From an uncultured virus (IMG/VR IMGVR_UViG_3300022753_000048) (Duplodnaviria > Heunggongvirae > Uroviricota > Caudoviricetes): 64,000 bases of DNA. Within the stretch, counting starts at the first letter, position 1, and each line of letters starts with the position of its first letter. The notes beneath the pieces were generated by a model. It did no database searches, was not told the DNA's origin, and worked only from the letters and a program-made list of their open reading frames with translations. Location: positions 1-64,000 of the IMG/VR virus record IMGVR_UViG_3300022753_000048; one strand, 5' to 3'. The position numbers were made by a program, and so were the translations under genes. Positions 1 through 64,000 of the stretch are shown here, piece by piece.

Positions 1-2
1 AT

Positions 3-227
3 GCTAATGAATTTGAAAAGAACTATTAGCTTCAGTATGAGTATTATTCCGCTGGTAATAGTAAGAAGAAGTATCAACATTCTGCTACTAGCTCTAGTGC
101 GTATTGGTGGGAACGTTCTCCTTACTGCAACAGCACGAGCATTTTCTGCCTTGTCTACGGCAGCGGTAGCGCGTACTGTTACAACGCTTACAGTTCCTAT
201 GGCATTGCTCCGGCCCTGTTAGTATAA
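3..227 (+). CDS. DGR target protein, C-terminal fragment (C-type-lectin-like DUF6273-type domain), 5'-truncated by the window
   Basis: Frame 3 reads ANEFEKNY*(Q)LQYEYYSAGNSKKKYQHSATSSSAYWWERSPYCNSTSIFCLVYGSGSAYCYNAYSSYGIAPALLV-TAA. The WWxRSP...F..V...G...A...G.AP pattern is typical of DGR targets, and it contains the VR. Confidence 0.9.
117..217 (+). repeat. DGR variable repeat (VR)
   Basis: Ungapped 101-nt match to 808-908 with 19 mismatches, all opposite TR adenines. Confidence 0.95.
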
Positions 228-267
228 ATGTTCCGCACAATGCAAGATAACTTAAAAGGAGAAAGTC

Positions 268-738
268 ATGTCCGTTCTGAAAAACAAACGAAAAGAAAGT
301 ATAATCCAATATGTTTATACCGCTTATAAAATTTACACTTACACAATAGAATTTACTTCTCGGCTGTCTGCTCGTTATTCACGTTTAATGGCGGCTGATA
401 TAGCTCACACCGCCTTTGAAGTTCTGCGGAATTGTGAGAGTGCTAATACCATTGTAATTATTGATGAAGAAACCTATCATAAACGTCGTAGTCATTTAAC
501 AGATGCTAAAACAGCTTTATCATCTTTGGATGTTTTTCTATCTTTATGCTATGACATACTTAGCGCCAATCCTTCTGGAGCCATGATTAATAAAGGCAAT
601 AAACCAATCACGGCTTCAGAGGCAAATCATAAATTAGACAATATGGCCTAGATTTTGGGTGAGCTCATTGATGAAGAAATGGAACTTATAAATAGAACTA
701 TAAAGTCAGATAAAGCTACTTTTAAGCGTTTGTCTTGA
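268..738 (+). CDS. avd: DGR accessory variability determinant (Avd-like four-helix bundle), one TAG read as Gln
   Basis: Lies between the target and TR. Reading through TAG at 649 adds ILGELIDEEMELINRTIKSDK..., ending at TGA 736-738. Confidence 0.8.
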
Positions 739-807
739 CTTTTAATTTGGGTGTATCTCTGTACAACGGCCGTGGCCGTAGAGGGAGAGGGCCACGTTGG
801 TGAGCCC

Positions 808-908
808 TCTCCTTACTACAACAACACGAACAATTTCTGCAATGTCAACAACAACGGTAACGCGAACAATAACAACGCTAACAATTCCAATGGCATTGCT
901 CCGGACCT
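808..908 (+). repeat. DGR template repeat (TR)
   Basis: AAC/AAT-rich copy of the VR between avd and RT. A GGAGAGGGC/GCCCTCTCC hairpin overlaps its 5' end. Confidence 0.95.
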
Positions 909-1137
909 CATAAAGTCCGCCTTGCGGGCAACAGTTAAACATAGTAACCTAGAGTGAATTACAACTTATTATGAGGGGAGAGGTGCTTCCCGCGACTTTA
1001 GTCCAAAACTGAACTTCGATGTCAATGCACGGACGCCACATTGTGTGCATGGTCAGGTAGGTGTGTAACTGATTTCATGTGTATTGACCAAGTAAATTGT
1101 ACCACACTCTATAAAAATTTATACGGAGTTCGAAATA

Positions 1138-2331
1138 ATGAGTAAAAAGTTGAGTAGACGTGAAGGCAGATATATACGAAGATAGAATAAGAGATAGTAG
1201 AAATTAATAGAACGAAATTAGTAGCTAGGTACTTTAAGAGAAATATATGGTTATAAAGAATTATATCGTAAAGGCAAAAAGTGCTGTAGAAATGTTAGAT
1301 GGAAAGCTAGTACATAGGCTTTTGAACTACATATCTTTTCTGGAACGGCGCGACGTCGCAAGAATATTTATAATCACACATGGAAACCAGATAAATACAA
1401 TCATTTTATATTATCTGAACGAGGTAAAATAAGACCTATTGACGCTCCTAGAATTTAGGACAGGTAGATACATAAGTTATTTACTTCAGAAGTTTTATTA
1501 CCATTATATCTACCTAGCATGATTTATAATAATGGAGCCAGTCTTCCTGGAAAAGGATTTGATTTTTCAAGAAAAAGATTATGCGAAGAATTACGAGCTC
1601 ACTATCATAAATATGGAAGAGAAGGTAAAATTATTTTATTAGATTTTAAATAGTTCTTTCCGACCGTTTCTCACGAAAAAATATATGAGCGTCATAGTAA
1701 AATTATATTAGATAGAGAAATCAGAAAATTTGCCGATGATATTGTTGCTAGCACCGGTCGAAAATGCGGATTGCCTCTGGGAGTTGAACCTAGTTAGGCG
1801 GAAATGATAGCTTTCCCTTCCTCGATAGATAATTATATAAAATGTCAATTATCATTAAAAGGTGCAGGTCATTATATGGATGATTATTACATATTAGTAC
1901 CACCAAATAGAGATGCTAAATAGATACTAAGTTTGTTAAACAAAAAGATAGCTTAGTTAAATTTAACCGTCAGTGCCTCTAAAACTCGTATTCGCTCACT
2001 GGACAAGCCTTTTAAGTATTGTAAATTGAAATACTATTTAACACCCTCTGGGCGCGTTGTAGTGAATGGATATCGAGATAGCTTAAAAAGAGCTAGAAAG
2101 AAAATAAAAACTTTCAAGAAAATGATTGACAATAACTTAATTTCTTATGAAGATCTATGGGCTTCTGTTAATGGAATTGTCGCTTATTTTTATAAATATA
2201 ACGATCATAATCGCGTTCTACGTCTTCGTCGCTTATTCTATAGTTTATATAACTTTTCTTGCGAAAGTATAATAAACTTTCGTGCCGAACAAAGGAGGAA
2301 AAATGAGATACATAACCCACAAACGATTTAA
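1138..2331 (+). CDS. DGR reverse transcriptase (397 aa, ~12 in-frame TAG = Gln)
   Basis: One frame with no TAA/TGA from ATG 1138 to TAA 2331. Motifs RWKAST*, ERGKIRPI, NGASLPGKG, LLDFK*FF, GLPLGVEPS* and HYMDD (1870-1884). Confidence 0.93.
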
Positions 2332-2695
2332 ATAGTTAGCTATTTGCGGCAACGTAAATATTCCCGCTGCGTCTGAATGCGAAGAAAAAGACCAAATTAT
2401 ATATCACAATAATCGCCCCCTTTGTGCGGTTACAAGTGAAAATGCTCATACTTTTTTTGCTATTAATGAAGATGGATAGGGTTTAATCCGTGGCAAATTT
2501 GTCCGAGATATAGTCTCTCTTTTACAAAAAAAAGATGAGCAATATCAAGAACGATGGGATAAAGTATGGGATGATGAGCTCTGTCAAAAATATAAAAGAA
2601 AAGAGCATCCCGATCACTGGCTTTGGAATCATGATTTTTACAATGCTAGTATTGGTGATTTGGCCTATATTTGGAATTTAATAAGGGGGAACTGA
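2303..2695 (+). CDS. hypothetical protein downstream of DGR RT (TAG read-through)
   Basis: GGAGG RBS; MRYITHKRFK*LAICGNVNIP...WLWNHDFYNA; open to TGA when TAG=Q. Confidence 0.75.
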
Positions 2696-2697
2696 AA

Positions 2698-3015
2698 ATG
2701 TACCAAATAACTATAAATAACTCTAGTTTTATTGTTGATGATATTAAATATGTAAAGCTTCATAAAGAAAATGGCAGCTATGTGCTATGCACCTAGGAAG
2801 AAGCCGAAGGCATTTGCGTAAAGGTACCTAAAGAAATTGAAACTGAAGATGGGGCAATTCTTTCTACTTGTGAAGACACTGTCTATACCATTAGCGAAGG
2901 TACGATGAATGGTACCGAAGAAAAATGCACTTTTGAAAAAGCTCAAATTGCTATGGAATATTACGAGGCTTTAAAGGCAAAAGAAATTTTGACTATGTTG
3001 GAGGAAGTGCTGTAA
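2698..3015 (+). CDS. hypothetical protein (TAG read-through)
   Basis: MYQITINN...VLCT*EEAEGI...; TAATG coupling to the next gene. Confidence 0.7.
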
Positions 3016-3416
3016 TGACTAGAATTGAAGCTGAAAAATTTATTGAAGCTTTTAAAAAGCTAAGAGAAATCGCAACTGATGATATGTCTTTGCAAGTGCC
3101 TAGCCTTTATCCTACTTGGAAAGAAGGTAAGGGCTATGTTGCTGGCGAACGTATCTTATATGAAGGTGTTTTGTACAAAGTTTTACAAAATCACACTTCT
3201 TTGGTTGATTGGACTCCTTTAAATGCTTCTAGTTTATTTGCTAAAGTGCTTGTAGCTGAAGATGGTACTATTTTAGAATGGGAGCAGCCTGATAGCACAA
3301 ATCCTTATATGAAAGGCGACAAAGTTATTTATGAGGGAAAAGTGTATGAGTGTCTTGTTGCTTACAATACACACTCTCCAGTCGATTATCCTTTTGGATG
3401 GCAATTAATCGAGTAA
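3015..3416 (+). CDS. carbohydrate-binding (CBM5/12, ChiC-like) repeat protein, tail-associated
   Basis: Two W...Y..G..V.Y.G..Y repeats (YPTWKEGKGYVAGERILYEGVLY; WEQPDSTNPYMKGDKVIYEGKVY). Confidence 0.75.
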   Translation: MTRIEAEKFIEAFKKLREIATDDMSLQVPSLYPTWKEGKGYVAGERILYEGVLYKVLQNHTSLVDWTPLNASSLFAKVLVAEDGTILEWEQPDSTNPYMKGDKVIYEGKVYECLVAYNTHSPVDYPFGWQLIE

Positions 3417-3419
3417 CAA

Positions 3420-3453
3420 AAGAAAACCCCTCTCATCACGAGAGGGGTCTTTT
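3420..3453. terminator. bidirectional intrinsic terminator
   Basis: ACCCCTCTC-atcac-GAGAGGGGT hairpin flanked by A and T runs between convergent genes. Confidence 0.75.
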
Positions 3454-3953
3454 TATCGAGTTTCAATATTCACAATCTTTCCAAGTAGAACTACTGCTTC
3501 TCCATTATCTAAATATTCACAGTCCAATGTAAAGAATCCAGTTTTTTCCTTTGTCGCTAACCAATATTTATCTTCTATTTTATCAGCAAGTAAACAAATA
3601 TCTCCATCTTCTATTTCATCCATATAATTTGTTGCTTCAACCAAACCAATTTCTCTTTCTCCAAAAAATGGCATAAATGCATCGCTAGTAAAATATAGGC
3701 CAAAATCAAAATCTAGTGAGTTCAAATTTAATAGACGACGCTGATTAACTTGCTCTTCTATGGGGCTATGCATTTTAATTGAGCCATCTTCCATTGGAGT
3801 TACAAAATGAATTTTTACTTTGATATTTTCTTCTTCGGTTAGTTTTATATATTCTCTAATTATCCATTCAATATTTTTTTGATATCGAGGTAACATACTC
3901 TAATAAAGCTCGCAACTGCGAAGCTCCTCTAATTGTTTATCGTTAATTTTCAT
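3453..3953 (-). CDS. hypothetical protein (one TAG near the N-terminus)
   Basis: GGAGG RBS then MKINDKQLEELRSCELY*SMLPRYQK..., continuing into track ORF 3453..3896. Confidence 0.7.
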
Positions 3954-4078
3954 TATAATCCTCCATAATTATAATTATTTTATTATATATATTATACAAT
4001 AATTTATTCTAAAAATCAAATTTCATGCAGCTTGTGCCTTATAAATCTACTTTTAATTAGGGTAAGGAGGTAGATTTA

Positions 4079-4285
4079 ATGTATTAGCAAAATTATAGTT
4101 TTTTAGATGTTATAACAATTCTCTCATTTATGCTATAGTTACAGAATCAAGACAAATTATTTGATATAAATGATATACAGCGCGAACTACAAAAAGTTCA
4201 AGATAGAATTGATAATCATTTACAAATTCAAGATGATAAGATAGATGCAATTATAGCCTATCTAAAAGAAAACTCCGGTGAATAA
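4079..4285 (+). CDS. small membrane/coiled-coil protein (2 TAG)
   Basis: AGGAGG RBS; MY*QNYSFLDVITILSFML*LQNQ...SGE-TAA, followed by a terminator hairpin. Confidence 0.7.
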
Positions 4286-4300
4286 ATCACCGGAGCATTT

Positions 4301-5134
4301 TTATTTATATTGCCATTTATATCCATAAGCAGTTTGTCTCTTCCCCTTACATACTTGAATGATTTGACTACTCGCTGAATTTACATTGCGTCCGGGAGCA
4401 ACTTGACGTGCAGCTTCGGCAGCAGATTGAAATATCTATAGCTCTATATTATCAAGGCTTATCTACTATATTGTTCTTTTACCAAATTTAATATTATTTA
4501 ATGCTTGAGGCGGTTCATCATCTTCAAAGCGCCATTGAAAACCGTAAGCCTAAGCGTGTCTTTTGTTACAGCATCCACCTATCCCGCTAGCTATATTTTT
4601 ATCATAATTAGCTGCTTCTAAAATTGAATTATAATGTTGTATAAATATACCATCTAATGAATATTTATTTACTCCTTTTCGCTGGGTTTTTCTGCGCGAA
4701 AGACTTTCATGAATTGAATAAGTTTCATGGCTTAGTAAAGATTCGCGCACTGTGCCCTTATCACACTATAAAATTTCAGTTATTTCTCCAATACTTTTTC
4801 CAGAATCCCACAATTCTCTAATTTTATCAGTACGATAATTCTTTTTACCTTGTCCTCCAATTGTTAAATTATATCCTATTTTGGGATTATTTGAATCGTA
4901 AAAAGCAATCCAATAAATTTCTCTTTCATCAAGAAGATCAGTCTTAATTTCTTCTATTTGTTCTATAGTAAAATTTTCTGCGCCATATTTTGCTATTGCA
5001 TTATATAAATAATTATTATATTCACAATTTGCCCTGCTTTTATGTTCACACCATCTAGTCTATAAATCTCGGCAGGTCTATCCAATATAAATCTTGTTAT
5101 TTATTTTGTTTGTTATTTTATAAATAAAACCCAC
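4301..5134 (-). CDS. GIY-YIG homing endonuclease with NUMOD1-type repeats (TAG=Gln)
   Basis: MGFIYKITNKINNKIYIG*T... (the conserved YIGQT) through to TAYGYKWQYK. Confidence 0.88.
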
Positions 5135-5186
5135 TATTATCACCTCTAAAAATAAGTGATAATAGTGGGCGATATGTATAGAAATC

Positions 5187-6290
5187 TCAGTTATCGGAGA
5201 AAATTTTATCCCAGATACAATCTGCAGGAGTTAAATCGGGACGAAAACATTTAAACTTTCCATGACGCAAGCCTCTAGTATCTGGATAGACTTCCATTGC
5301 TGCAACCTCGATACATCTATGACGCATATCCTTAGGATTAGCCTTGATTTCATCACTAAGGCCACTCAAGAAACCAATAGGAGTTTCGACGCCATCTTTC
5401 AGCACAGCAATTTCAAGGCTACCAGCCCAGCCATAAAAATAAGGCTTAGTAACAGGCTCAATGGCTTCACCATTCTTATAATTTTCATAGAAGGCGCCTT
5501 CGAGCTTCTGATTATCACGAATTCTTACCCAATACTTCCAAGTCTCCAACTCCTTGCCATTATACAAACGAGTAGGAGAAGTGGCGCGACCAGTAAAGAA
5601 ACAGTCAATATTTTCGGCCAGTTCCTTCTTTACTTTAAGAGTTTTACGAGCAGGACGCTTACCAGGCTGAGGCACAGTTCCTTTCTTAGTCATAACAATA
5701 CCTTCGCCGCCATTTGCAAGAATAGTCTGAAGATGAGTCCAAAGCTCTTTACCCTGGAAATATTCTGCCCACTCTACATATTCACTTGCATACGCGCGAG
5801 AGCAAGCGTTTAGTTCATCAAATCTATCTTCACAAACTTTGTCCATATAAGACTCGCCTTCCCAAGCCCAAATGTCAAAAATGTAATAATGAAGCTTATC
5901 ACCTTTAGACTGACGCTCAATAGCCTTGGGAGTTAAACAACCCATAATCTTTGTTACTTCACTAGAACCTTCATGAGTGGGAAAGTAAATCTCGCCCAGC
6001 AAACAGGTACCATTAGGTAGCTCATTAAAGAAATCCATCAGATGAGGAACATGGTCTAGCTTATCCAGATAATGACCATTAACAGAACGAGAACGACCCT
6101 GTAAGCGCATATTTCCTTCAAAATCTTTAATGAATCTATAATAGGCACCATCCATCTTTCGCGCGCCCAGATAGTTACCAGAAAAAATCATATTGCGAGT
6201 TTCCTCTTTAGGATCCCCCTTAAAACTAGAAGGCCAGCTCCAATACTTCTCAGCATCCAGTTCCTCAAAAATCATATTTCCGATTCTCAA
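5187..6290 (-). CDS. ATP-dependent DNA ligase
   Basis: KMDG adenylation motif, LLGEIY, YIFDI, EGIVM, LKVK and a C-terminal LRHG.F..FRPD. Confidence 0.85.
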   Translation of the reverse strand: MRIGNMIFEELDAEKYWSWPSSFKGDPKEETRNMIFSGNYLGARKMDGAYYRFIKDFEGNMRLQGRSRSVNGHYLDKLDHVPHLMDFFNELPNGTCLLGEIYFPTHEGSSEVTKIMGCLTPKAIERQSKGDKLHYYIFDIWAWEGESYMDKVCEDRFDELNACSRAYASEYVEWAEYFQGKELWTHLQTILANGGEGIVMTKKGTVPQPGKRPARKTLKVKKELAENIDCFFTGRATSPTRLYNGKELETWKYWVRIRDNQKLEGAFYENYKNGEAIEPVTKPYFYGWAGSLEIAVLKDGVETPIGFLSGLSDEIKANPKDMRHRCIEVAAMEVYPDTRGLRHGKFKCFRPDLTPADCIWDKIFSDN

Positions 6291-6843
6291 AACAATCCCT
6301 CTCCTTCATAAAATCCAAAAACCCTGTACATTCAACAACTAGGTCACTTAAATCACCATAGTTCTTGATTGTATAATCATATTCATATTCAAAAACATTT
6401 GCATCAGCATGATTAGAAGTTTTATTTACTTCATCGCCAAGGCGCCGTACAAGTACAGTAGTTGCATTAAGTCGTTCCTTGAGCTTCTGAATTTCCTTTG
6501 GTTCTCTGCAATCAACGAATAAAATCCAATCATACAGTTTACCAAATTCTTGCATATATTCGATATGGTCAAGAATTTTCTGATAAGGAACATCGTTCCA
6601 TTCAGTTAGTAAATCCTTTAAATCACTCAGGAACTTGCGGTTACGGGGTGTCTTAACTCCATCCCATCCACATTCAGTAGCAATTTGTTTGATGAAATCA
6701 ATAGTAGAAATGGTATCAACTACCATTCTTTTATTTTCATCAAACCAGAAAGTGCTACTAGCATCAACCAGTTCTCTACACTTCATTTCAAAAGTAGTTT
6801 TGCCGCTTTCTGGACGGCCATTAACTACAACAACTTTAATCAC
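6265..6843 (-). CDS. P-loop nucleotide monophosphate kinase-like protein
   Basis: N-terminal GRPESGKTT, plus DCRE and NHAD motifs of phage dNMP kinases. Confidence 0.7.
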   Translation of the reverse strand: MIKVVVVNGRPESGKTTFEMKCRELVDASSTFWFDENKRMVVDTISTIDFIKQIATECGWDGVKTPRNRKFLSDLKDLLTEWNDVPYQKILDHIEYMQEFGKLYDWILFVDCREPKEIQKLKERLNATTVLVRRLGDEVNKTSNHADANVFEYEYDYTIKNYGDLSDLVVECTGFLDFMKERDCFENRKYDF

Positions 6844-7304
6844 TTCATAACACTCTCCTTCGCGCGAACTGCCATTTTATCAACGATCTCGTTCCACTCA
6901 TTTCCTGCATGACCTTTAACTTTAATGAAGTCATATCCATTAGGAACTTTTTCAAAGAAGGGAATCAATCCCATCCACAAATCTGGATTTGCAACAGGCT
7001 CTTTCTTAGAGTTCTTCCATCCATTTGCTTGCCATGCGCGCCACCAATGCTGCTTCCAACAATTTACAAGATAAGCACTGTCGCTATAAACTTTTACTCT
7101 TGCAAAAGCATCCATCTTATCAACTTCTCGACAAGCCTTTAACGCCGCAGTAAGTTCCATTCTCTGATTGGTAGTTCCTACTTCTCCACCAGAATCTTGA
7201 GCAATCATTGCTCCATCTCTAAGAATAACATAAGCCCAGCCGCCAGGGGCATTACTTTTACCATTTCCGGAGACAGCTCCGTCAGTATAAATCTCGTAAA
7301 TCAA
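6840..7304 (-). CDS. rnhA: ribonuclease HI
   Basis: YTDGA, TTNQRMEL, YSDSAY, WKNS..PVAN.DLW, VKGHAG...NE.VD. Confidence 0.95.
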   Translation of the reverse strand: MIYEIYTDGAVSGNGKSNAPGGWAYVILRDGAMIAQDSGGEVGTTNQRMELTAALKACREVDKMDAFARVKVYSDSAYLVNCWKQHWWRAWQANGWKNSKKEPVANPDLWMGLIPFFEKVPNGYDFIKVKGHAGNEWNEIVDKMAVRAKESVMK

Positions 7305-7711
7305 CCTAAATCTCCTTCGTAAAATTGATTGTAAATATGCTCAAACTTAAAGCTTTCTCCCATATATTCTTTAATAGGAGGATACATAAATTCAAGCAAC
7401 TTCGGAACGTTTACTACAGGTAGAGAAGCATTATCTCTTGGAATAAAACGAGATAGCTTACGCATTTTCCAATTCAGAATAACCCAGTCCCAAAAGCCAC
7501 AACGCATTTTTAATGGGAAACCATAAATATCTTTAGCCATTAAAGCCACTCTGATTACGAATAGATGGTCTCTATTCTTTCTATCAAAATCAGAAATAAC
7601 AATAGTTTCTTTTTCTTTTGTTAATGTATAAAGATTAACCATAGTAATGTTGATAATTTCATCATAATTATCAAGCAGCTCTTGAGCGTTTATCATTTTA
7701 ATTTCTTCCAT
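7301..7711 (-). CDS. hypothetical protein
   Basis: ORF with AAAGGAG RBS and an upstream sigmaA-type promoter. Confidence 0.7.
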   Translation of the reverse strand: MEEIKMINAQELLDNYDEIINITMVNLYTLTKEKETIVISDFDRKNRDHLFVIRVALMAKDIYGFPLKMRCGFWDWVILNWKMRKLSRFIPRDNASLPVVNVPKLLEFMYPPIKEYMGESFKFEHIYNQFYEGDLG

Positions 7712-7844
7712 TTACTTTACTCCTTTCTCATTATTCATAAATATTTTAACATAAAACTTTTAATTTTTCAAATTTCAATAAAATAGCAGAGGACTTGATT
7801 TTAACAACAACTTATATATAGTAAAAATTTAAGGAGGAAATCTA

Positions 7845-8132
7845 ATGGATTCTTTAACTTTAATTATGGTTTTATGTACTGTTATGTGGTATGTAATTGA
7901 CAATCTAAAGGACAACATCTGGGGCGGTTTAGCTTATAGCAATTATATTACTATTGGCGCTTCTGCTATTGGTTCCTTTGCTTTATCCTTTGGTTATAGC
8001 CTTGATCTGCTAAATGCATTGGGCTTAGTCCCACAAGTTAGTCCACTAGGCCAGATTATCACTGCTTTAACCATGATGGGCGGTAGCGCGCTAGTCTCTG
8101 AAGTTGTTGATAAACTAAGAGCTAAAATTTGA
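7845..8132 (+). CDS. putative holin
   Basis: 95 aa, three hydrophobic segments, basic C-terminus; DLL...G...GQIITAL...GGS pattern. Confidence 0.6.
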   Translation: MDSLTLIMVLCTVMWYVIDNLKDNIWGGLAYSNYITIGASAIGSFALSFGYSLDLLNALGLVPQVSPLGQIITALTMMGGSALVSEVVDKLRAKI

Positions 8133-8246
8133 TTTTTGAGAAATTTTGATGCGAATGGGAAGGAAACTTCCCATTCTTTTTACGCTTTTTATATATTCTG
8201 CGCGTATTTATTTTACTTAATATTAGTAAAATATGGAGGAGATAAT

Positions 8247-8942
8247 ATGGGTATTATATATAAAATAACAAATAAAGTAACTAATCAAGTTTATATTGGA
8301 TAGACTTCCAAAACTTTAAACCAAAGATGGGAGTAGCATAAAAAAGAAGCTAGAGAAGCTCTTGATGGTATTAGACAAAGCTTTCCTTTATTTCATAGAA
8401 TGATAATTAAATATGGTGAAAATAATTTTACTCCGGAAATTTTAGAAGAATGTCAAAATTCAGAATTGGATATTAAGGAAAAATATTGGATAAACTATTA
8501 TGATAGTTACAATAATGGGTATAATTCCACTATTGGCGGTCAAGAAAAAATTAAAGAAAAAATAAATCATGGAGCTGCAGTAATACAATATACTTTAGAA
8601 GGATAGTTTTTAAAGATTTTTAACACTGTATAGGAAGCCGCAGATGAAGTGAGAATTCATCCATCTAATATACGCAAATGCTGTAATGGAAATACAAAAA
8701 GTAGTGGCGGCTTTAAATGGGAATGGCAACAAGGTCTTAAAAAAGAAGAAAAAACAATAGAGATTGCTAGAAAAAATAATAAGAAGGTATTCTAGTATGA
8801 TATGAAAGGTAATTTAATTGCTGAATATGATAATGTAAAAACTGCCGCAGATAGTGTAGGAATTAGTAAAACTGGAATATATAATTGCTGTCTTGGTAAA
8901 CAAAAAACTTCTGGTGGTTATTTGTGGGCTTATAAAATTTGA
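8247..8942 (+). CDS. GIY-YIG/NUMOD1 homing endonuclease (TAG=Gln)
   Basis: MGIIYKITNKVTNQVYIG*TSK...GYNSTIGG...SGGFKW...SGGYLWAYKI-TGA. Confidence 0.88.
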
Positions 8943-9012
8943 AATATTAAAAATTTGAATTATAATCATGCGCGTCACGCGCGTGTATTTTAATGTATAG
9001 GAGGAATTTTGA

Positions 9013-9360
9013 GTGGAAAAGAAAAAAATCAAGAAAGGTAAATACGTAAAGAAGCAAGAGTTTTCCAAAATTTTACTAATCCAAGAGTCTGCTTTAATTT
9101 GGATTGTGACTTTGGGTGCATTCTACTTGGCCTTCTATTGTATTAAAAACCAATATTTTGGAGAGCTTCCTTGGATTGTAGCTTTGGTTGGCTTCCCTTG
9201 GACCGCATATGGCGTTAGCCAAGCCTGCTATTATGGTAAGTCTATGAAAGAAAACACTAAAGGCGGTATTAAATATGAAACCGCTTTAAGGCCACCATCT
9301 ACTGAAGAAGAGCTTTATCAATAGCAAGTTCAAAATTCTAGCCAGAAATTTTATGATTGA
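9013..9360 (+). CDS. two-TM membrane protein (holin-like); stop extended past TAG 9322
   Basis: Two hydrophobic helices and ENTKGGI motif; next non-TAG stop is TGA at 9358. Confidence 0.6.
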
Positions 9361-9366
9361 GAAAAT

Positions 9367-9395
9367 TTGAAAAATCTGCAAAATTCAGATATAAT
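9367..9395 (+). promoter_or_regulatory. sigmaA-type early promoter (representative of many in the window)
   Basis: TTGAAA-17-TATAAT. Near-identical TTGA(A/C/T)w-17-TATAAT-ATAT promoters occur near 11949, 14455, 14681, 18784, 20138, 23745, 28109, 32763, 37135, 38186, 44059 and elsewhere. Confidence 0.85.
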
Positions 9396-9410
9396 ATAAT
9401 TACAAAGTTG

Positions 9411-9475
9411 AGGCGCGAACAGCGAAACTAAAATAATCGACAATAACTGAGGTTGATTAACTCAATTGCGCCTAG
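9411..9475 (+). ncRNA. Y-RNA-like stem element copy 1 (5' leader of the Ro60-like gene)
   Basis: AGGCGC-gaa-CAGCGAA...GCGCCT-AG, enclosing a TAATCGAC/GTTGATTA hairpin. Confidence 0.7.
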
Positions 9476-9519
9476 CTTTTCAAAACAAAAACTTTGTGAG
9501 TGAAAAGGAGAAATGTAAA

Positions 9520-11034
9520 ATGAATTTTGCAACTGCTATGTATCGTGAAGGTACCCATAAGCTGACTGAAAATGGCGCTGCTGCCTATGATTCCACTGCA
9601 CAGGGTGCTCTGCTGGATCTGTTCTCTCAGATTGGCGCACTGCGTCCTCGTACTGATCGTGAAATCGAGCAGAAGTTTGCTGCTGCTTTCCGAGAGGATA
9701 AGCTGCTGGCAACCAAGATGCTGTTCTACTCCGGCGATATTCGCCAGGGTGGCCTGGGTGAGCGTCGTACCTTCCGCGTCTGCCTGCGCTGGCTGGCAGA
9801 AAACTATCCCGGAATCGTAAACAAGAACATTGAGCTGATTCCTTACTTCAACCGTTTCGACTCTTGGTTCGTTCTGTGCGGCACCAAGTGCGAAAAGCTG
9901 ATGTGGGAAAATGTCGCTAAGACTCTGGCTGCTGATATGAAGGCTTACAACGCCTCTACTGCTACCAAGGTTGTTCCTGTTTCCCTGCTGGCAAAGTGGA
10001 TGCCTTCTGAGAACACTTCCTCTGTGAAGACTCGTCAGATGGCTACTAAGGCTATGCGTGCCCTGCACCTAGAGCCTCGTAAGTATCGTAAGATGCTGTC
10101 CGCGCTGCGTAAGCACATCAATGTTGTTGAGCGTCAGATGTCCGCTGGCGAGTGGGGTCTGATTGATTACGCTAAGGTTCCTTCTTACGCAATGCACAAC
10201 TACGGTTCTGCATTTGCTAAGCATGACCATGAGCGTTTTGACGCTTACCTGAAGAGCGTATCTAAGGGTGAGGTCAAGATTAACGCCGCTACTCTGTATC
10301 CTTACGACCTGGTCGAGAAGTATATGGGTAGAGGTTACAGCGGTCGTTGCTATGGTGACTGCATCATCAACGATAAGCTGGACGAGGTTGTTGAAGCTCA
10401 GTGGAAGGCTCTGCCTAACTATATTAATGAAGGACTGAATATTGTCGCTATGGCTGATGTGAGTGGCTCTATGAGAGGGCGGCCTATGGCCTCTTCTATT
10501 GCCTTGGCCATCTATCTTGCACAGCATAATGTCGGAGCTTATCGCAATCAATACATGACTTTTACTGATAATCCTCATTTTATTAATCTGCGCGAAGGCT
10601 GCTCTCTTCTTGAGGCAGTGCAAAAAACTGCAAGCGCAGGAGTTGGATATAGCACTAATCTAATGAAGGGTATGCAGGAAATTTTGCGTGTTGCCATTGC
10701 AAATCGAGTTCCTAAGAATGAAATGCCTAAGGCTTTGTTGGTACTGAGCGATATGGAGATTGACTCTTATTTTAGACCCAACGCTCGATTTGATTTTATG
10801 GATACTCTAGAAACTAAGTTCCGTGCGGCTGGATACGAATGTCCCAAGTTAATTCTTTGGAATATTAATGCGCGGAATGACACCTTTCTCTCTAATAGAG
10901 AAGATGTTATTTTGGTATCTGGTCAGTCTGCCTCTACATTTAAGAATCTTGTGAGGGCCTTAAATGGTATGACTGCATATGATTATATGGTTTCCATTTT
11001 GAATGGAAAGGCGTACGAGAAAATTCGTATTTAA
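9520..11034 (+). CDS. DUF2828 / TROVE(Ro60)-like protein with C-terminal vWA domain
   Basis: TENGA, LLDLF, DIRQGGLGERRTFR, AKWMPSE, LYPYDLV, the MIDAS motif DVSGSM, SDMEID and WNIN. Confidence 0.85.
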   Translation: MNFATAMYREGTHKLTENGAAAYDSTAQGALLDLFSQIGALRPRTDREIEQKFAAAFREDKLLATKMLFYSGDIRQGGLGERRTFRVCLRWLAENYPGIVNKNIELIPYFNRFDSWFVLCGTKCEKLMWENVAKTLAADMKAYNASTATKVVPVSLLAKWMPSENTSSVKTRQMATKAMRALHLEPRKYRKMLSALRKHINVVERQMSAGEWGLIDYAKVPSYAMHNYGSAFAKHDHERFDAYLKSVSKGEVKINAATLYPYDLVEKYMGRGYSGRCYGDCIINDKLDEVVEAQWKALPNYINEGLNIVAMADVSGSMRGRPMASSIALAIYLAQHNVGAYRNQYMTFTDNPHFINLREGCSLLEAVQKTASAGVGYSTNLMKGMQEILRVAIANRVPKNEMPKALLVLSDMEIDSYFRPNARFDFMDTLETKFRAAGYECPKLILWNINARNDTFLSNREDVILVSGQSASTFKNLVRALNGMTAYDYMVSILNGKAYEKIRI

Positions 11035-11109
11035 AAATTTTACTTAAATAATATACTCTCCGGTCTTTCTTTCTACTTATAAGTAGAAAGAAAGACCGGA
11101 GGCATTTTA

Positions 11110-11934
11110 ATGGCTTTTATATATAAAATTATAAATGATATAAATGACAAAGTTTATGTTGGTGAAACGGCAATCGGGATAGAACATCGCTGGATTAAAC
11201 ATATTCAAGATCTTTATAAAAGAAATTTTAAATTACAATTAGCAATGCGAAAGTACGGGATAGAACATTTTCAGATTAAACAAATTGAAGAATGTGATTT
11301 TGCTAATCGTTTTGAAAGAGAAAAATTTTGGATTGCTTATTATGATTCTTACCACAATGGATATAATTCTACATTAGGCGGAGAAGGTGCGACCAAGTAT
11401 AACTACGATGAAGTGTATTAGTTGTGGCTTGATGGGAAAACTCCATAGGAGTTGAGTAAAATTACTGGCGCTAGCGATGGAACAATTCAAAATATATTAC
11501 GCGCAAATTCTGTTAGTCACAAAGAAATTCATAATAGAATACACGCCAAACCAGTGATTTAGTTTTCAAAAGAAGGCGATTTTATACAAATTTTTGAATC
11601 TGCTTCGGAAGCAGGTAGGGCTACAGGGCAGACAAATGGCTCTAATATTATTGCCTGTTGTAACGGTAAATTAAAAAGTAGCAGTGGTTATATTTGGAAA
11701 TATGTAGAAGATGAAACGCCAATAGAAGATTATCTATTAACTAAAGAGAGGAAAACTACTGGCAAAAAAGTTACGTAGTTTGATTTAAATAATAATTTTT
11801 TGGCAGAATTTCCAAGTTGCGAGGCTGCCGCGAGAGAGTTAGGAGTAAGCAGTGGTACTCCAATAAATAGATGCGCTAGGGGCGAAAGAAAGACAGCATA
11901 TGGTTACAAATGGAAATACAAGGGAGAGGAGTAA
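11110..11934 (+). CDS. GIY-YIG/NUMOD1 homing endonuclease (TAG=Gln)
   Basis: MAFIYKIIND...VYVGET...GYNSTLGG; continues through TAGs to KTAYGYKWKYKGEE-TAA. Confidence 0.88.
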
Positions 11935-12003
11935 TTCTCTCCCAATTTTTGATTTTTATGAAAATTTGTGATATAATATAAGAAAATGAAAAGGAATGAT
12001 TTA

Positions 12004-12540
12004 ATGAAAGAACCTAAGATTTTTCTTATTGGCGACTTGCACTTCAATCATCGAAACATTATCAAATATTGTAGTCGCCCCTTTAATAGCGTAGAAGATA
12101 TGAATAAGCAACTTATTAAAAATTGGAATTCTGTCGTTGGCAAGAATGATATTGTTTATGTAGTTGGTGACTTTGCGCTGTGCGGTAAACAAAAAATTAT
12201 TGAGATTGGTCAGCGCCTGAATGGACGTAAGCGTCTTGTTTTGGGAAATCATGACCAGGCTTCTATTGAAACTTATAGGGCTGCTGGTTTTGAGTTTGTG
12301 TATAATCATCATATTGTGCTTGATGATTTTTTTATTGTGTCTCATGCACCATTGGTGGGTATTTCTGAAAACTCTCCTTTTGCAAATATTTTTGCACACG
12401 TTCATAATGACCCCACTTATAAAGATTTTAGTTGCCGTAGCTTTTGCGTAAGCGCAGAGCGAATTAATTATACTCCTGTGTGGTTTGAAGTTGTCAAAGA
12501 AACTATTAAAGCGGCGGAGGGAATAAAATGGCTAGAGTAA
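12004..12540 (+). CDS. calcineurin-like metallophosphoesterase
   Basis: GDLHFNH, VGDF, GNHD, SHAP and AHVH motifs. Confidence 0.9.
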   Translation: MKEPKIFLIGDLHFNHRNIIKYCSRPFNSVEDMNKQLIKNWNSVVGKNDIVYVVGDFALCGKQKIIEIGQRLNGRKRLVLGNHDQASIETYRAAGFEFVYNHHIVLDDFFIVSHAPLVGISENSPFANIFAHVHNDPTYKDFSCRSFCVSAERINYTPVWFEVVKETIKAAEGIKWLE

Positions 12541-12827
12541 CAAGTGAAGATATTCTTCGTATGAATGAAATTTACTATAAGACTCGAGTATTTGCAGAGG
12601 TCGCGCGCCAGACAGGTTTTTCTGCTTCTACTGTGCGTAAATATGTTGATACAAAATGGACTCCTGTGGTATCTGAAGAGATTATTACCTTTAATATGAA
12701 GGATATTCCCGACTTTAAGGAAGCAGTAAAGTGTTTCCGAGGAGTAGATAATTACGGAGATTTATGTGTTCTTTCAGAACAAGAAAAAGAAGAAATAAAA
12801 GAACTATGGAAGGAGCTGGCAGTATGA
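12528..12827 (+). CDS. HTH-containing hypothetical protein
   Basis: FAEVARQTGFSASTVRKY helix-turn-helix. Confidence 0.65.
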   Translation: MARVTSEDILRMNEIYYKTRVFAEVARQTGFSASTVRKYVDTKWTPVVSEEIITFNMKDIPDFKEAVKCFRGVDNYGDLCVLSEQEKEEIKELWKELAV

Positions 12828-13207
12828 TAAAAGTAAAATGTTTTATGCGCGATGAGTCTGCTGCTCATCCTGGTAAGTGGAGAATTGTCCCTGTCCACGA
12901 TAATTTTCATTTGGGCGAAACCACCGGCAGTTACAATGTTATCTGTGCGCGCCTTTTGGGGTTAACTTATGCTCAATATTTAAGAATGTGTCGAGACTGT
13001 TTTGGCGCGGAAATTATTGGTAAGGGTTCAATGTATCCTGTTGCATATTTTAAGCGTTCTACAGAGCTAGATGCGCTGATAGAATTTTTGAATGTTCAAG
13101 CAAGTTTAGTTCTATGGGAACGTGAGCATCCAGATTTTGAAGGACACGCTGAGTATGTAAAAGAAAATAGTCCTAATTATTACAAGGCGGTGACTGGTAA
13201 TGAATGA
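12824..13207 (+). CDS. hypothetical protein
   Basis: ORF coupled to its neighbours by overlapping start and stop codons. Confidence 0.65.
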   Translation: MIKVKCFMRDESAAHPGKWRIVPVHDNFHLGETTGSYNVICARLLGLTYAQYLRMCRDCFGAEIIGKGSMYPVAYFKRSTELDALIEFLNVQASLVLWEREHPDFEGHAEYVKENSPNYYKAVTGNE

Positions 13208-13877
13208 TTTTGTTGGATGTAGCAATTATTATAATTGTCAAAACATTCAAGACAGTCAGTACATCGTAAATAGCAATGATGTTGATTTTTCCAGTTTTGT
13301 CCATGATAGCACTGGAATTTCCCATAGTACAGATGTATTTAAATCTGATGACGTAACTAATTCTTTGCAAATTTTTGAGAGTCAATTTGTATATTCTAGC
13401 GAAAAGATTTTTGGTTCTACAAGTGTAGAAGATAGTCACAATGTTCTTATCAGTAAGGGCGTCTATAACTCTTGCAATATTTATGCTTGTACTAATGTTA
13501 TTGCAAGTGGAGAACTTCGATTCTGTGAAGATATTACTGCTTCAAACTTTTGTGTTGATAGCAAGAGCTTAAAGAATTGTTTGTTTTGTCATGAGTTAAA
13601 TGGTAAAGAATATTATATTTTTAACAAACCCGTAGACAAAGAACGTTTTGAGGTTGTTTTAAAACAATATCAGCGCATCATGGGTGGGTTGAATTTAGAT
13701 TATATGAGGGAGCCCTGGCCGGAATCTATGCTTATTCCTAGTCTACCAAGTCCATTCTCTTATTTCAATAAGCATTATCTGCAACTTCCAGATAAATTCT
13801 GGAGATGGGTACAAACAGTACCTGGTTATGACGCAGATTTACTTTATAAAATGACCTTAAATTTTGATTTACTTTAA
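13200..13877 (+). CDS. hypothetical protein with Ser/Cys-rich hexapeptide-like (beta-helix) repeats
   Basis: Repeating S..V..S pattern, then NCLFC...YYIFNK.V..E.F. Confidence 0.65.
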   Translation: MNDFVGCSNYYNCQNIQDSQYIVNSNDVDFSSFVHDSTGISHSTDVFKSDDVTNSLQIFESQFVYSSEKIFGSTSVEDSHNVLISKGVYNSCNIYACTNVIASGELRFCEDITASNFCVDSKSLKNCLFCHELNGKEYYIFNKPVDKERFEVVLKQYQRIMGGLNLDYMREPWPESMLIPSLPSPFSYFNKHYLQLPDKFWRWVQTVPGYDADLLYKMTLNFDLL

Positions 13878-13951
13878 GGCACAAAAAAATATATCAAAAT
13901 TTTTTACTTTCTACTTAGAATCAGAAGAAATTAACCCAAGGAGGATTTACA

Positions 13952-14407
13952 ATGGGATTTGCTAATCAAGTTAAAGTGACAGCTAAATTATTGAATTGTC
14001 GCTTATAGCCATCTATGTCTGCCCAAATTCTAGGCACAATTAAGATGGATGAAGTTCATAATGTTGTTGCTGAGCAAAATGGTTGGGGCCAATTGGAAAA
14101 TGGTTCTTGGATTAACTTAAAGTTTACTGTTCCGCATGAACACAAGGAAACTACGGAGATACCAGAAATTTTTGTGACAGGTATGAGTATTGTTGGTGAA
14201 GAACAGCCAGAAGTTTCTTCTGTAATTACTACATCTACAAGTGACATTACTTTGCACAAAGTAAAGAAGAGGGAATCTCTGTGGGATATAGCAGAACACT
14301 ATTACGGAGTAGGTAATGGTAATCGGTACGTAGAAATCAAAGAGTTTAACAAGTTAAAGTCTGATATTCTGCGCGCCGGTATGATTCTGAAAATTCCCAA
14401 TGTCTAA
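13952..14407 (+). CDS. SH3b + LysM cell-wall-binding protein (one TAG)
   Basis: VTAKLLNCRL*PSMSAQILG...WGQL...WINL (SH3b) and HKVKKRESLWDIAEHYYG...LKIP (LysM). Confidence 0.85.
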
Positions 14408-14491
14408 GTGTAAATGTTATAGGAGCAGTTCGCAAAGAATTGCTCCTTTATTTTTTGACTTTTTTAAAAATTTAATATATAATATATATAC

Positions 14492-14674
14492 AAGGTGAGC
14501 GGAGAGGAACGGTCGGCCGAATGTGGTGGCCAACCTTTTGGCTCTAGTGAATGGTAAGGGTACAGCTCGCCCCTTTAAATAGTAACATTAACCCCAGCGT
14601 CCGCAGGAACACCTTGCTGGGCCCGCAAGCCTGGGATAAGTCTGGTAATGCAGATGTGAGAGCCTTTCACCCTT
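14492..14674 (+). ncRNA. candidate ~180-nt structured ncRNA
   Basis: Has its own early promoter, is GC-richer than its flanks, has no ORF, and its ends AAGGTGA/TCACCCTT can pair. Confidence 0.4.
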
Positions 14675-14719
14675 GAAAATTTGAAAAATTCTTAAATTTT
14701 TGATATAATATTTATACAA

Positions 14720-15140
14720 GGTCGGGAGAGCTAAGAAACTTTCTTCCTTTCAATTCTTAGTGCCTCTCCCGATCGAAGCGGTAAATACACCTGGCCATTT
14801 CTCTAAGTGGCTAGTCCGTAGGTCAAGTCGGGATAAAGTATGAGACCAGCTTTAACAATCGTAGATGAGTAGATGCATATACTTGTCTAAGTCCATACGC
14901 CACAAGGTACGTGGTCGGTCTAAGCGCCGATACAACAAACGTCAGCCTGGGAGTCATGACCCGGGGAACAATATCATAAATCTGCGGGAGCTGGCGAGAA
15001 GAGAAGTGCAATGGCTATTGTTAAGGAATATCCCTAGTTGAAATACTAGGCGAATAACCGGCGAGATTGGTGTATGAGCAACTATGCTTGAATGGTGACT
15101 TGGCCAAATAGTCAGGAGTGGCGCCCTGTTCAAAAACGCC
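14720..15140 (+). ncRNA. candidate structured ncRNA/leader of the tRNA operon
   Basis: Non-coding with several hairpins, downstream of an early promoter. Confidence 0.35.
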
Positions 15141-15145
15141 AAAAT

Positions 15146-15221
15146 GGCCTCGTAGTCCAACGGCAGAGACAGAGGACTTAAAATCCTTCCAGTATGGGTT
15201 CGAATCCCATCGGGGCTACCA
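15146..15221 (+). tRNA. tRNA-Leu(TAA), short variable arm
   Basis: Cloverleaf, loop CTTAAAA, encoded CCA. Confidence 0.9.
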
Positions 15222-15223
15222 TA

Positions 15224-15292
15224 AGACACTCACAGCAAATGTAACATACTGGAAAAATTAGACTGTAAATCTGATAAGTATTATGTGTCTAG
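15224..15292 (+). ncRNA. Y-RNA-like copy 2, cargo = Tyr(GTA) anticodon stem-loop
   Basis: AGACAC-tca-CAGCAA...TTAGA-CTGTAAA-TCTGA...GTGTCT-AG. Confidence 0.8.
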
Positions 15293-15305
15293 AATTGTTT
15301 GATAT

Positions 15306-15380
15306 GGCTTCGTAGCTCAGAGGCAGAGCAACAGACTGTTAATCTGTAGGTCGAGATATCGTAATTCTCCGGGGCCTCCA
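15306..15380 (+). tRNA. tRNA-Asn(GTT)
   Basis: Cloverleaf, loop CTGTTAA, atypical T-loop, CCA. Confidence 0.88.
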
Positions 15381-15441
15381 TAAAGTAACCGCTACACGAG
15401 TTCACCCGAGAACCAAGGGTTATATAGGTAGCACCCCATAT

Positions 15442-15516
15442 TGGGGTGTCGTTCAAAGGCCAGGACCGCGGTCTCTAAAACCGCAGATGTGAGTTCGATT
15501 CTCACCGCCCCCGCCA
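15442..15516 (+). tRNA. amber suppressor tRNA (anticodon CTA)
   Basis: Anticodon arm GCGGT-CTCTAAA-ACCGC, T-arm GTGAG-TTCGATT-CTCAC, G73 and CCA. Confidence 0.93.
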
Positions 15517-15517
15517 C

Positions 15518-15581
15518 AGACGCACACAGCAAACTTTTCAAGGAACAATCTGCTAAATTGTCAAACTTATATTGCGTCTAG
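15518..15581 (+). ncRNA. Y-RNA-like copy 3, cargo = Ser(GCT) anticodon stem-loop
   Basis: AGACGC-aca-CAGCAA...ACAAT-CTGCTAA-ATTGT...GCGTCT-AG. Confidence 0.8.
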
Positions 15582-15672
15582 TTAAATTTTTAGACTGAAA
15601 TTTGGACTGGAAAATTGTACTATTTTCTTTGTAATTCTACTTATATTTAGAAACAAAGAGGAGGAATTTTTA

Positions 15673-16161
15673 ATGTCTGAATTAAAAAAGTGTACCAAAT
15701 GTCAAAGAGAATTGCCTTTGGATAATTTTCGTTGGAAGAATAAAGCTGAGGGCAGAAAACACGCTCAATGTAAAGAATGTCAAAGAGCACAAGAGAGATA
15801 GCATTATCAAGAAAGTTTGATGCGACGTGAAAGTGTCAAAGCAACCGCGGCCACTCAAAAAAGTTCCAATATAGCGGTAGTTGAAGAAGCTAAGAAGTGT
15901 GGTTGTTTAAAATGTGGTGAAAAAAGAAGTTATGTTTTAGACTTTCACCATCGAGATAATAGCCAAAAAGTAGACACTATTAATCATATGTTAAAATCTG
16001 CTTCTTTAAAGACAATTCAAGCTGAACTTGAAAAATGCGATGTTCTATGTGCTAATTGTCATAGAGAATTTCACTATCTAAATTTACATGAGCAAGTAAC
16101 TTATGAAGATTATATTCGGGGCAGTAGCTCAGCAGGTAGTAGCATTAGACTGAAAATCTAA
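15673..16161 (+). CDS. HNH endonuclease with N-terminal zinc finger (one TAG); 3' end overlaps tRNA-Phe
   Basis: CTKC...CKEC, C.KCG, LDFHH and LCANCHREFH. Confidence 0.85.
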
Positions 16162-16194
16162 GTGTCGCTGGTTCAATTCCGGCCTGTCCCACCA
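16118..16194 (+). tRNA. tRNA-Phe(GAA)
   Basis: Cloverleaf, loop CTGAAAA, CCA. Confidence 0.9.
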
Positions 16195-16925
16195 GGACCA
16201 GTTGGCTTTAAAAGGTTCGTAATTTAAACCAACCATCGCCGTGGATGATAAAGCACGGCTCTTACCAAGTGAGAAATACTTGGGTGCGTCGGCTACAAGA
16301 TAGACCGAGGCGACCGTGAAGCAACGTATTCGATTGGTTTGAGTGCGTTTGTGGAGTCTATTTAGGGTTATTGGTTCATATCCACAGACCAATTAGGCGG
16401 AATGGTTTGATAATTCCGCTGAAAGAAAATTGAACTGCGGCAAGATGCCCAAGCCGCGACGTAAGGCATACCTTGAAAGTGCCTAGGGTGAAATGAGTGA
16501 GCTTGAGGGTAGCTTCGAATATCCTCCACCCGAAAATCAGAGAAAGCAGTCCTGCAAGACGAGAAGAGCTTGCTGGTCAAGACGGCGCCGAAAGTAATAA
16601 GGCGACCCGCGCCCAGTAGTGAAAGAGCTGGCGCTAGTAAGAGTGGAATTTATATAATAGGACACCGATAAGAGTTTTTAAAGTTTCTGGAGCCACTGCC
16701 GCACAATGGTCTTACTGCCTTGCTCGGTTGAAATGCGGTCTGGTGAAGGGTAAACACATAGATGAAGTTTTTGGCAGTAAAACGGCCTTGGCGTGGTTGG
16801 CAAGGAGTGGCAACGCAGACCAACTCGATAGAACTAAGCACATGACAATGGATAGTGAAAATCTATCATAGAGCGTCTAGGCGTTGAGGGTATTGAAAAA
16901 CGAACGCAAAATGGAATCTATGTTT
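16195..16925 (+). ncRNA. large (~700 nt) structured ncRNA candidate (ROOL/GOLLD size class)
   Basis: No credible ORF, elevated GC, many GNRA-capped hairpins, bracketed by tRNAs. Confidence 0.55.
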
Positions 16926-16929
16926 TTAT

Positions 16930-17006
16930 GCACGATTAGCTCAGCTGGTTAGAGCATTTGCCTTACAAGCAAGGGGTCACAGGTTCGAATCCTGTATTGT
17001 GCACCA
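16930..17006 (+). tRNA. tRNA-Val(TAC)
   Basis: Cloverleaf, loop CTTACAA, CCA. Confidence 0.92.
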
Positions 17007-17140
17007 GCATCCCAGGGTCAGCTCCCATGGCTGGCAGGAGCGCCAGCGGCCCTGGGGTAAACACCAAATCAAGGGAGAGTGATTCCAATGGCATTTAGGA
17101 TGGTTCTGTTCTAAATTCTCTCATAGGAGGTTTAGAACAA

Positions 17141-17452
17141 ATGAGCAGAAGTTACAAGAAGCACGCATATTGCGGAGATAAGAAAGATAAGGAACTCAAG
17201 AGATTGGCTAACCATAGAGTGCGTCAGTATCTCAAGAGAAATCCCAAAATAACTCTTAAACCTTCTCAATTCAAACATCTGTTTGAAAGTTGGGAAATTT
17301 GCGATTATGGTTGGCTTTGTGATTGGGAAGAGTATTGGCAACGTCAATATGATTGGTTTTACTGTGACCATTATAGACGTTGGCATCATGATGCTCCTCC
17401 AGACCCCAAAGAAGAGTACCGTACTTGGTATCACTATTACAAAATGAAGTGA
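17141..17452 (+). CDS. small basic/aromatic hypothetical protein
   Basis: AGGAGG RBS; MSRSYKKH... Confidence 0.7.
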   Translation: MSRSYKKHAYCGDKKDKELKRLANHRVRQYLKRNPKITLKPSQFKHLFESWEICDYGWLCDWEEYWQRQYDWFYCDHYRRWHHDAPPDPKEEYRTWYHYYKMK

Positions 17453-17500
17453 TTTACTTCTTAGGTCAGCCCGTTAGACCTTAAAAATGGCGGGGCACCT

Positions 17501-17577
17501 GGTGTCGGTAGTTCAATAGGTAGAACCCTGGATTGTGGTTCCAGTAGTTGCGAGTTCGATTCTCGTCCTTCACCCCA
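17501..17577 (+). tRNA. tRNA-His(GTG)
   Basis: G-1/C73, loop TTGTGGT, two acceptor-stem mismatches. Confidence 0.85.
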
Positions 17578-17579
17578 AT

Positions 17580-17667
17580 GGAAGAATGGCCGAGTGGCCG
17601 ATGGCACCATCTTGGAAAGGTGGCGAACTGAAAGGTTCCGTGGGTTCGAATCCCACTTCTTCCTCCA
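17580..17667 (+). tRNA. tRNA-Ser(GGA)
   Basis: Long variable arm, loop TTGGAAA, CCA. Confidence 0.92.
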
Positions 17668-17750
17668 TAGTATTCCAAAAATTTTACTCTTGGTTCAATT
17701 TTATGTATTTTATAAATTGAAACCCTACTTATAATTAGAAGGTGATAAGA

Positions 17751-18485
17751 ATGGTTGGAATTTATAAAATTACAAATAAAATTACAGGGCAATGTTATAT
17801 AGGGCAGTCTATTGATATTTCTCGCAGATGGCGCGCTCATCGTCAAATGGCTAAAGAGCAAAGTTATAATGCTCCATTATATATTGCAATTAGAGAATAT
17901 GGAATAGATAATTTTGACTTTGAAGTTCTTGTGGAATGTTCTCATACCGAACTAAATAGTTTAGAAAAGTATTATATTGCGTTATATGATAGTTACAATA
18001 ATGGATATAATCAAACAATTGGTGGGGCGGGTACTTCAAATTGTTGCGTAAAAATTTCTACAGAATCATTGGTTGAAATTTATGATTTGCTTATAAATAC
18101 TGATATATCTTTAGGTAAAATTGCTGAAAGGTATAATGTTGGTATTGATACAATTAGTGAAATAAATACTGGAAAAACACGTATACAAGAAGATTATACT
18201 TATCCGCTTCGTAAAAAAGAACGGTTTTGTTTTTGCTGTGGTAAAAAATTAAAGCCTTCTCAAGATAAATATTGTTCTGTAGAATGTGTAAATAAAACAA
18301 ATCGAAGCAGAAGACCTTCACGAGAGGAATTAAAAAATCTTATCAGAAGCACTCCTTTTACCACAATTGGTAAAAAGTTTGGGGTATCTGATAATGCAAT
18401 TCGTAAATGGTGCATAGCAGAAAAATTGCCCTCAAAAATCAAAGAAATCAAACTTTATTCTGATGAAGAATGGAATAAAATTTAA
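17751..18485 (+). CDS. GIY-YIG homing endonuclease with HTH/zinc-ribbon C-terminus
   Basis: GIYKITNKITGQCYIGQS...GYNQTIGG. Confidence 0.9.
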   Translation: MVGIYKITNKITGQCYIGQSIDISRRWRAHRQMAKEQSYNAPLYIAIREYGIDNFDFEVLVECSHTELNSLEKYYIALYDSYNNGYNQTIGGAGTSNCCVKISTESLVEIYDLLINTDISLGKIAERYNVGIDTISEINTGKTRIQEDYTYPLRKKERFCFCCGKKLKPSQDKYCSVECVNKTNRSRRPSREELKNLIRSTPFTTIGKKFGVSDNAIRKWCIAEKLPSKIKEIKLYSDEEWNKI

Positions 18486-18488
18486 TAT

Positions 18489-18577
18489 GCGGGTGTCGCC
18501 TAGCGGTCGATGGCGCGAGTCTCCAAAACTCGTGTGCGTAAGCACCACGTGGGTTCGAATCCCAACCACCCGTGCCA
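18489..18577 (+). tRNA. tRNA with Trp anticodon (CCA) and class II long variable arm
   Basis: CGAGT-CTCCAAA-ACTCG, variable hairpin GTGC-GTAA-GCAC, G73. Confidence 0.85.
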
Positions 18578-18840
18578 GGTCTTGTAGTTTAAGAAGAAAA
18601 CGCCTGCTGGCTGGGAAATGTGTGGTGCTACCCACCCACACCAAGACCCCATTTTTAATTGAATGATGTATCAATCATTTCAAAGTGGTCAACAGTTAAT
18701 GGATTCTGTCGTTCCTTCACTCAAATGATGCGGTCACGCTTATGCGTAGATGTAGAGATTGATACATCATTGAGTTAAAAAATTTGATTTTTGCTCAATT
18801 TTAAAGTATAATATTTATACAATGAAGCGTAAGGCTTATT

Positions 18841-18916
18841 TAGACGGACACAGCAACTATATCTTTAAAGACAACATATAATTGGGGTTTATAAACGTAT
18901 CTTTTTATCCGTCTAG
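18841..18916 (+). ncRNA. Y-RNA-like copy 4, cargo = Pro(GGG) anticodon stem-loop
   Basis: AGACGG-aca-CAGCAA...TATAA-TTGGGGT-TTATA...CCGTCT-AG. Confidence 0.8.
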
Positions 18917-18946
18917 TTAATAAAAACCTTGAAAGGAGTAACTCTA

Positions 18947-19099
18947 ATGGGCAAGGAATATATGAAGAAAACCGGCGAAGAGCTTCAGCAGTATCTTCAG
19001 TTTAGACGTCGTGGCTCTAAGGTTGAAGCCAAAAAAGGTAAGGGCGCTGTCTACAATCGCGGACGCGAGAAAGATAAGGCGCGCAAGGAAGTTGAGTGA
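18947..19099 (+). CDS. ArfA-like alternative ribosome-rescue factor (50 aa, below the ORF-track cutoff)
   Basis: GAAAGGAG RBS; YLQFRRRGSKVEAKKGKGAVYNRGREK resembles the ArfA core [21 protein letters not shown]. Confidence 0.65.
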   Translation: MGKEYMKKTGEELQQYLQFRRRGSKVEAKKGKGAVYNRGREKDKARKEVE

Positions 19100-19102
19100 T
19101 AT

Positions 19103-19178
19103 CCAGGTGTAGCTCAGCTGGTAGAGCGCGTGATTTGGGATCACGAGGCCGCAGGTTCGAGACCTGTCACTTGGACCA
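19103..19178 (+). tRNA. tRNA-Pro(TGG)
   Basis: Cloverleaf, loop TTTGGGA, CCA. Confidence 0.92.
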
Positions 19179-19234
19179 CGGTACTGAGGGTCACCGCAGC
19201 GAGTGGGGCGTATTCCACAAGACCCTCTCTAAAT

Positions 19235-19311
19235 GCCTACGTAGCTCAGATGGTTAGAGCACTACCCTCATAAGGTAGGGGTCGTAAGTTCAAATCTTAC
19301 CTTAGGCACCA
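19235..19311 (+). tRNA. tRNA-Met or Ile2 (CAT)
   Basis: Cloverleaf, loop CTCATAA, CCA. Confidence 0.9.
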
Positions 19312-19362
19312 TTAGACCTATTTGGTTCGTATCGAATGAGACATATTTGTTAAGATATTTTA

Positions 19363-19770
19363 ATGGATAGTAATTTAAGAGGAACAATAACAGAGTTAAA
19401 ATGCAAGACTTATTTTTTAGAGTTGGGATACATGGTTTCTACTCCAGAAAGTCCTGCACGGTATGATTTTATCCTTGATTATGAGGGTAAATTATTAAGA
19501 ATTCAAGTAAAAACTTCAAAGAGCGATGGAGAAAAAATTTCTTTTGAAACTTGCTCTTCGCACATTACAAGAGATGGCGCAAATCGTCGTTCTTATCAGT
19601 CAGAAATTGATTATTTTTGTACTTGGTTTAATGATGAATGTTATTTAATTCCTATAGCAGAATGTGGGTCCAGAGAAAAATCTTTGAGATTAGTCCCAAC
19701 AAAAAATGGGCAAATTAAAAACATTTGTTTTGCCAAAGATTATATTGCTAAGGAGGTTCTTAGCAAATAA
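19363..19770 (+). CDS. PD-(D/E)XK homing endonuclease (group I intron-associated family type)
   Basis: G..TE, RYDFI, RIQVKT and EIDYF motifs. Confidence 0.85.
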   Translation: MDSNLRGTITELKCKTYFLELGYMVSTPESPARYDFILDYEGKLLRIQVKTSKSDGEKISFETCSSHITRDGANRRSYQSEIDYFCTWFNDECYLIPIAECGSREKSLRLVPTKNGQIKNICFAKDYIAKEVLSK

Positions 19771-19780
19771 GTGAATTTGA

Positions 19781-19824
19781 TACGAACCAGCAGGTCGGTG
19801 GTTCGATTCCACCCGGAGGTACCA
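19781..19824 (+). pseudogene. 3' half of a tRNA-Arg(ACG)-like gene
   Basis: TACGAA-CCAGC-AGGTC-GGTGG-TTCGATT-CCACC-CGGAGGT-ACCA with no matching 5' half nearby. Confidence 0.7.
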
Positions 19825-19845
19825 TTTTAATTGGAGAGTGATTTG

Positions 19846-20160
19846 ATGAAGAGAACCAGTGCTTATTATCGTGAAATGGCTTGGCGCCATGCAATTCGTA
19901 AAAGACGTATCGCTCGTGAGGTCTATCCCGAATCTCCTGGGTGGGACTATTATCCCAACCTTCATCAGTTCTCCAAGAATAAAATTCACTGTTCCTGCCC
20001 TTTCTGTAGTGCAAAAACACGCAATAAGGGTAAGCGCAGACAGAATGCTCATGGATTCAGTCCTTCTATTAACTACAAGATTTCTGACTTGAAAAAGATT
20101 CAGCGACTTGAGTTTAGTGAGGAAGATTTTCAGAATTTTGACTTTTCTGAAAATTCGTGA
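19846..20160 (+). CDS. small basic hypothetical protein
   Basis: RBS; HQFSKNKIHCSCPFCS motif. Confidence 0.7.
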   Translation: MKRTSAYYREMAWRHAIRKRRIAREVYPESPGWDYYPNLHQFSKNKIHCSCPFCSAKTRNKGKRRQNAHGFSPSINYKISDLKKIQRLEFSEEDFQNFDFSENS

Positions 20161-20200
20161 TATAATATTTATACAATCGGTTGAGAAATCAACCGAATAT

Positions 20201-20274
20201 CCAGTATTGGTGTAATGGTAGCATTACAGATTTCCACTCTGTCGGTGAGGGTTCGAACCCCTTATACTGGTCCA
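20201..20274 (+). tRNA. tRNA-Gly(TCC)
   Basis: Loop TTTCCAC, U73, CCA. Confidence 0.88.
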
Positions 20275-20368
20275 GATATTTGCTCGGTAGCAATGAGGTA
20301 GCTCCTTATTGAGTAATGGCTCCTATCCAAGCGAGCATTTATAATAAATAGCATAGGAGGCTATTATA

Positions 20369-20767
20369 ATGAATAAAACTCAAATTGGGGATATTTCTGA
20401 ATAGAAATTTATTATTCATTGTCTGGTAAAAGATATACCAGTTTGTAAACCAATAGGTAATAATTTACCATATGATTTTGTTGTTGATTACAATGGTAAT
20501 TTGCTTAGAATTTAGGTAAAAACTGCTTATAGGGGTACTTCTCAAGATACTTGGGTATTTAATACTAGAAGCACTTCTAAAAATTACAATGAAATAACTA
20601 ACCATAATTATATTGGTTTAATTGATTATTTTGCTGTCGTTAATCCAGAATTTGAACATATTATTTTTGTTCCAATTGATAAGGCGGCGAAGGGTAGCAT
20701 GATAATTTATTATGGCGAAACTCCAAAATCAAATCAAAAGTGGTATAAAGATTTTGTTTTGTTTTAA
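20369..20767 (+). CDS. PD-(D/E)XK homing endonuclease (2 TAG, one in the catalytic QxK motif)
   Basis: GDISE*...PYDFVV...LRI*VKT, paralogous to RIQVKT (19363) and RVQVKS (30094). Confidence 0.85.
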
Positions 20768-20768
20768 T

Positions 20769-20842
20769 GGCGATATAGTTTAATGGTAAAACGAGAGCTT
20801 TGTAACCTTTCGTCTTCAGTTCGATTCTGAATATCGCCTCCA
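20769..20842 (+). tRNA. tRNA-Thr(TGT)
   Basis: Loop TTTGTAA, weak anticodon stem, CCA. Confidence 0.8.
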
Positions 20843-20920
20843 AGGGGTAAACTTGTGAATCCCGCTTAGGCATATGCAAATCAAGTAGGTCAATGACCCG
20901 ACTGACCATCGGGTCAATAT

Positions 20921-20996
20921 GTGGCTGTGGCTCAGTTGGTAGAGCATCTGATTGCCATTCAGAAGGTCGCGGGTTCAAATCCCGTCAGCCACTCCA
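20921..20996 (+). tRNA. tRNA-Gly(GCC)
   Basis: Cloverleaf, loop TTGCCAT, CCA. Confidence 0.92.
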
Positions 20997-21028
20997 GCCT
21001 TTTTCTCGCCGGGAGAAATCCGGTATAA

Positions 21029-21141
21029 AGACGCATACAGCAATTATAACTTCCTGAATAGTTTAGATGGTTTAAACACTTTCCTTCCAAGAGAGCAATC
21101 ACCGGTTCGAGTCCGGTTTTAGGACACAAATTTCGCGTCTT
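21029..21141 (+). ncRNA. Y-RNA-like copy 5, cargo = whole Gly(TCC)-like cloverleaf without CCA
   Basis: AGACGC-ata-CAGCAA...TCCTGAA..D arm..CTTTC-CTTCCAA-GAGAG..ACCGG-TTCGAGT-CCGGT-TTTAGGA...GCGTCT. Confidence 0.8.
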
Positions 21142-21159
21142 GTAATTAAAACATAACAA

Positions 21160-21990
21160 AGGAAGAAGCCTAGAGATGCTGCTTCAAGGGTGGTTCCCGG
21201 ATAGGGAAGGAGCGAGTTCCGTGCGGAATAGTTCTCCTAGCGAAACCTAAGCCTTTGTTTTATAAGTCCTCATGATGATGCCCGCATCCGAATAGGAATG
21301 GCGAGGACGCTTTCGACTGAATCATCATGCAACTTGATAAAATTTGTACAACTCGGTGCAGAGCGAATACCATCGTGCCGAGAACCCAATCCTGCCCGTG
21401 GGCGCCAGGAGTCCGAAATGCAAGCGTGTTGACGATAGCCAACACTAGGTAGAGGGCTTGTATCGTGAGATATGAGTTCCGCCTCAGAACTGAGGTCTTG
21501 GATGGAGGGGTGTGCTGACATAATCGCGTTCAAAGACACTGTCTTGTCGCTTCCGCAATAGACGCCCCTGTGGGGGAATAAGCCTTGTTAGGGATTAGTT
21601 GGTGACTGTTCCAGACCAAGGTACACCAATAAGGAAGTTTGCGTTGATGACGGAGTAATCCGGATATAAGACAAGGTTGTGGTACGAGTAGCCCAATCGC
21701 AAATAACAATAATGCTTGGATGATTATAGTTTTGTAATAGAATCAAATTGCAAAAGATATTTCTGAATGGCGGGTGAAAGTTGTAGGTAATCATTCCTAC
21801 GTGAGATTTAGAAGCATCAAGCGCTTATCCCACATTGAGTGGGTCACTACGTGGAGGTGCCAGGGAAGCTGGAAGGCTTCTGGGGCCGGAAGTCATAGGG
21901 TCGCTACCTATGGCTCAGACCGTGTCTCCTCACTGGTCGAATATGAGCGAAGGTTAAACAGTTGGTAGGGCGAAGGTCCGTACGATTTTA
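21160..21990 (+). ncRNA. large (~830 nt) structured ncRNA candidate, GOLLD-like
   Basis: Non-coding, GC-elevated, dense hairpins, inside a phage tRNA cluster. Family suggested only by size, context and recalled motifs. Confidence 0.55.
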
Positions 21991-22138
21991 TTGAGTTAAA
22001 TAGTTGCTATGAAGTCTGAATAGTTAAAGGATGGAGCAACAACCGTTTACGCTGGGAGCGGTATATAAATAGAACAGGTAAGCTCGATGAGTCTTAATGC
22101 GAGTACCTTTAGAGTGGATAAAGGTTAAACTCTTTTAT

Positions 22139-22214
22139 GGAGGGATAGTACAGCTGGTTAGTACAGGCGACTGATAATCGTCAGACCTGGGTTCAAGTCC
22201 CGGTCCTTCTACCA
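22139..22214 (+). tRNA. tRNA-Ile(GAT)
   Basis: Loop CTGATAA, CCA. Confidence 0.9.
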
Positions 22215-22531
22215 CAGGAGCACGACCTGAGACTCCTTTGTTAATTCTGAGGGTATAACCAAATCTTGTGACGATATGTGGAAATCAAGACGTACGTACC
22301 TTATACGTAACTAAGGCCCTGGCGTGGAAAGAAGCTCTAGGTAAGTGTACATATATCCTAGTTAAAGGTCCCCAGTTGCCTTTATACCTACTGGTTACGT
22401 TAGAGGATTAGGTGCCTCCATAAGTCTTTAGATGAGGTGGGGAAGAACGGAATCAAAACCTCTAGAGGGTGTAATCCCTGCTTAGTAAAACTATAAGTTT
22501 GGTCTATACTAATCTAGACCACTTAATATTT

Positions 22532-22609
22532 GCTCCGCTAGCTCAATTGGTAGTCAGCACCACCCTTTTAAGGTGGGGGTTCCGAGTTCGATCCTCGGGC
22601 GGGGCACCA
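22532..22609 (+). tRNA. tRNA-Lys(TTT)
   Basis: Loop CTTTTAA, CCA. Confidence 0.9.
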
Positions 22610-22611
22610 TA

Positions 22612-22723
22612 AGGCGCTTGCAGCAATTCTACTTCTTTCTGAAATAGTTTAAAGGTTAAACAACAAACTTGTAATTTGTCATTGACGGTTCGAATCCGTT
22701 TTTTAGAACGAAAAGGCGCCTAG
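22612..22723 (+). ncRNA. Y-RNA-like copy 6, cargo = whole Thr(TGT)-like cloverleaf without CCA
   Basis: AGGCGC-ttg-CAGCAA...ACAAA-CTTGTAA-TTTGT..GACGG-TTCGAAT-CCGTT...GCGCCT-AG. Confidence 0.8.
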
Positions 22724-22745
22724 AATGTCTTAAAAGGAGTTTTCT

Positions 22746-22988
22746 ATGAAACTGACTAAAACTACTGAGATTGATGCTTTTCGTGAAGCAATCAATAAGT
22801 GCCAGGGAGACGTATGGCTTGAATCCATTTATGGTGATAAGTATAATCTAAAGTCTTTGTTTTCTCAGCATATGGCACTTGATGCAATGTTAGCGGAAAA
22901 TGGCGATGATTTAGAGCTATTTTGTTCTATTCCTGCAGAAGAAGGTTATTTCTTCAAGTTCTTTCATGAACATCCTGAGGTTCTGTGA
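22746..22988 (+). CDS. small hypothetical protein (possibly HPr-like fold)
   Basis: AAAGGAG RBS; C.GDV.L.S..GD..NLKS motif. Confidence 0.65.
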   Translation: MKLTKTTEIDAFREAINKCQGDVWLESIYGDKYNLKSLFSQHMALDAMLAENGDDLELFCSIPAEEGYFFKFFHEHPEVL

Positions 22989-22997
22989 CCTCAATAT

Positions 22998-23071
22998 TGG
23001 GGATTGTTGTAATGGTAGCAATCGGGCCTTTGAAGCCTAAAGTTGGAGTTCAAATCTCTAATCCCCAGCCA
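22998..23071 (+). tRNA. tRNA-Gln(TTG)
   Basis: U1-A72, loop CTTTGAA, CCA. Confidence 0.88.
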
Positions 23072-23137
23072 CGGCCCAAGGCCGTTTGTCGCAGTAGGTT
23101 TAGCCGCTACTGTTATATGAAACGGCCTTCTTTATAT

Positions 23138-23213
23138 TGCCGGATAGTCTAATTGGTTAAAACACCGTCCTCTGAAGTCGGCTTTCTTGGTTCGAGTCCA
23201 AGTCTGGCAACCA
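23138..23213 (+). tRNA. tRNA-Gln(CTG)
   Basis: U1-A72, loop CTCTGAA, CCA. Confidence 0.88.
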
Positions 23214-23238
23214 GGGCGAAAGCCCTCCTTTCTTAACA

Positions 23239-23386
23239 TAGACCCGTTTACAGCAAATTTTTCTGATAGAGGAAAATTGATACAACTTTTACTTGTATGC
23301 CTATTTGGTGTTGAAGGTGTTCGATAAGGAGAACAAACAACGTTCACTGGAGCCTTCCATTATTGTTACAGTTCTTATGGGTCTAG
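23239..23386 (+). ncRNA. Y-RNA-like copy 7, cargo includes a Lys(TTT) anticodon stem-loop
   Basis: AGACCC-gttta-CAGCAA...ATACAA-CTTTTAC-TTGTAT...GGGTCT-AG. Confidence 0.72.
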
Positions 23387-23396
23387 ACTTGATTAT

Positions 23397-23473
23397 GGCA
23401 CTGTCGTCAAGTCCGGTAAGGCAGCGGTCTGCAAAATCGCGATACGCAGGTTCAAATCCTGCCAGTGCCTCCA
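23397..23473 (+). tRNA. tRNA-Cys(GCA)
   Basis: Loop CTGCAAA, U73, CCA. Confidence 0.9.
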
Positions 23474-23546
23474 GTGTCAAGAGGTTTAATATAGCTCTTG
23501 ACGTCCTATCATTAGCATAGGTGGGAGTACGGAACCTCCCTTTTAT

Positions 23547-23623
23547 CCTCTTGTAGCTCAATAGGTTAGAGCCCGCGACTTATAATCGCGAGGTTGGTAG
23601 TTCAATCCTACCCAGGAGGACCA
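23547..23623 (+). tRNA. tRNA-Ile(TAT)
   Basis: CGCGA-CTTATAA-TCGCG, CCA. Confidence 0.88.
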
Positions 23624-23739
23624 TAGACGCTTACAGCAACTTTTCAAGATTTCTATGTTAAAAGTTCGAGTCTTTTTATTTCAGCCATCAAATTTGAAAT
23701 ATAGCACAAGTGGTAGTGCAAGAAACAAAAAGCGTCTAG
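23624..23739 (+). ncRNA. Y-RNA-like copy 8, YrlA-type circularly permuted tRNA cargo
   Basis: AGACGC-tta-CAGCAA..TTTCT..T arm AAAAG-TTCGAGT-CTTTT, closed acceptor TATTTCA-gccatcaaatt-TGAAATA, D arm GCAC-AAGTGGTA-GTGC, AGAAA..GCGTCT-AG. Confidence 0.85.
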
Positions 23740-23817
23740 AAATTTGAAAAATTATAAATTTCGATTTATAATATATATATCCAATTAAGGAAAACATTCA
23801 AAACAAAGGAGAAAATT

Positions 23818-24171
23818 ATGATTAAGAATCCTAGCTATCGCATTTATGAAACCCCCAACAAGGTTATTGCTGTTTCTAGCTTCGCAGGTCAGACTGTACG
23901 CGGTGTCGCTAAGTGCAATCCTGCAGATGAGTTTGACCCCGAGAAGGGCGCCGCTCTGGCTGCTGCTCGATGCGGTGTAAAGATTGCTGAGAAGCGAGTA
24001 AAGCGAGCCTATTCCAAGGTCGATGAAGCTAAGGCTATTGTTGATGCAGCAATCGCTCATTTGTCTGAGATGATGAAGTATCAGGCTGATGCTGAAGCAA
24101 ATCTGAATGGTGCCCAGTTTGAGCTGGAAGCCACTCTGGCCTGGATTTGCGGTAGAGACGAAGCAATCTGA
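23818..24171 (+). CDS. hypothetical protein
   Basis: Early promoter and AAAGGAG RBS; AKC.P.DEFD.EKG..LA motif. Confidence 0.75.
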   Translation: MIKNPSYRIYETPNKVIAVSSFAGQTVRGVAKCNPADEFDPEKGAALAAARCGVKIAEKRVKRAYSKVDEAKAIVDAAIAHLSEMMKYQADAEANLNGAQFELEATLAWICGRDEAI

Positions 24172-24204
24172 TTTTTCATGTGGGGCCGCAAGGCTCCACC
24201 AGAT

Positions 24205-24300
24205 GGATGGTTACCGAAATGGTTATAACGGCCTAGTCTTGAAAACTTGTGTGTCGGCTAACGAACCGACATGGGGGTTCGAGTCCCTCACCATCCGCCA
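24205..24300 (+). tRNA. tRNA-Ser(TGA)
   Basis: Long variable arm, loop CTTGAAA, G73, CCA. Confidence 0.9.
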
Positions 24301-24428
24301 GAATCCGCTCGGATGGCCATGAGTCCAGCGCGACGGCGCCATGTGAGTTGCACATGAGGAGCGGTATATAAATGAATATGGGCCACGGTGGGCTTGGTAG
24401 ACTCTTCAAGGAAAAACCCACATCATTT

Positions 24429-24516
24429 GGACCGGTGGGGTAATGGTATCCCAAAGGATTGCTAATCCTTCCTACTCGAGAGGGTAGTCTGAGTTCGATT
24501 CTCGGTCGGTCCGCCA
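24429..24516 (+). tRNA. tRNA-Ser(GCT)
   Basis: Long variable arm, loop TTGCTAA, CCA. Confidence 0.9.
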
Positions 24517-25009
24517 TGGGAATGGTTCTTCGCCCTGCTTGACTGGCAATTGGAAGCGTTTGAGATGAACGAGAAATCTCCGTGGTTAAAGGGGAGGAGC
24601 GACGTTATAGGTAAACTCCCTGGTTTCAGCTAACTGGTCGAGACCAATAGAGGCACAAGTCAGCCAACCAGTTCCGAAATTTCAAAATGAAAAAGTTTGA
24701 AAATTTTGAAGTTTTGAGTTATAATATATACATAAGGTTAGAAAAGAATAAGAAACGCTGAGTCATAGACCACTCTTGAACCTCATACATAGAAGTTGGC
24801 GGAATGGCAGGTTAGGTTCTTATTTGGATGTCTTTGGTTTCTTAGGGGAATTGTGAGGCGTTGCCCTATTTGGTCAATTTCATCAAGCCTTATGGAATGA
24901 AAGTTTCCTTATCCAAAGCCCGCGGGAGATTTAAAGACGGACTGAGCATCAGTAATTCTGATTGGAACTTGAAGAGGAAGTCGTTGGCTGACGTAAGGCC
25001 CATGTAAAT

Positions 25010-25086
<77 letters not shown>

Positions 25087-25590
25087 TTGGGTTTAAGGTA
25101 GTAGTAAATTCCCTAAAAACTATACCAAACGTAACTGAGCGTGCGACAGTAGGAAAATCCACGGCAAAATCAGTCGGCTTCGGCAACGGAAGCATGGTCA
25201 AAGTTGGTGTTGTGCTTGTTGAGTAACAAACGATAAAATACTCCGGAAGCGAAAAAATAATAAGCAGTTCCGTTAAAGTGATAGTCGCGAATATCATCTG
25301 CAATCCCATCAAAAACTTTTCTTTTCTGCCAGAAGAACCTGGCTCGGATTGGTAAACCGTCGACATGGGTCAATGCCAATTACGAATACAACAGTACCAA
25401 AAAGCGCTAGAATTCCGGCTATAAGTTTATTTGGGAGCCGTAGAAAGATTAGAAAAGAATTTTGATTTGGGCTGATCGAAAGATCTTGGCTCACCTTAGG
25501 AGGGACAAGGAATATCCTTAGTGAGAATCCTTGCGGCCGGCTGTGTCGGTTGAAATCACAGCTACCGCGCAGGTAAGGTAGAATCCTGCT
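25087..25590 (+). ncRNA. ~500-nt structured ncRNA candidate
   Basis: Non-coding inter-tRNA segment with multiple hairpins. Confidence 0.4.
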
Positions 25591-25594
25591 ATAT

Positions 25595-25672
25595 GGTACC
25601 ATGGTGTAAACTGGTAAACACATCAGCCTTTCAAGCTGAAGAGTCCGGGTTCGATTCCCGGTGGTATCACCA
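25595..25672 (+). tRNA. tRNA-Glu(TTC)
   Basis: Loop CTTTCAA, CCA. Confidence 0.9.
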
Positions 25673-26545
25673 GATAGCTTGTCTATCCAGGCTTGGCTGA
25701 TAGACTCCCGTAAGGGAGAGGAAAGGGGAAACTGACAAAGCCCCGCCGTGACGAGCGGTAAACCAAGCAAAACGTGCCGGGACTGGCTGAGGTTGAAAAG
25801 ACCTTTTCGGATACGTCCCCCGTGTCCTAACTCAAACTTGATGATGTGAAGTGAGCTTTCGAGGGCCAACTGGCAGAGAAAGTTCGTTGCCGCAAGCGAC
25901 TGGCATCAATGCAAAAGGATGGTTTGAGGTACAGTAAACCGTAGGAAGGTTAGTTCGAGTTTAGCTAACAAGGGCGACTTCCAGTTCATCTGCTATGGTG
26001 GATGAATCCGTGTGAGTACGAAAGCAAAGGAAAGCACACGCAGGCGGGTAGCATTTTTGCACTCAAAAGGTGTGAAAACTACGATAAGAGTCTGTCTGCT
26101 GTCACATAACTTAGTGTAGGTTCGAGTCCTACCGGACGCCCCAAACTTAAACTTCGGGGCAAAGCTACATTTGCCTCTTATATGCGTCCGTAGCTCAATA
26201 GGAAGAGCAATCTGTGTTGAAAACAGATGTTATAAGTAAAAATCTCTTATTGGGAACGATGAAAAGTGTCCTAATCCCTTAGTGGTAAGCAATAAGGGAT
26301 GCAAGGTGTCACAAGCATCTTGTATTTGATTGAAGCGAAACTAGAACGAGGTCGCAGTCGTGAACAGCCCGCAAGGTTGATAGTGGAGTGATAATCGAGT
26401 AAGCGTTCCTTTAAAGGCGTAAGCAAGCCTGTGGTCATTGTGGTGTGACTACAAATTGCGGGCATGAGCGGTACTACCCAAAAGGTAGTGGAAAAGCACT
26501 CAAAACATAAAAGTGTTAAGCCGTAGCAATTCTAGGTATATTCTC
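25673..26545 (+). ncRNA. pair of structured ncRNA candidates joined by permuted tRNA halves
   Basis: Both parts carry a CYCAAAAGG-capped hairpin near their 3' ends (~26060, ~26478). A tRNA 3' half at 26116-26143 precedes its 5' half at 26184-26228. Confidence 0.55.
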
Positions 26546-26635
26546 AACCTATATTTTTCTTACCAATATTTAGTAACCTCTTTACCTTTGAGTAAGGCTA
26601 GTCGATGTGGATCTTCGGAATCGGTTACTATATAT

Positions 26636-26711
26636 GGGGCCGTGGCGCAATTGGGAGCGCAATTCCCTTGCAAGGAAAAGGTTGTGGGTTCAAGTCCCAT
26701 CGGTTCCACCA
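26636..26711 (+). tRNA. tRNA-Ala(TGC)
   Basis: G3-U70, loop CTTGCAA, CCA. Confidence 0.92.
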
Positions 26712-26946
26712 TAGAGGTCCTCCTTGGTATTGAGGGCGCCCATTAAAGCATAAACTACCAAATGTGAATGAGAGCGTAGACTAGAACACCGGTTTAAAAA
26801 CCATAATAGGAAAAATCTACGATGACGACGGTCGCGCCACAGAATAGGGGCGATATCCGGTTCTTCAAGGATGCTGAGGCAAAACAGCGTAATTAAAGAC
26901 AGACGAAGAGGAGTTTGCGGTTGCTTCCACCTAACCGCATTGATTT

Positions 26947-27030
26947 GGGTAGGTAGCGAATCGGCAAACGCGGCGGACTGTAAATCCGTTCTTTTTAAGG
27001 TAGTGGGCTCGACACCCACCCTGCCCACCA
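26947..27030 (+). tRNA. tRNA-Tyr(GTA)
   Basis: Loop CTGTAAA, extended variable arm, CCA. Confidence 0.9.
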
Positions 27031-27368
27031 CCGTGGTTAGCACGGCTTAACATCGATGTTCCGGTAATCAATCCGGTCCAGGTAATTAGTATGTTTCTCC
27101 CTGGGATAACAAAATTACAGAGGAAACTACTGCTCCTCAACTTGCGGATTGGCCGAGAGGTGCGAATCCGACGAGATGCTTACACTATGGGAGGAAATGT
27201 AGCCGGAAAAGTTAGTCCTCAACTGCGTGCACAGCAGTAAAAGCGGTACATAGGAGTCATAACCGCTGGTGTTTAGTGTCCAAATTAGTTCGACGAGAAC
27301 GAGCCCGCCTCGGGGATGAAAGAGGTGCCCGGTGGGAGGGTAGTCCGGACATAGAAATATCCCACGCT
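27031..27368 (+). ncRNA. ~340-nt structured ncRNA candidate
   Basis: Non-coding and hairpin-rich; shares a GGTAATCA.TCC element with the 21160-21990 RNA. Confidence 0.4.
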
Positions 27369-27371
27369 TAT

Positions 27372-27453
27372 GGGGGATTGCTGGAATAGGTAGACGGGGT
27401 GGTCTCAAAAACCACTGTTATTCGTATCGGTTCAAGTCCGATATCCCCTACCA
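27372..27453 (+). tRNA. tRNA-Leu(CAA)
   Basis: Loop CTCAAAA, A73, CCA. Confidence 0.88.
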
Positions 27454-27474
27454 ATAATATGGAGGTATTTAATT

Positions 27475-28092
27475 ATGCCATACATTTATAAAATTACTAA
27501 TGATGTAAATGGAAAGATTTACATTGGAAAGACCATTAAGACCATTGAAAGTAGATGGAAAGAACATTTATCAGACTACAACAAAAGTAGAAATGAAAAA
27601 CGCCCTTTATATGATGCAATGATAAAATATGGTATTGAACATTTTTCTATTGAGAAAATTGAGGAATGTTCTACTGAAAATTTAAATGAGCGAGAAAGAT
27701 ATTGGATTGAATTTTTTGGTTCGTTTAAATTTGGTTATAATGCAACAATTGGAGGAGATGGTAGACCTTTTCTGGATTATGATTTAGTAAATCAACTTTA
27801 TTCTGAAGGATATAATTGTTCAGAAATTGAAAAGATTACTGGATATTCTGATAAAAGTATAGCTTTAATTCTTTCTAACAGTGGAATAACTAAGCAACAA
27901 CGTCAAGCTAATTGTGGTCAATGGCAAAATAAAATTGTAAAAATGCTTGATAAAAATACGGGAGAAATTATTAAAGTTTTCCCTAAAATCATTGATGCCT
28001 ATTCTTTTTTAGGTAAACGAAAAAGTAGTCATATTCAAGAAGTTTGTTTAGGTAAACGGAAAACCGCTTATGGATATAGATGGAGTTATTAA
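27475..28092 (+). CDS. GIY-YIG/NUMOD1 homing endonuclease
   Basis: YIYKITNDVNGKIYIGKT...GYNATIGGDG...KTAYGYRW. Confidence 0.9.
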   Translation: MPYIYKITNDVNGKIYIGKTIKTIESRWKEHLSDYNKSRNEKRPLYDAMIKYGIEHFSIEKIEECSTENLNERERYWIEFFGSFKFGYNATIGGDGRPFLDYDLVNQLYSEGYNCSEIEKITGYSDKSIALILSNSGITKQQRQANCGQWQNKIVKMLDKNTGEIIKVFPKIIDAYSFLGKRKSSHIQEVCLGKRKTAYGYRWSY

Positions 28093-28176
28093 TTTCGGGT
28101 ACCAAAATTTGAAATTTATGTAAATTTAATGTATAATATATTTACAAAATGAATGAAGAAAAACTGTCAATTATTT

Positions 28177-28307
28177 TAGATGCGTGCAGCAACTATACTG
28201 TTAACTGACTTAAAATCAGAGGGTTATGGGTTCGAGTCCCATCTTGACGGAGACACCTCCGCTGAGTAGCTCAAGTGGTAGAGTTTTAAAACACAAAACG
28301 CATCTAG
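28177..28307 (+). ncRNA. Y-RNA-like copy 9, permuted tRNA cargo with Leu(TAA) anticodon loop
   Basis: AGATGC-gtg-CAGCAA..CTGA-CTTAAAA-TCAG..ATGGG-TTCGAGT-CCCAT..CGGAG-acac-CTCCG..D arm GCTC-AAGTGGTA-GAGT..GCATCT-AG. Confidence 0.85.
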
Positions 28308-28350
28308 CTCCTTTCCTAAGAAACAGACAAAACTGTTTTTGTATTCCATT

Positions 28351-28483
28351 TAGGTGCATACAGCAATTATTTAGTTAATGCTTGAGGAGCACGTACATTG
28401 TGGGTTCGAATCCCATCACTCTTCCCAAATGAAGAGTGTGGCGGAATTGGTAGACGCGCGTAAATAACACCAAATGCATCTAG
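28351..28483 (+). ncRNA. Y-RNA-like copy 10, permuted tRNA-Leu(GAG)-like cargo
   Basis: AGGTGC-ata-CAGCAA..TGC-TTGAGGA-GCA..GTGGG-TTCGAAT-CCCAT-CACTCTTC-ccaaat-GAAGAGTG-TGGCGGAATTGGTAGACGC..GCATCT-AG. Confidence 0.85.
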
Positions 28484-28617
28484 TTTTCCTTGAAGGCGAA
28501 GCTGAAAAAGGGTTTGTAGTAAGTCCTCTCAAACCAGAAACCCTGCGACCTCGAAAGAGGGCAACACCCAAGTGCGTAAGGCATTGTACGCTGTTAGGAG
28601 AGGATTCAGTTGAATAT

Positions 28618-28691
28618 TGCGAGGGTGGAGCAAAGGTAGCTCATCTGGCTCATTACCAGAAGACAACGTTCGAATCGTTCGCTCGCAACCA
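28618..28691 (+). tRNA. tRNA-Met(CAT), initiator-like, divergent
   Basis: TGGAGC D-arm start, loop CTCATTA, ACCA. Confidence 0.7.
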
Positions 28692-28694
28692 TAT

Positions 28695-28767
28695 TGCAGG
28701 GTCGTCTAAAGGTAGGACGCTAGACTCATTACCTAGTAATCTGGGTTCGACCCCAGCCGTGCACCCA
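28695..28767 (+). tRNA. degenerate tRNA (CAT)
   Basis: Cloverleaf with mismatches, loop CTCATTA. Confidence 0.55.
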
Positions 28768-29088
28768 ACCACGTTTCAAATTCTTAGGATGTGGCCCTAA
28801 GCGCGTTAACACGGATTTGTAAGTTAAACTACCACTTCCCGCCAGAGGAGTTATCGTTGGTTACCTCGCGCGGTGTATGTGGCTTAGCGGAAAACGCGGT
28901 ATAAGGAAGCGAAGTAAACTTACTAATAGGTTGACAACTCCTATGACTTATAAATAAGTTGAGCGAAAGCGAGCCGGATGGTAAACAACAAATTGAGGTT
29001 AATGACACCGGTACCTCTCCGCGGACTAAGCAAACAAATTGCGGCCAATAGAATTCCGCTACCGCTTTTTATTTATAGGAGTGATTTA

Positions 29089-29310
29089 ATGCCTTAGGTT
29101 GATTTTTCATTGTGTCAATTACTTGAAGAAAATATTGCTGATGAAGCAGAAGCTCGTCAAGGTTATTATAAGATTCTTCATTGTTTTGAAAATGAACTTA
29201 GTGAACGCGAAAAGCAAGAAGTTCGTAAAATCATTGCCGAAGAGTTAAAACATTCTGATATGCTTGCAAAGATGATTTATCGAAGAACTGGTATTGTTGC
29301 GGAGAGTTAA
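29089..29310 (+). CDS. small ferritin-like half-bundle protein (one TAG)
   Basis: MP*VDFSLCQLLEENIADEAEARQGY...IIAEELKH. Confidence 0.7.
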
Positions 29311-29311
29311 A

Positions 29312-29599
29312 ATGCAAGATGAAGTGATTGAGTTCATTAACCGAAGATTTTCAAAAGATTGTAATTGGCGCGATGGCAATTGTTATTACTTTGCCTTGAT
29401 TCTTAAAGATAGATTTCCAGAAAGTCGGATTGTTTACGATGCGATTTATGGACATTTCTTTGTAGAATATAAAGGTAAGTGCTATGACCATTCTGGTGAA
29501 TTAGTTCTTCCTGGTGGCACCTATGCAGTTTACTGGGATGAATTTGATAAATATGACACTCTTGTTAAACAACGAATTATTAGGGATTGTATAATGTAA
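29312..29599 (+). CDS. hypothetical protein (papain-like C...H...D)
   Basis: GNCYYFA...GHF...YD. Confidence 0.6.
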   Translation: MQDEVIEFINRRFSKDCNWRDGNCYYFALILKDRFPESRIVYDAIYGHFFVEYKGKCYDHSGELVLPGGTYAVYWDEFDKYDTLVKQRIIRDCIM

Positions 29600-29601
29600 A
29601 T

Positions 29602-29677
29602 GGTTCCATCTTCTAATCGGTTAGGAAACGGCCCTCTCAAGGCTGAAATTGGAGTTCGAACCTCCATGGAATCACCA
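29602..29677 (+). tRNA. tRNA-Glu(CTC)
   Basis: Loop CTCTCAA, CCA. Confidence 0.88.
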
Positions 29678-29811
29678 GTACGCCGAGTCCGAGTGATAGG
29701 ACAAATGACGTGTGACTGCGCCAACAGAAAAAGAATCACACGCTAAAACCTGTTATTTTGGCGGATAGCAGGTCAAGGGTTTAGAAAACGGCTTTACCTT
29801 GAATTATAAAT

Positions 29812-29887
29812 GGAGACGTAGCCCAACGGAAGAGGCAATAGGTTTAGGCCCTATCCAGTGTGGGTTCGAATCCCACCGTCTTCACCA
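29812..29887 (+). tRNA. tRNA-Leu(TAG), short variable arm
   Basis: Loop TTTAGGC, CCA. Confidence 0.88.
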
Positions 29888-29934
29888 AGGCTCCGGCTCC
29901 GGCGCCGAAAGGTTTCGGAGCAATTTTTCTAAAT

Positions 29935-30009
29935 GGCTTAGTAGCACAGTGGTAGTGCACTCGCTTGGTAAGCGAGAGGTCGTGGATTCGAATTCCGCCT
30001 AAGCCTCCA
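29935..30009 (+). tRNA. tRNA-Thr(GGT)
   Basis: Loop TTGGTAA, CCA. Confidence 0.9.
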
Positions 30010-30093
30010 AACTGAGACCACTTGACAAAGTTTTCCGAAGTTTCTGTATTTAATATTTATTACTTTTACTTAATAATACAAGGAGATGATAAA

Positions 30094-30528
30094 ATGCTAA
30101 ATACAGTTACTATTGGAGATATAGGAGAGGCACAAGCTATTGCATTATTCACAAAGAAACAAATTCCAGTTTCTAAACCTTTAACTAATAATGTTCGTTA
30201 TGATTTAATTATTGAAAAAGATAATAAGTTATATCGAGTACAAGTTAAAAGTACTGCAAATATTAAAGATGGTAAAATGGAATTTGCCACAAAGACTACT
30301 AATTATACGAAAGGTACTTGGTCTAGTAATCATTATTCTAAAAATGAAGTAGACATATTTTTCCTTTATTGTTTAGAAAATGATTGGTGTGGTTTATTTA
30401 TTCCAGATAACGAAGATATTCCCATTACTTTATTTATAAGGACTATACCTCCTAAAAATAATCAAAAAGTTGGTATTCGGTTAATGGAAGATTATTCTTT
30501 TGATAAACAATTTGCATCGTTAACTTAA
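30094..30528 (+). CDS. PD-(D/E)XK homing endonuclease; stop codon lies inside tRNA-Lys
   Basis: GDIGE, RYDLI, RVQVKS, EVDIF. Confidence 0.85.
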   Translation: MLNTVTIGDIGEAQAIALFTKKQIPVSKPLTNNVRYDLIIEKDNKLYRVQVKSTANIKDGKMEFATKTTNYTKGTWSSNHYSKNEVDIFFLYCLENDWCGLFIPDNEDIPITLFIRTIPPKNNQKVGIRLMEDYSFDKQFASLT

Positions 30529-30589
30529 TTGGTAGAGTAGGACACTCTTAATGTCAAGGTTGGGGGTTCAAATCCCTCACGATGCACCA
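30514..30589 (+). tRNA. tRNA-Lys(CTT)
   Basis: Loop CTCTTAA, CCA. Confidence 0.88.
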
Positions 30590-30755
30590 AAAAATCCCGC
30601 TTCTGCTCTCAAAATGACGGCGCCACTGAGAGCTAGAGCGCCGCAGGAATGGTTTGCGGGATACCATTCCACAAGACTTGCCAGTTGGATGCGATTTTGA
30701 GTGCGACGGTTGAGGTCAAAACGTGTATGGTTTCGCGAGGGTTAAACTGGTATAT

Positions 30756-30833
30756 GTACCCGTAGCTCAGTAGGACAGCAGCAACTGCCTTCTAAGCAGT
30801 CGGTCAGTGGTTCGAATCCACTCGGGTATACCA
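30756..30833 (+). tRNA. tRNA-Arg(TCT)
   Basis: Loop CTTCTAA, CCA. Confidence 0.9.
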
Positions 30834-30979
30834 GGCGATGAAATATGCGTTGTCCAGGCAGTTCATATGGAGCCACTACCACGGTTTGCAGGAGTCAAAG
30901 TAAGCTACGTAATCGTGGTGAATGAGAGGGTTACCGTATGCCTGGAATACCGCTTGAATGGCGAGAAAACTGCATATAT

Positions 30980-31054
30980 ACAGGATTAGCTCAATGGAGA
31001 GAGTAAGCGGCTACGAACCGTTAGATAGGGGTTCGACTCCCTTATCCTGTACCA
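30980..31054 (+). tRNA. tRNA-Arg(ACG)
   Basis: Loop CTACGAA, CCA. Confidence 0.9.
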
Positions 31055-31187
31055 GAAAATTCTGCCTTAAGAATCTCATCGCCACCTCCATGAGATTACA
31101 GGCAGTTTTTATATACCGTAGGGGAAAATCGCATGATTTTCCTCTACTTTTTTTTGGTTTGTTTTACTTAGAATTAGAGGTGATTTA

Positions 31188-32759
31188 ATGAGTAATGAAT
31201 ATAGAACCATGGGTGAATTATATCAAGCTTCTTATGGAAATACTACTTTACATACCAATTACCATTATTTCCGCTTTAATGCTTTTCTTAAAAACGCCAA
31301 AGATGCAATGAAAGAATTAAACTCTATTTCTGGTGGAATAGATGCTTTGGAAGCAAAAGAGCTGGCTTTTTATAAAAAATTTGGATGTAACTCATATGAA
31401 GAGTTTATGGATTTATTACGGATGATGATGAATTCTGATGATGGAAAACTTTTAAGACGAGCGTCAAATGAAAATGTATCTAAGTTTATTAGTAAGCTAA
31501 TAGGTGGTAAGACTGGAACTCGAGATATGAATGAGTTTGATTTAAATATTAAAATCAATACCAATCAAGCGCAAAGCGAAATGGACAAGATTTCAAAAGC
31601 TTTAAGCGCCGCTTTTAGATAGCCGGTAGACTTAGGCATAACTGTAAAAGGAAATGTTAATAGTCTTAAAAGAATGGTAAATAGGCTAATGAAAAAAAAT
31701 TATCATTTATCTTCTTTTAATACTGAAGCACTTGCTTCTTTTCTATATTCTGATACAGAGCTAGATAAAATGATTACTATAGAGCTTGGAGGTAATCGAG
31801 TTACAACTAGTGAATTATCTTAGATAATTAAATACCGTCCCTATCCTTGGGGCTATACAATGGCCGATATTAAAAAGGGTATGGCTGAAAATCCAACTTA
31901 GACTAAAGCAGAATTAGACCAAGCAATTAGAGATATACGCACAGAATTAAAGCAATATTTTGGTGGCTCTGGTAGCGCTGAATTTAATTAGGCCTTAGAC
32001 ACAACTTTGGATTCGGTTTTATCCTCTGGATATAATCTGTTTTTTATAGGTAGTAATGTTAGAAATGGTTTATTAGGTGCATTTGGTGAATTTGGTACGG
32101 CTTTATTAATTAATTATCTTTACTTGAAAACCGGCGGGCGTCTAGATGAATCAATAGCGGAAGTTGTTGGTCAGAATCTGGGCAAACAAGACGTTTAGAT
32201 ATTTGATGCTTTTGGTATATAGGTTAAAAACTATTCTGTCAACGCAGGCCCCAATGGTGCTTTCACACGAAGTAATATTGAAGTAAAACAGCATCCCAAC
32301 GAAGTCGCGCAGTATTTTGGTGATTCACAATCTTTTACTGGATTTCTTGCTAACTTCTTCTTCAATGCTGATATCAACAAACATTACTTTGGTACTATTT
32401 ACGACCTAGAAGATGTATTAGAAAAAGAATATACAGCAGAGCTACTTAGAACTGCTATAGCCGATATTAGTGATACAGTTTGTTTTTATAATATTAGTTA
32501 GCAATATTTTGTTCCAGGTTCAAGAATATTAGCCTTCTATCAAGGATGCATTGAAAATATTGAAACTAAAATTATATGCAATTCTGGAATTCATTGGGAT
32601 GAAGGTCCATCTAGAGGACCAAATGAATTTTGGAAATGGTTGGGCCATGCTTGGGCGCCGACTGCGAAAAATACAAGCGTTTTTAATCACTTAATTGGTA
32701 ATGGTATCACTATTAAAACAACAATGAAGGGGTTAAATATTGGTAATTATGCTTACTAA
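31188..32759 (+). CDS. 523-aa hypothetical protein (multiple TAG=Gln), possible PD-(D/E)XK-like C-terminal domain
   Basis: Single frame to TAA 32757 if TAG=Q; GAFGEF...KQDV*IF..GI*VKNY. Confidence 0.75.
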
Positions 32760-32816
32760 TTTTGACTTTTTTAGAAATTTATAGTATAATATATATACAA
32801 AGTTAAGGAGGAAATA

Positions 32817-33134
32817 ATGTCCCTATTCTATATTAAATATGGCTGTTCTGTTACTCATGAGCAGTTGATTATTGAAGCCGAAACCGCTGAAAGGGCTGAA
32901 GATTATGCTGAGAGCGCCGCCCGGGATTGCTACTATTCTTATGATTGTAACTATCCTAGCGATGAGGAATATATTTATTATGAAGAAGAAGGAATGACCG
33001 AAGAAGAAATTGACGAAAGCGAATACATGGACATGATGAGTGATATTGACTGGGTTGTTGAGTCTTACGATGAATCCAATGAAGACCATGTAGAAGCTAT
33101 GAAAGAGCAAGGTGGCGTTCCTTTTGAAGTTTGA
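32817..33134 (+). CDS. acidic hypothetical protein
   Basis: Early promoter and AGGAGG RBS. Confidence 0.7.
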   Translation: MSLFYIKYGCSVTHEQLIIEAETAERAEDYAESAARDCYYSYDCNYPSDEEYIYYEEEGMTEEEIDESEYMDMMSDIDWVVESYDESNEDHVEAMKEQGGVPFEV

Positions 33135-33610
33135 AGGAGATTAAAATGACAGAAGCTGAATGTAAAGTCGAAACTATCAAACATATTGAAAGAGTTCGAT
33201 ACTACTTACGCATTATTACTGATAAGTTAACCACTAGAGGAGTTACTCATGACAAAAGTAAACTGGAGAGTCCTGAGGTAGAATTGTTTACTGAGTTCAC
33301 TCCTCGGCTTGCTGAGTTGAAATATGGTTCAGAAGAATACAAAGAGAGTTTAGCTGGATTAAAACCCGCTCTTGAACACCACTATGCAAATTCTCGTCAT
33401 CACCCAGAGCATTTCAGTAAAGGAATCAATGATATGAATTTGGTAGATATTATTGAAATGCTTTGCGACTGGAAAGCTGCTGGTGAACGTCAGCGCGACG
33501 GTAATCTGCTGAAAAGTATTGAACTAAATGCTCAGCGGTTTGGTTATGATGACCAGTTAAAACAAATTTTTATTAACACAGCAAAAATGTTAGACGAGGT
33601 AGAATTATGA
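33131..33610 (+). CDS. DUF5662-like HD-fold protein
   Basis: HD.SK, HHY..SRHHPEH, EMLCDW. Confidence 0.75.
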   Translation: MKEIKMTEAECKVETIKHIERVRYYLRIITDKLTTRGVTHDKSKLESPEVELFTEFTPRLAELKYGSEEYKESLAGLKPALEHHYANSRHHPEHFSKGINDMNLVDIIEMLCDWKAAGERQRDGNLLKSIELNAQRFGYDDQLKQIFINTAKMLDEVEL

Positions 33611-33900
33611 CTACAAAAAAGCAACGAATAAAACGGCTTGTAAAGCATCTTATATTTAAGATTTTCACCTTTGCGATTATCTTAGGAATTGCTTCCTATG
33701 TAATAAATTTCCCTGGATTCACAAATGAAATGGCAATGGCGCAATTTGAAAATGATAATTATGCCTTTGCCGCTTGGGATGGTTTTATCCATTTCCGGAA
33801 TTTATTTAATTCATACTATGACTTGATTATTTGCTTCTTTGCAGGTACGGTCATTTATGATATAGCAGAATTTATTAAAATCAACAAAGGAGAAAATTAA
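33607..33900 (+). CDS. membrane hypothetical protein
   Basis: Two hydrophobic segments. Confidence 0.65.
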   Translation: MTTKKQRIKRLVKHLIFKIFTFAIILGIASYVINFPGFTNEMAMAQFENDNYAFAAWDGFIHFRNLFNSYYDLIICFFAGTVIYDIAEFIKINKGEN

Positions 33901-33903
33901 AAC

Positions 33904-34845
33904 ATGAAAATCAAAAAGCTAATTACCCTGCTGCTGGTCATTGTTATGGCCTGTACCCTGTTCACGGGCTGTCGCAAGCCCTATGACACACCTGAATTTG
34001 TAACCATTGAAGCTTCTCAGACCGCTTTCCTTATTCCTCTGGTGGGCGATTCTACAACTCAGTCCGCGTTTGAATCCGAAGAGCTGTTGACTGAAGCCAA
34101 AGTAGCAACCAAGGAAATTCAGATTCCTCACCGCTGGGTTCAGACTGGTCGTAAGCATTGGATGGGCGATTGGAAGCCTTCCGCAACTCTGATTGTTGTT
34201 GAGCGTAAGCCTGTTTCTCGCTCTTGGGAATCTGGTGATTCCACTGCAGCCTCTGCTAATAAGGCCATCTTTGGTGAAACTGCTGATCAGATTGGTATTT
34301 ATGTCGGCATGAACTGTACTGCAATGATTGAGGAAAAGGACGCTGCAAAGTTCCTGTATCGTTATAATAACACTCCCCTGGAAACTGTTATTGATACCGA
34401 CATCAAGAAGCTGGTTGAAGACCGATTCAATATTGAAACTGCGAAGTATACTTCTACAGAGCTGGGCGCCAAGAAGGGCGAAATTATGGAAGCTGTTAAA
34501 GAATATGTTATTCCTTACTTCGAGGAGTATGGTATTACCATTACCGTTCTTGGCATGAAGGAAGGCGTTTCTTATGAAAACAATGAAATTCAGAAGGCAA
34601 TTGATGCTAAGTTTGCATCTGAGCAGGAGCTGGTAATTCAGCAGAATAAGAATGATGCAAATATTGCCAAGGCAGAAGCAGAGGCGCAGGCTATGATTAT
34701 GCTTGCTGAGGCTGAAGCTAAAGCTAATGACCTGCTTTCTCAGTCTATGACTCCCGCTCTGCTGGAAAAGATGTACTATGAAAAGTGGAATGGTGAGCTG
34801 CCTTATATTTATGGCGACAGCACTCCCATTATTAACGTTCCTTAA
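33904..34845 (+). CDS. SPFH/band 7 domain lipoprotein
   Basis: Lipobox LFTGC, AEAEA coiled coil, EKWNGELP tail. Confidence 0.85.
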   Translation: MKIKKLITLLLVIVMACTLFTGCRKPYDTPEFVTIEASQTAFLIPLVGDSTTQSAFESEELLTEAKVATKEIQIPHRWVQTGRKHWMGDWKPSATLIVVERKPVSRSWESGDSTAASANKAIFGETADQIGIYVGMNCTAMIEEKDAAKFLYRYNNTPLETVIDTDIKKLVEDRFNIETAKYTSTELGAKKGEIMEAVKEYVIPYFEEYGITITVLGMKEGVSYENNEIQKAIDAKFASEQELVIQQNKNDANIAKAEAEAQAMIMLAEAEAKANDLLSQSMTPALLEKMYYEKWNGELPYIYGDSTPIINVP

Positions 34846-34856
34846 AAGGAGTAATT

Positions 34857-35285
34857 ATGAGTCAAGAAATTATTAATGTGCTGAATTATCTCGGAGAACA
34901 GCTTGGCATTGCTATTGACTGGTCTTCTGAGAATGTTTGGCCTCAAGTAATGGATATTCTCGGACGATATAGACTATTGGAAATTGTTTCCAGTTGTTTG
35001 TGGATTGTCATTCAAGTTGCATCTATTGTATATGCTTTAGTTGTTCTCGTGAAGTGTTTCAAGGCTAGCGCCAAGATAAGAGCTACTAAACAGGATAACT
35101 TTTGGTGGTATAGTGGATATTCCTCTAATTGGATGTCTGGTGCAGGTACGGTTTTGGTTATTACCGCAGGTATCTTTGGAGTTGCTTCCTTGGGTACACT
35201 TCCTATGGAAGTCGGTGATTTGCTCAAATGGCTTATCGTTCCGGAAATTAAATATCTTGAAATGTTAAAGGGCCTTATGCCCTAA
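34857..35285 (+). CDS. membrane hypothetical protein
   Basis: RBS, two TM segments. Confidence 0.65.
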   Translation: MSQEIINVLNYLGEQLGIAIDWSSENVWPQVMDILGRYRLLEIVSSCLWIVIQVASIVYALVVLVKCFKASAKIRATKQDNFWWYSGYSSNWMSGAGTVLVITAGIFGVASLGTLPMEVGDLLKWLIVPEIKYLEMLKGLMP

Positions 35286-35342
35286 CAGATAAGGTGAGCT
35301 TCAATTTTGAGGCTCACCATATTCTGATATATGGAGGTAAAA

Positions 35343-35813
35343 ATGGCAAATACAATTTAGATTAAACATGGTAGTAGCGTACCGACAACTTCAAATTTAG
35401 CTCCTTTTGAACTTGGTTATGTTAAAGATGGCGCGCTCTATATAAATAATGATGGAATTATTTAGCAATTAACTGGATTGGCAGCAAGTGGTTTAGTAAA
35501 TTCTTCTAATTATTTAGTTATTCCTACGATACCAGCGGCCACAGCTAAACAATCCAAAATTTTAGTGGCTGATGATAATAATGTAGTTTATTCAAGAACC
35601 CCAGCTCAAATTCGTAGTGATATTGGCGCTTTTGCTTCTTCTGGCGGAACAGTAAGCGGAGCAACTACTTTTAGTAAAGCAGTCACAATTTCTGGATTAT
35701 TAACTGCTAATGGTGCAATTGTAGTTGATGATAGTAGTTATGGCAATACTAACCCTAATGATGCTGGAATTACTGGTACAGTTGGCTAGCTTTATTTTGT
35801 TGTTACGGGGTGA
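35343..35813 (+). CDS. tail-fibre-like protein (TAG=Gln)
   Basis: MANTI*IKHGSSVP...L..FELGY...G*LYF. Confidence 0.7.
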
Positions 35814-35817
35814 TTGA

Positions 35818-37131
35818 ATGGCCTCTTTAAATTATAGCATAGCATCTACCGACGCTGCGGGAAAAGGTAAAAACGTTATTGGTATTACCTCTGTAACTGT
35901 TTCTGAAACTGGAAGCTATGGTTCTTCAAGAACTTTATCTGTTACAGTAAAGGGAAGACGTATTGATTCTAACTATGGTCTAAATTCACCTTATTGTAGA
36001 GGTAGTTCTTATCTTGATAATTTTAGTAGCGGCATTAGTAATACCTTAGATGGTACTGAGAGAATTTTTTGTACTTTTGAAGTAACTGTAAGTACAAATA
36101 CCTCTGGTACTGCAACCTTAGGAACTAGCTATTATATTGATGTTGGAGGTTCTTCTGCTAGCGCTGGTGCTAGAAGTATTAGAGTCACCTTTACTTCGGC
36201 TTCTGGTTTAACGCCATATAATCCATTGTACTGGGTTGATTACTATAAGCCAGATGGAAGTTATTATGCTTATTATCAATATACTGCAGGAAGTTCTTTT
36301 ACTGTTTTATCTTCTGGCCCTTCTAAAAGTAGTACTCTTTTAGCAGATTCTAATTTTATTATTACTGGTAATGGTAATGGCGGTTATTTTGGTAATAAAA
36401 ATACAACTACTACTTCGATTACTGCTATAAAAAGTGGACAAACTAATTATACTTTTAGCTCTTGGAATACAAGCGCTAATGGTAATGGTACTACTTATAA
36501 TCCTGGTGGAAGTTATATAATGCCTAGTTATGATATAGCCTTGTATCCTATATATACATCTAAAAATTCCTATACTTATACTAATAATTATATTTCTAAT
36601 TTAACAAAGCCAATTAAAGACCCTACTTATCCAGCATCATTATAGTATACTGTTTAGTTTAATGCTAACGGAGGAATAGTATCTACTTCTTCTGAAGTTG
36701 TAAAAACTACAAGAAAATGGACTTTTGGTGGTTGGGCTACCTCTGCCTCTGCTTCAAGTGCAAATGCTGCAGCGTATTATGAATCGGCAACAACTGTATA
36801 TGCATATTGGACTCACAATGATGTTAAAGGTAAAATAACTCTACCTACTCCTACTCGCGTAGGTTATAAATTTCTTGGATGGGGAACTTCCGAAACTCAA
36901 ACCTCTGGTCTGTTGGCAGCAGGAACAGAGCAGGAAATTTCTTCTAATATAACTTACATTGCTATTTGGAAAGCAGATGGTTCAGTACGTTTATTTATTA
37001 ATAACACTGATAAATATAAAATAGCAATGGTATGGATGTATTATCCTTCTAGTTCCACAGATACAAAACCCTGGAAACTGGTTATTCCATATATGAAAAC
37101 ATCATCAGATTGGAAAATAACGGCTGGTTAA
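35818..37131 (+). CDS. Ser/Thr-rich virion-like protein with Listeria-Bacteroides (InlB B) repeats (TAG=Gln)
   Basis: YTFSSWNT.ANG.GT.Y, V*FNANGG, LPTPTRVGYKFLGW; joins track ORFs 35818 and 36913 in one frame. Confidence 0.8.
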
Positions 37132-37194
37132 AATTTGAAAAATCAAAAAACTCATGATATAATATTTATATAAACTTAAAAGGACTGATTAACA

Positions 37195-37680
37195 ATGAAA
37201 GTTATTTTTTTGGATATTGATGGTGTTGTAAATTGCTGGGGCACCAAAGAGCGCGCACCTAGTAAAGTTATTGGTGTTGAGCAGCGCTTGATTGCTCGTA
37301 TCAAAGAAATTGTTGATGCCACCGGCGCGAAGATTGTGCTTTCTTCTACTTGGCGAAAAGATTGGGCCTTCAACTTGCTCAACGGTAAAGACTGGGATTA
37401 TTTACGTGAAGAGTTTGCAAAGCAAGATTTGTATTTCCTTGACTATACACCCAGTCGGCGCGATTCTCATCGTGGTGAAGAAATCAAAGAGTGGCTTGAA
37501 AGTACCGGCTATGACGTAAGTTCTTACGTTATAATCGATGATGAAATGTATGACATTTGGGAATTGCACGAAGGTCATATGGTTCAGACCTCTTTCAACG
37601 ATGGCATCAAACTTGGCGCAGTCAAGATGGCAATTGACATTCTTGCCAAGGAGGATAATCCCTATGGTGACATGTTGTAA
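37195..37680 (+). CDS. HAD phosphatase, Swiss-Army-Knife RNA-repair type
   Basis: FLDIDGV, IVLSSTWR, RG.EI..WL, YVIIDD. Confidence 0.85.
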   Translation: MKVIFLDIDGVVNCWGTKERAPSKVIGVEQRLIARIKEIVDATGAKIVLSSTWRKDWAFNLLNGKDWDYLREEFAKQDLYFLDYTPSRRDSHRGEEIKEWLESTGYDVSSYVIIDDEMYDIWELHEGHMVQTSFNDGIKLGAVKMAIDILAKEDNPYGDML

Positions 37681-38239
37681 AGATTGTTACCCACATTGTG
37701 ATTTTTGTATTCATTCTAAGTATTATTACTTAGAGCAAAACAAAGAACGAATAAAAGTTGTTGTAGAGGGATGTAAATTACATTCAGATGAACATCATCA
37801 ATCTTTGGCACGAGGCTTGCATTATTGTAAAGATTTTCATTGCTATAAAGTAAAGGAGGAAGAAAATGGAACGTAACTTCTAGGTTGTTGATTTGGTTGA
37901 TAAAATTAGTCACCAATTTTTAGGACAAGCTATGTTTTGTAAAGAAAAAACAGAGTGTCCATATTTCGTAATAAATGACCGCGTAGCAAGTGGTGAATTA
38001 TTTGAAGCTTTTTCAACTGGAGCAAAAGAAGTCGGTGGCACAGTAAATTTATATCATATCAATATGCCGATTTTAATTGATAGTTCTAATATGCCCTATA
38101 ATGAAATTAGAAACACGGTTATAAAAGAAATGCAAATCAGAACAGAAAATAATACAACAAAGGAGGAGCATTAAGCTCCTCTTTTTTGATTTTTTTGAAA
38201 ATTTATGATATAATATATCTATAAATGAGAGGTGAGAAA

Positions 38240-38671
38240 ATGGTAGTTCAGTATGATAGTGAAAATGATGAATATTTTATTAAAGAACGTATTGGCAATC
38301 AAACTGTTAAACTGGTCTTCCAGATGTATGATTGGAATGAGGATACAATCTTCTTCAATGTTTATCTCACCTTATACAACAAGCGTAATCAAATTAATAG
38401 CAATGAAGCAGAAGTCAAGATGACTGGAGAAAATCCATTACAGACTTTCTTTGTAGTTCGTAAGGCTTTTAAGTATCTAGTATGGAAAGTGTTGGATGAA
38501 TATAATTGGAAGTATGATTTAATTATTTATTGCACTTGGCTAGACAATAGACGGCGCGATGCTTATTATAAGTATCTATCCACCAAAGGCTATCGATATG
38601 GTCGTATTGATGGCGAGAAGTGTATTTTTAAAAGATACAAGAAAGGAATGGAAAGCTATGAGCAGATATGA
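38240..38671 (+). CDS. hypothetical protein
   Basis: Early promoter and RBS. Confidence 0.65.
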   Translation: MVVQYDSENDEYFIKERIGNQTVKLVFQMYDWNEDTIFFNVYLTLYNKRNQINSNEAEVKMTGENPLQTFFVVRKAFKYLVWKVLDEYNWKYDLIIYCTWLDNRRRDAYYKYLSTKGYRYGRIDGEKCIFKRYKKGMESYEQI

Positions 38672-38861
38672 GGTTGTTTATTTTGGTGCTTACTTCTTTG
38701 ATGATAAAGAGGAAAAGTACAATACTTATCCCGCACGAGATTGGAATGATGCTTATGGCTTTTGGGCTATGATTAAGGCAGATTTTCCTGGATGTTATAT
38801 CAAGGATAATGATGAAGATATGTGTTTTGATGGTGAATGGTATTAAGAAAGGTGGGAAAAG

Positions 38862-39188
38862 ATGAAGAAATATAGAATTTGGTTGGATGATATTCGACCT
38901 ATTCCCGAATGGATGAAAACTCCTGATTGCATTTGGTATGATACTGCTGAAGATGTAATTAGTATTTTACGGCGTTTTATTAATCTTTTCTCCTTAGAAG
39001 AGATTGAATATATTAGCCTTGATAATGACCTTGGTGAAGGACGCATGGAAGGCTATGAAGTTCTTGATTGGCTTGAGAGCTTGCAGATTCCCATTCCTTT
39101 TGGTATTCATATTCATACATCAAACCCTGTAGCAAGAGAGAGAATGCGCGCTATAATTCAGCGCAATGGTTGGAAGGAGATTTTATGA
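38862..39188 (+). CDS. cyclic-phosphate-processing receiver-like domain protein
   Basis: WLDDIRP.P, ISLDNDLG, GYEVL.WLE, IHTSNPV. Confidence 0.8.
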   Translation: MKKYRIWLDDIRPIPEWMKTPDCIWYDTAEDVISILRRFINLFSLEEIEYISLDNDLGEGRMEGYEVLDWLESLQIPIPFGIHIHTSNPVARERMRAIIQRNGWKEIL

Positions 39189-39904
39189 GCAGCAATTATG
39201 AAGGCAAATTTACTAAAACTCCCGCACCTGCACAATTGACCGAGGTTAAGAAACCCAAGAAACCCAAGAAAATTCCCTTCCGCCGTAGAATCACCCGCTT
39301 CCGGCGCGCAGTGAAGAAGAATCGCTATTATCAGATTGCTCTAGGTATTTTGATTTGTCTGTTATGTTTTGGTTGTGGTCGTATTCATCAGTTCGTGGTG
39401 GATAAGAATAATTATGATATCAGACTGGAAGCGGAGATTGCTGAAGTATCTGGCGAATATGAAGCTACCATCCTGCAAATGAGTGATACTCATAGAGAAG
39501 AAATTCAAGCACTTCGCGCCGAATACGAGAATCTTACTCCCGAAGAACTGCTTCGGCAAGAAGCAGAGTATCTTGCCAAAATGTTATATGGCACCGCTCG
39601 AAATAATTCTGAGCGAGACCAACGTACAGCAATATGGTGTGCTTTGAATCGTGTTGACAGCGTTGGTTATCCAGGCTCAGTTAAGGAAGTTTGTCAGCAG
39701 CCTTCTCAGTGGGTAGGATATAGCGACGATAATCCTATTCTAACCAATCTTTATGATATTGCCATGAAGGAACTTGAAACTTGGCATAGTGGTTATCGAC
39801 CCGTAGGAATTGAATATATTTATATGAACTGGTCTACTAAGCAGATTACCCTACGTGATACCTGGGAAAAGGGTAATGACACTAACTATTGGCAGGCTGG
39901 TTGA
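39185..39904 (+). CDS. membrane-anchored SleB-like cell wall hydrolase-domain protein
   Basis: LAKMLYG.AR, W..LNRVD..GYP.SV.EV..QP.Q (the usual catalytic Glu appears as Thr). Confidence 0.7.
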   Translation: MSSNYEGKFTKTPAPAQLTEVKKPKKPKKIPFRRRITRFRRAVKKNRYYQIALGILICLLCFGCGRIHQFVVDKNNYDIRLEAEIAEVSGEYEATILQMSDTHREEIQALRAEYENLTPEELLRQEAEYLAKMLYGTARNNSERDQRTAIWCALNRVDSVGYPGSVKEVCQQPSQWVGYSDDNPILTNLYDIAMKELETWHSGYRPVGIEYIYMNWSTKQITLRDTWEKGNDTNYWQAG

Positions 39905-40107
39905 GGAGAACGAATGTTTTTAGAAAATGGATATGCTTATATTTATTAGCCGCCGACACCTAATGTAACATTAGATTTCGGCACTGAAGATCATACTAAT
40001 TTTTCAATTAACTATTACCGAAACAAACCTCTTAATAGATTCCAAATTTGGATGTTTAAAGTTTGTTTCGGTATAAAAGCTAGAAATACGAAAGGAGAAT
40101 CTATAAC

Positions 40108-40893
40108 ATGGACGTCATGACTAGAGTGCGCGAACATTATGAAGTTGCCAAGACACTTGTGCCAGAAGACCGCATTGTTGGCGTTTTTCTTTATGGTAGC
40201 CAGAACTATGGTATGGATAGCCCCAGCTCTGATGTTGACACAAAATGTCTGGTGATTCCTTCTTTTGAAGAGGTCGCGCTGAATAAGAAAGCTGTTAATT
40301 TTGAATATCACTTTGATAATGGTGAACATTTGAAAGTGATTGATATTCGAGAGTTTTTAAGACTTGTTAAGAAGCAGAATCCTAATGACCTTGAGATTCT
40401 TTTTACCAAGTATTGTGTGCGAAATAACACCTATGCCGGAATTTGGTATTATCTGTGGAGCCATCGAGAGGATGTGGCGCATTATCGTCCGCATAGAGCA
40501 ATCGATACAATGCGCCATATGGCAAATAAGGAATATTACAATGTCGAAAAGAAAGGCTTCAATACAAAAAGTCTTGCTTTAATCTTCCGCCTTACTAAAA
40601 TGGCGCAGGATTATTTACTTTGCAAGTTCTACGAAGATATTCTTGTATCAGACGAAGCTGACTTCTTAAAGAGAGTTAAATATGGTGAGTTTGTTGCGCC
40701 AGAAGATAAAGAAACTGGTATGCGTATGATGCGCGATAGCATTGAGGCTATTAATCTTTTAGTTGATAGGTATTTAGCCAAGACAGAAGACGTAATTAAT
40801 GAAAAAACTGGCGTACTAATTGATAAGATTTCAAAGGATTTTATGGCAGCAAGTCTTGATTATGAAATCATGGAGTATAGGAGTAAAAGATGA
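40108..40893 (+). CDS. Pol-beta superfamily nucleotidyltransferase (RlaP-like)
   Basis: GSQNYG...SDVD, KQNPN.LE.LF. Confidence 0.8.
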   Translation: MDVMTRVREHYEVAKTLVPEDRIVGVFLYGSQNYGMDSPSSDVDTKCLVIPSFEEVALNKKAVNFEYHFDNGEHLKVIDIREFLRLVKKQNPNDLEILFTKYCVRNNTYAGIWYYLWSHREDVAHYRPHRAIDTMRHMANKEYYNVEKKGFNTKSLALIFRLTKMAQDYLLCKFYEDILVSDEADFLKRVKYGEFVAPEDKETGMRMMRDSIEAINLLVDRYLAKTEDVINEKTGVLIDKISKDFMAASLDYEIMEYRSKR

Positions 40894-40994
40894 TTAAGCA
40901 TTTTTGATTATAAAAATATAACTGGTGACTTAAAAATATAAAGTCTGTTATGATTTTATTTACTTATATTCAGATTAAAATGGAGGTAAATAAA

Positions 40995-41774
40995 ATGGCC
41001 GGTAAACCGAAAGATATAAGTAATCAAGTTTTTGGATGGCTTACTGCTTTAAGACGTCTAGAAGAGAAAAAAGGTAGTTAGTATTTATGGGAATGTAAGT
41101 GTAGCTGTGGTAATATCGTAAAGATTCCAATTGGTTCTTTAACAAGTGGTAATACCAAATCTTGTGGTTGTAGAAAAAGTATAGGCTTAATTAATTTTAA
41201 TTATGAGTAGTCAGAAAATAACAAAATTTAGCCGGGGACCCGCTTTGGTAAACTTGTTGTAGTTGAAGACATTGGATTTAAATAGTAGATACCTGGGCAC
41301 AATCGTCGTTGGTATAAATGTCAATGTGATTGTGGTGAAACAAAAGAAGTAATGGGTAATTCTTTGAAACAAGGATAGACCTAGTCTTGTGGAAAATGCA
41401 TATCATCACTTGGCGAATATCAAATATAGCAAATATTAGATAGTAATAATATAAATTATTACTATGATAGCCCATTGCCAGAACTGGTTAAAGAAACTGG
41501 CAAAAGACTTCGTTTTGATTTTATTATCTACGATGATAAATTTGAAAATCCAGTTAGATTTATTGAATTCGATGGACGTCAACATTTTGTTGGACCAGAA
41601 GCTTGGTGGAGTAATAGTGATTCGTTAGAAGCTATTCAAGAAAGAGATAAAATAAAGAATGATTTTTGTGCAGACAAGGGTTATCCGCTTGTTCGTATAC
41701 CTTATACAAAATTAAATAAAATTACATTGGAAGATATTATGGGTGATAAGTATCTTCTGGAAAGGGTAAGGTGA
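40995..41774 (+). CDS. homing endonuclease with zinc-ribbon repeats and Vsr/DUF559-like domain (TAG=Gln)
   Basis: WECKCSCG...SCGC type repeat twice, then LRFDF, IEFDGRQH, D..KN.FC, LVRIPY. Confidence 0.85.
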
Positions 41775-41780
41775 TTGAGT

Positions 41781-42639
41781 GTGATTAAGAATTGTTTAAT
41801 CACAGGTTAGTGATACTCATGGCGGTGTAGCAACTATTAGCCGGATTGGTAATATTCAGCGGAATATGCCTGAATATAAACCAGAGGAAACCATGGTTGT
41901 AATTCTTGGTGATAGTGGTTTGAATTTTTGGTTGAATAATACTGATAAAAAATATAAAAAACTTCTTAATTCTATGGGTTATCATATTTATTGTGTCCGG
42001 GGCAACCATGAACAGCGGCCAGAACTTGTTAAAAATATGATTCAAATTGAAGATATAAATGTTGATAATGCTGTGTGGATGGAAGAGGTTTTCCCCAATA
42101 TTCGGTATTTTATTGATGGCAAAATTTATAACTTATGTGGTTACTCTACCTTGGTGGTTGGTGGCGCTTATTCTATCGACAAGTGGTATCGGCTTGCGCG
42201 GGCTGGTTATTCTCAGGATGAAGCAGATACTGCAGACCCAAAGAAATGTGGTTGGTTTAAGGATGAATGTCTAACTGTCGCAGAAATGAACGCTATTATG
42301 AAAGAAGTCCAGGGCGAATCCGTTGATTTTATTCTTTCTCACACTTGCCCACTCTCTTGGGAACCTACTGACTTGTTTCTCAATGGTATTGACCAGTCTA
42401 CCGTAGATAAATCTATGGAAATATGGCTTGATGAATTAAAAGATAAAGTCAATTGGAAATATTATTTATTTGGTCATTATCATGCAGACCGGATTGAGCG
42501 GCCTTATGTAGAACAATTTTATCAAGAATATGAAGATGTAGAAGCTATTATTGCTCGGTGGGACAAGTATGATAAAACTGGTGAATTAGATTGGTGGTTA
42601 TTTACAAGTCAAAACTTTTATATGGGAATTGAGGAGTAA
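41781..42639 (+). CDS. calcineurin-like metallophosphoesterase requiring a +1 shift at GGT-TAG-TGA (41805-41813)
   Basis: Frame 0 MIKNCLITG; +1 frame DTHGG...LGD...RGNHE...SHT...FGHYH. Confidence 0.75.
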
Positions 42640-42724
42640 ATATACTCCTCAATTTTGCTTTTTATGAAATTTTGTGTTATAATATATTTATAAATCAGAA
42701 GAGGAAGGAAATGGTGATTTTCTG

Positions 42725-43326
42725 ATGAAACATTATATGGGTTTTGCTATTCGCTTAAAGGAAGATGAAAGTGGTATTTTCTTTAAGCGAAAGAAAATAG
42801 AAGAAATTTTTTGTAAAGTAAGAGTTGGCGCAGATAGCTTTGCAGAAGCACAAGAAATGCTTTGTGATAAAATGCAAATGTATAAGATGCCAATTGCTTT
42901 TATTTTCCCTTATACTGAGGAGGATGTGGAATGAGATGGCTTACATCTATGAATAAAAAACGCCATCAGCGCGAAATAAATCGGCTTGTGCGTGAAACAA
43001 ATAAATCAATTGAGAAAGATGACCTTTGGCTTGGTCGTTTTTGTGTCAAACAGGTTGAATCACCTCAGTGGTACGTATATGAAGATAAGAGTGGCGCAGA
43101 ATACTTTGTTCATCTTAAATTTATTGATAAATGTACTGGGCGCTATTGGGTACAGGCAGAAACAGTCAATCATTGGCGAGGAAGTTTTGGTAATGGTTGG
43201 CGTATTTGGGATAGAATGAATTGGTTTATTGTGAATCATTTAGATGTTTGGAACGAGCCTTTAGCAAAAACTCGTAATTATGATGCTTGGCGTGAATATA
43301 ATAAGAATGTGAGGAAAGTAAAATGA
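42725..43326 (+). other. two hypothetical CDS (42725-42934, 42931-43326)
   Basis: Coupled ORFs after an early promoter. Confidence 0.65.
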
Positions 43327-43814
43327 GTCAGATGATTTGTTTGGCTGGTATGCCTGGAAGTGGAAAAACGACATGGGCGCTGGAGTTTATGGCGATGAAT
43401 CCAGACTTTTTATATATCAGTCCAGATGTGTATTATGAGCGCATTAATGGTGATGACCGTGACAGAAGTCATCCTTTTGAGATTTGGATGGCGATGTTTA
43501 GAGATATTCATATTGCCGAAATGAATGGGCGCGATGTTCTGATTGATAGTGATAATCTCACTTATGCTCAGAGAAATCAGTGGATTGAATGGTTCCCTAA
43601 CTTTGATGTACATCTTCTGTTGTTTATTGAGGAAGATTTCAACGTTTGTATGGATCGCGTCAGCAAGCGCAGACGTACTATTCCCGAAGTGACAATGCGC
43701 GAAAAGATGTATAAATGGGAGAATCCGCTTGAAGCTGGTGACTGCGCCGAATGGGATAGGGTTTGTCAGATTTGTTCTGATAAAAATAAAAATACAGTTT
43801 ATGTAGAACTGTAA
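43323..43814 (+). CDS. polynucleotide kinase-like P-loop (AAA_33) protein
   Basis: GMPGSGKTTW, ISPD, LIDSDN, R...RR. Confidence 0.8.
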   Translation: MSQMICLAGMPGSGKTTWALEFMAMNPDFLYISPDVYYERINGDDRDRSHPFEIWMAMFRDIHIAEMNGRDVLIDSDNLTYAQRNQWIEWFPNFDVHLLLFIEEDFNVCMDRVSKRRRTIPEVTMREKMYKWENPLEAGDCAEWDRVCQICSDKNKNTVYVEL

Positions 43815-43824
43815 GGAGAAACTA

Positions 43825-44378
43825 ATGGATAAAACGAAGTTAAAAAAGCGTATTCAAAATTTTGCCACAAACGTAGGTATGGCAACTGCAATGTTTTCCT
43901 TGGGTTTAACTTATTTACCTATTGTCATTCAAGGTGAAGGCTTTTGGGGCCTATTTGTTTGCGATGTGATATGTTTTTGTGGTGACTTGTTCTTTGCAAT
44001 TAAAGACTGGAAAGAAATTAAAAAGCTTTTAGAAGAGTCTGAATAAGACTCTTCTTTTTTGATTTTTCTTAAAATTTATGATATAATATATCTATAAATG
44101 AGAGGAGGAAATATTAAATGGATATTTTCTATTTCAGCGCCCGCTATATTTGTGAGGATGAAAAATATGAAGAGCGTGAGCAACATGGATTCCTTGTAGC
44201 GGAAGATTTTAACAAGGCAATGTTTTTAGTTGCTGATTATTTTAGGGCTGATTTGATTTCTGTAAAAATTACCTGCATTGGTGATACTTGTGGTTTAATC
44301 TCCACTGAAAACAAAGAAGTTGCCGAAGCATTTAAGAAATCTTATCTAAAGACTCATTATGGGGAGGACGAAGAATGA
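43825..44378 (+). other. two hypothetical CDS (43825-44046, 44118-44378)
   Basis: ORFs with RBS. Confidence 0.6.
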
Positions 44379-44941
44379 GAGTTCTAGTTGTTGTTGATGT
44401 GCAGAATGATTTTGTGAGTGGCTCTTTGGGTAGTGTTACTGCCCAGTCTATTATTCCTCATATGAAAAGCCGTATCAAAAATTACGCTGATGCTGGTGAT
44501 ACTCTGATTCTGTTTACTAAAGACACTCATGATGAAAATTACGATAAAACCATCGAAGGTGAGCATCTTCCCGTTTCTCATTGTGTTCGTGGCACCAAGG
44601 GATGGAGTCTTGTAAAGGAGATTTCTTCTCTGGCTGATGGTTACTGTAACTTCTTGCTTTACTCTGATAAAGAAGTTATTCACAGTCGTATCCTCAAAGA
44701 GACTTTTGGTTCTGTTAAGTTGGCTGAAGTTTTGAAGAAGTATGAAGAAGACATTACAGATATTACCTTTATGGGTTTCTGCACTGATATTTGCGTTATT
44801 TCTAATGTGTTACTGGTAAAGGCTTATATGCCCAACACTCGTATCATTGTTGATGCAAGCTGTTGCGCCGGCACCACTCTTGATAAGCATCTGGCCGCAC
44901 TTGAAGTTATGAAGAGCTGTCACATTGACGTAATTACTTAA
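44375..44941 (+). CDS. pncA: nicotinamidase / isochorismatase-family cysteine hydrolase
   Basis: VVDVQNDF, DTH, HC..GT.GW, K.TFGS, GFCTDICV. Confidence 0.85.
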   Translation: MRVLVVVDVQNDFVSGSLGSVTAQSIIPHMKSRIKNYADAGDTLILFTKDTHDENYDKTIEGEHLPVSHCVRGTKGWSLVKEISSLADGYCNFLLYSDKEVIHSRILKETFGSVKLAEVLKKYEEDITDITFMGFCTDICVISNVLLVKAYMPNTRIIVDASCCAGTTLDKHLAALEVMKSCHIDVIT

Positions 44942-44953
44942 TAGGAGGAACTC

Positions 44954-46724
44954 ATGGAGAAGTATTATCGTATTATTGCTTATACGCCTTTTTGTGGTGA
45001 AGAATTTACTGGCTACTGTGGAATCAAAGAAGGCGATGAAAGCAGACTCCATGAGTTCGCCGACCTTCTTATTGCAGAAAATGCGGAAGAACATATCCAA
45101 GACCATATAGATGATATAACTGACGAAGAAGCTCGTGAGGAATTTTATGAAGGTTGCGGCGCAAGATTCCAAGAGATTGACTATGATGTATACATGGAAG
45201 AAGCATTTGAAGATTATGAAAGAGAGGGAGATTGGATATAAGCGTAATTAAGCATTTTAGCAAAGATTTATATCCTCGTATTCAGGATGCAGTTTTAGAG
45301 ATTTTAGGTGAGCATATTGTTTCTGGCTTTGGTGGCGCAGAAAATTATACACCAATCTACGGAAGCAAGGCGTTAGACGATGTTTTGACCTTTCTTGCTT
45401 TCAACAATATTCAGCATCAATACATGAAACTGCCGGCTCCCGCTGGTGCCGATTGTGACGAACTTATTTCTGTTGTTTGGAATGAGCCTGGTGAGGTTGG
45501 TCATGAGGTCTGGTACTCACAAGGTGCCACAAAGCATGCTTATCGTATTAATATAACGGTCGTAGCAGAAACCAAAGAAGAAGTTGAAGATTGGGTCGTT
45601 ACCATGGATGGAATGGATATTAAGGATTGGAGCGTTGAAGAAATATGAAGTGGCTTGTTAAACTTGCCGATAACTGGGCAGATGAGATGGACATTGAAGG
45701 GTTTTCTATTATGTCTACTGGCCAGTTTACTCAATGGGCTAAGACTGTTGAAGAAGTAGCCAAGAAGATTGACGAGGGTCGTTCCTTTGAATGGTACATT
45801 GGTACTAATGAATGGATTGATTGGGAATCTGGCAAAGACTTCAAAGAAGCTTTTAGCTGTGAAGTGATTACCGATGAAGAAGCAAATATCCTAAAGCGCT
45901 TGCTGCTTGAGGGTTTTGATAAATATGGTCTTTTCCCTAGCGGCCAAGATATGACTTACTTTCTGGAGGATGAAGAATGATAACGCATAAATGTGTCCGA
46001 TGTGGGCGCAATGGCGCGAGAGTGGTGAGTAATGGAAAGTTCTTTTGCAGTGAGTGCGCAGAACTATTTGGCACTTGTGCAATGTGCGAGCATAGTCTTA
46101 AATGTGATTTTAGCACCAATCCTGCGCCTATTCCTCAGTTTGTAATGCAACATATTCGTCAGCAGACTCCTAATGGATATATGGAACAGATTAAAGAATC
46201 TCCCAATCCAGAGCGTATTAAGTTATGCTGTTTGGATAAGTGTATCTGTTGTAAGACTTGTGATGATGAAAAAGTTCGCTGTCTGCGCCAGTTTGGTGCT
46301 TGTGAGAATTACAAAGAATTTGAATTTTAAGGGTGTGTTTTTAAGAAACACACTCTTTTTATTTGAAATTTTTGAAATTTTGTGGTATAATATATCTATA
46401 AAGATGAGAGGAGAAAAGAAAATGATTACCGCTGATTTTGTTAATGAAGCTATCTCTAAAGTTGTAGAACGTTTTGAGGATGGAGACTATATTCGTAGAA
46501 CTTATCATGAAGTGATACAGGAAAATGATGAAGTAGGTCCCGAAGAAATTCATTTCTTTATTGAAGATGAAATTGATTTTCTACTCTCCGGCCTCAACGT
46601 TCTTCACAGTGTAGAAATCGTTGAAGCTTTTGAAAATCCTGGTATTGATATTTGGGTTGTATGTGTTGCCTTTGTGATTGACGGCGAGCTTTATCAGTAT
46701 AATCTGGTAGTTGAAAGACATTAA
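44954..46724 (+). other. run of five hypothetical CDS (44954, 45232, 45645, 45977 Cys-rich, 46422)
   Basis: Coupled ORFs with RBSs. Confidence 0.6.
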
Positions 46725-46736
46725 GGAGGAAAGTAA

Positions 46737-47879
46737 ATGTTACACGGTTATCAGAAGCCGCTGAGCGGCGAAAAAGTTGGAGTTGTTTTTGGTTCCTTTG
46801 CTCCTCTGCACCAGGGTCACCTGGACTGCATTATGCGCGCTAAGAAGGAAAACGATGGCGGCTGTATTGTTATTGTATGTGGTTTCCCTGGTGACAAGGG
46901 CGGCGAGATGATGCCTCTGAAGCGTAGATACCGTTATGTGCGTGAGTTCTTCGCTGACGATGACCTGGTTGCTGTTTATGCCATCGATGATGGAGAGATT
47001 GGCGCGAAGCCTTATCCCGATGGTTGGGAACAGTGGTTAGGCGAGTTCCACAAGATTTGGAAAAAGGCAGTAGTTGAGACCTACAATGACGATTATAGTC
47101 GTTATTTGGGGAAGAATTATCCTAAGCGTCACTGGTATGCAGGCGATCCCAACTATGTATCTGACCTCATTGAGCGCGGCGAAGAAGCAACTCTGCTTGA
47201 TCGAGTTGCTGACAATCCCATCTGCGCTACTATGATTCGTCAGAATCCCATCAAAAACTGGGACAAGATTACTTTTCCCTTCCGCCGTTTATTCAGCCAT
47301 AACATTCTAATTTGCGGTACTGCTTCCGAAGGCAAGTCTACTCTGACCACTGACCTCGGCAAGTATTTTAATGCTCCCTACAGCTATGAGTATGCTCGTG
47401 AATACATGAAGGACAGTTGTGTTATTGACTGGGAGCTGGACGGCGCAGATTATATGGCTTTCCTTGAAGGTCAGTACAATCTGAATCGAAAACTCATCAA
47501 TTCCCCTGGTAATCACGGTATCTTCTTCGCAGACAGTGACTCCATGGTAACTCGTATGTATGCTGAATATTATGCAAAGGACCCCATCTGCGCACTGACC
47601 GAGGAAGAGTTCAAGCAGGTTGCTAACATGGCAGATGCAATCACCGCAAAGTGCCGTTGGGATAAAATTTTCCTAATCGCGCCGCATGGTGTATTTGTGG
47701 ATGACCATGAGCGTTATATGGCTCATTCCGGTATGAAAGAGCGCATGGAACTGTATGAGATTTTGGTGAAGAACCTCAAGGAGTCTGGCAACTGGGATAA
47801 AGTAGTTATTCTGAATGGTGACTACTATGAGAACTTTATGACTGTTGTTAAGTATGTGCGAGAGGTGATGGCACGATGA
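46737..47879 (+). CDS. nadR: bifunctional NMN adenylyltransferase / ribosylnicotinamide kinase
   Basis: GSFAPLHQGH (HxGH), ICATMIR.NP..W, GTASEGKST, EYAREY. Confidence 0.9.
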   Translation: MLHGYQKPLSGEKVGVVFGSFAPLHQGHLDCIMRAKKENDGGCIVIVCGFPGDKGGEMMPLKRRYRYVREFFADDDLVAVYAIDDGEIGAKPYPDGWEQWLGEFHKIWKKAVVETYNDDYSRYLGKNYPKRHWYAGDPNYVSDLIERGEEATLLDRVADNPICATMIRQNPIKNWDKITFPFRRLFSHNILICGTASEGKSTLTTDLGKYFNAPYSYEYAREYMKDSCVIDWELDGADYMAFLEGQYNLNRKLINSPGNHGIFFADSDSMVTRMYAEYYAKDPICALTEEEFKQVANMADAITAKCRWDKIFLIAPHGVFVDDHERYMAHSGMKERMELYEILVKNLKESGNWDKVVILNGDYYENFMTVVKYVREVMAR

Positions 47880-48148
47880 TTGGTGCAAAGGAAGCTCGCG
47901 CCATGTATAGTAAGTGTATAGAGGAAATCAATATCAAAGTCGCGGCGGAAGCTTGGATGGAAGATAATTTAGACGAGAAAATACGTCAGTCCACTCAGAA
48001 TGGTTTTAGTTGTATTACCGTTGGAATTCCGCCTCTTTATGGTGCGTACTGTGCAAAAATCTTAAAAGACCTCGGTTATTATGTTCAGGCTCATGGCAAA
48101 CATTATGAGAATGACAAAGAAGTTTTGAAAGTTTATATAAGTTGGTGA
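47876..48148 (+). CDS. hypothetical protein (A.EAR...GY.V...I.W paralog family)
   Basis: Similar to 53435, 53697 and 53960. Confidence 0.65.
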   Translation: MIGAKEARAMYSKCIEEINIKVAAEAWMEDNLDEKIRQSTQNGFSCITVGIPPLYGAYCAKILKDLGYYVQAHGKHYENDKEVLKVYISW

Positions 48149-48159
48149 AGGAGTAAAAT

Positions 48160-48912
48160 ATGACTAAAACTTTTAATTATTTGAAGCGTGAGATGTGGGA
48201 TGGTTTCTCCCTGTATGAAAAGCTGTTTATGTGGGGCATGGTTCTGCTCCAGATTCTAGTTTATGTGGTCGCGCCGGATTCTTGGTATGGTGTGGTTGCT
48301 GGTATTGCCGGTTGTATTTCTGTGGTTTTGACTGCTAAGGGTCGATGGATGATGTATCCTATTGGTTTTATCCAGAACTTTACTTACACTGTGCTTGCTT
48401 TCCAGAATAAGTTCTATGGTGAAGTATTTGAACAGATGTTCTACATCGTGACCATGCTGTGGGGTATGTACGCTTGGGCCAAGAATATGACCGTAAATGA
48501 AGACGGCACCCAGGATGTTAAGACCCGGAAGTTTGGTTTGTTTGAATGGATTCTATCTATTATCACTACTGCTATTGGCACTTATCTGTTTGGCCGTGTT
48601 CTGATTTATATGGGTGCAGAGCAGGCTTATACTGATGCCGCCACCAATGTTATGGCTCTGTTCGCACAGATTATGATGGTTAAGCGTTATCGTGAGCAGT
48701 GGGTATGGTGGATTCTGATTGACCTTCTGTGCATCAAGATGTGGTTCGTTGCTGGTAACTGGTCTATGGTTGCTATGTATATCGCATGGACTGCTAACTG
48801 CATTTATGGTTGGATGAACTGGACTAAGCTGAATAAGAATGAGAATGAGAATACTCCTAAGCGTGGCCTGCGTAGAGAGATTCCCGGTATTATCGACGAA
48901 GCTATGAATTAA
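48160..48912 (+). CDS. pnuC: nicotinamide riboside transporter
   Basis: Multi-TM; G...W, DA.T, AQ.MM..RY.EQW.WW..D, YGW.NW. Confidence 0.9.
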   Translation: MTKTFNYLKREMWDGFSLYEKLFMWGMVLLQILVYVVAPDSWYGVVAGIAGCISVVLTAKGRWMMYPIGFIQNFTYTVLAFQNKFYGEVFEQMFYIVTMLWGMYAWAKNMTVNEDGTQDVKTRKFGLFEWILSIITTAIGTYLFGRVLIYMGAEQAYTDAATNVMALFAQIMMVKRYREQWVWWILIDLLCIKMWFVAGNWSMVAMYIAWTANCIYGWMNWTKLNKNENENTPKRGLRREIPGIIDEAMN

Positions 48913-48925
48913 AGGAGAATGATTT

Positions 48926-49393
48926 ATGACAATTGAAATGCTAGAGCAAGAGCGTAATCTTGCTCGTAAGAATGGTAATAGCGAGCGCCTTCTGGTTTTG
49001 AATGACATTATTGCAAAGGCTCGCGCAAAGGAAACTGCTGGCAAAAAGAAGATTGAGTTGACTGAGCAGCTTGTAAATGATACTCTTGTTGAGTATCGTA
49101 AGATGCTTAAGGATGGCATTAAGCAGATGCCTGAAGGCCATGCAGTTCGTATCATGTATGAAACTCAGATGGAAATTCTAAGTGAGTTTTGTCCTCCCGT
49201 CCTTGAAGATGAAGTTCAGATTGAGAATCTGATTACTAAAATTCTTTATATGGACAATATCGGCATTAGTCGCAAGAACAAGGGTCGAATGATGAAGGCT
49301 CTAATGCCCGCACTTCGCGCCAAATATGTGGACATGGACATCGCAATGCCAATCATCGACTTTATGATTTCTCAAGCAGAAGCGGCTAATTAA
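48926..49393 (+). CDS. GatB/YqeY domain protein
   Basis: ARK.G...RL.VL..I, EILSEF.P..L, KGRMMK.LMP. Confidence 0.75.
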   Translation: MTIEMLEQERNLARKNGNSERLLVLNDIIAKARAKETAGKKKIELTEQLVNDTLVEYRKMLKDGIKQMPEGHAVRIMYETQMEILSEFCPPVLEDEVQIENLITKILYMDNIGISRKNKGRMMKALMPALRAKYVDMDIAMPIIDFMISQAEAAN

Positions 49394-49453
49394 AATTTGA
49401 AAACCCGTCAAATTTATGGTATAATATACATATAAACTAAAAGGAGATTTCAA

Positions 49454-49981
49454 ATGGTTACTAATTTACAAATTATTGTGGGAGGACAGGAAATTAAAAT
49501 TCCCATTACTCTTACTCAAGAACAGATTGCTGAACTTTCAGCGGCTATGATTTCTGATAAGCCACGAACTGGTTGGGAGAAGCCACAGGATGGAGAGCCT
49601 TGTTATTACGAAGATGCTCTTGGACGAGTTCAGAAATTTACGGTTGATGAGCTTGGCAAGGCTCAGCTTGATCTGCTTTATGAAAAGGCGAATTGTTATT
49701 CAAGCGAATATGTTGCCAATGAAATGGCACGTGGAGATGCTCTGATTAGAAATCTACGTCGTTTTGCTGTCGAAAAGCGCAAAGAGCCAATCAATCGGCT
49801 TGAAGGCGGATACACAATTACTTATAATTATGTTGACCAGTGTCTTGAATACGGTGTTACCGGTAACTGGTTCGCGCTGGGTGACGTAGTTTTTGATAGC
49901 GAAGAAACTGTTCGTGAAGCAATGAATCTATATGCCGAAGAACTTATCTGGTATTTCACTGAAATGACAGACCATATCTAA
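49454..49981 (+). CDS. hypothetical protein
   Basis: Early promoter and RBS. Confidence 0.65.
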   Translation: MVTNLQIIVGGQEIKIPITLTQEQIAELSAAMISDKPRTGWEKPQDGEPCYYEDALGRVQKFTVDELGKAQLDLLYEKANCYSSEYVANEMARGDALIRNLRRFAVEKRKEPINRLEGGYTITYNYVDQCLEYGVTGNWFALGDVVFDSEETVREAMNLYAEELIWYFTEMTDHI

Positions 49982-50061
49982 GAGGGATTTTACAATCCCT
50001 CTTTTCTTTATTATTATGATTGAAATACCACTTTTATTTAGTAAATAAAAGGAGGGATATA

Positions 50062-50709
50062 ATGGCTGAAAATCCAATCCAAGGTTTTTAGACTGATACT
50101 GGAGTAGAGCAATATGATTATAATGCTTTGGCTAATAAGCCCACTCTTATAACTTAGACTGAAATTGATGCTGCCATAACTACAGCTAATAGATATACAG
50201 ATGAATAGATATCTAAAATAGATACAACTCCCACCGTTCAAATAGAATTGGATACAACCTTATCAGTATAGGGCAAAGCCGCAGATGCAAAAGCTGTTGG
50301 TGATGCCTTGGGGGAAAAGCTTGACACCACTGAACTTGATTCTGCTATAAATACTGCTTTGGCGCAAGCTAAGGCAAGCGGCGAATTTGATGGTAAAGAT
50401 GGAACTGATGGAACTAATGGAACCGATGGTAAGGACTATGTTTTAACTGATGCAGACAAAGCAGAAATTGCGGAGATGGCTGCTGAATTAGTTGATATAC
50501 CAGAATCTGGTGGTGGAGGTAGTGTTGATTTAACTGGTTATGCTACTGAACAATGGGTGCAAACAAATTACCAGCCAAAAGGTAATTATTTAACTACTGT
50601 TCCAGAAGGTTATGCTAAGACTGATGAGATTCCTACTGATGCTCATATTAACAGTTTAATTGATGCTAAACTTGCTTAGTTTACTAATGTAGCGGAGGTG
50701 GGCGCATAA
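50062..50709 (+). CDS. tail-fibre/collagen-like protein (TAG=Gln)
   Basis: YDYNALANKP, DTTLSV*GKAADAKAVG, GxDG repeats, DLTGYATE. Confidence 0.8.
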
Positions 50710-51191
50710 TGGCTTTGACTGAAATGGTTATGATGCCTGGCGTAGACTATCAAAACATTTGTGACGCTATTCGTGCAAAAAATGGTTAGACTGATTTAAT
50801 AAAATCAGGTGAGGCAGCGGATCTTATATTAAATCTACCCACGGGTGGAGATGGCCCTGAAATTTTTTCTGTTTACAAGACTGGAGAATATACTCCTACT
50901 GCAGATGCTTCTGGTTTAACTACTAAGATTACCCATGATTTAGGAGTAGAGCCAGATTTCTATTGTATTTATGCAAAACCTGGTTAGACAGTTGGCACTG
51001 GCTATTTAGTTTCCGCTTTGGGAATTAAAACTGGAACCACTGGTTAGGTTATGTATATTCACGGTACTACTGCCGCGAAAGGTTTGTATAGTACATCCTA
51101 TTTAACTTCTACTCAATTTAGTATGGGCGCATCATCTGGTAAGTATAAAGCTGGAGTTACTTACGTTTGGATAGTTGGAGTAACTAAATAA
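50709..51191 (+). CDS. virion-like hypothetical protein (TAG=Gln)
   Basis: ICDAIRAKNG*T...ITHDLGVEPD...GVTY.W; TAATG coupling. Confidence 0.75.
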
Positions 51192-51286
51192 TCAATGACC
51201 TCGAAGTATGGCTTCGAGGTCTTTTTATTTGAAATTTTTGAAATTTTGTGGTATAATATATCTATAAAGATGAGGGAGGAAAATAA

Positions 51287-54200
51287 ATGTGCGAGTTGAT
51301 TTTAGGACTTTGCCTGCTAGGTAACTGGTTAGGCTGGTGTGATGTTTCATCTGGCTGGTTGTTGTTTTGGTTTGTAATAGCTTGCTGTGAGTGAGCGATT
51401 TTGAATTTATGGAGGACTAATATGAAAATCAGTTGGTCTCATGGCGCGCACGTCGCGTGTTTCGGTAAGATTTTCAACGATGGTTGGGGCGCAATCATCT
51501 GGATGAAGTGGCAGAAGAAGCCTTGGATTTGGAAGGTGAAGGTATGAAAGGTTTTTGGTCTGGTTTTTGGAGAGGATTCGTGTCTGCCTTTCTAATGTTT
51601 GTGTGCATTGGAGCTTTAGTTGGAGCCATTTGGTTACTGGCAATAATCAGTGAAGGACTGATGAAAGCCTATGGCGAAATAGCAGCGATAATTGTGCTTA
51701 TTGCTTTAACCATTATTGGCGCAGGTGTATTCCAAGGCTGTTGGGTTTATAAGCGATATCGCCATTATAAGCAGATAATCAAAGACCTGGAAGTGGAAAG
51801 AGCCGAAGACCCTGACCCTAGCTGTGATTATGATTATGAGATTGCTAGTGCTGAGAACAAGCTAAAGAGCTTGTTAAATGGCGATTATTATTATGAGGTA
51901 TGTCGATGAAACAGTTGCGAATTAAGTATACCAAATCCCTAATGGTTGATGTTGATGACTACATCACCAAAGAACAAATTCGTGAGTTGGTAGAGATACT
52001 TGCCGCAGAAGAGGTATTTCAAGATGGCGAGTATGATGAAGTGGATTGGGAGGTAATTGAATGATTGTCAAAAAGTATTGGCGTAAATATAAAAATAGCC
52101 GGCATAGTGATCGTATGGGCTGGTTTCTTTTTGGATTTATTCCGCTTTACGTTGAAATGCATCCTTGGACTTTTTAAGAAAGGAGTAACATCATGGCAAA
52201 GGTTCATTATTCTCCCTGCGACAAGCTCACCTATAAGGTGCTCGCGCAGTATGGTTGTCAGTCCTCTCAGCAGGTTCGCACTTGTATGAACCGTCTTTAT
52301 GATGATTCCTACTCTACTGGCTCTATCGGAGCCAGTCTGCGCAAGATGGCGCAGAAAGGTGTGGCCGCTTCCTCTTTAAATGAACGTGGTCAGAAGATTT
52401 ATTGGATTACCGACTATGGTAAGGAGTGTGCAAAGGATTATGAGTAAAAAGAATTATTGGATTGTTAATAACACCTACAATAATTCCAGGATGCTTATCA
52501 TTTGTCCTATTTGCGCAGAATGGTATGAGATTCCCAACAGTCTTGAAGAACTGAAGTGTTATCGTCATTGCCCTTGGTGCGGTGAGCCATTGTTCGTAAA
52601 GGAGAACAAAGATGGAGCGAATTGAAGTTCAGTATGTAAATGAATATAGAAAGAAAGAAAGTGTGGGTGGCTTGGCTTTTGTCGTACTGACAAGTCTTGG
52701 TTTTCTCGTAGCAGTTGGCGCCCTGTGTACTCTCTTGTGGGTAATACGATGATTAAAGAAGAAAAGAAAGATCTCGTAGATAGACGAGAACTTTATAGGC
52801 TTATGGTTAATAGAATGAATGAAAAAAGCAATGGTGCAACTTTGAATTCATCTTTAACTTTAGGTGAATTTATGGAGATTCTTTTTGATTTGCCTTTACA
52901 AGATGAACTTAATGCCGTATGGATTTTAGATGGCTCAATTTGGCGTTGCTCCTGGTGCAGAATGTCTGCGCTTGAAAGTTTCGGCAAATCTTTTCCTTCA
53001 AAACATTGCCCTTATTGTGGCCGTCGTATGAAAATGGAGGGTAATCTTGAAAGTAAAACGTGATGAACATTGGATAGCAAAAATCCAAATGTTTCCTGGT
53101 GATAGATTAATGAACCGAGTAGTCTGGATTTATCAAGTTGAGAAGAGCGGTGATATTGGATTCATGTTAATTGGTGACGAAGATGTATATTGGCGCTCTC
53201 AGGTTGAATGGTTTGAGCCTATTCGGAGATTGGCGGTAAGTGAAAATGATGTTGAGTGAAAATCATGAATTAGGTTTTAGTGCTGCTAAAGCAAAAGGCA
53301 AAGGTTGGGAAGAGGTCAAGCCTCGTCCCATCAGAGTTGACTATGGCTTTAAGTGTAGAGACTGTGGCGCGCAGATTGATGGTTTTGTAGTAAGTCCTCG
53401 ATTCTGTCCTTATTGTGGAAAGGAGCATGGATAAATGGCTGAAATAAAGCGTTTTACTGCAGAACAAGCAAGAGCTATGATGCCTTCAAAGAAAACATTT
53501 TCTGGATATGAAATATTGTTAAATTATACTTATCGAAATATTAAAGGTGCAGCAGTAGCTAATAAAAATTTTGTTTATATTAACACTTCTTCTTTTTTAG
53601 GCAACAGTATTGTCAATGTTCTTAACACTCTTAAAGAAGATGGTTATTCCGCTGAATATGATTACAGCGCAGACCGAATTATAGTGAGGTGGTAAAGTGT
53701 TTGATCGTAAAGATATTAGTGCAGTAGAAGCGAGAGGAATTGTAGCAGGCGTAAACTGGGATGATTTTGTTGATAGCAAAATCAAGCAGTGTAATGAACA
53801 AATTCGTACCTATGCTAAGTATGGTTATCGTGAAGCACGTGTTGACCTTTGGTCAAAAGAACAATATGTTTGGAACAAGGTGATAGAACATTTTGAACTC
53901 AAAGGCTTTGAAGTAAAGCGTGAGTGGTGTGGCCTTATTTTTAAGTGGTGAGGAGATTTATGAAAAGTTTTTCCAAAAAATCTGAGCGCAAACCCGAACG
54001 TTTAACTGCGGCACAGGCTCGCGCGATTCCTATTGAGGATTCTCTAGTTGAGAATGTGTTGCAGGAAATGTACAAGGGGATTCGAGAAGTTGCTAGTCAT
54101 GGTGGTTCTGAAATTCTTTGGCGCCATAGTTCCTTTTCAGATGGTGTAAAGGAAATTGTTAAGCAGCGACTTATTGATGATGGTTATCATGTTGTTGATA

Positions 54201-54683
54201 GTAGAAGTGCTTTTGTTTGGAAGATAATTTGGAGGGAGCTGTGGTAAATGACTTGGAGAGAAGTTGGCTATAAAATTTTGGTTATTTTTATTGCTTTGGC
54301 GCTGTGTACGTGTCTAAGTGTGTTTCTGAGTTCTTGTGGACGACCAGGTCCTGGATATGATTCCTATGGTGGAACTTTGTTTGAACGAGTGACTACTTAT
54401 GACGATTGTAATGTTTATCGTCACAAAGGCAACAATGTATTATACGCCTACAGTGGCTCTGGTTTTACTGTGATGCTTAATCCAGATGGTACAGCTATGG
54501 TATGGGAAGGTCGTTAAGGAGGAGTTGTATGGAAAAGTTTACTGCGGCGCAGCTTATAAAGTAAAAGATTTTCTGGAAAAAGATGAAGGATATAGCGTTA
54601 TCTTGTCACTAATGATGACTTCATTTAGTTTTTGTATCAATTGGCGCGAACCCGAAAATTTTTCCAAAAATCCTGTCGGTTGA
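51287..54683 (+). other. operon of ~15 small hypothetical CDS including CPxCG zinc-ribbon proteins (52440, 52749, ~53267), a wHTH-like protein (52193) and A.EAR paralogs (53435, 53697, 53960)
   Basis: Tightly coupled ORFs after an early promoter at ~51229. Confidence 0.6.
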
Positions 54684-54699
54684 TGCTGTTCGCGCCGAA

Positions 54700-55128
54700 T
54701 CAATTAATTTCACCAAACCAGCCTTTTGCTTTAGCTAATTCTTCTTTTTGAATTGTCTCAATTCCTAAATATGGTTGTTGTTTTAATTTTAGAGTCTGAA
54801 TAGCTTCAAGGTAATTACAAGGAATTCTTTGATTATTGGTTGAAAGTTGTTGATTGAATAAAGGCTAGTATAGAAATATATAATCTCTTTCTTTTTGTTT
54901 TAGATTTTTAGGATTTACACTTTCTATGATATTAAAAGATATTTCGTGACCTCTTTCAAGAAAGTTTTTCATAAGAGGATACCACAATTCTTGGCTATTT
55001 AAAATATTATAACGATGAGAAAGAGCACGACCATATAGGTCAGCGCTCTACCCTATATATACCACTCTGCCATCAATACTTATGGAGTAAATGCCACTTT
55101 TAATTCCATGATTATTAAAATCAAGCAT
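54700..55128 (-). CDS. GIY-YIG nuclease (TAG=Gln)
   Basis: SGIYSISIDGRVVYIG*SADL..R..SH...E...I..L*PLFN. Confidence 0.8.
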
Positions 55129-55276
55129 TATTTTTGTCCTCCTGTTCTAAGAATTTGATGATTGCGCGCCGCATAATTGAACTAACACTTTCTTGATATT
55201 TGGCGCAAAGTTGGTCAATTTTTTCTTTGGTTGCGCAGTCTACATAGGTTTGAACTTGATATTTTTTATTAGTCAT
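55121..55276 (-). CDS. ribbon-helix-helix (CopG-like) protein, 51 aa
   Basis: GGAGG RBS; KKYQVQTYVD...KIDQLC.....SVSSIMRRAIIKFL. Confidence 0.7.
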   Translation of the reverse strand: MTNKKYQVQTYVDCATKEKIDQLCAKYQESVSSIMRRAIIKFLEQEDKNNA

Positions 55277-56141
55277 TGATTAGACCTCCAAATATTTTCT
55301 AGAATTTTCTATAATTTAAGTCAAATTATCGTAAAATAAGGCAATTTATTTGAGGACTGAATTTTGGCATATAAAAATTTTCTGAAAATTCTGTAGCAAC
55401 TGATGGACAATTTACACATTTAAAATGTAAGTAAACTTATAAATATACTTATAATTAAAAGGGTACCGCAAGGTACTCCGCAACTTGTACTTCTACTTAT
55501 AAGTATATGTATAATTTATCTTATATTTAAAGGGCTAGTTGCAGCTGGCGTAGCCACGTACTCGGCCCGTACGTACATCTTCTTGTACATATAAATGTAC
55601 ATATATACGTACATTTAAAGGACCTCAATCCGGCCCGTCCGTACCGCAGCTGGTACAGCAGGAGGACACCTCCACTTATAATTATACGTATATTTATTGG
55701 GCATGGGCCCGCAAGTCCAGCTCGTAATGTGGCCTCGTAAAAGTCAGAGGAGACCTCGTCGTGCACGATGGCGGCTTGTTAGATAGTGAGTTATTTGAAT
55801 TTGTTTTAATTTGTTCCTGGCGCAAATTTTTATATACATCAAATTATAAGTATACTTATAATTAGAAGGGAGCATAAATAACACTTAAATCACAGCTCCC
55901 TTACAAATTTATTTATATGTATTGGAATTGCTTTTTTCTTACCTCCCTTACCCATCATTGGCAATTCCTTTACTTACCATGACCGTCACTCAAGGCCGAA
56001 CGAGTGGCGGTCTTTCTTATACGAAAAATTGTGAAAACTTGACACCAATGAAAATTTGACGTGACGGGCGCCGCATAAGTTTATACACAAAGAAAAATCC
56101 CCTAGACCCGTAGGTCTAGGGGACAATTCACTTGAGACAAC

Positions 56142-56522
56142 TCACTCAGCCGCAACAGCGGTGTAAGCTTTCTGAGTTCCCTTCTTGGGAATCTTAACCT
56201 CAGTCTGGACAGCCAGGCCCAGCTCAACAGCCTTACGGCACAGGGAGCTTGCCTTCTGAACCTTGATTTCCTCGCCCAGCATCTCGGTCAGCTCAGCGGC
56301 AACATCAGTTGCAGTCTTGGCTTCAGCGCCCAGAATTTCAGCAGCGACACGACGTGCCAGTGCTTCATTTGCATCACGCTTAGCCTGTTCCTTCTCGGAT
56401 ACCTTGCCCTTACGAGCTGCCAGCTGAGCATCCATCTTGATCAGCTGCTCTACAGCAAAGTCCTTCATTTCCTCGGTCATTTCGCCTTCGGATACCTTAA
56501 CAAAAAATTCACGCTTAGTCAT
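56142..56522 (-). CDS. winged-helix DNA-binding protein, paralog of 59142
   Basis: MT.REFF, TATDVA, KASSLCR..VE.G, KIPKKG..K.Y. Confidence 0.75.
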   Translation of the reverse strand: MTKREFFVKVSEGEMTEEMKDFAVEQLIKMDAQLAARKGKVSEKEQAKRDANEALARRVAAEILGAEAKTATDVAAELTEMLGEEIKVQKASSLCRKAVELGLAVQTEVKIPKKGTQKAYTAVAAE

Positions 56523-57046
56523 TTGCGTTTCTCCTTCTCGCGTTGGTCGCGACCCATAAAATGTTTATAAGTTAAGAGTTACATCTCTCTTACTTTCTAT
56601 ATATATTATACCAGAAATTTGTAGCTTTTTCAAATTTCGGCAAGTAAGATTTCCCAAAAGATTTTACAGCTTTTTCTGTTATATCTCTCTCAACCTTACA
56701 CATATATTATACCTTAAATTTCCAGCTTTTTCAAAGTTTAGCAGCTGCTATGAAAATTTGACAAAACGCAGCTGGCGCAGCTGATGTAGCTGGTTTGTAG
56801 CTGCTTTGGAAATTTGACAGGGGTGGAAACTTGACACCGACAGTGGTGCCGTGCCGGACAAGTCAAATTTTAAGTGATGTCAAATTTTGGCCCGCATAAA
56901 ATTCCATAATTATTTGTCAACTTGTTATGTCAACCTAAAGGAAAATTGTGTAAATTGCACAAAGAAAATTTGAAAAAATTAAATTTAGACGCAACACGTC
57001 TAAATAACTGCCCATGAAAAATGTCCGCCAGTGGCGGACACTTCTC

Positions 57047-57955
57047 TTAGAAATCACAGTCGATGTAATCAGCAAATTCGGGATGCTGATATACAAACTT
57101 TTTAACAGTGCCGAGGATACGGAAGGGGAAATACTCAATTCCCATTTCAACCTGATTCTTGGCTTTCTTGACAATCAAGGCGAAAATCTCACTTTCGATG
57201 TCGGCATCGTCAATGGCGGTGTGGGCTTCATCAAAGTCCAGTTTACCAGAGGCGAATCTGTAAGCGGTTTCGGCAGAGGTCTTGAAATATTTTCCGCTTT
57301 CGGTCTGCCATCCGTTGCGCAGGCAAGTCGCCTTATATTCATCATTATCCATGATGTACTTACAGGACAGGCCCCAGAGGTCAAACAGGGGATAAACTTT
57401 GCCACGGAAGCGGAAAACATCGGGGTCAAACTCTTTGGAATTGGAGGAGCCAAAACCGTTTGCGATTTTTTCGCAAATCTGATTCTGATTTCTCAGCCAG
57501 TCATGGAAGTCGGGGGAGTAAAGCTGATTGATATACAACTCAGTAAAGGGGATTGCTTTCTTGAAGTCAAACATGGAGTTATAGGCGCCGACAGCTTCGA
57601 CGTGCTCCATGTCCGCCACCAGTTCAGCGGAAGCGGTTTTCCAGTCGGTCAAAGTGATTTCGCCCCGGTTCAGCTTCTCGATATATAAAGGACGTTTGGA
57701 AGCATAATAGGCGGTATCGAAAATGGAAGGGACGGAGAAGATCTCAGAAATCAGAAAATTTTTCCGGCTGTAGACTCTACCCTTTTTGTCGATAATTTTC
57801 CAGCCCAGGTCATAAATGAGCGGTTTTGCAATCGCCACATTTTTCTTTGCTTCTGCCGGCAGGTTGCCCGCGCAGGGCAGGGTTGCGGATTCGCAATCCA
57901 ACACAAGATAATACTTGCGCCGACGGTCAAACTTCACACTAACGCTTGCTTTCAT
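57047..57955 (-). CDS. DEDDh 3'-5' exonuclease
   Basis: VLDCES, AYNSMFD, EAHTAIDDA. Confidence 0.85.
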   Translation of the reverse strand: MKASVSVKFDRRRKYYLVLDCESATLPCAGNLPAEAKKNVAIAKPLIYDLGWKIIDKKGRVYSRKNFLISEIFSVPSIFDTAYYASKRPLYIEKLNRGEITLTDWKTASAELVADMEHVEAVGAYNSMFDFKKAIPFTELYINQLYSPDFHDWLRNQNQICEKIANGFGSSNSKEFDPDVFRFRGKVYPLFDLWGLSCKYIMDNDEYKATCLRNGWQTESGKYFKTSAETAYRFASGKLDFDEAHTAIDDADIESEIFALIVKKAKNQVEMGIEYFPFRILGTVKKFVYQHPEFADYIDCDF

Positions 57956-58112
57956 AATAAATCAAATCCTTTCTTTATTGGTGGGGTGTACCTTCGTTTC
58001 CCTCACCTGACATGGATATAATACCATATATGAAAACAAAAGTCAATACATTTTCCAAAAATTCCAGAACTTATTTAGGCGTAATACGTCTAAATATAGG
58101 AAAAGCGGAGCA

Positions 58113-58451
58113 TTACTGCCCCGCCTCCTTTTTTGCTTCCTGCTTTGCTTTTTTCTTTGCGGCTTCGGCTTCCTTTTCAGCCGCCTTTGCCGCCTTTTTC
58201 TCAAGGCTCATTTTGTAGTCCTCGGCCATGGAGTAGCCGTCATAGGGGTCGCCGCCACGCTCGCCAGTAGGGACTTTGAAGGTCAGCACAAGCCAGCGTT
58301 CCTCACCGTCACTGTCAACGACAGGCAGGGCGATTTCGTTGGACTTTACGCGCAGAACTTCCTCACCGCAATTTTCGAGATGCTCGGAAACACCCTCCAA
58401 AAAGCGCAACTTGATTTCTTCGTCAAGTTGCTTCCTAGTCAACTTTGCCAT
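58113..58451 (-). CDS. hypothetical protein with Lys/Ala-rich tail
   Basis: Own promoter and AAAGGA RBS. Confidence 0.7.
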   Translation of the reverse strand: MAKLTRKQLDEEIKLRFLEGVSEHLENCGEEVLRVKSNEIALPVVDSDGEERWLVLTFKVPTGERGGDPYDGYSMAEDYKMSLEKKAAKAAEKEAEAAKKKAKQEAKKEAGQ

Positions 58452-58563
58452 CTGTAATCATCCTTTCCTTTCTGATTTACATGGATATTTTAACATATAA
58501 TTTTTTATTTGTCAATAGAAAATTCCAGAAAATTTAGACGTGTTACGTCTAAGTAAAAGTCAT

Positions 58564-58995
58564 TCATTTCTGAATGACCTTATCGAGAGAAGTTTCTGCG
58601 CTGACTTCTTCCCAGTTTTCGACGTTGTAATATTCTACAACTTTATCTGCGCTGGAAATCATCATCATAGAATATGTAGTGTTGGGTTCGCCGCAAAGAA
58701 TTTGTACAACTCTTTTCCCAGCGGCCATAGCATAGCCAGCTTCCCAAGCTGTGCCGCTGTCGGAGTACATACCATGGTTCATAACGAGAACTACATCACA
58801 GTCATTGATGGCGCGCACATCTTCATCGAATACATAGCCAGCCCAGGTTTTATTCGGCATCTGCCAGGCACCTTCGATTGTATGCTCACGAGGAACATAA
58901 ACATCATAACCCTTGGCGCGCAGACCTTCAATTGCCCCTTCGTACATGAGGATTTCATTGATATTAAAGAAGGGAGAAGCAAGATAAATTTTCAT
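58564..58995 (-). CDS. nucleoside 2-deoxyribosyltransferase family protein
   Basis: IYLASPFF, D..AI..CD, DSGTAWEAGYA. Confidence 0.9.
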   Translation of the reverse strand: MKIYLASPFFNINEILMYEGAIEGLRAKGYDVYVPREHTIEGAWQMPNKTWAGYVFDEDVRAINDCDVVLVMNHGMYSDSGTAWEAGYAMAAGKRVVQILCGEPNTTYSMMMISSADKVVEYYNVENWEEVSAETSLDKVIQK

Positions 58996-59141
58996 TTTTA
59001 TTTTTCCTTTCTTTTATTTTCTATAAAAATTATATCATAAAATTTTATTTTTGTCAAATTATTTTTGTTTATTGTTTAGACGCAAGACGTCTAAATAAAA
59101 ATTTTTGAGAAAAAGGGCGAGATTTCTCTCGCCCCATTTTA

Positions 59142-59534
59142 TCATTCGGCATCAGCCGTGGTTGCCACGGCGTACTGCTTCATCTTGCCCTTCTTGGGAA
59201 TCTTGATTTCGGTCACGGTCAGGCGACCATCTTCGACCATCTGGCGACACATGGAGGAAGCCTTGGAGGTGGAAACTTCATCGCCATCAGCGGTGGTCAC
59301 GCCCTGCTTGTTGAGAGCTTCGGCAATGTCGGGAGAGGTCATGCCACCCTTTTCGGTCAGCAGGTTCAGAATGGAAATCTTGAGGGGTTCGTTCGCCTTG
59401 GACTTGGCGGACTGCTGTTCAGCACGCTTGGCGTTGGTTGCATCCAGCTTCGCAATCTGCTCCAGGGCGTGTGCAACTTCGGCTTCGCCAACGATATTCT
59501 TGGACACATTCACAAAAAACTCACGGTTAGTCAT
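59142..59534 (-). CDS. winged-helix DNA-binding protein, paralog of 56142
   Basis: MTNREFF, MTSPDIA, KASSMCRQMVEDG, KIPKKG..KQY. Confidence 0.75.
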   Translation of the reverse strand: MTNREFFVNVSKNIVGEAEVAHALEQIAKLDATNAKRAEQQSAKSKANEPLKISILNLLTEKGGMTSPDIAEALNKQGVTTADGDEVSTSKASSMCRQMVEDGRLTVTEIKIPKKGKMKQYAVATTADAE

Positions 59535-59873
59535 AATAGACTCCTTTCATATTCGGCGGTAGGTTCGCCACCCATTTTATTTAGCAGAGGGTTCCTGTCC
59601 CTCACTGCTTTATCATTATAGCACATATTGTACTGGTTGTCAAGGGGTTTTTCAAAAATAATTTTTGAAAAATTTTGTCTGCCGAAAAGGTAGGACAGTT
59701 ACAGCATCTGACAAAAAGGTTCGACCATCGTGGACAACATCACGCACCGCAGAGCCTACTTGGGTTGGTTCCCCTCCCCTTGACACCAATATAATATCAT
59801 AGATTTTCCAAAAATGCAAGAACTATTTTCGGATGATTTAGACGTAATACGTCTAAATGAAAAGAACTTGACC

Positions 59874-60332
59874 TTAAAGGCCAAGTCTTTTCAGAATTGT
59901 GAACAGCTCCTGCTCATCGTATGCGCCATCGCCCCAGTCGTGGCGGACAGCTTCATTATCATCAAACAGGATTCCGCCAGGTTCGTCACCAACCAGATGT
60001 TTGGGAGTGCCGTAGGGAACAACATGAATTTCATCCCAATGTACAGCCGGGAGATTAGTTGCCAGCCAATTCAGCTTTGCAGTCTTGGTTGCTTCATCAA
60101 ATTCCGGTGTAGACTCTTTAGAAGTCCAGGTGATGATTCTCAGCTTATAACCACAACCCTGTAAGCGGTTTAGCTGTCGGGTCATCCATGTGCGATGGAA
60201 CATAGGGCGCGCCACCTCATAAGGATGTGTATCAAATGCGCGAATTGCTTCGAGCCAGTGCGGAACATTGTAGAAATCTGCAATCGTTCCATCCATGTCA
60301 AAATTGATATAAACGTTTTTCATTTGAATCAT
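59874..60332 (-). CDS. HAD 5'(3')-deoxyribonucleotidase-like protein
   Basis: FDMDGTIAD, K..WL, ILFDD. Confidence 0.8.
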   Translation of the reverse strand: MIQMKNVYINFDMDGTIADFYNVPHWLEAIRAFDTHPYEVARPMFHRTWMTRQLNRLQGCGYKLRIITWTSKESTPEFDEATKTAKLNWLATNLPAVHWDEIHVVPYGTPKHLVGDEPGGILFDDNEAVRHDWGDGAYDEQELFTILKRLGL

Positions 60333-60464
60333 TCCTTTCTTTTCTGTAACAATATAATATCATATATTTTCTAAAAAATCAAGTTTTATTTTGAAAATGT
60401 TTAGACGCAATACGTCTAAATATTCTACAAAAAGAAAGGAAGGGGAGTTTCCTCCCCTCCTATA

Positions 60465-62989
60465 TTATTCCGCAGTAACTTCTGCGATAACTTCTTTCAT
60501 AATGGTTGCGAGTTCTGCTTTGGTTGCGCCGAGTTCCAGACTGATGAGAATGGAGTCAACCGCTTTCTTGCGCTGGTCACGCACTTTCTTTTCATGCTCA
60601 TTACGAGCCACGGACAAGGAGCTGTTCCAGTCCGAGTGGGACAGGTAGCAGTTGGAATTGTGGTAAATCTTGAAACCTTCGGGCAGGTGGGTGACACCAG
60701 CAATCAGCTGAGCCGCATATTCATTTATCTTTTCATTCAGTTCCTCTGTAGTCTGAATCATAGCCGCTCTAGCGGTATTGTATTCCTCGGTGGGCGCACC
60801 GTAAGGGATTGCCTTTTCTACTTCCTGGCGCACAAACTCTGCAATTCTTTTGGACACTCTCATAATTTTACTTCCTTTCTGTCTTTGGGTATCTCCCCTT
60901 GACACCTATATAATACCATAGACCTAATCGAAAGTCAAGAACAAAATCATCCTTGTTTAGACGTAATACGTCTAAACAAATAAAAAGAGGAAGTCATTCG
61001 ACTTCCTCAATATCCACCAGACAATCAACGTCAACAATCAAATCATCATAAATGGATTCAGTATTGTTGTCATTGAATGTAATAATGACCAACTGGTCAA
61101 CCACATAACCTTCACCACGGATACACCATGCTTCACCAGCCCAGTCAACGAATGTGACCCAGCCAGTAGATTTATCAACTTCTATCACCCGTGCAGGTGA
61201 GGTGTATGTGCTGGTTGGGTCGAAAGATTCGCCTTGAGTCCAACCAAAAGTATAGGCGCCAAAGGCAACGAAGATGAGGGCGAGGATGACACTGATTAAA
61301 TGGATAGTATTCTTTTTCATATTGGTATTCCCCTTTCGTTTTCTGTAAGTACATTGTACCATGGACGTGCGGAAAAGTCAAGAATATTTTTCAGAAAATT
61401 TAGACGTGATACGTCTAAATAGAACCTGGTTATTCGTTACCAGAAAACGCTCCACCTTAGTTAAAATTATGGTGGCAATTGGTGCCAGGTTTGGGCGGAG
61501 TGCCTGCTTCCGACTGCCTCCCTATCACCCACGGCAGCAAGGGGAGAGTTGCCATGCCCGTGTCCGTTACTCTCAACCGACCTTGTACCTGTATTATACA
61601 CAATAAATTCCAAAAAGTCAATAACTAATTTCCCATGATTTAGACGGAACACGTCTAAATAAAATTCTAGAAAGGAAACGGCGCATTTCTGCGCCGAATC
61701 TGTCAAATATTAGATAGACTTTTCCTGAATGGGTTCGCGCAGTATTTCTACAATTTTTGCTACTCCCTCGGTAAGGTCTTTCGCTTTATCAAAATAAATT
61801 GTTTGTCTCTCACTGTTGTGATAACGAACTTCCAAAACAGTGCTAGATATTGGAGAAATTTTTGCAAAATTTTCCAAAGAGACGATTTGATCCTTGTAGA
61901 CAAAAATTTTCATATTTTTCCTTTCTGGTTTTTGGGATTTTCCTTTCCCTTTCTAAAATTAGTATATCACATGAATTAGGAAATTGCAAGAAGTTTTTTC
62001 GCTTCATTTAGACGTAACACATCTAAATAAAAATTGAGAAAACAAATGGGTGATTATCTCACCCATTTGCCAGTTTTTGCAAAAATTGCGGCATCTTGTA
62101 CGCATCTTTTTCCAGAACTTGTCTTTTCTCTCAAAAGTCTAAGTCTTTCCTGTACTTTGACCACCTCACTATGAGGATAGATTTCTTCCTGTCTGCGGGC
62201 AACTCTTTCCATAAGCATGGAAACAGAACTTTCATGAATGATAATATATTTTACAGTACCATTACCACGATTGGATAAACGTCTTTTGTGTTCTCTTGCT
62301 TCCTCAATAGTGGGAGCATTGCGCTGACAGTGGCAAATAACCTCACCACTTTTCATGTTTTCTCTGTAACTATAAACTTTATACATATTATTCTCCTTTC
62401 AAAATGTGAGGGCGATTACTCGCCCTCGTCCTCAGCTTCCATGTCTTCGCGCTCATCCAGCATCTTGCCGATAAGGGTCTTGGCGCGCTCAACGTAGTCT
62501 TCCATCAGCTCGCAGGTGCGGTAGCACACTTCCAGTTCTTCGGTGCTTGCTTCCAGTCTCACGCCCTCGCCCAGGCGGTCACTCTTCAGCATGGCAGCAT
62601 CGCTCTCCAGCAGGAACAGTAGGTCATGGATGCGCTTGATAGTCTTCTCGTTGTTGTACTCCATTGTTATACTCCTTTCAATGGGGCTGTTAAAACAGCC
62701 CCTCTTCCTTTCTTTCATCATACAGCATATCACCGAGGACTTCCATTGCTTCCTCGTAGCTCAGCGGCTCGTCATCCAGCTCAAGCAGGTGGCGCATATC
62801 AGCTTCATACTCTGCGTAGTCAACTTCAGCTGCGGCCATAGCTTCTTCAGCAGTTTCGTAGCCATCAAAGCCATCCTGGGTCATGATGTGCTCGTAATAC
62901 CAGCCGTTCTCGTCTTCAGCCACACGATACACATAGGTGTCATCGTCAAAGCCCAGGTGCTTTCCATTTTCTTCATACCATTTCAGCAT
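60465..62989 (-). other. hypothetical CDS cassettes (60465-60863, 60994-61320, 61710-61913, 62054-62386, 62416-62664, 62690-62989)
   Basis: Each has an AAAGG-type RBS, most with their own promoter. Confidence 0.65.
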
Positions 62990-63023
62990 AATAAAACTCC
63001 TTTCAAAGTGGAAAGTCTGGAGC

Positions 63024-63581
63024 TTACAGCTCCAGACCCTCGAACATCCAGTCCTCGTAATCAGCTTCGGGAGAGAATTCCATATCGGGGAAGTTCTCAG
63101 CATAGGCAATCAGTCGCTCAAACATCCGCTTGGAGCTGGGCTGGATTGCAATGCCGTCTACCTCGCCATTGTGGCGGACTTCCTTGATTGCGTTGCAATC
63201 AATCAGCATAGCGGTGAACAGGTTAGTAGGAATCAACAGGGCAGGGGTGGAGCGGATCTCTTCCCATGCTTCCGCTTTCTTGGTTGCCTTGTGCTTCTGA
63301 ACGAAGTCCAACTTGTAAATCACGAAGCGGGACTTGTTAGAGCCGTCAAGCAGGTCATTGACTCGTCCGCCATTGGTCTTGCACTCAGCGGGCAGGTACT
63401 TGGCTTTGCCATTGACAACCACACGGACAGACACATCGGTCTTGCCTTGCTTAGCAACAGCGACTTTGCGGCTCTTTTCACGGGCGCACATCAGCTCGAA
63501 AGCTCGACCCCTTGCGCCTTGATTAGTGGTATTGCTCAGCTCATACTGAATAGCGGAAATGCGTCTTTCTTTAATAGTCAT
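63024..63581 (-). CDS. hypothetical protein, PD-(D/E)XK-like
   Basis: GRAFE...KTDV...AECKT. Confidence 0.55.
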   Translation of the reverse strand: MTIKERRISAIQYELSNTTNQGARGRAFELMCAREKSRKVAVAKQGKTDVSVRVVVNGKAKYLPAECKTNGGRVNDLLDGSNKSRFVIYKLDFVQKHKATKKAEAWEEIRSTPALLIPTNLFTAMLIDCNAIKEVRHNGEVDGIAIQPSSKRMFERLIAYAENFPDMEFSPEADYEDWMFEGLEL

Positions 63582-64000
63582 AAAATCAAATCCTTTCAAA
63601 ATTAAATTGTTTTTTGTGTATGCTTTTATGCGTCTAAACTCTAGCTTTTTATCGGTGAAACTGCCTTGCTACCATCCGCAACTATCCGACACATACACGC
63701 ACAACGGATACCGCACGACCCCACAAGGGTTGAAACCATTTATTTAGTTTTGCTATCGACCGAGGGAAACTTGCGTTGGTGTCTTGTGTTCCCCTGTGTC
63801 TATATACTATCACAGCATAGCACGGAAGTCAAGAAAAACTTGCATTTTTTCGTTCGTCAAAATGCACAAAGATGGGGGTGGGGTTTTGGGAATTTTGACA
63901 AATCGCACAATCCAAATCTCCCGGCCCTGGAAACAAAAAACACAGAAATAAAAAACTGGTGGAAACGCATTACACGTATTCCACCAGCTTATATTTGCCT

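Follow-up and report, generated by a model that had tools for sequence, protein, structure and literature searches.

The DNA analysed here (referred to as the window) comprises the first 64 kb of a viral contig of 122,525 bases, which is estimated to be 82% complete. ARAGORN detected 36 tRNA genes between positions 15146 and 31054 of the window, all of them on the plus strand, and a strong terminator-like hairpin at 31118-31147 marks the end of this array. The CCA end is encoded in 34 of the 36 tRNAs; U occupies position -1 in 34/36 and A-U positions -2/-1 in 28/36, the T content of the intergenic DNA being 28.5%. Rfam searches placed a ROOL RNA (21328-21999, 296.4 bits) and a drum RNA (16311-16437, 46.4 bits) within the array, as well as an RT-2 element outside of it (930-1151). 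GOLLD and ROOL, two abundant kinds of phage RNA, assemble into hollow cages, and a GOLLD RNA is likewise found among the tRNA genes: it directly follows tRNA-Glu (25595-25672), and tRNA-Ala starts at 26636, ~85 nt further 3'. Between 25673 and 26635 ARAGORN called no ordinary tRNA or tmRNA. The longest plus-strand ORF overlapping 25500-26700 measures 77 aa (26513-26746), and a minus-strand ORF of 186 aa (25309-25869) overlaps the GOLLD 5' domain.

A GOLLD RNA with an occupied hinge

Assignment to GOLLD (Rfam RF02032) is based on a cmscan match at 26039-26550, which covers model positions 1-416 with an E-value of 7.7e-41 and a score of 152.8 bits, barely above the curated cut-off of 150 bits. 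The relatives that were scanned scored 173, 159.9, 158.1, 158.1, 156.3 and 156.2 bits, and one of them 149.1 bits. The locus is thus a member of the GOLLD family. The motif CYCAAAAGG, which the initial annotation had recognized as a hairpin shared by both flanks of the element under study, is indeed present at 26062 and 26477 (four matches in the window versus 1.47 expected), and each of these two copies forms a hairpin loop of the GOLLD model. The hairpin at 26039-26100 moreover exhibits compensatory changes when compared to the relative L140.

The sequence further upstream lies outside the Rfam model. It is nevertheless homologous in all eight relatives compared, with identities across ~25684-26038 ranging from 238/331 to 331/361, and it is represented in the same RNA-library contigs as the remainder of the RNA (25687-26128, 25699-26430 and 25649-26071, at depths of 57, 217 and 810, respectively). 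Judged by this homology and by the shared contigs, the block 25673-26038 represents the variable domain at the 5' end of GOLLD. Since the flanking blocks are thereby the two domains of one GOLLD RNA, the element between them does not bridge two large non-coding RNA candidates, as had originally been proposed. Rather, the cmscan alignment shows that it fills the hinge of GOLLD, i.e. the unpaired model positions 63-123. The features of the locus are as follows:

25673..26038, plus strand: GOLLD 5' (variable) domain, outside the Rfam model, homologous in 8/8 relatives compared
26039..26100, plus strand: GOLLD hairpin preceding the hinge, loop CUCAAAAGG, Rfam model positions 1-62 (cmscan)
26101..26115, plus strand: single-stranded lead-in, in which UUAGU (26111-26115) replaces nt 44-48 of the tRNA variable region, nt 48 corresponding to 26115
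26116..26132, plus strand: T arm with a 5-bp stem and the loop UUCGAGU, C56 corresponding to 26123; 5/5 pairs in 12/12 sequences
26133..26139, plus strand: 3' strand of the acceptor stem (nt 66-72), CGGACGC, 7/7 paired with 26184-26190
26140..26143, plus strand: C73 (26140) and encoded CCA (26141-26143); N-CCA at the same place in 11/12 distinct sequences
26144..26183, plus strand: A/U-rich spacer of 40 nt with a hairpin at 26156-26177 and A-U at -2/-1, as judged from folding and from relatives
26184..26190, plus strand: 5' strand of the acceptor stem (nt 1-7), GCGTCCG, with a predicted RNase P site 5' of 26184
26191..26208, plus strand: U8-A9 and D arm, stem 26193-26196/26205-26208, loop AAUAGGAA; stem invariant in 12/12 sequences
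26209..26228, plus strand: anticodon-like arm with a 5-bp stem (26210-26214/26224-26228) and a 9-nt loop; stem 5/5 in 12/12 sequences
26229..26550, plus strand: conserved GOLLD 3' domain, Rfam model positions about 105-416 (cmscan)

A circularly permuted tRNA-like module

Direct reading of the sequence bore out all coordinates given initially for the T arm, the segment CGGACGC-C-CCA, the 40-nt spacer, GCGTCCG, the D arm and the ATCTGT hairpin. The T arm reads GTAGG-TTCGAGT-CCTAC, and the D loop provides A15 (26198) as well as G18 and G19 (26201-26202). For the anticodon-like arm, an alternative of 6 bp with a 7-nt loop can be drawn in the window copy only. A pattern requiring this permuted succession of T loop, CCA and D arm matched the window once and none of 100 shuffled versions, which upholds the order originally described. 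When folded alone, the 119-nt stretch adopts the four helices and the spacer hairpin (MFE -37.4 kcal/mol, z -3.22), and none of 200 shuffles was as stable. An ordinary tRNA gene was rejected as an explanation on account of the missing ARAGORN call and of the Rfam tRNA model (RF00005), which yields no more than a partial match of 24.8 bits at 26188-26253, below the threshold of 29. The GOLLD body is attached between nt 43 and 44, and it is there that the chain of the tRNA fold opens; the tRNA's own ends are joined via the spacer. The chain runs from the GOLLD 5' domain through the tRNA variable region and the T arm to the 3' strand of the acceptor stem with N73-CCA and into the 40-nt spacer, and returns through the 5' strand of the acceptor stem, the D arm and the anticodon-like arm to the GOLLD 3' domain. 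RNAalifold additionally proposes a fifth helix that might close the module (ACUUA, 26109-26113, with UAAGU, 26233-26237); this helix lacks compensatory changes, and it overlaps a motif that all GOLLDs conserve.

When viral and metagenome contigs were scanned with patterns, the permuted module was recovered at the same place in 16 other contigs, giving 12 distinct sequences. Pairing is complete in each of these 12 sequences for the acceptor stem (7/7) as well as for the T stem and the anticodon-like stem (5/5 each). The acceptor stem occurs in eight versions (3' strands CGGACGC, CACCGCC, CCCGCGT, CAGCCGC, CCGGCGT, CCGGTGT, CCCGGGT and CTTGGCG), each of which is accompanied by its exact partner. 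Of the 23 pairs considered, 13 are changed on both sides among the relatives, including six of the seven acceptor pairs and one pair of the T stem; compensatory changes are also observed in the anticodon-like stem. Homologues and covariation, which the initial annotation had named as a check on its reading, thus speak for the fold. In the MAFFT alignment (A2), 97.8% of 273 cells contain standard pairs, the few unpaired cells stemming from two rows that MAFFT misplaced in the anticodon stem, as compared to 32-56% when the partners are slid by one to three columns. RNAalifold predicted the same four helices unprompted.

The 13 pairs changed on both sides also include two tertiary contacts, 15-48 and 19-56, which exist only in L-shaped tRNA. 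The Levitt pair 15-48 combines C48 with G15 in six sequences and U48 with A15 in the other six, while the elbow pair 19-56 is G19-C56 in ten sequences and C19-G56 in two. The latter type with swapped elbow, represented by two sequences from four contigs, has the T loop UUGGAAU and the D loop AGUGCUA. The covariation of the helices together with that of both tertiary pairs establishes an L-shaped tRNA mimic that is tethered to GOLLD via its variable region, and the element is almost certainly a real tRNA-shaped module of GOLLD.

The same observations bear on the possibility, likewise raised at the outset, that an assembly rearrangement created the unusual order, or that the element is a functionless leftover from the decay of two tandem tRNA genes. 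Duplication in tandem and two subsequent deletions can generate a permuted order. However, the order recurs in separate assemblies, namely in 16 other contigs, compensatory change has preserved every helix along with two tertiary pairs, and the acceptor stem is shared with none of the tRNAs in the window, none of which is notably similar to the module in a comparison for a parent tRNA. We therefore consider both a rearrangement and a remnant scarcely credible as explanations of what is seen today, although decay of tandem tRNAs may have been the origin of the module.

Two known RNA classes share elements of this architecture and had to be weighed. Permuted ssrA genes have the same succession of an acceptor 3' piece with CCA, an intervening segment and the 5' strand, and one could accordingly suspect a two-piece tmRNA or else a two-piece large RNA outside the known families. 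ARAGORN, which calls permuted tmRNAs, reported none, though, and the module has G3-C70 and C73 instead of G3-U70 and A73. The upstream and downstream pieces, in turn, are the 5' and the 3' domain of GOLLD rather than parts of an unknown RNA. In agreement with the initial annotation, which had denied it this identity for lack of the alanine determinants, membership in tmRNA was rejected (no ARAGORN call, no G3-U70/A73, a body made of GOLLD), and neither version of this explanation retains any appreciable probability. The second class are YrlA-type Y RNAs, which carry a tRNA-like module next to a stem that binds Ro60/Rsr. Their order of arms is identical, and the YrlA model (RF02553) aligns to the T-acceptor-D part with 30.1 bits (E 2.9e-4) in the window and with 30.3, 35 and 37.7 bits in three relatives. 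All of these scores remain far under the cut-off of 69 bits, however, and there are mismatches in the model's outer stem, whose 5' strand is taken by the GOLLD hairpin. Moreover, the break in the chain lies in the variable region instead of the anticodon arm, a local anticodon-like hairpin is present, and searches of the 122.5-kb contig (82% complete) matched neither TROVE/Ro60 nor RtcB; a CCA-adding enzyme was not matched in this contig either. Membership in YrlA was rejected on the basis of the scores (30-38 versus 69 bits) and the missing Ro60/RtcB genes and Ro60-binding stem, and we regard this explanation as very improbable.

To what extent the module resembles a decoding tRNA can be judged by putting its halves into normal order in silico. 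ARAGORN then called a tRNA in 11 of 11 cases, but with anticodons assigned to Ser (four), Pro (five), Leu (one) and Ile (one). The anticodon-like loops measure 9 nt in ten sequences, 11 nt in one and 7 nt in one, and there is no conserved anticodon. The scatter of the calls and the variable loop lengths indicate that the module does not decode; it is a fixed, non-decoding structural part of GOLLD in a clade from gut and rumen.

The confinement to this clade emerges from the distribution of the module. The least biased sample is a scan whose sole anchor was a GOLLD 3'-domain motif and which returned 19 loci: seven were unrelated DNA and 12 belonged to the GOLLD clade, and all of the latter carry the module. 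In one GOLLD scan, three of 18 loci (L002, L005 and L017) belong to the clade with the module. Lake-type GOLLDs (7/12 loci scanned with Rfam) score 289-302 bits over 411-412 nt and have no insert, and the module is therefore a trait of the gut and rumen clade and not of GOLLD generally. Further viral scans mostly hit tandem tRNAs. Among the matches listed, a scan spanning T loop to D arm gave at least 120 stretches, at least 12 of which passed the acceptor filter and at least two of which are family members, and a scan spanning CAAAAG to T loop gave at least 116 stretches with at least one family member. The region 25673-26560 had no blastn match among isolate phage records, and two patterns detected no host or prophage copy (0 loci) in the bacterial genome collection.

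Within the clade, the acceptor stem evolves unusually fast. Compared with the relative L143, the window shows 89-93% identity in either GOLLD domain (320/361 for the 5' and 296/317 for the 3' domain) and no difference in the T arm, D arm and lead-in, and still five of the seven acceptor pairs differ. L145 is equally distant from the window overall, yet it has kept the acceptor stem of the window in 7/7 pairs. The terminal pair and the discriminator occur in the combinations G1-C72 with C73 or A1-U72 with G73. As far as these comparisons reach, the acceptor stem and the discriminator turn over far faster than their surroundings, and the changes are always compensated.

Possible processing of the module

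The initial annotation had further proposed that RNase P and RNase Z excise the spacer to yield a two-piece, CCA-ended RNA. Features of the sequence provide indirect support for a cut. An N73-CCA sequence, either C-CCA or G-CCA, follows the acceptor stem in 11 of the 12 sequences, and the spacers of the relatives, although varying in length from 16 to 45 nt, end with A-U at -2/-1 in 11/11, a leader that is also found on the tRNAs of the array. Good bacterial RNase P substrates combine a 7-bp acceptor stem, coaxial with a T stem of 5 bp, with an undisturbed elbow, CCA at the 3' end and U at -1. All of these features, i.e. the 7-bp acceptor on a 5-bp T stem, the T/D elbow, N73-CCA and U(-1), are present in the module. 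Their significance as marks of RNase P substrates is supported in part by the work on YrlA (PMC4201824). Seven of 11 spacers contain a hairpin of 7-8 bp with a covarying stem and a 7-nt loop that ends with CAC. This weighs against cleavage, as it would be surprising in a stretch that is simply thrown away, and it suggests that the spacer itself has a function, which might be to halt 3' trimming.

The following scenario could be envisioned. The host enzymes that mature tRNAs and that would release GOLLD from the flanking tRNA genes may treat the module as a pre-tRNA; as GOLLD abuts tRNA-Glu and lies ~85 nt from tRNA-Ala, the releasing enzymes would reach the internal site, too. RNase P would cut between 26183 and 26184, 5' of G26184, and 3' exonucleases would trim the freed spacer towards CCA26143, making a second endonuclease unnecessary. 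The product would be a two-piece GOLLD consisting of ~25673-26143 and 26184 to ~26550, which the 7-bp acceptor helix and the D/T elbow would keep attached to each other, and the free CCA end would presumably reside inside the cage. We give RNase P nicking in vivo an even or slightly better chance on the strength of these signals. The complete proposal, namely a circularly permuted, non-decoding tRNA module in the GOLLD hinge that is nicked by tRNA maturation into a two-piece, CCA-ended GOLLD, may with equal justification be believed or doubted. Aminoacylation of the CCA end appears unlikely at best.

RNA-library contigs cover GOLLD at depths of 57-810, which speaks for its expression; with regard to cleavage they point in another direction. 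These libraries are represented by assembled contigs alone, in which RNA ends are not visible. The contig 25699-26430 (X2), whose mean depth of 217 compares with 17.4 for the neighbouring contig, crosses the spacer, and so does a second RNA-library contig, 26046-26332 (X4). Continuity across the spacer in X2 and X4 means that an uncut form of GOLLD exists or that DNA was present in the libraries. In library X1, contigs end at 26128 and restart at 26194 with nothing over the spacer, a gap that a mixture of strains with different acceptor stems would likewise introduce into the assembly and that is therefore not counted in favour of a cut. In addition, the acceptor stem of one relative (L142/L146/L294) is closed by a 6-nt loop and lacks CCA, and a free end can therefore not be essential to the family. 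Excision of the spacer, as first proposed, thus keeps its indirect support from the conserved N73-CCA and the A-U leader and has the spanning contigs, the relative with the 6-nt loop and the covarying spacer hairpin against it.

The main rival to nicking is the same tethered tRNA mimic that is never cut and in which the spacer simply keeps the acceptor helix closed, as in YrlA of S. Typhimurium. Such a mimic could offer an L-shaped grip to a partner that binds tRNA, e.g. the ribosome, a modification enzyme, RNase P acting as a binder, or a host anti-phage nuclease for which it would be a decoy, and CCA and the A-U leader would be retained because the partner binds them or as an ancestral feature that is only slowly being lost. 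The bridging contigs X2 and X4, the loop and missing CCA of L142, and the covarying hairpin in 7/11 spacers all agree with an intact RNA. Most YrlA RNAs are uncleaved, according to PMC4201824, and ribosomes bind GOLLD in pull-downs, as mentioned in the discussion by Kretsch et al. (PMC12286853). On the other hand, a module that is never cut does not readily explain why CCA at nt 74-76 (11/12) and the A-U leader (11/11) persist despite eight acceptor versions and divergent spacers, the more so as the A-U leader also marks the true RNase P substrates of the array. Furthermore, it is the 7-bp acceptor stem that makes YrlA of M. smegmatis cleavable, as stated in PMC4201824. Weighing these points, we assign to the uncut mimic a substantial probability, albeit one short of even.

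If nicking does take place, the tethered ends would be a 5'-phosphorylated G1 and a free N73-CCA-3'. One may speculate that nicked subunits furnish the 10- to 14-mer cage with an interior ring of tethered acceptor ends, which are charged or engage ribosomes or elongation factors, and that turnover of the acceptor stem sets or switches recognition by host enzymes or provides escape from a host nuclease. A role of this kind would be the first concrete biochemical activity to be assigned to GOLLD; we view this extension as a long shot. Regardless of its fate, a module with tRNA fold in the hinge offers a precise and cheap experimental entry to the function of GOLLD.

Comparison with known RNAs

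The likeness to two-piece tmRNA and to permuted tRNA genes, which the initial annotation had pointed out, holds with regard to gene order. Keiler, Shapiro and Williams reportedly described in 2000 that two-piece tmRNA arises from circularly permuted ssrA genes. There, as in the present module, the 3' strand of the acceptor stem and CCA are located upstream of the 5' strand, and in tmRNA the intervening segment is removed. However, alanine identity and a tag frame are both missing from the GOLLD module, ARAGORN does not call it, and it is GOLLD that makes up its body. Soma et al. reportedly described permuted tRNA genes in the red alga Cyanidioschyzon merolae in 2007. They also place the 3' half before the 5' half and join the acceptor ends by an intervening sequence. 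This sequence is removed by RNase P and 3' processing. In contrast to the module, whose outer ends run into GOLLD and whose anticodon loop is non-functional, the algal RNAs are circularised and become ordinary decoding tRNAs.

YrlA of M. smegmatis is a further relevant example. In Chen et al. 2014 (PMC4201824), it is presented as having the order T arm, acceptor, D arm and as the only YrlA with a 7-bp acceptor stem; RNase P cleaves it both in vitro and in vivo, CCA is acquired, and the resulting two halves remain associated. The GOLLD module shares with it the T arm, the acceptor stem closed by a loop and the D arm, in this order, along with the 7-bp acceptor. The two differ in that CCA is added in YrlA and encoded in the module, which has no Ro60-binding stem. 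In addition, the module breaks at the variable region, has a separate anticodon-like hairpin and is a domain of an RNA of ~880 nt.

As to GOLLD itself, cryo-EM of other members revealed assembly into a cage of 10 to 14 subunits, and ordinary tRNAs are already known in the hinge or linker (J13/15), as documented in Kretsch et al. 2025 (PMC12286853) and PMC12990946. The latter, a review from 2026, cites Morgado et al. 2020 for a Mycolicibacterium tRNA-Phe that is located in J13/15 and points into the cage. The GOLLDs described there agree with the window in family, place of insertion and setting within a phage tRNA array, whereas their linker tRNAs have the ordinary 5'-to-3' order and their excision would separate the domains. 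In the GOLLD of the window, the tRNA is permuted, tethered by its variable region and devoid of a conserved anticodon loop, and processing would nick the RNA yet leave it clasped. The module keeps every signal for pre-tRNA processing, yet its wiring would translate them into a nick and not into release of a tRNA. Hence, not every tRNA of the GOLLD linker is cargo destined for excision. Canonical tRNAs in GOLLD linkers are already in print; our literature search yielded no description of a permuted tRNA form in GOLLD, although older GOLLD papers or supplements could mention one. Among the papers that mention both GOLLD and permuted RNA are ones on permuted group II introns. By analogy, the occurrence of the same design in tmRNA and YrlA suggests that circular permutation could be a general way of putting a tRNA end on a large RNA.

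Acceptor stem, spacer and possible closing helix of the permuted module

Comparison of the permuted tRNA-like module in the GOLLD hinge with its counterparts in related contigs revealed extensive turnover of the acceptor stem, which is formed by positions 26133-26139 and 26184-26190 of the window. Five of the seven pairs are altered between the window and the related contig L143, while the remainder of the two GOLLD RNAs is 89-93% identical. The stem is nevertheless the same in the window and in L145, a relative as distant as L143, and eight versions of it occur among the 12 distinct sequences.

The spacer that separates the two acceptor strands carries a hairpin in six relatives (L144, L149, L283, L289, L295 and L300), corresponding to window positions 26156-26177. 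Its stem of 7-8 bp covaries among these spacers, and the 7-nt loop ends in CAC (UAAGCAC, AAACCAC, UUAGCAC, UUCGCAC). The hairpin in the window itself has a loop of 6 nt, unlike the CAC loops of the relatives.

In addition, ACUUA (26109-26113) is complementary to UAAGU (26233-26237), and this candidate helix could close the module much as a stem does in a tRNA with a long variable arm. Most relatives keep these pairs unchanged, and no compensatory change is seen.

Candidates outside the GOLLD clade

Two further viral contigs, L082 and L084, which are unrelated to this clade and were among the matches listed by a broad T loop-to-D arm pattern scan, contain a T arm, acceptor strands complementary at 7/7 positions with a closing loop of 18-23 nt, and then a D arm. 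An ordinary anticodon arm is absent downstream in both, and Rfam did not detect YrlA in either at the gathering threshold. These loci may represent further permuted tRNA mimics.

The tRNA array and other RNAs of the window

The following RNA features were annotated in the window:
930-1151, RT-2 RNA (Rfam, 120.8 bits), outside the tRNA array
15442-15516, tRNA with anticodon CTA (labelled Pyl by ARAGORN), an amber suppressor
16311-16437, drum RNA (Rfam, 46.4 bits; cut-off 43), flanked by tRNA-Phe and tRNA-Val
21328-21999, ROOL RNA (Rfam, 296.4 bits), within the tRNA array that also holds GOLLD

Rfam also places ROOL in three relatives (L142, 259-848; L144, 35-669; L149, 352-972), at a distance of ~1 kb or less from GOLLD. 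Thus, the two cage-forming RNAs are neighbours in the genomes of these phages.

The RNase P leader of the array tRNAs (15146-31054) is very uniform for a phage array: the nucleotide at -1 is U in 34 of the 36 genes, and positions -2/-1 read A-U in 28. Finally, the CTA tRNA hints at possible decoding of TAG as an amino acid by this phage, as is the case in some gut phages.
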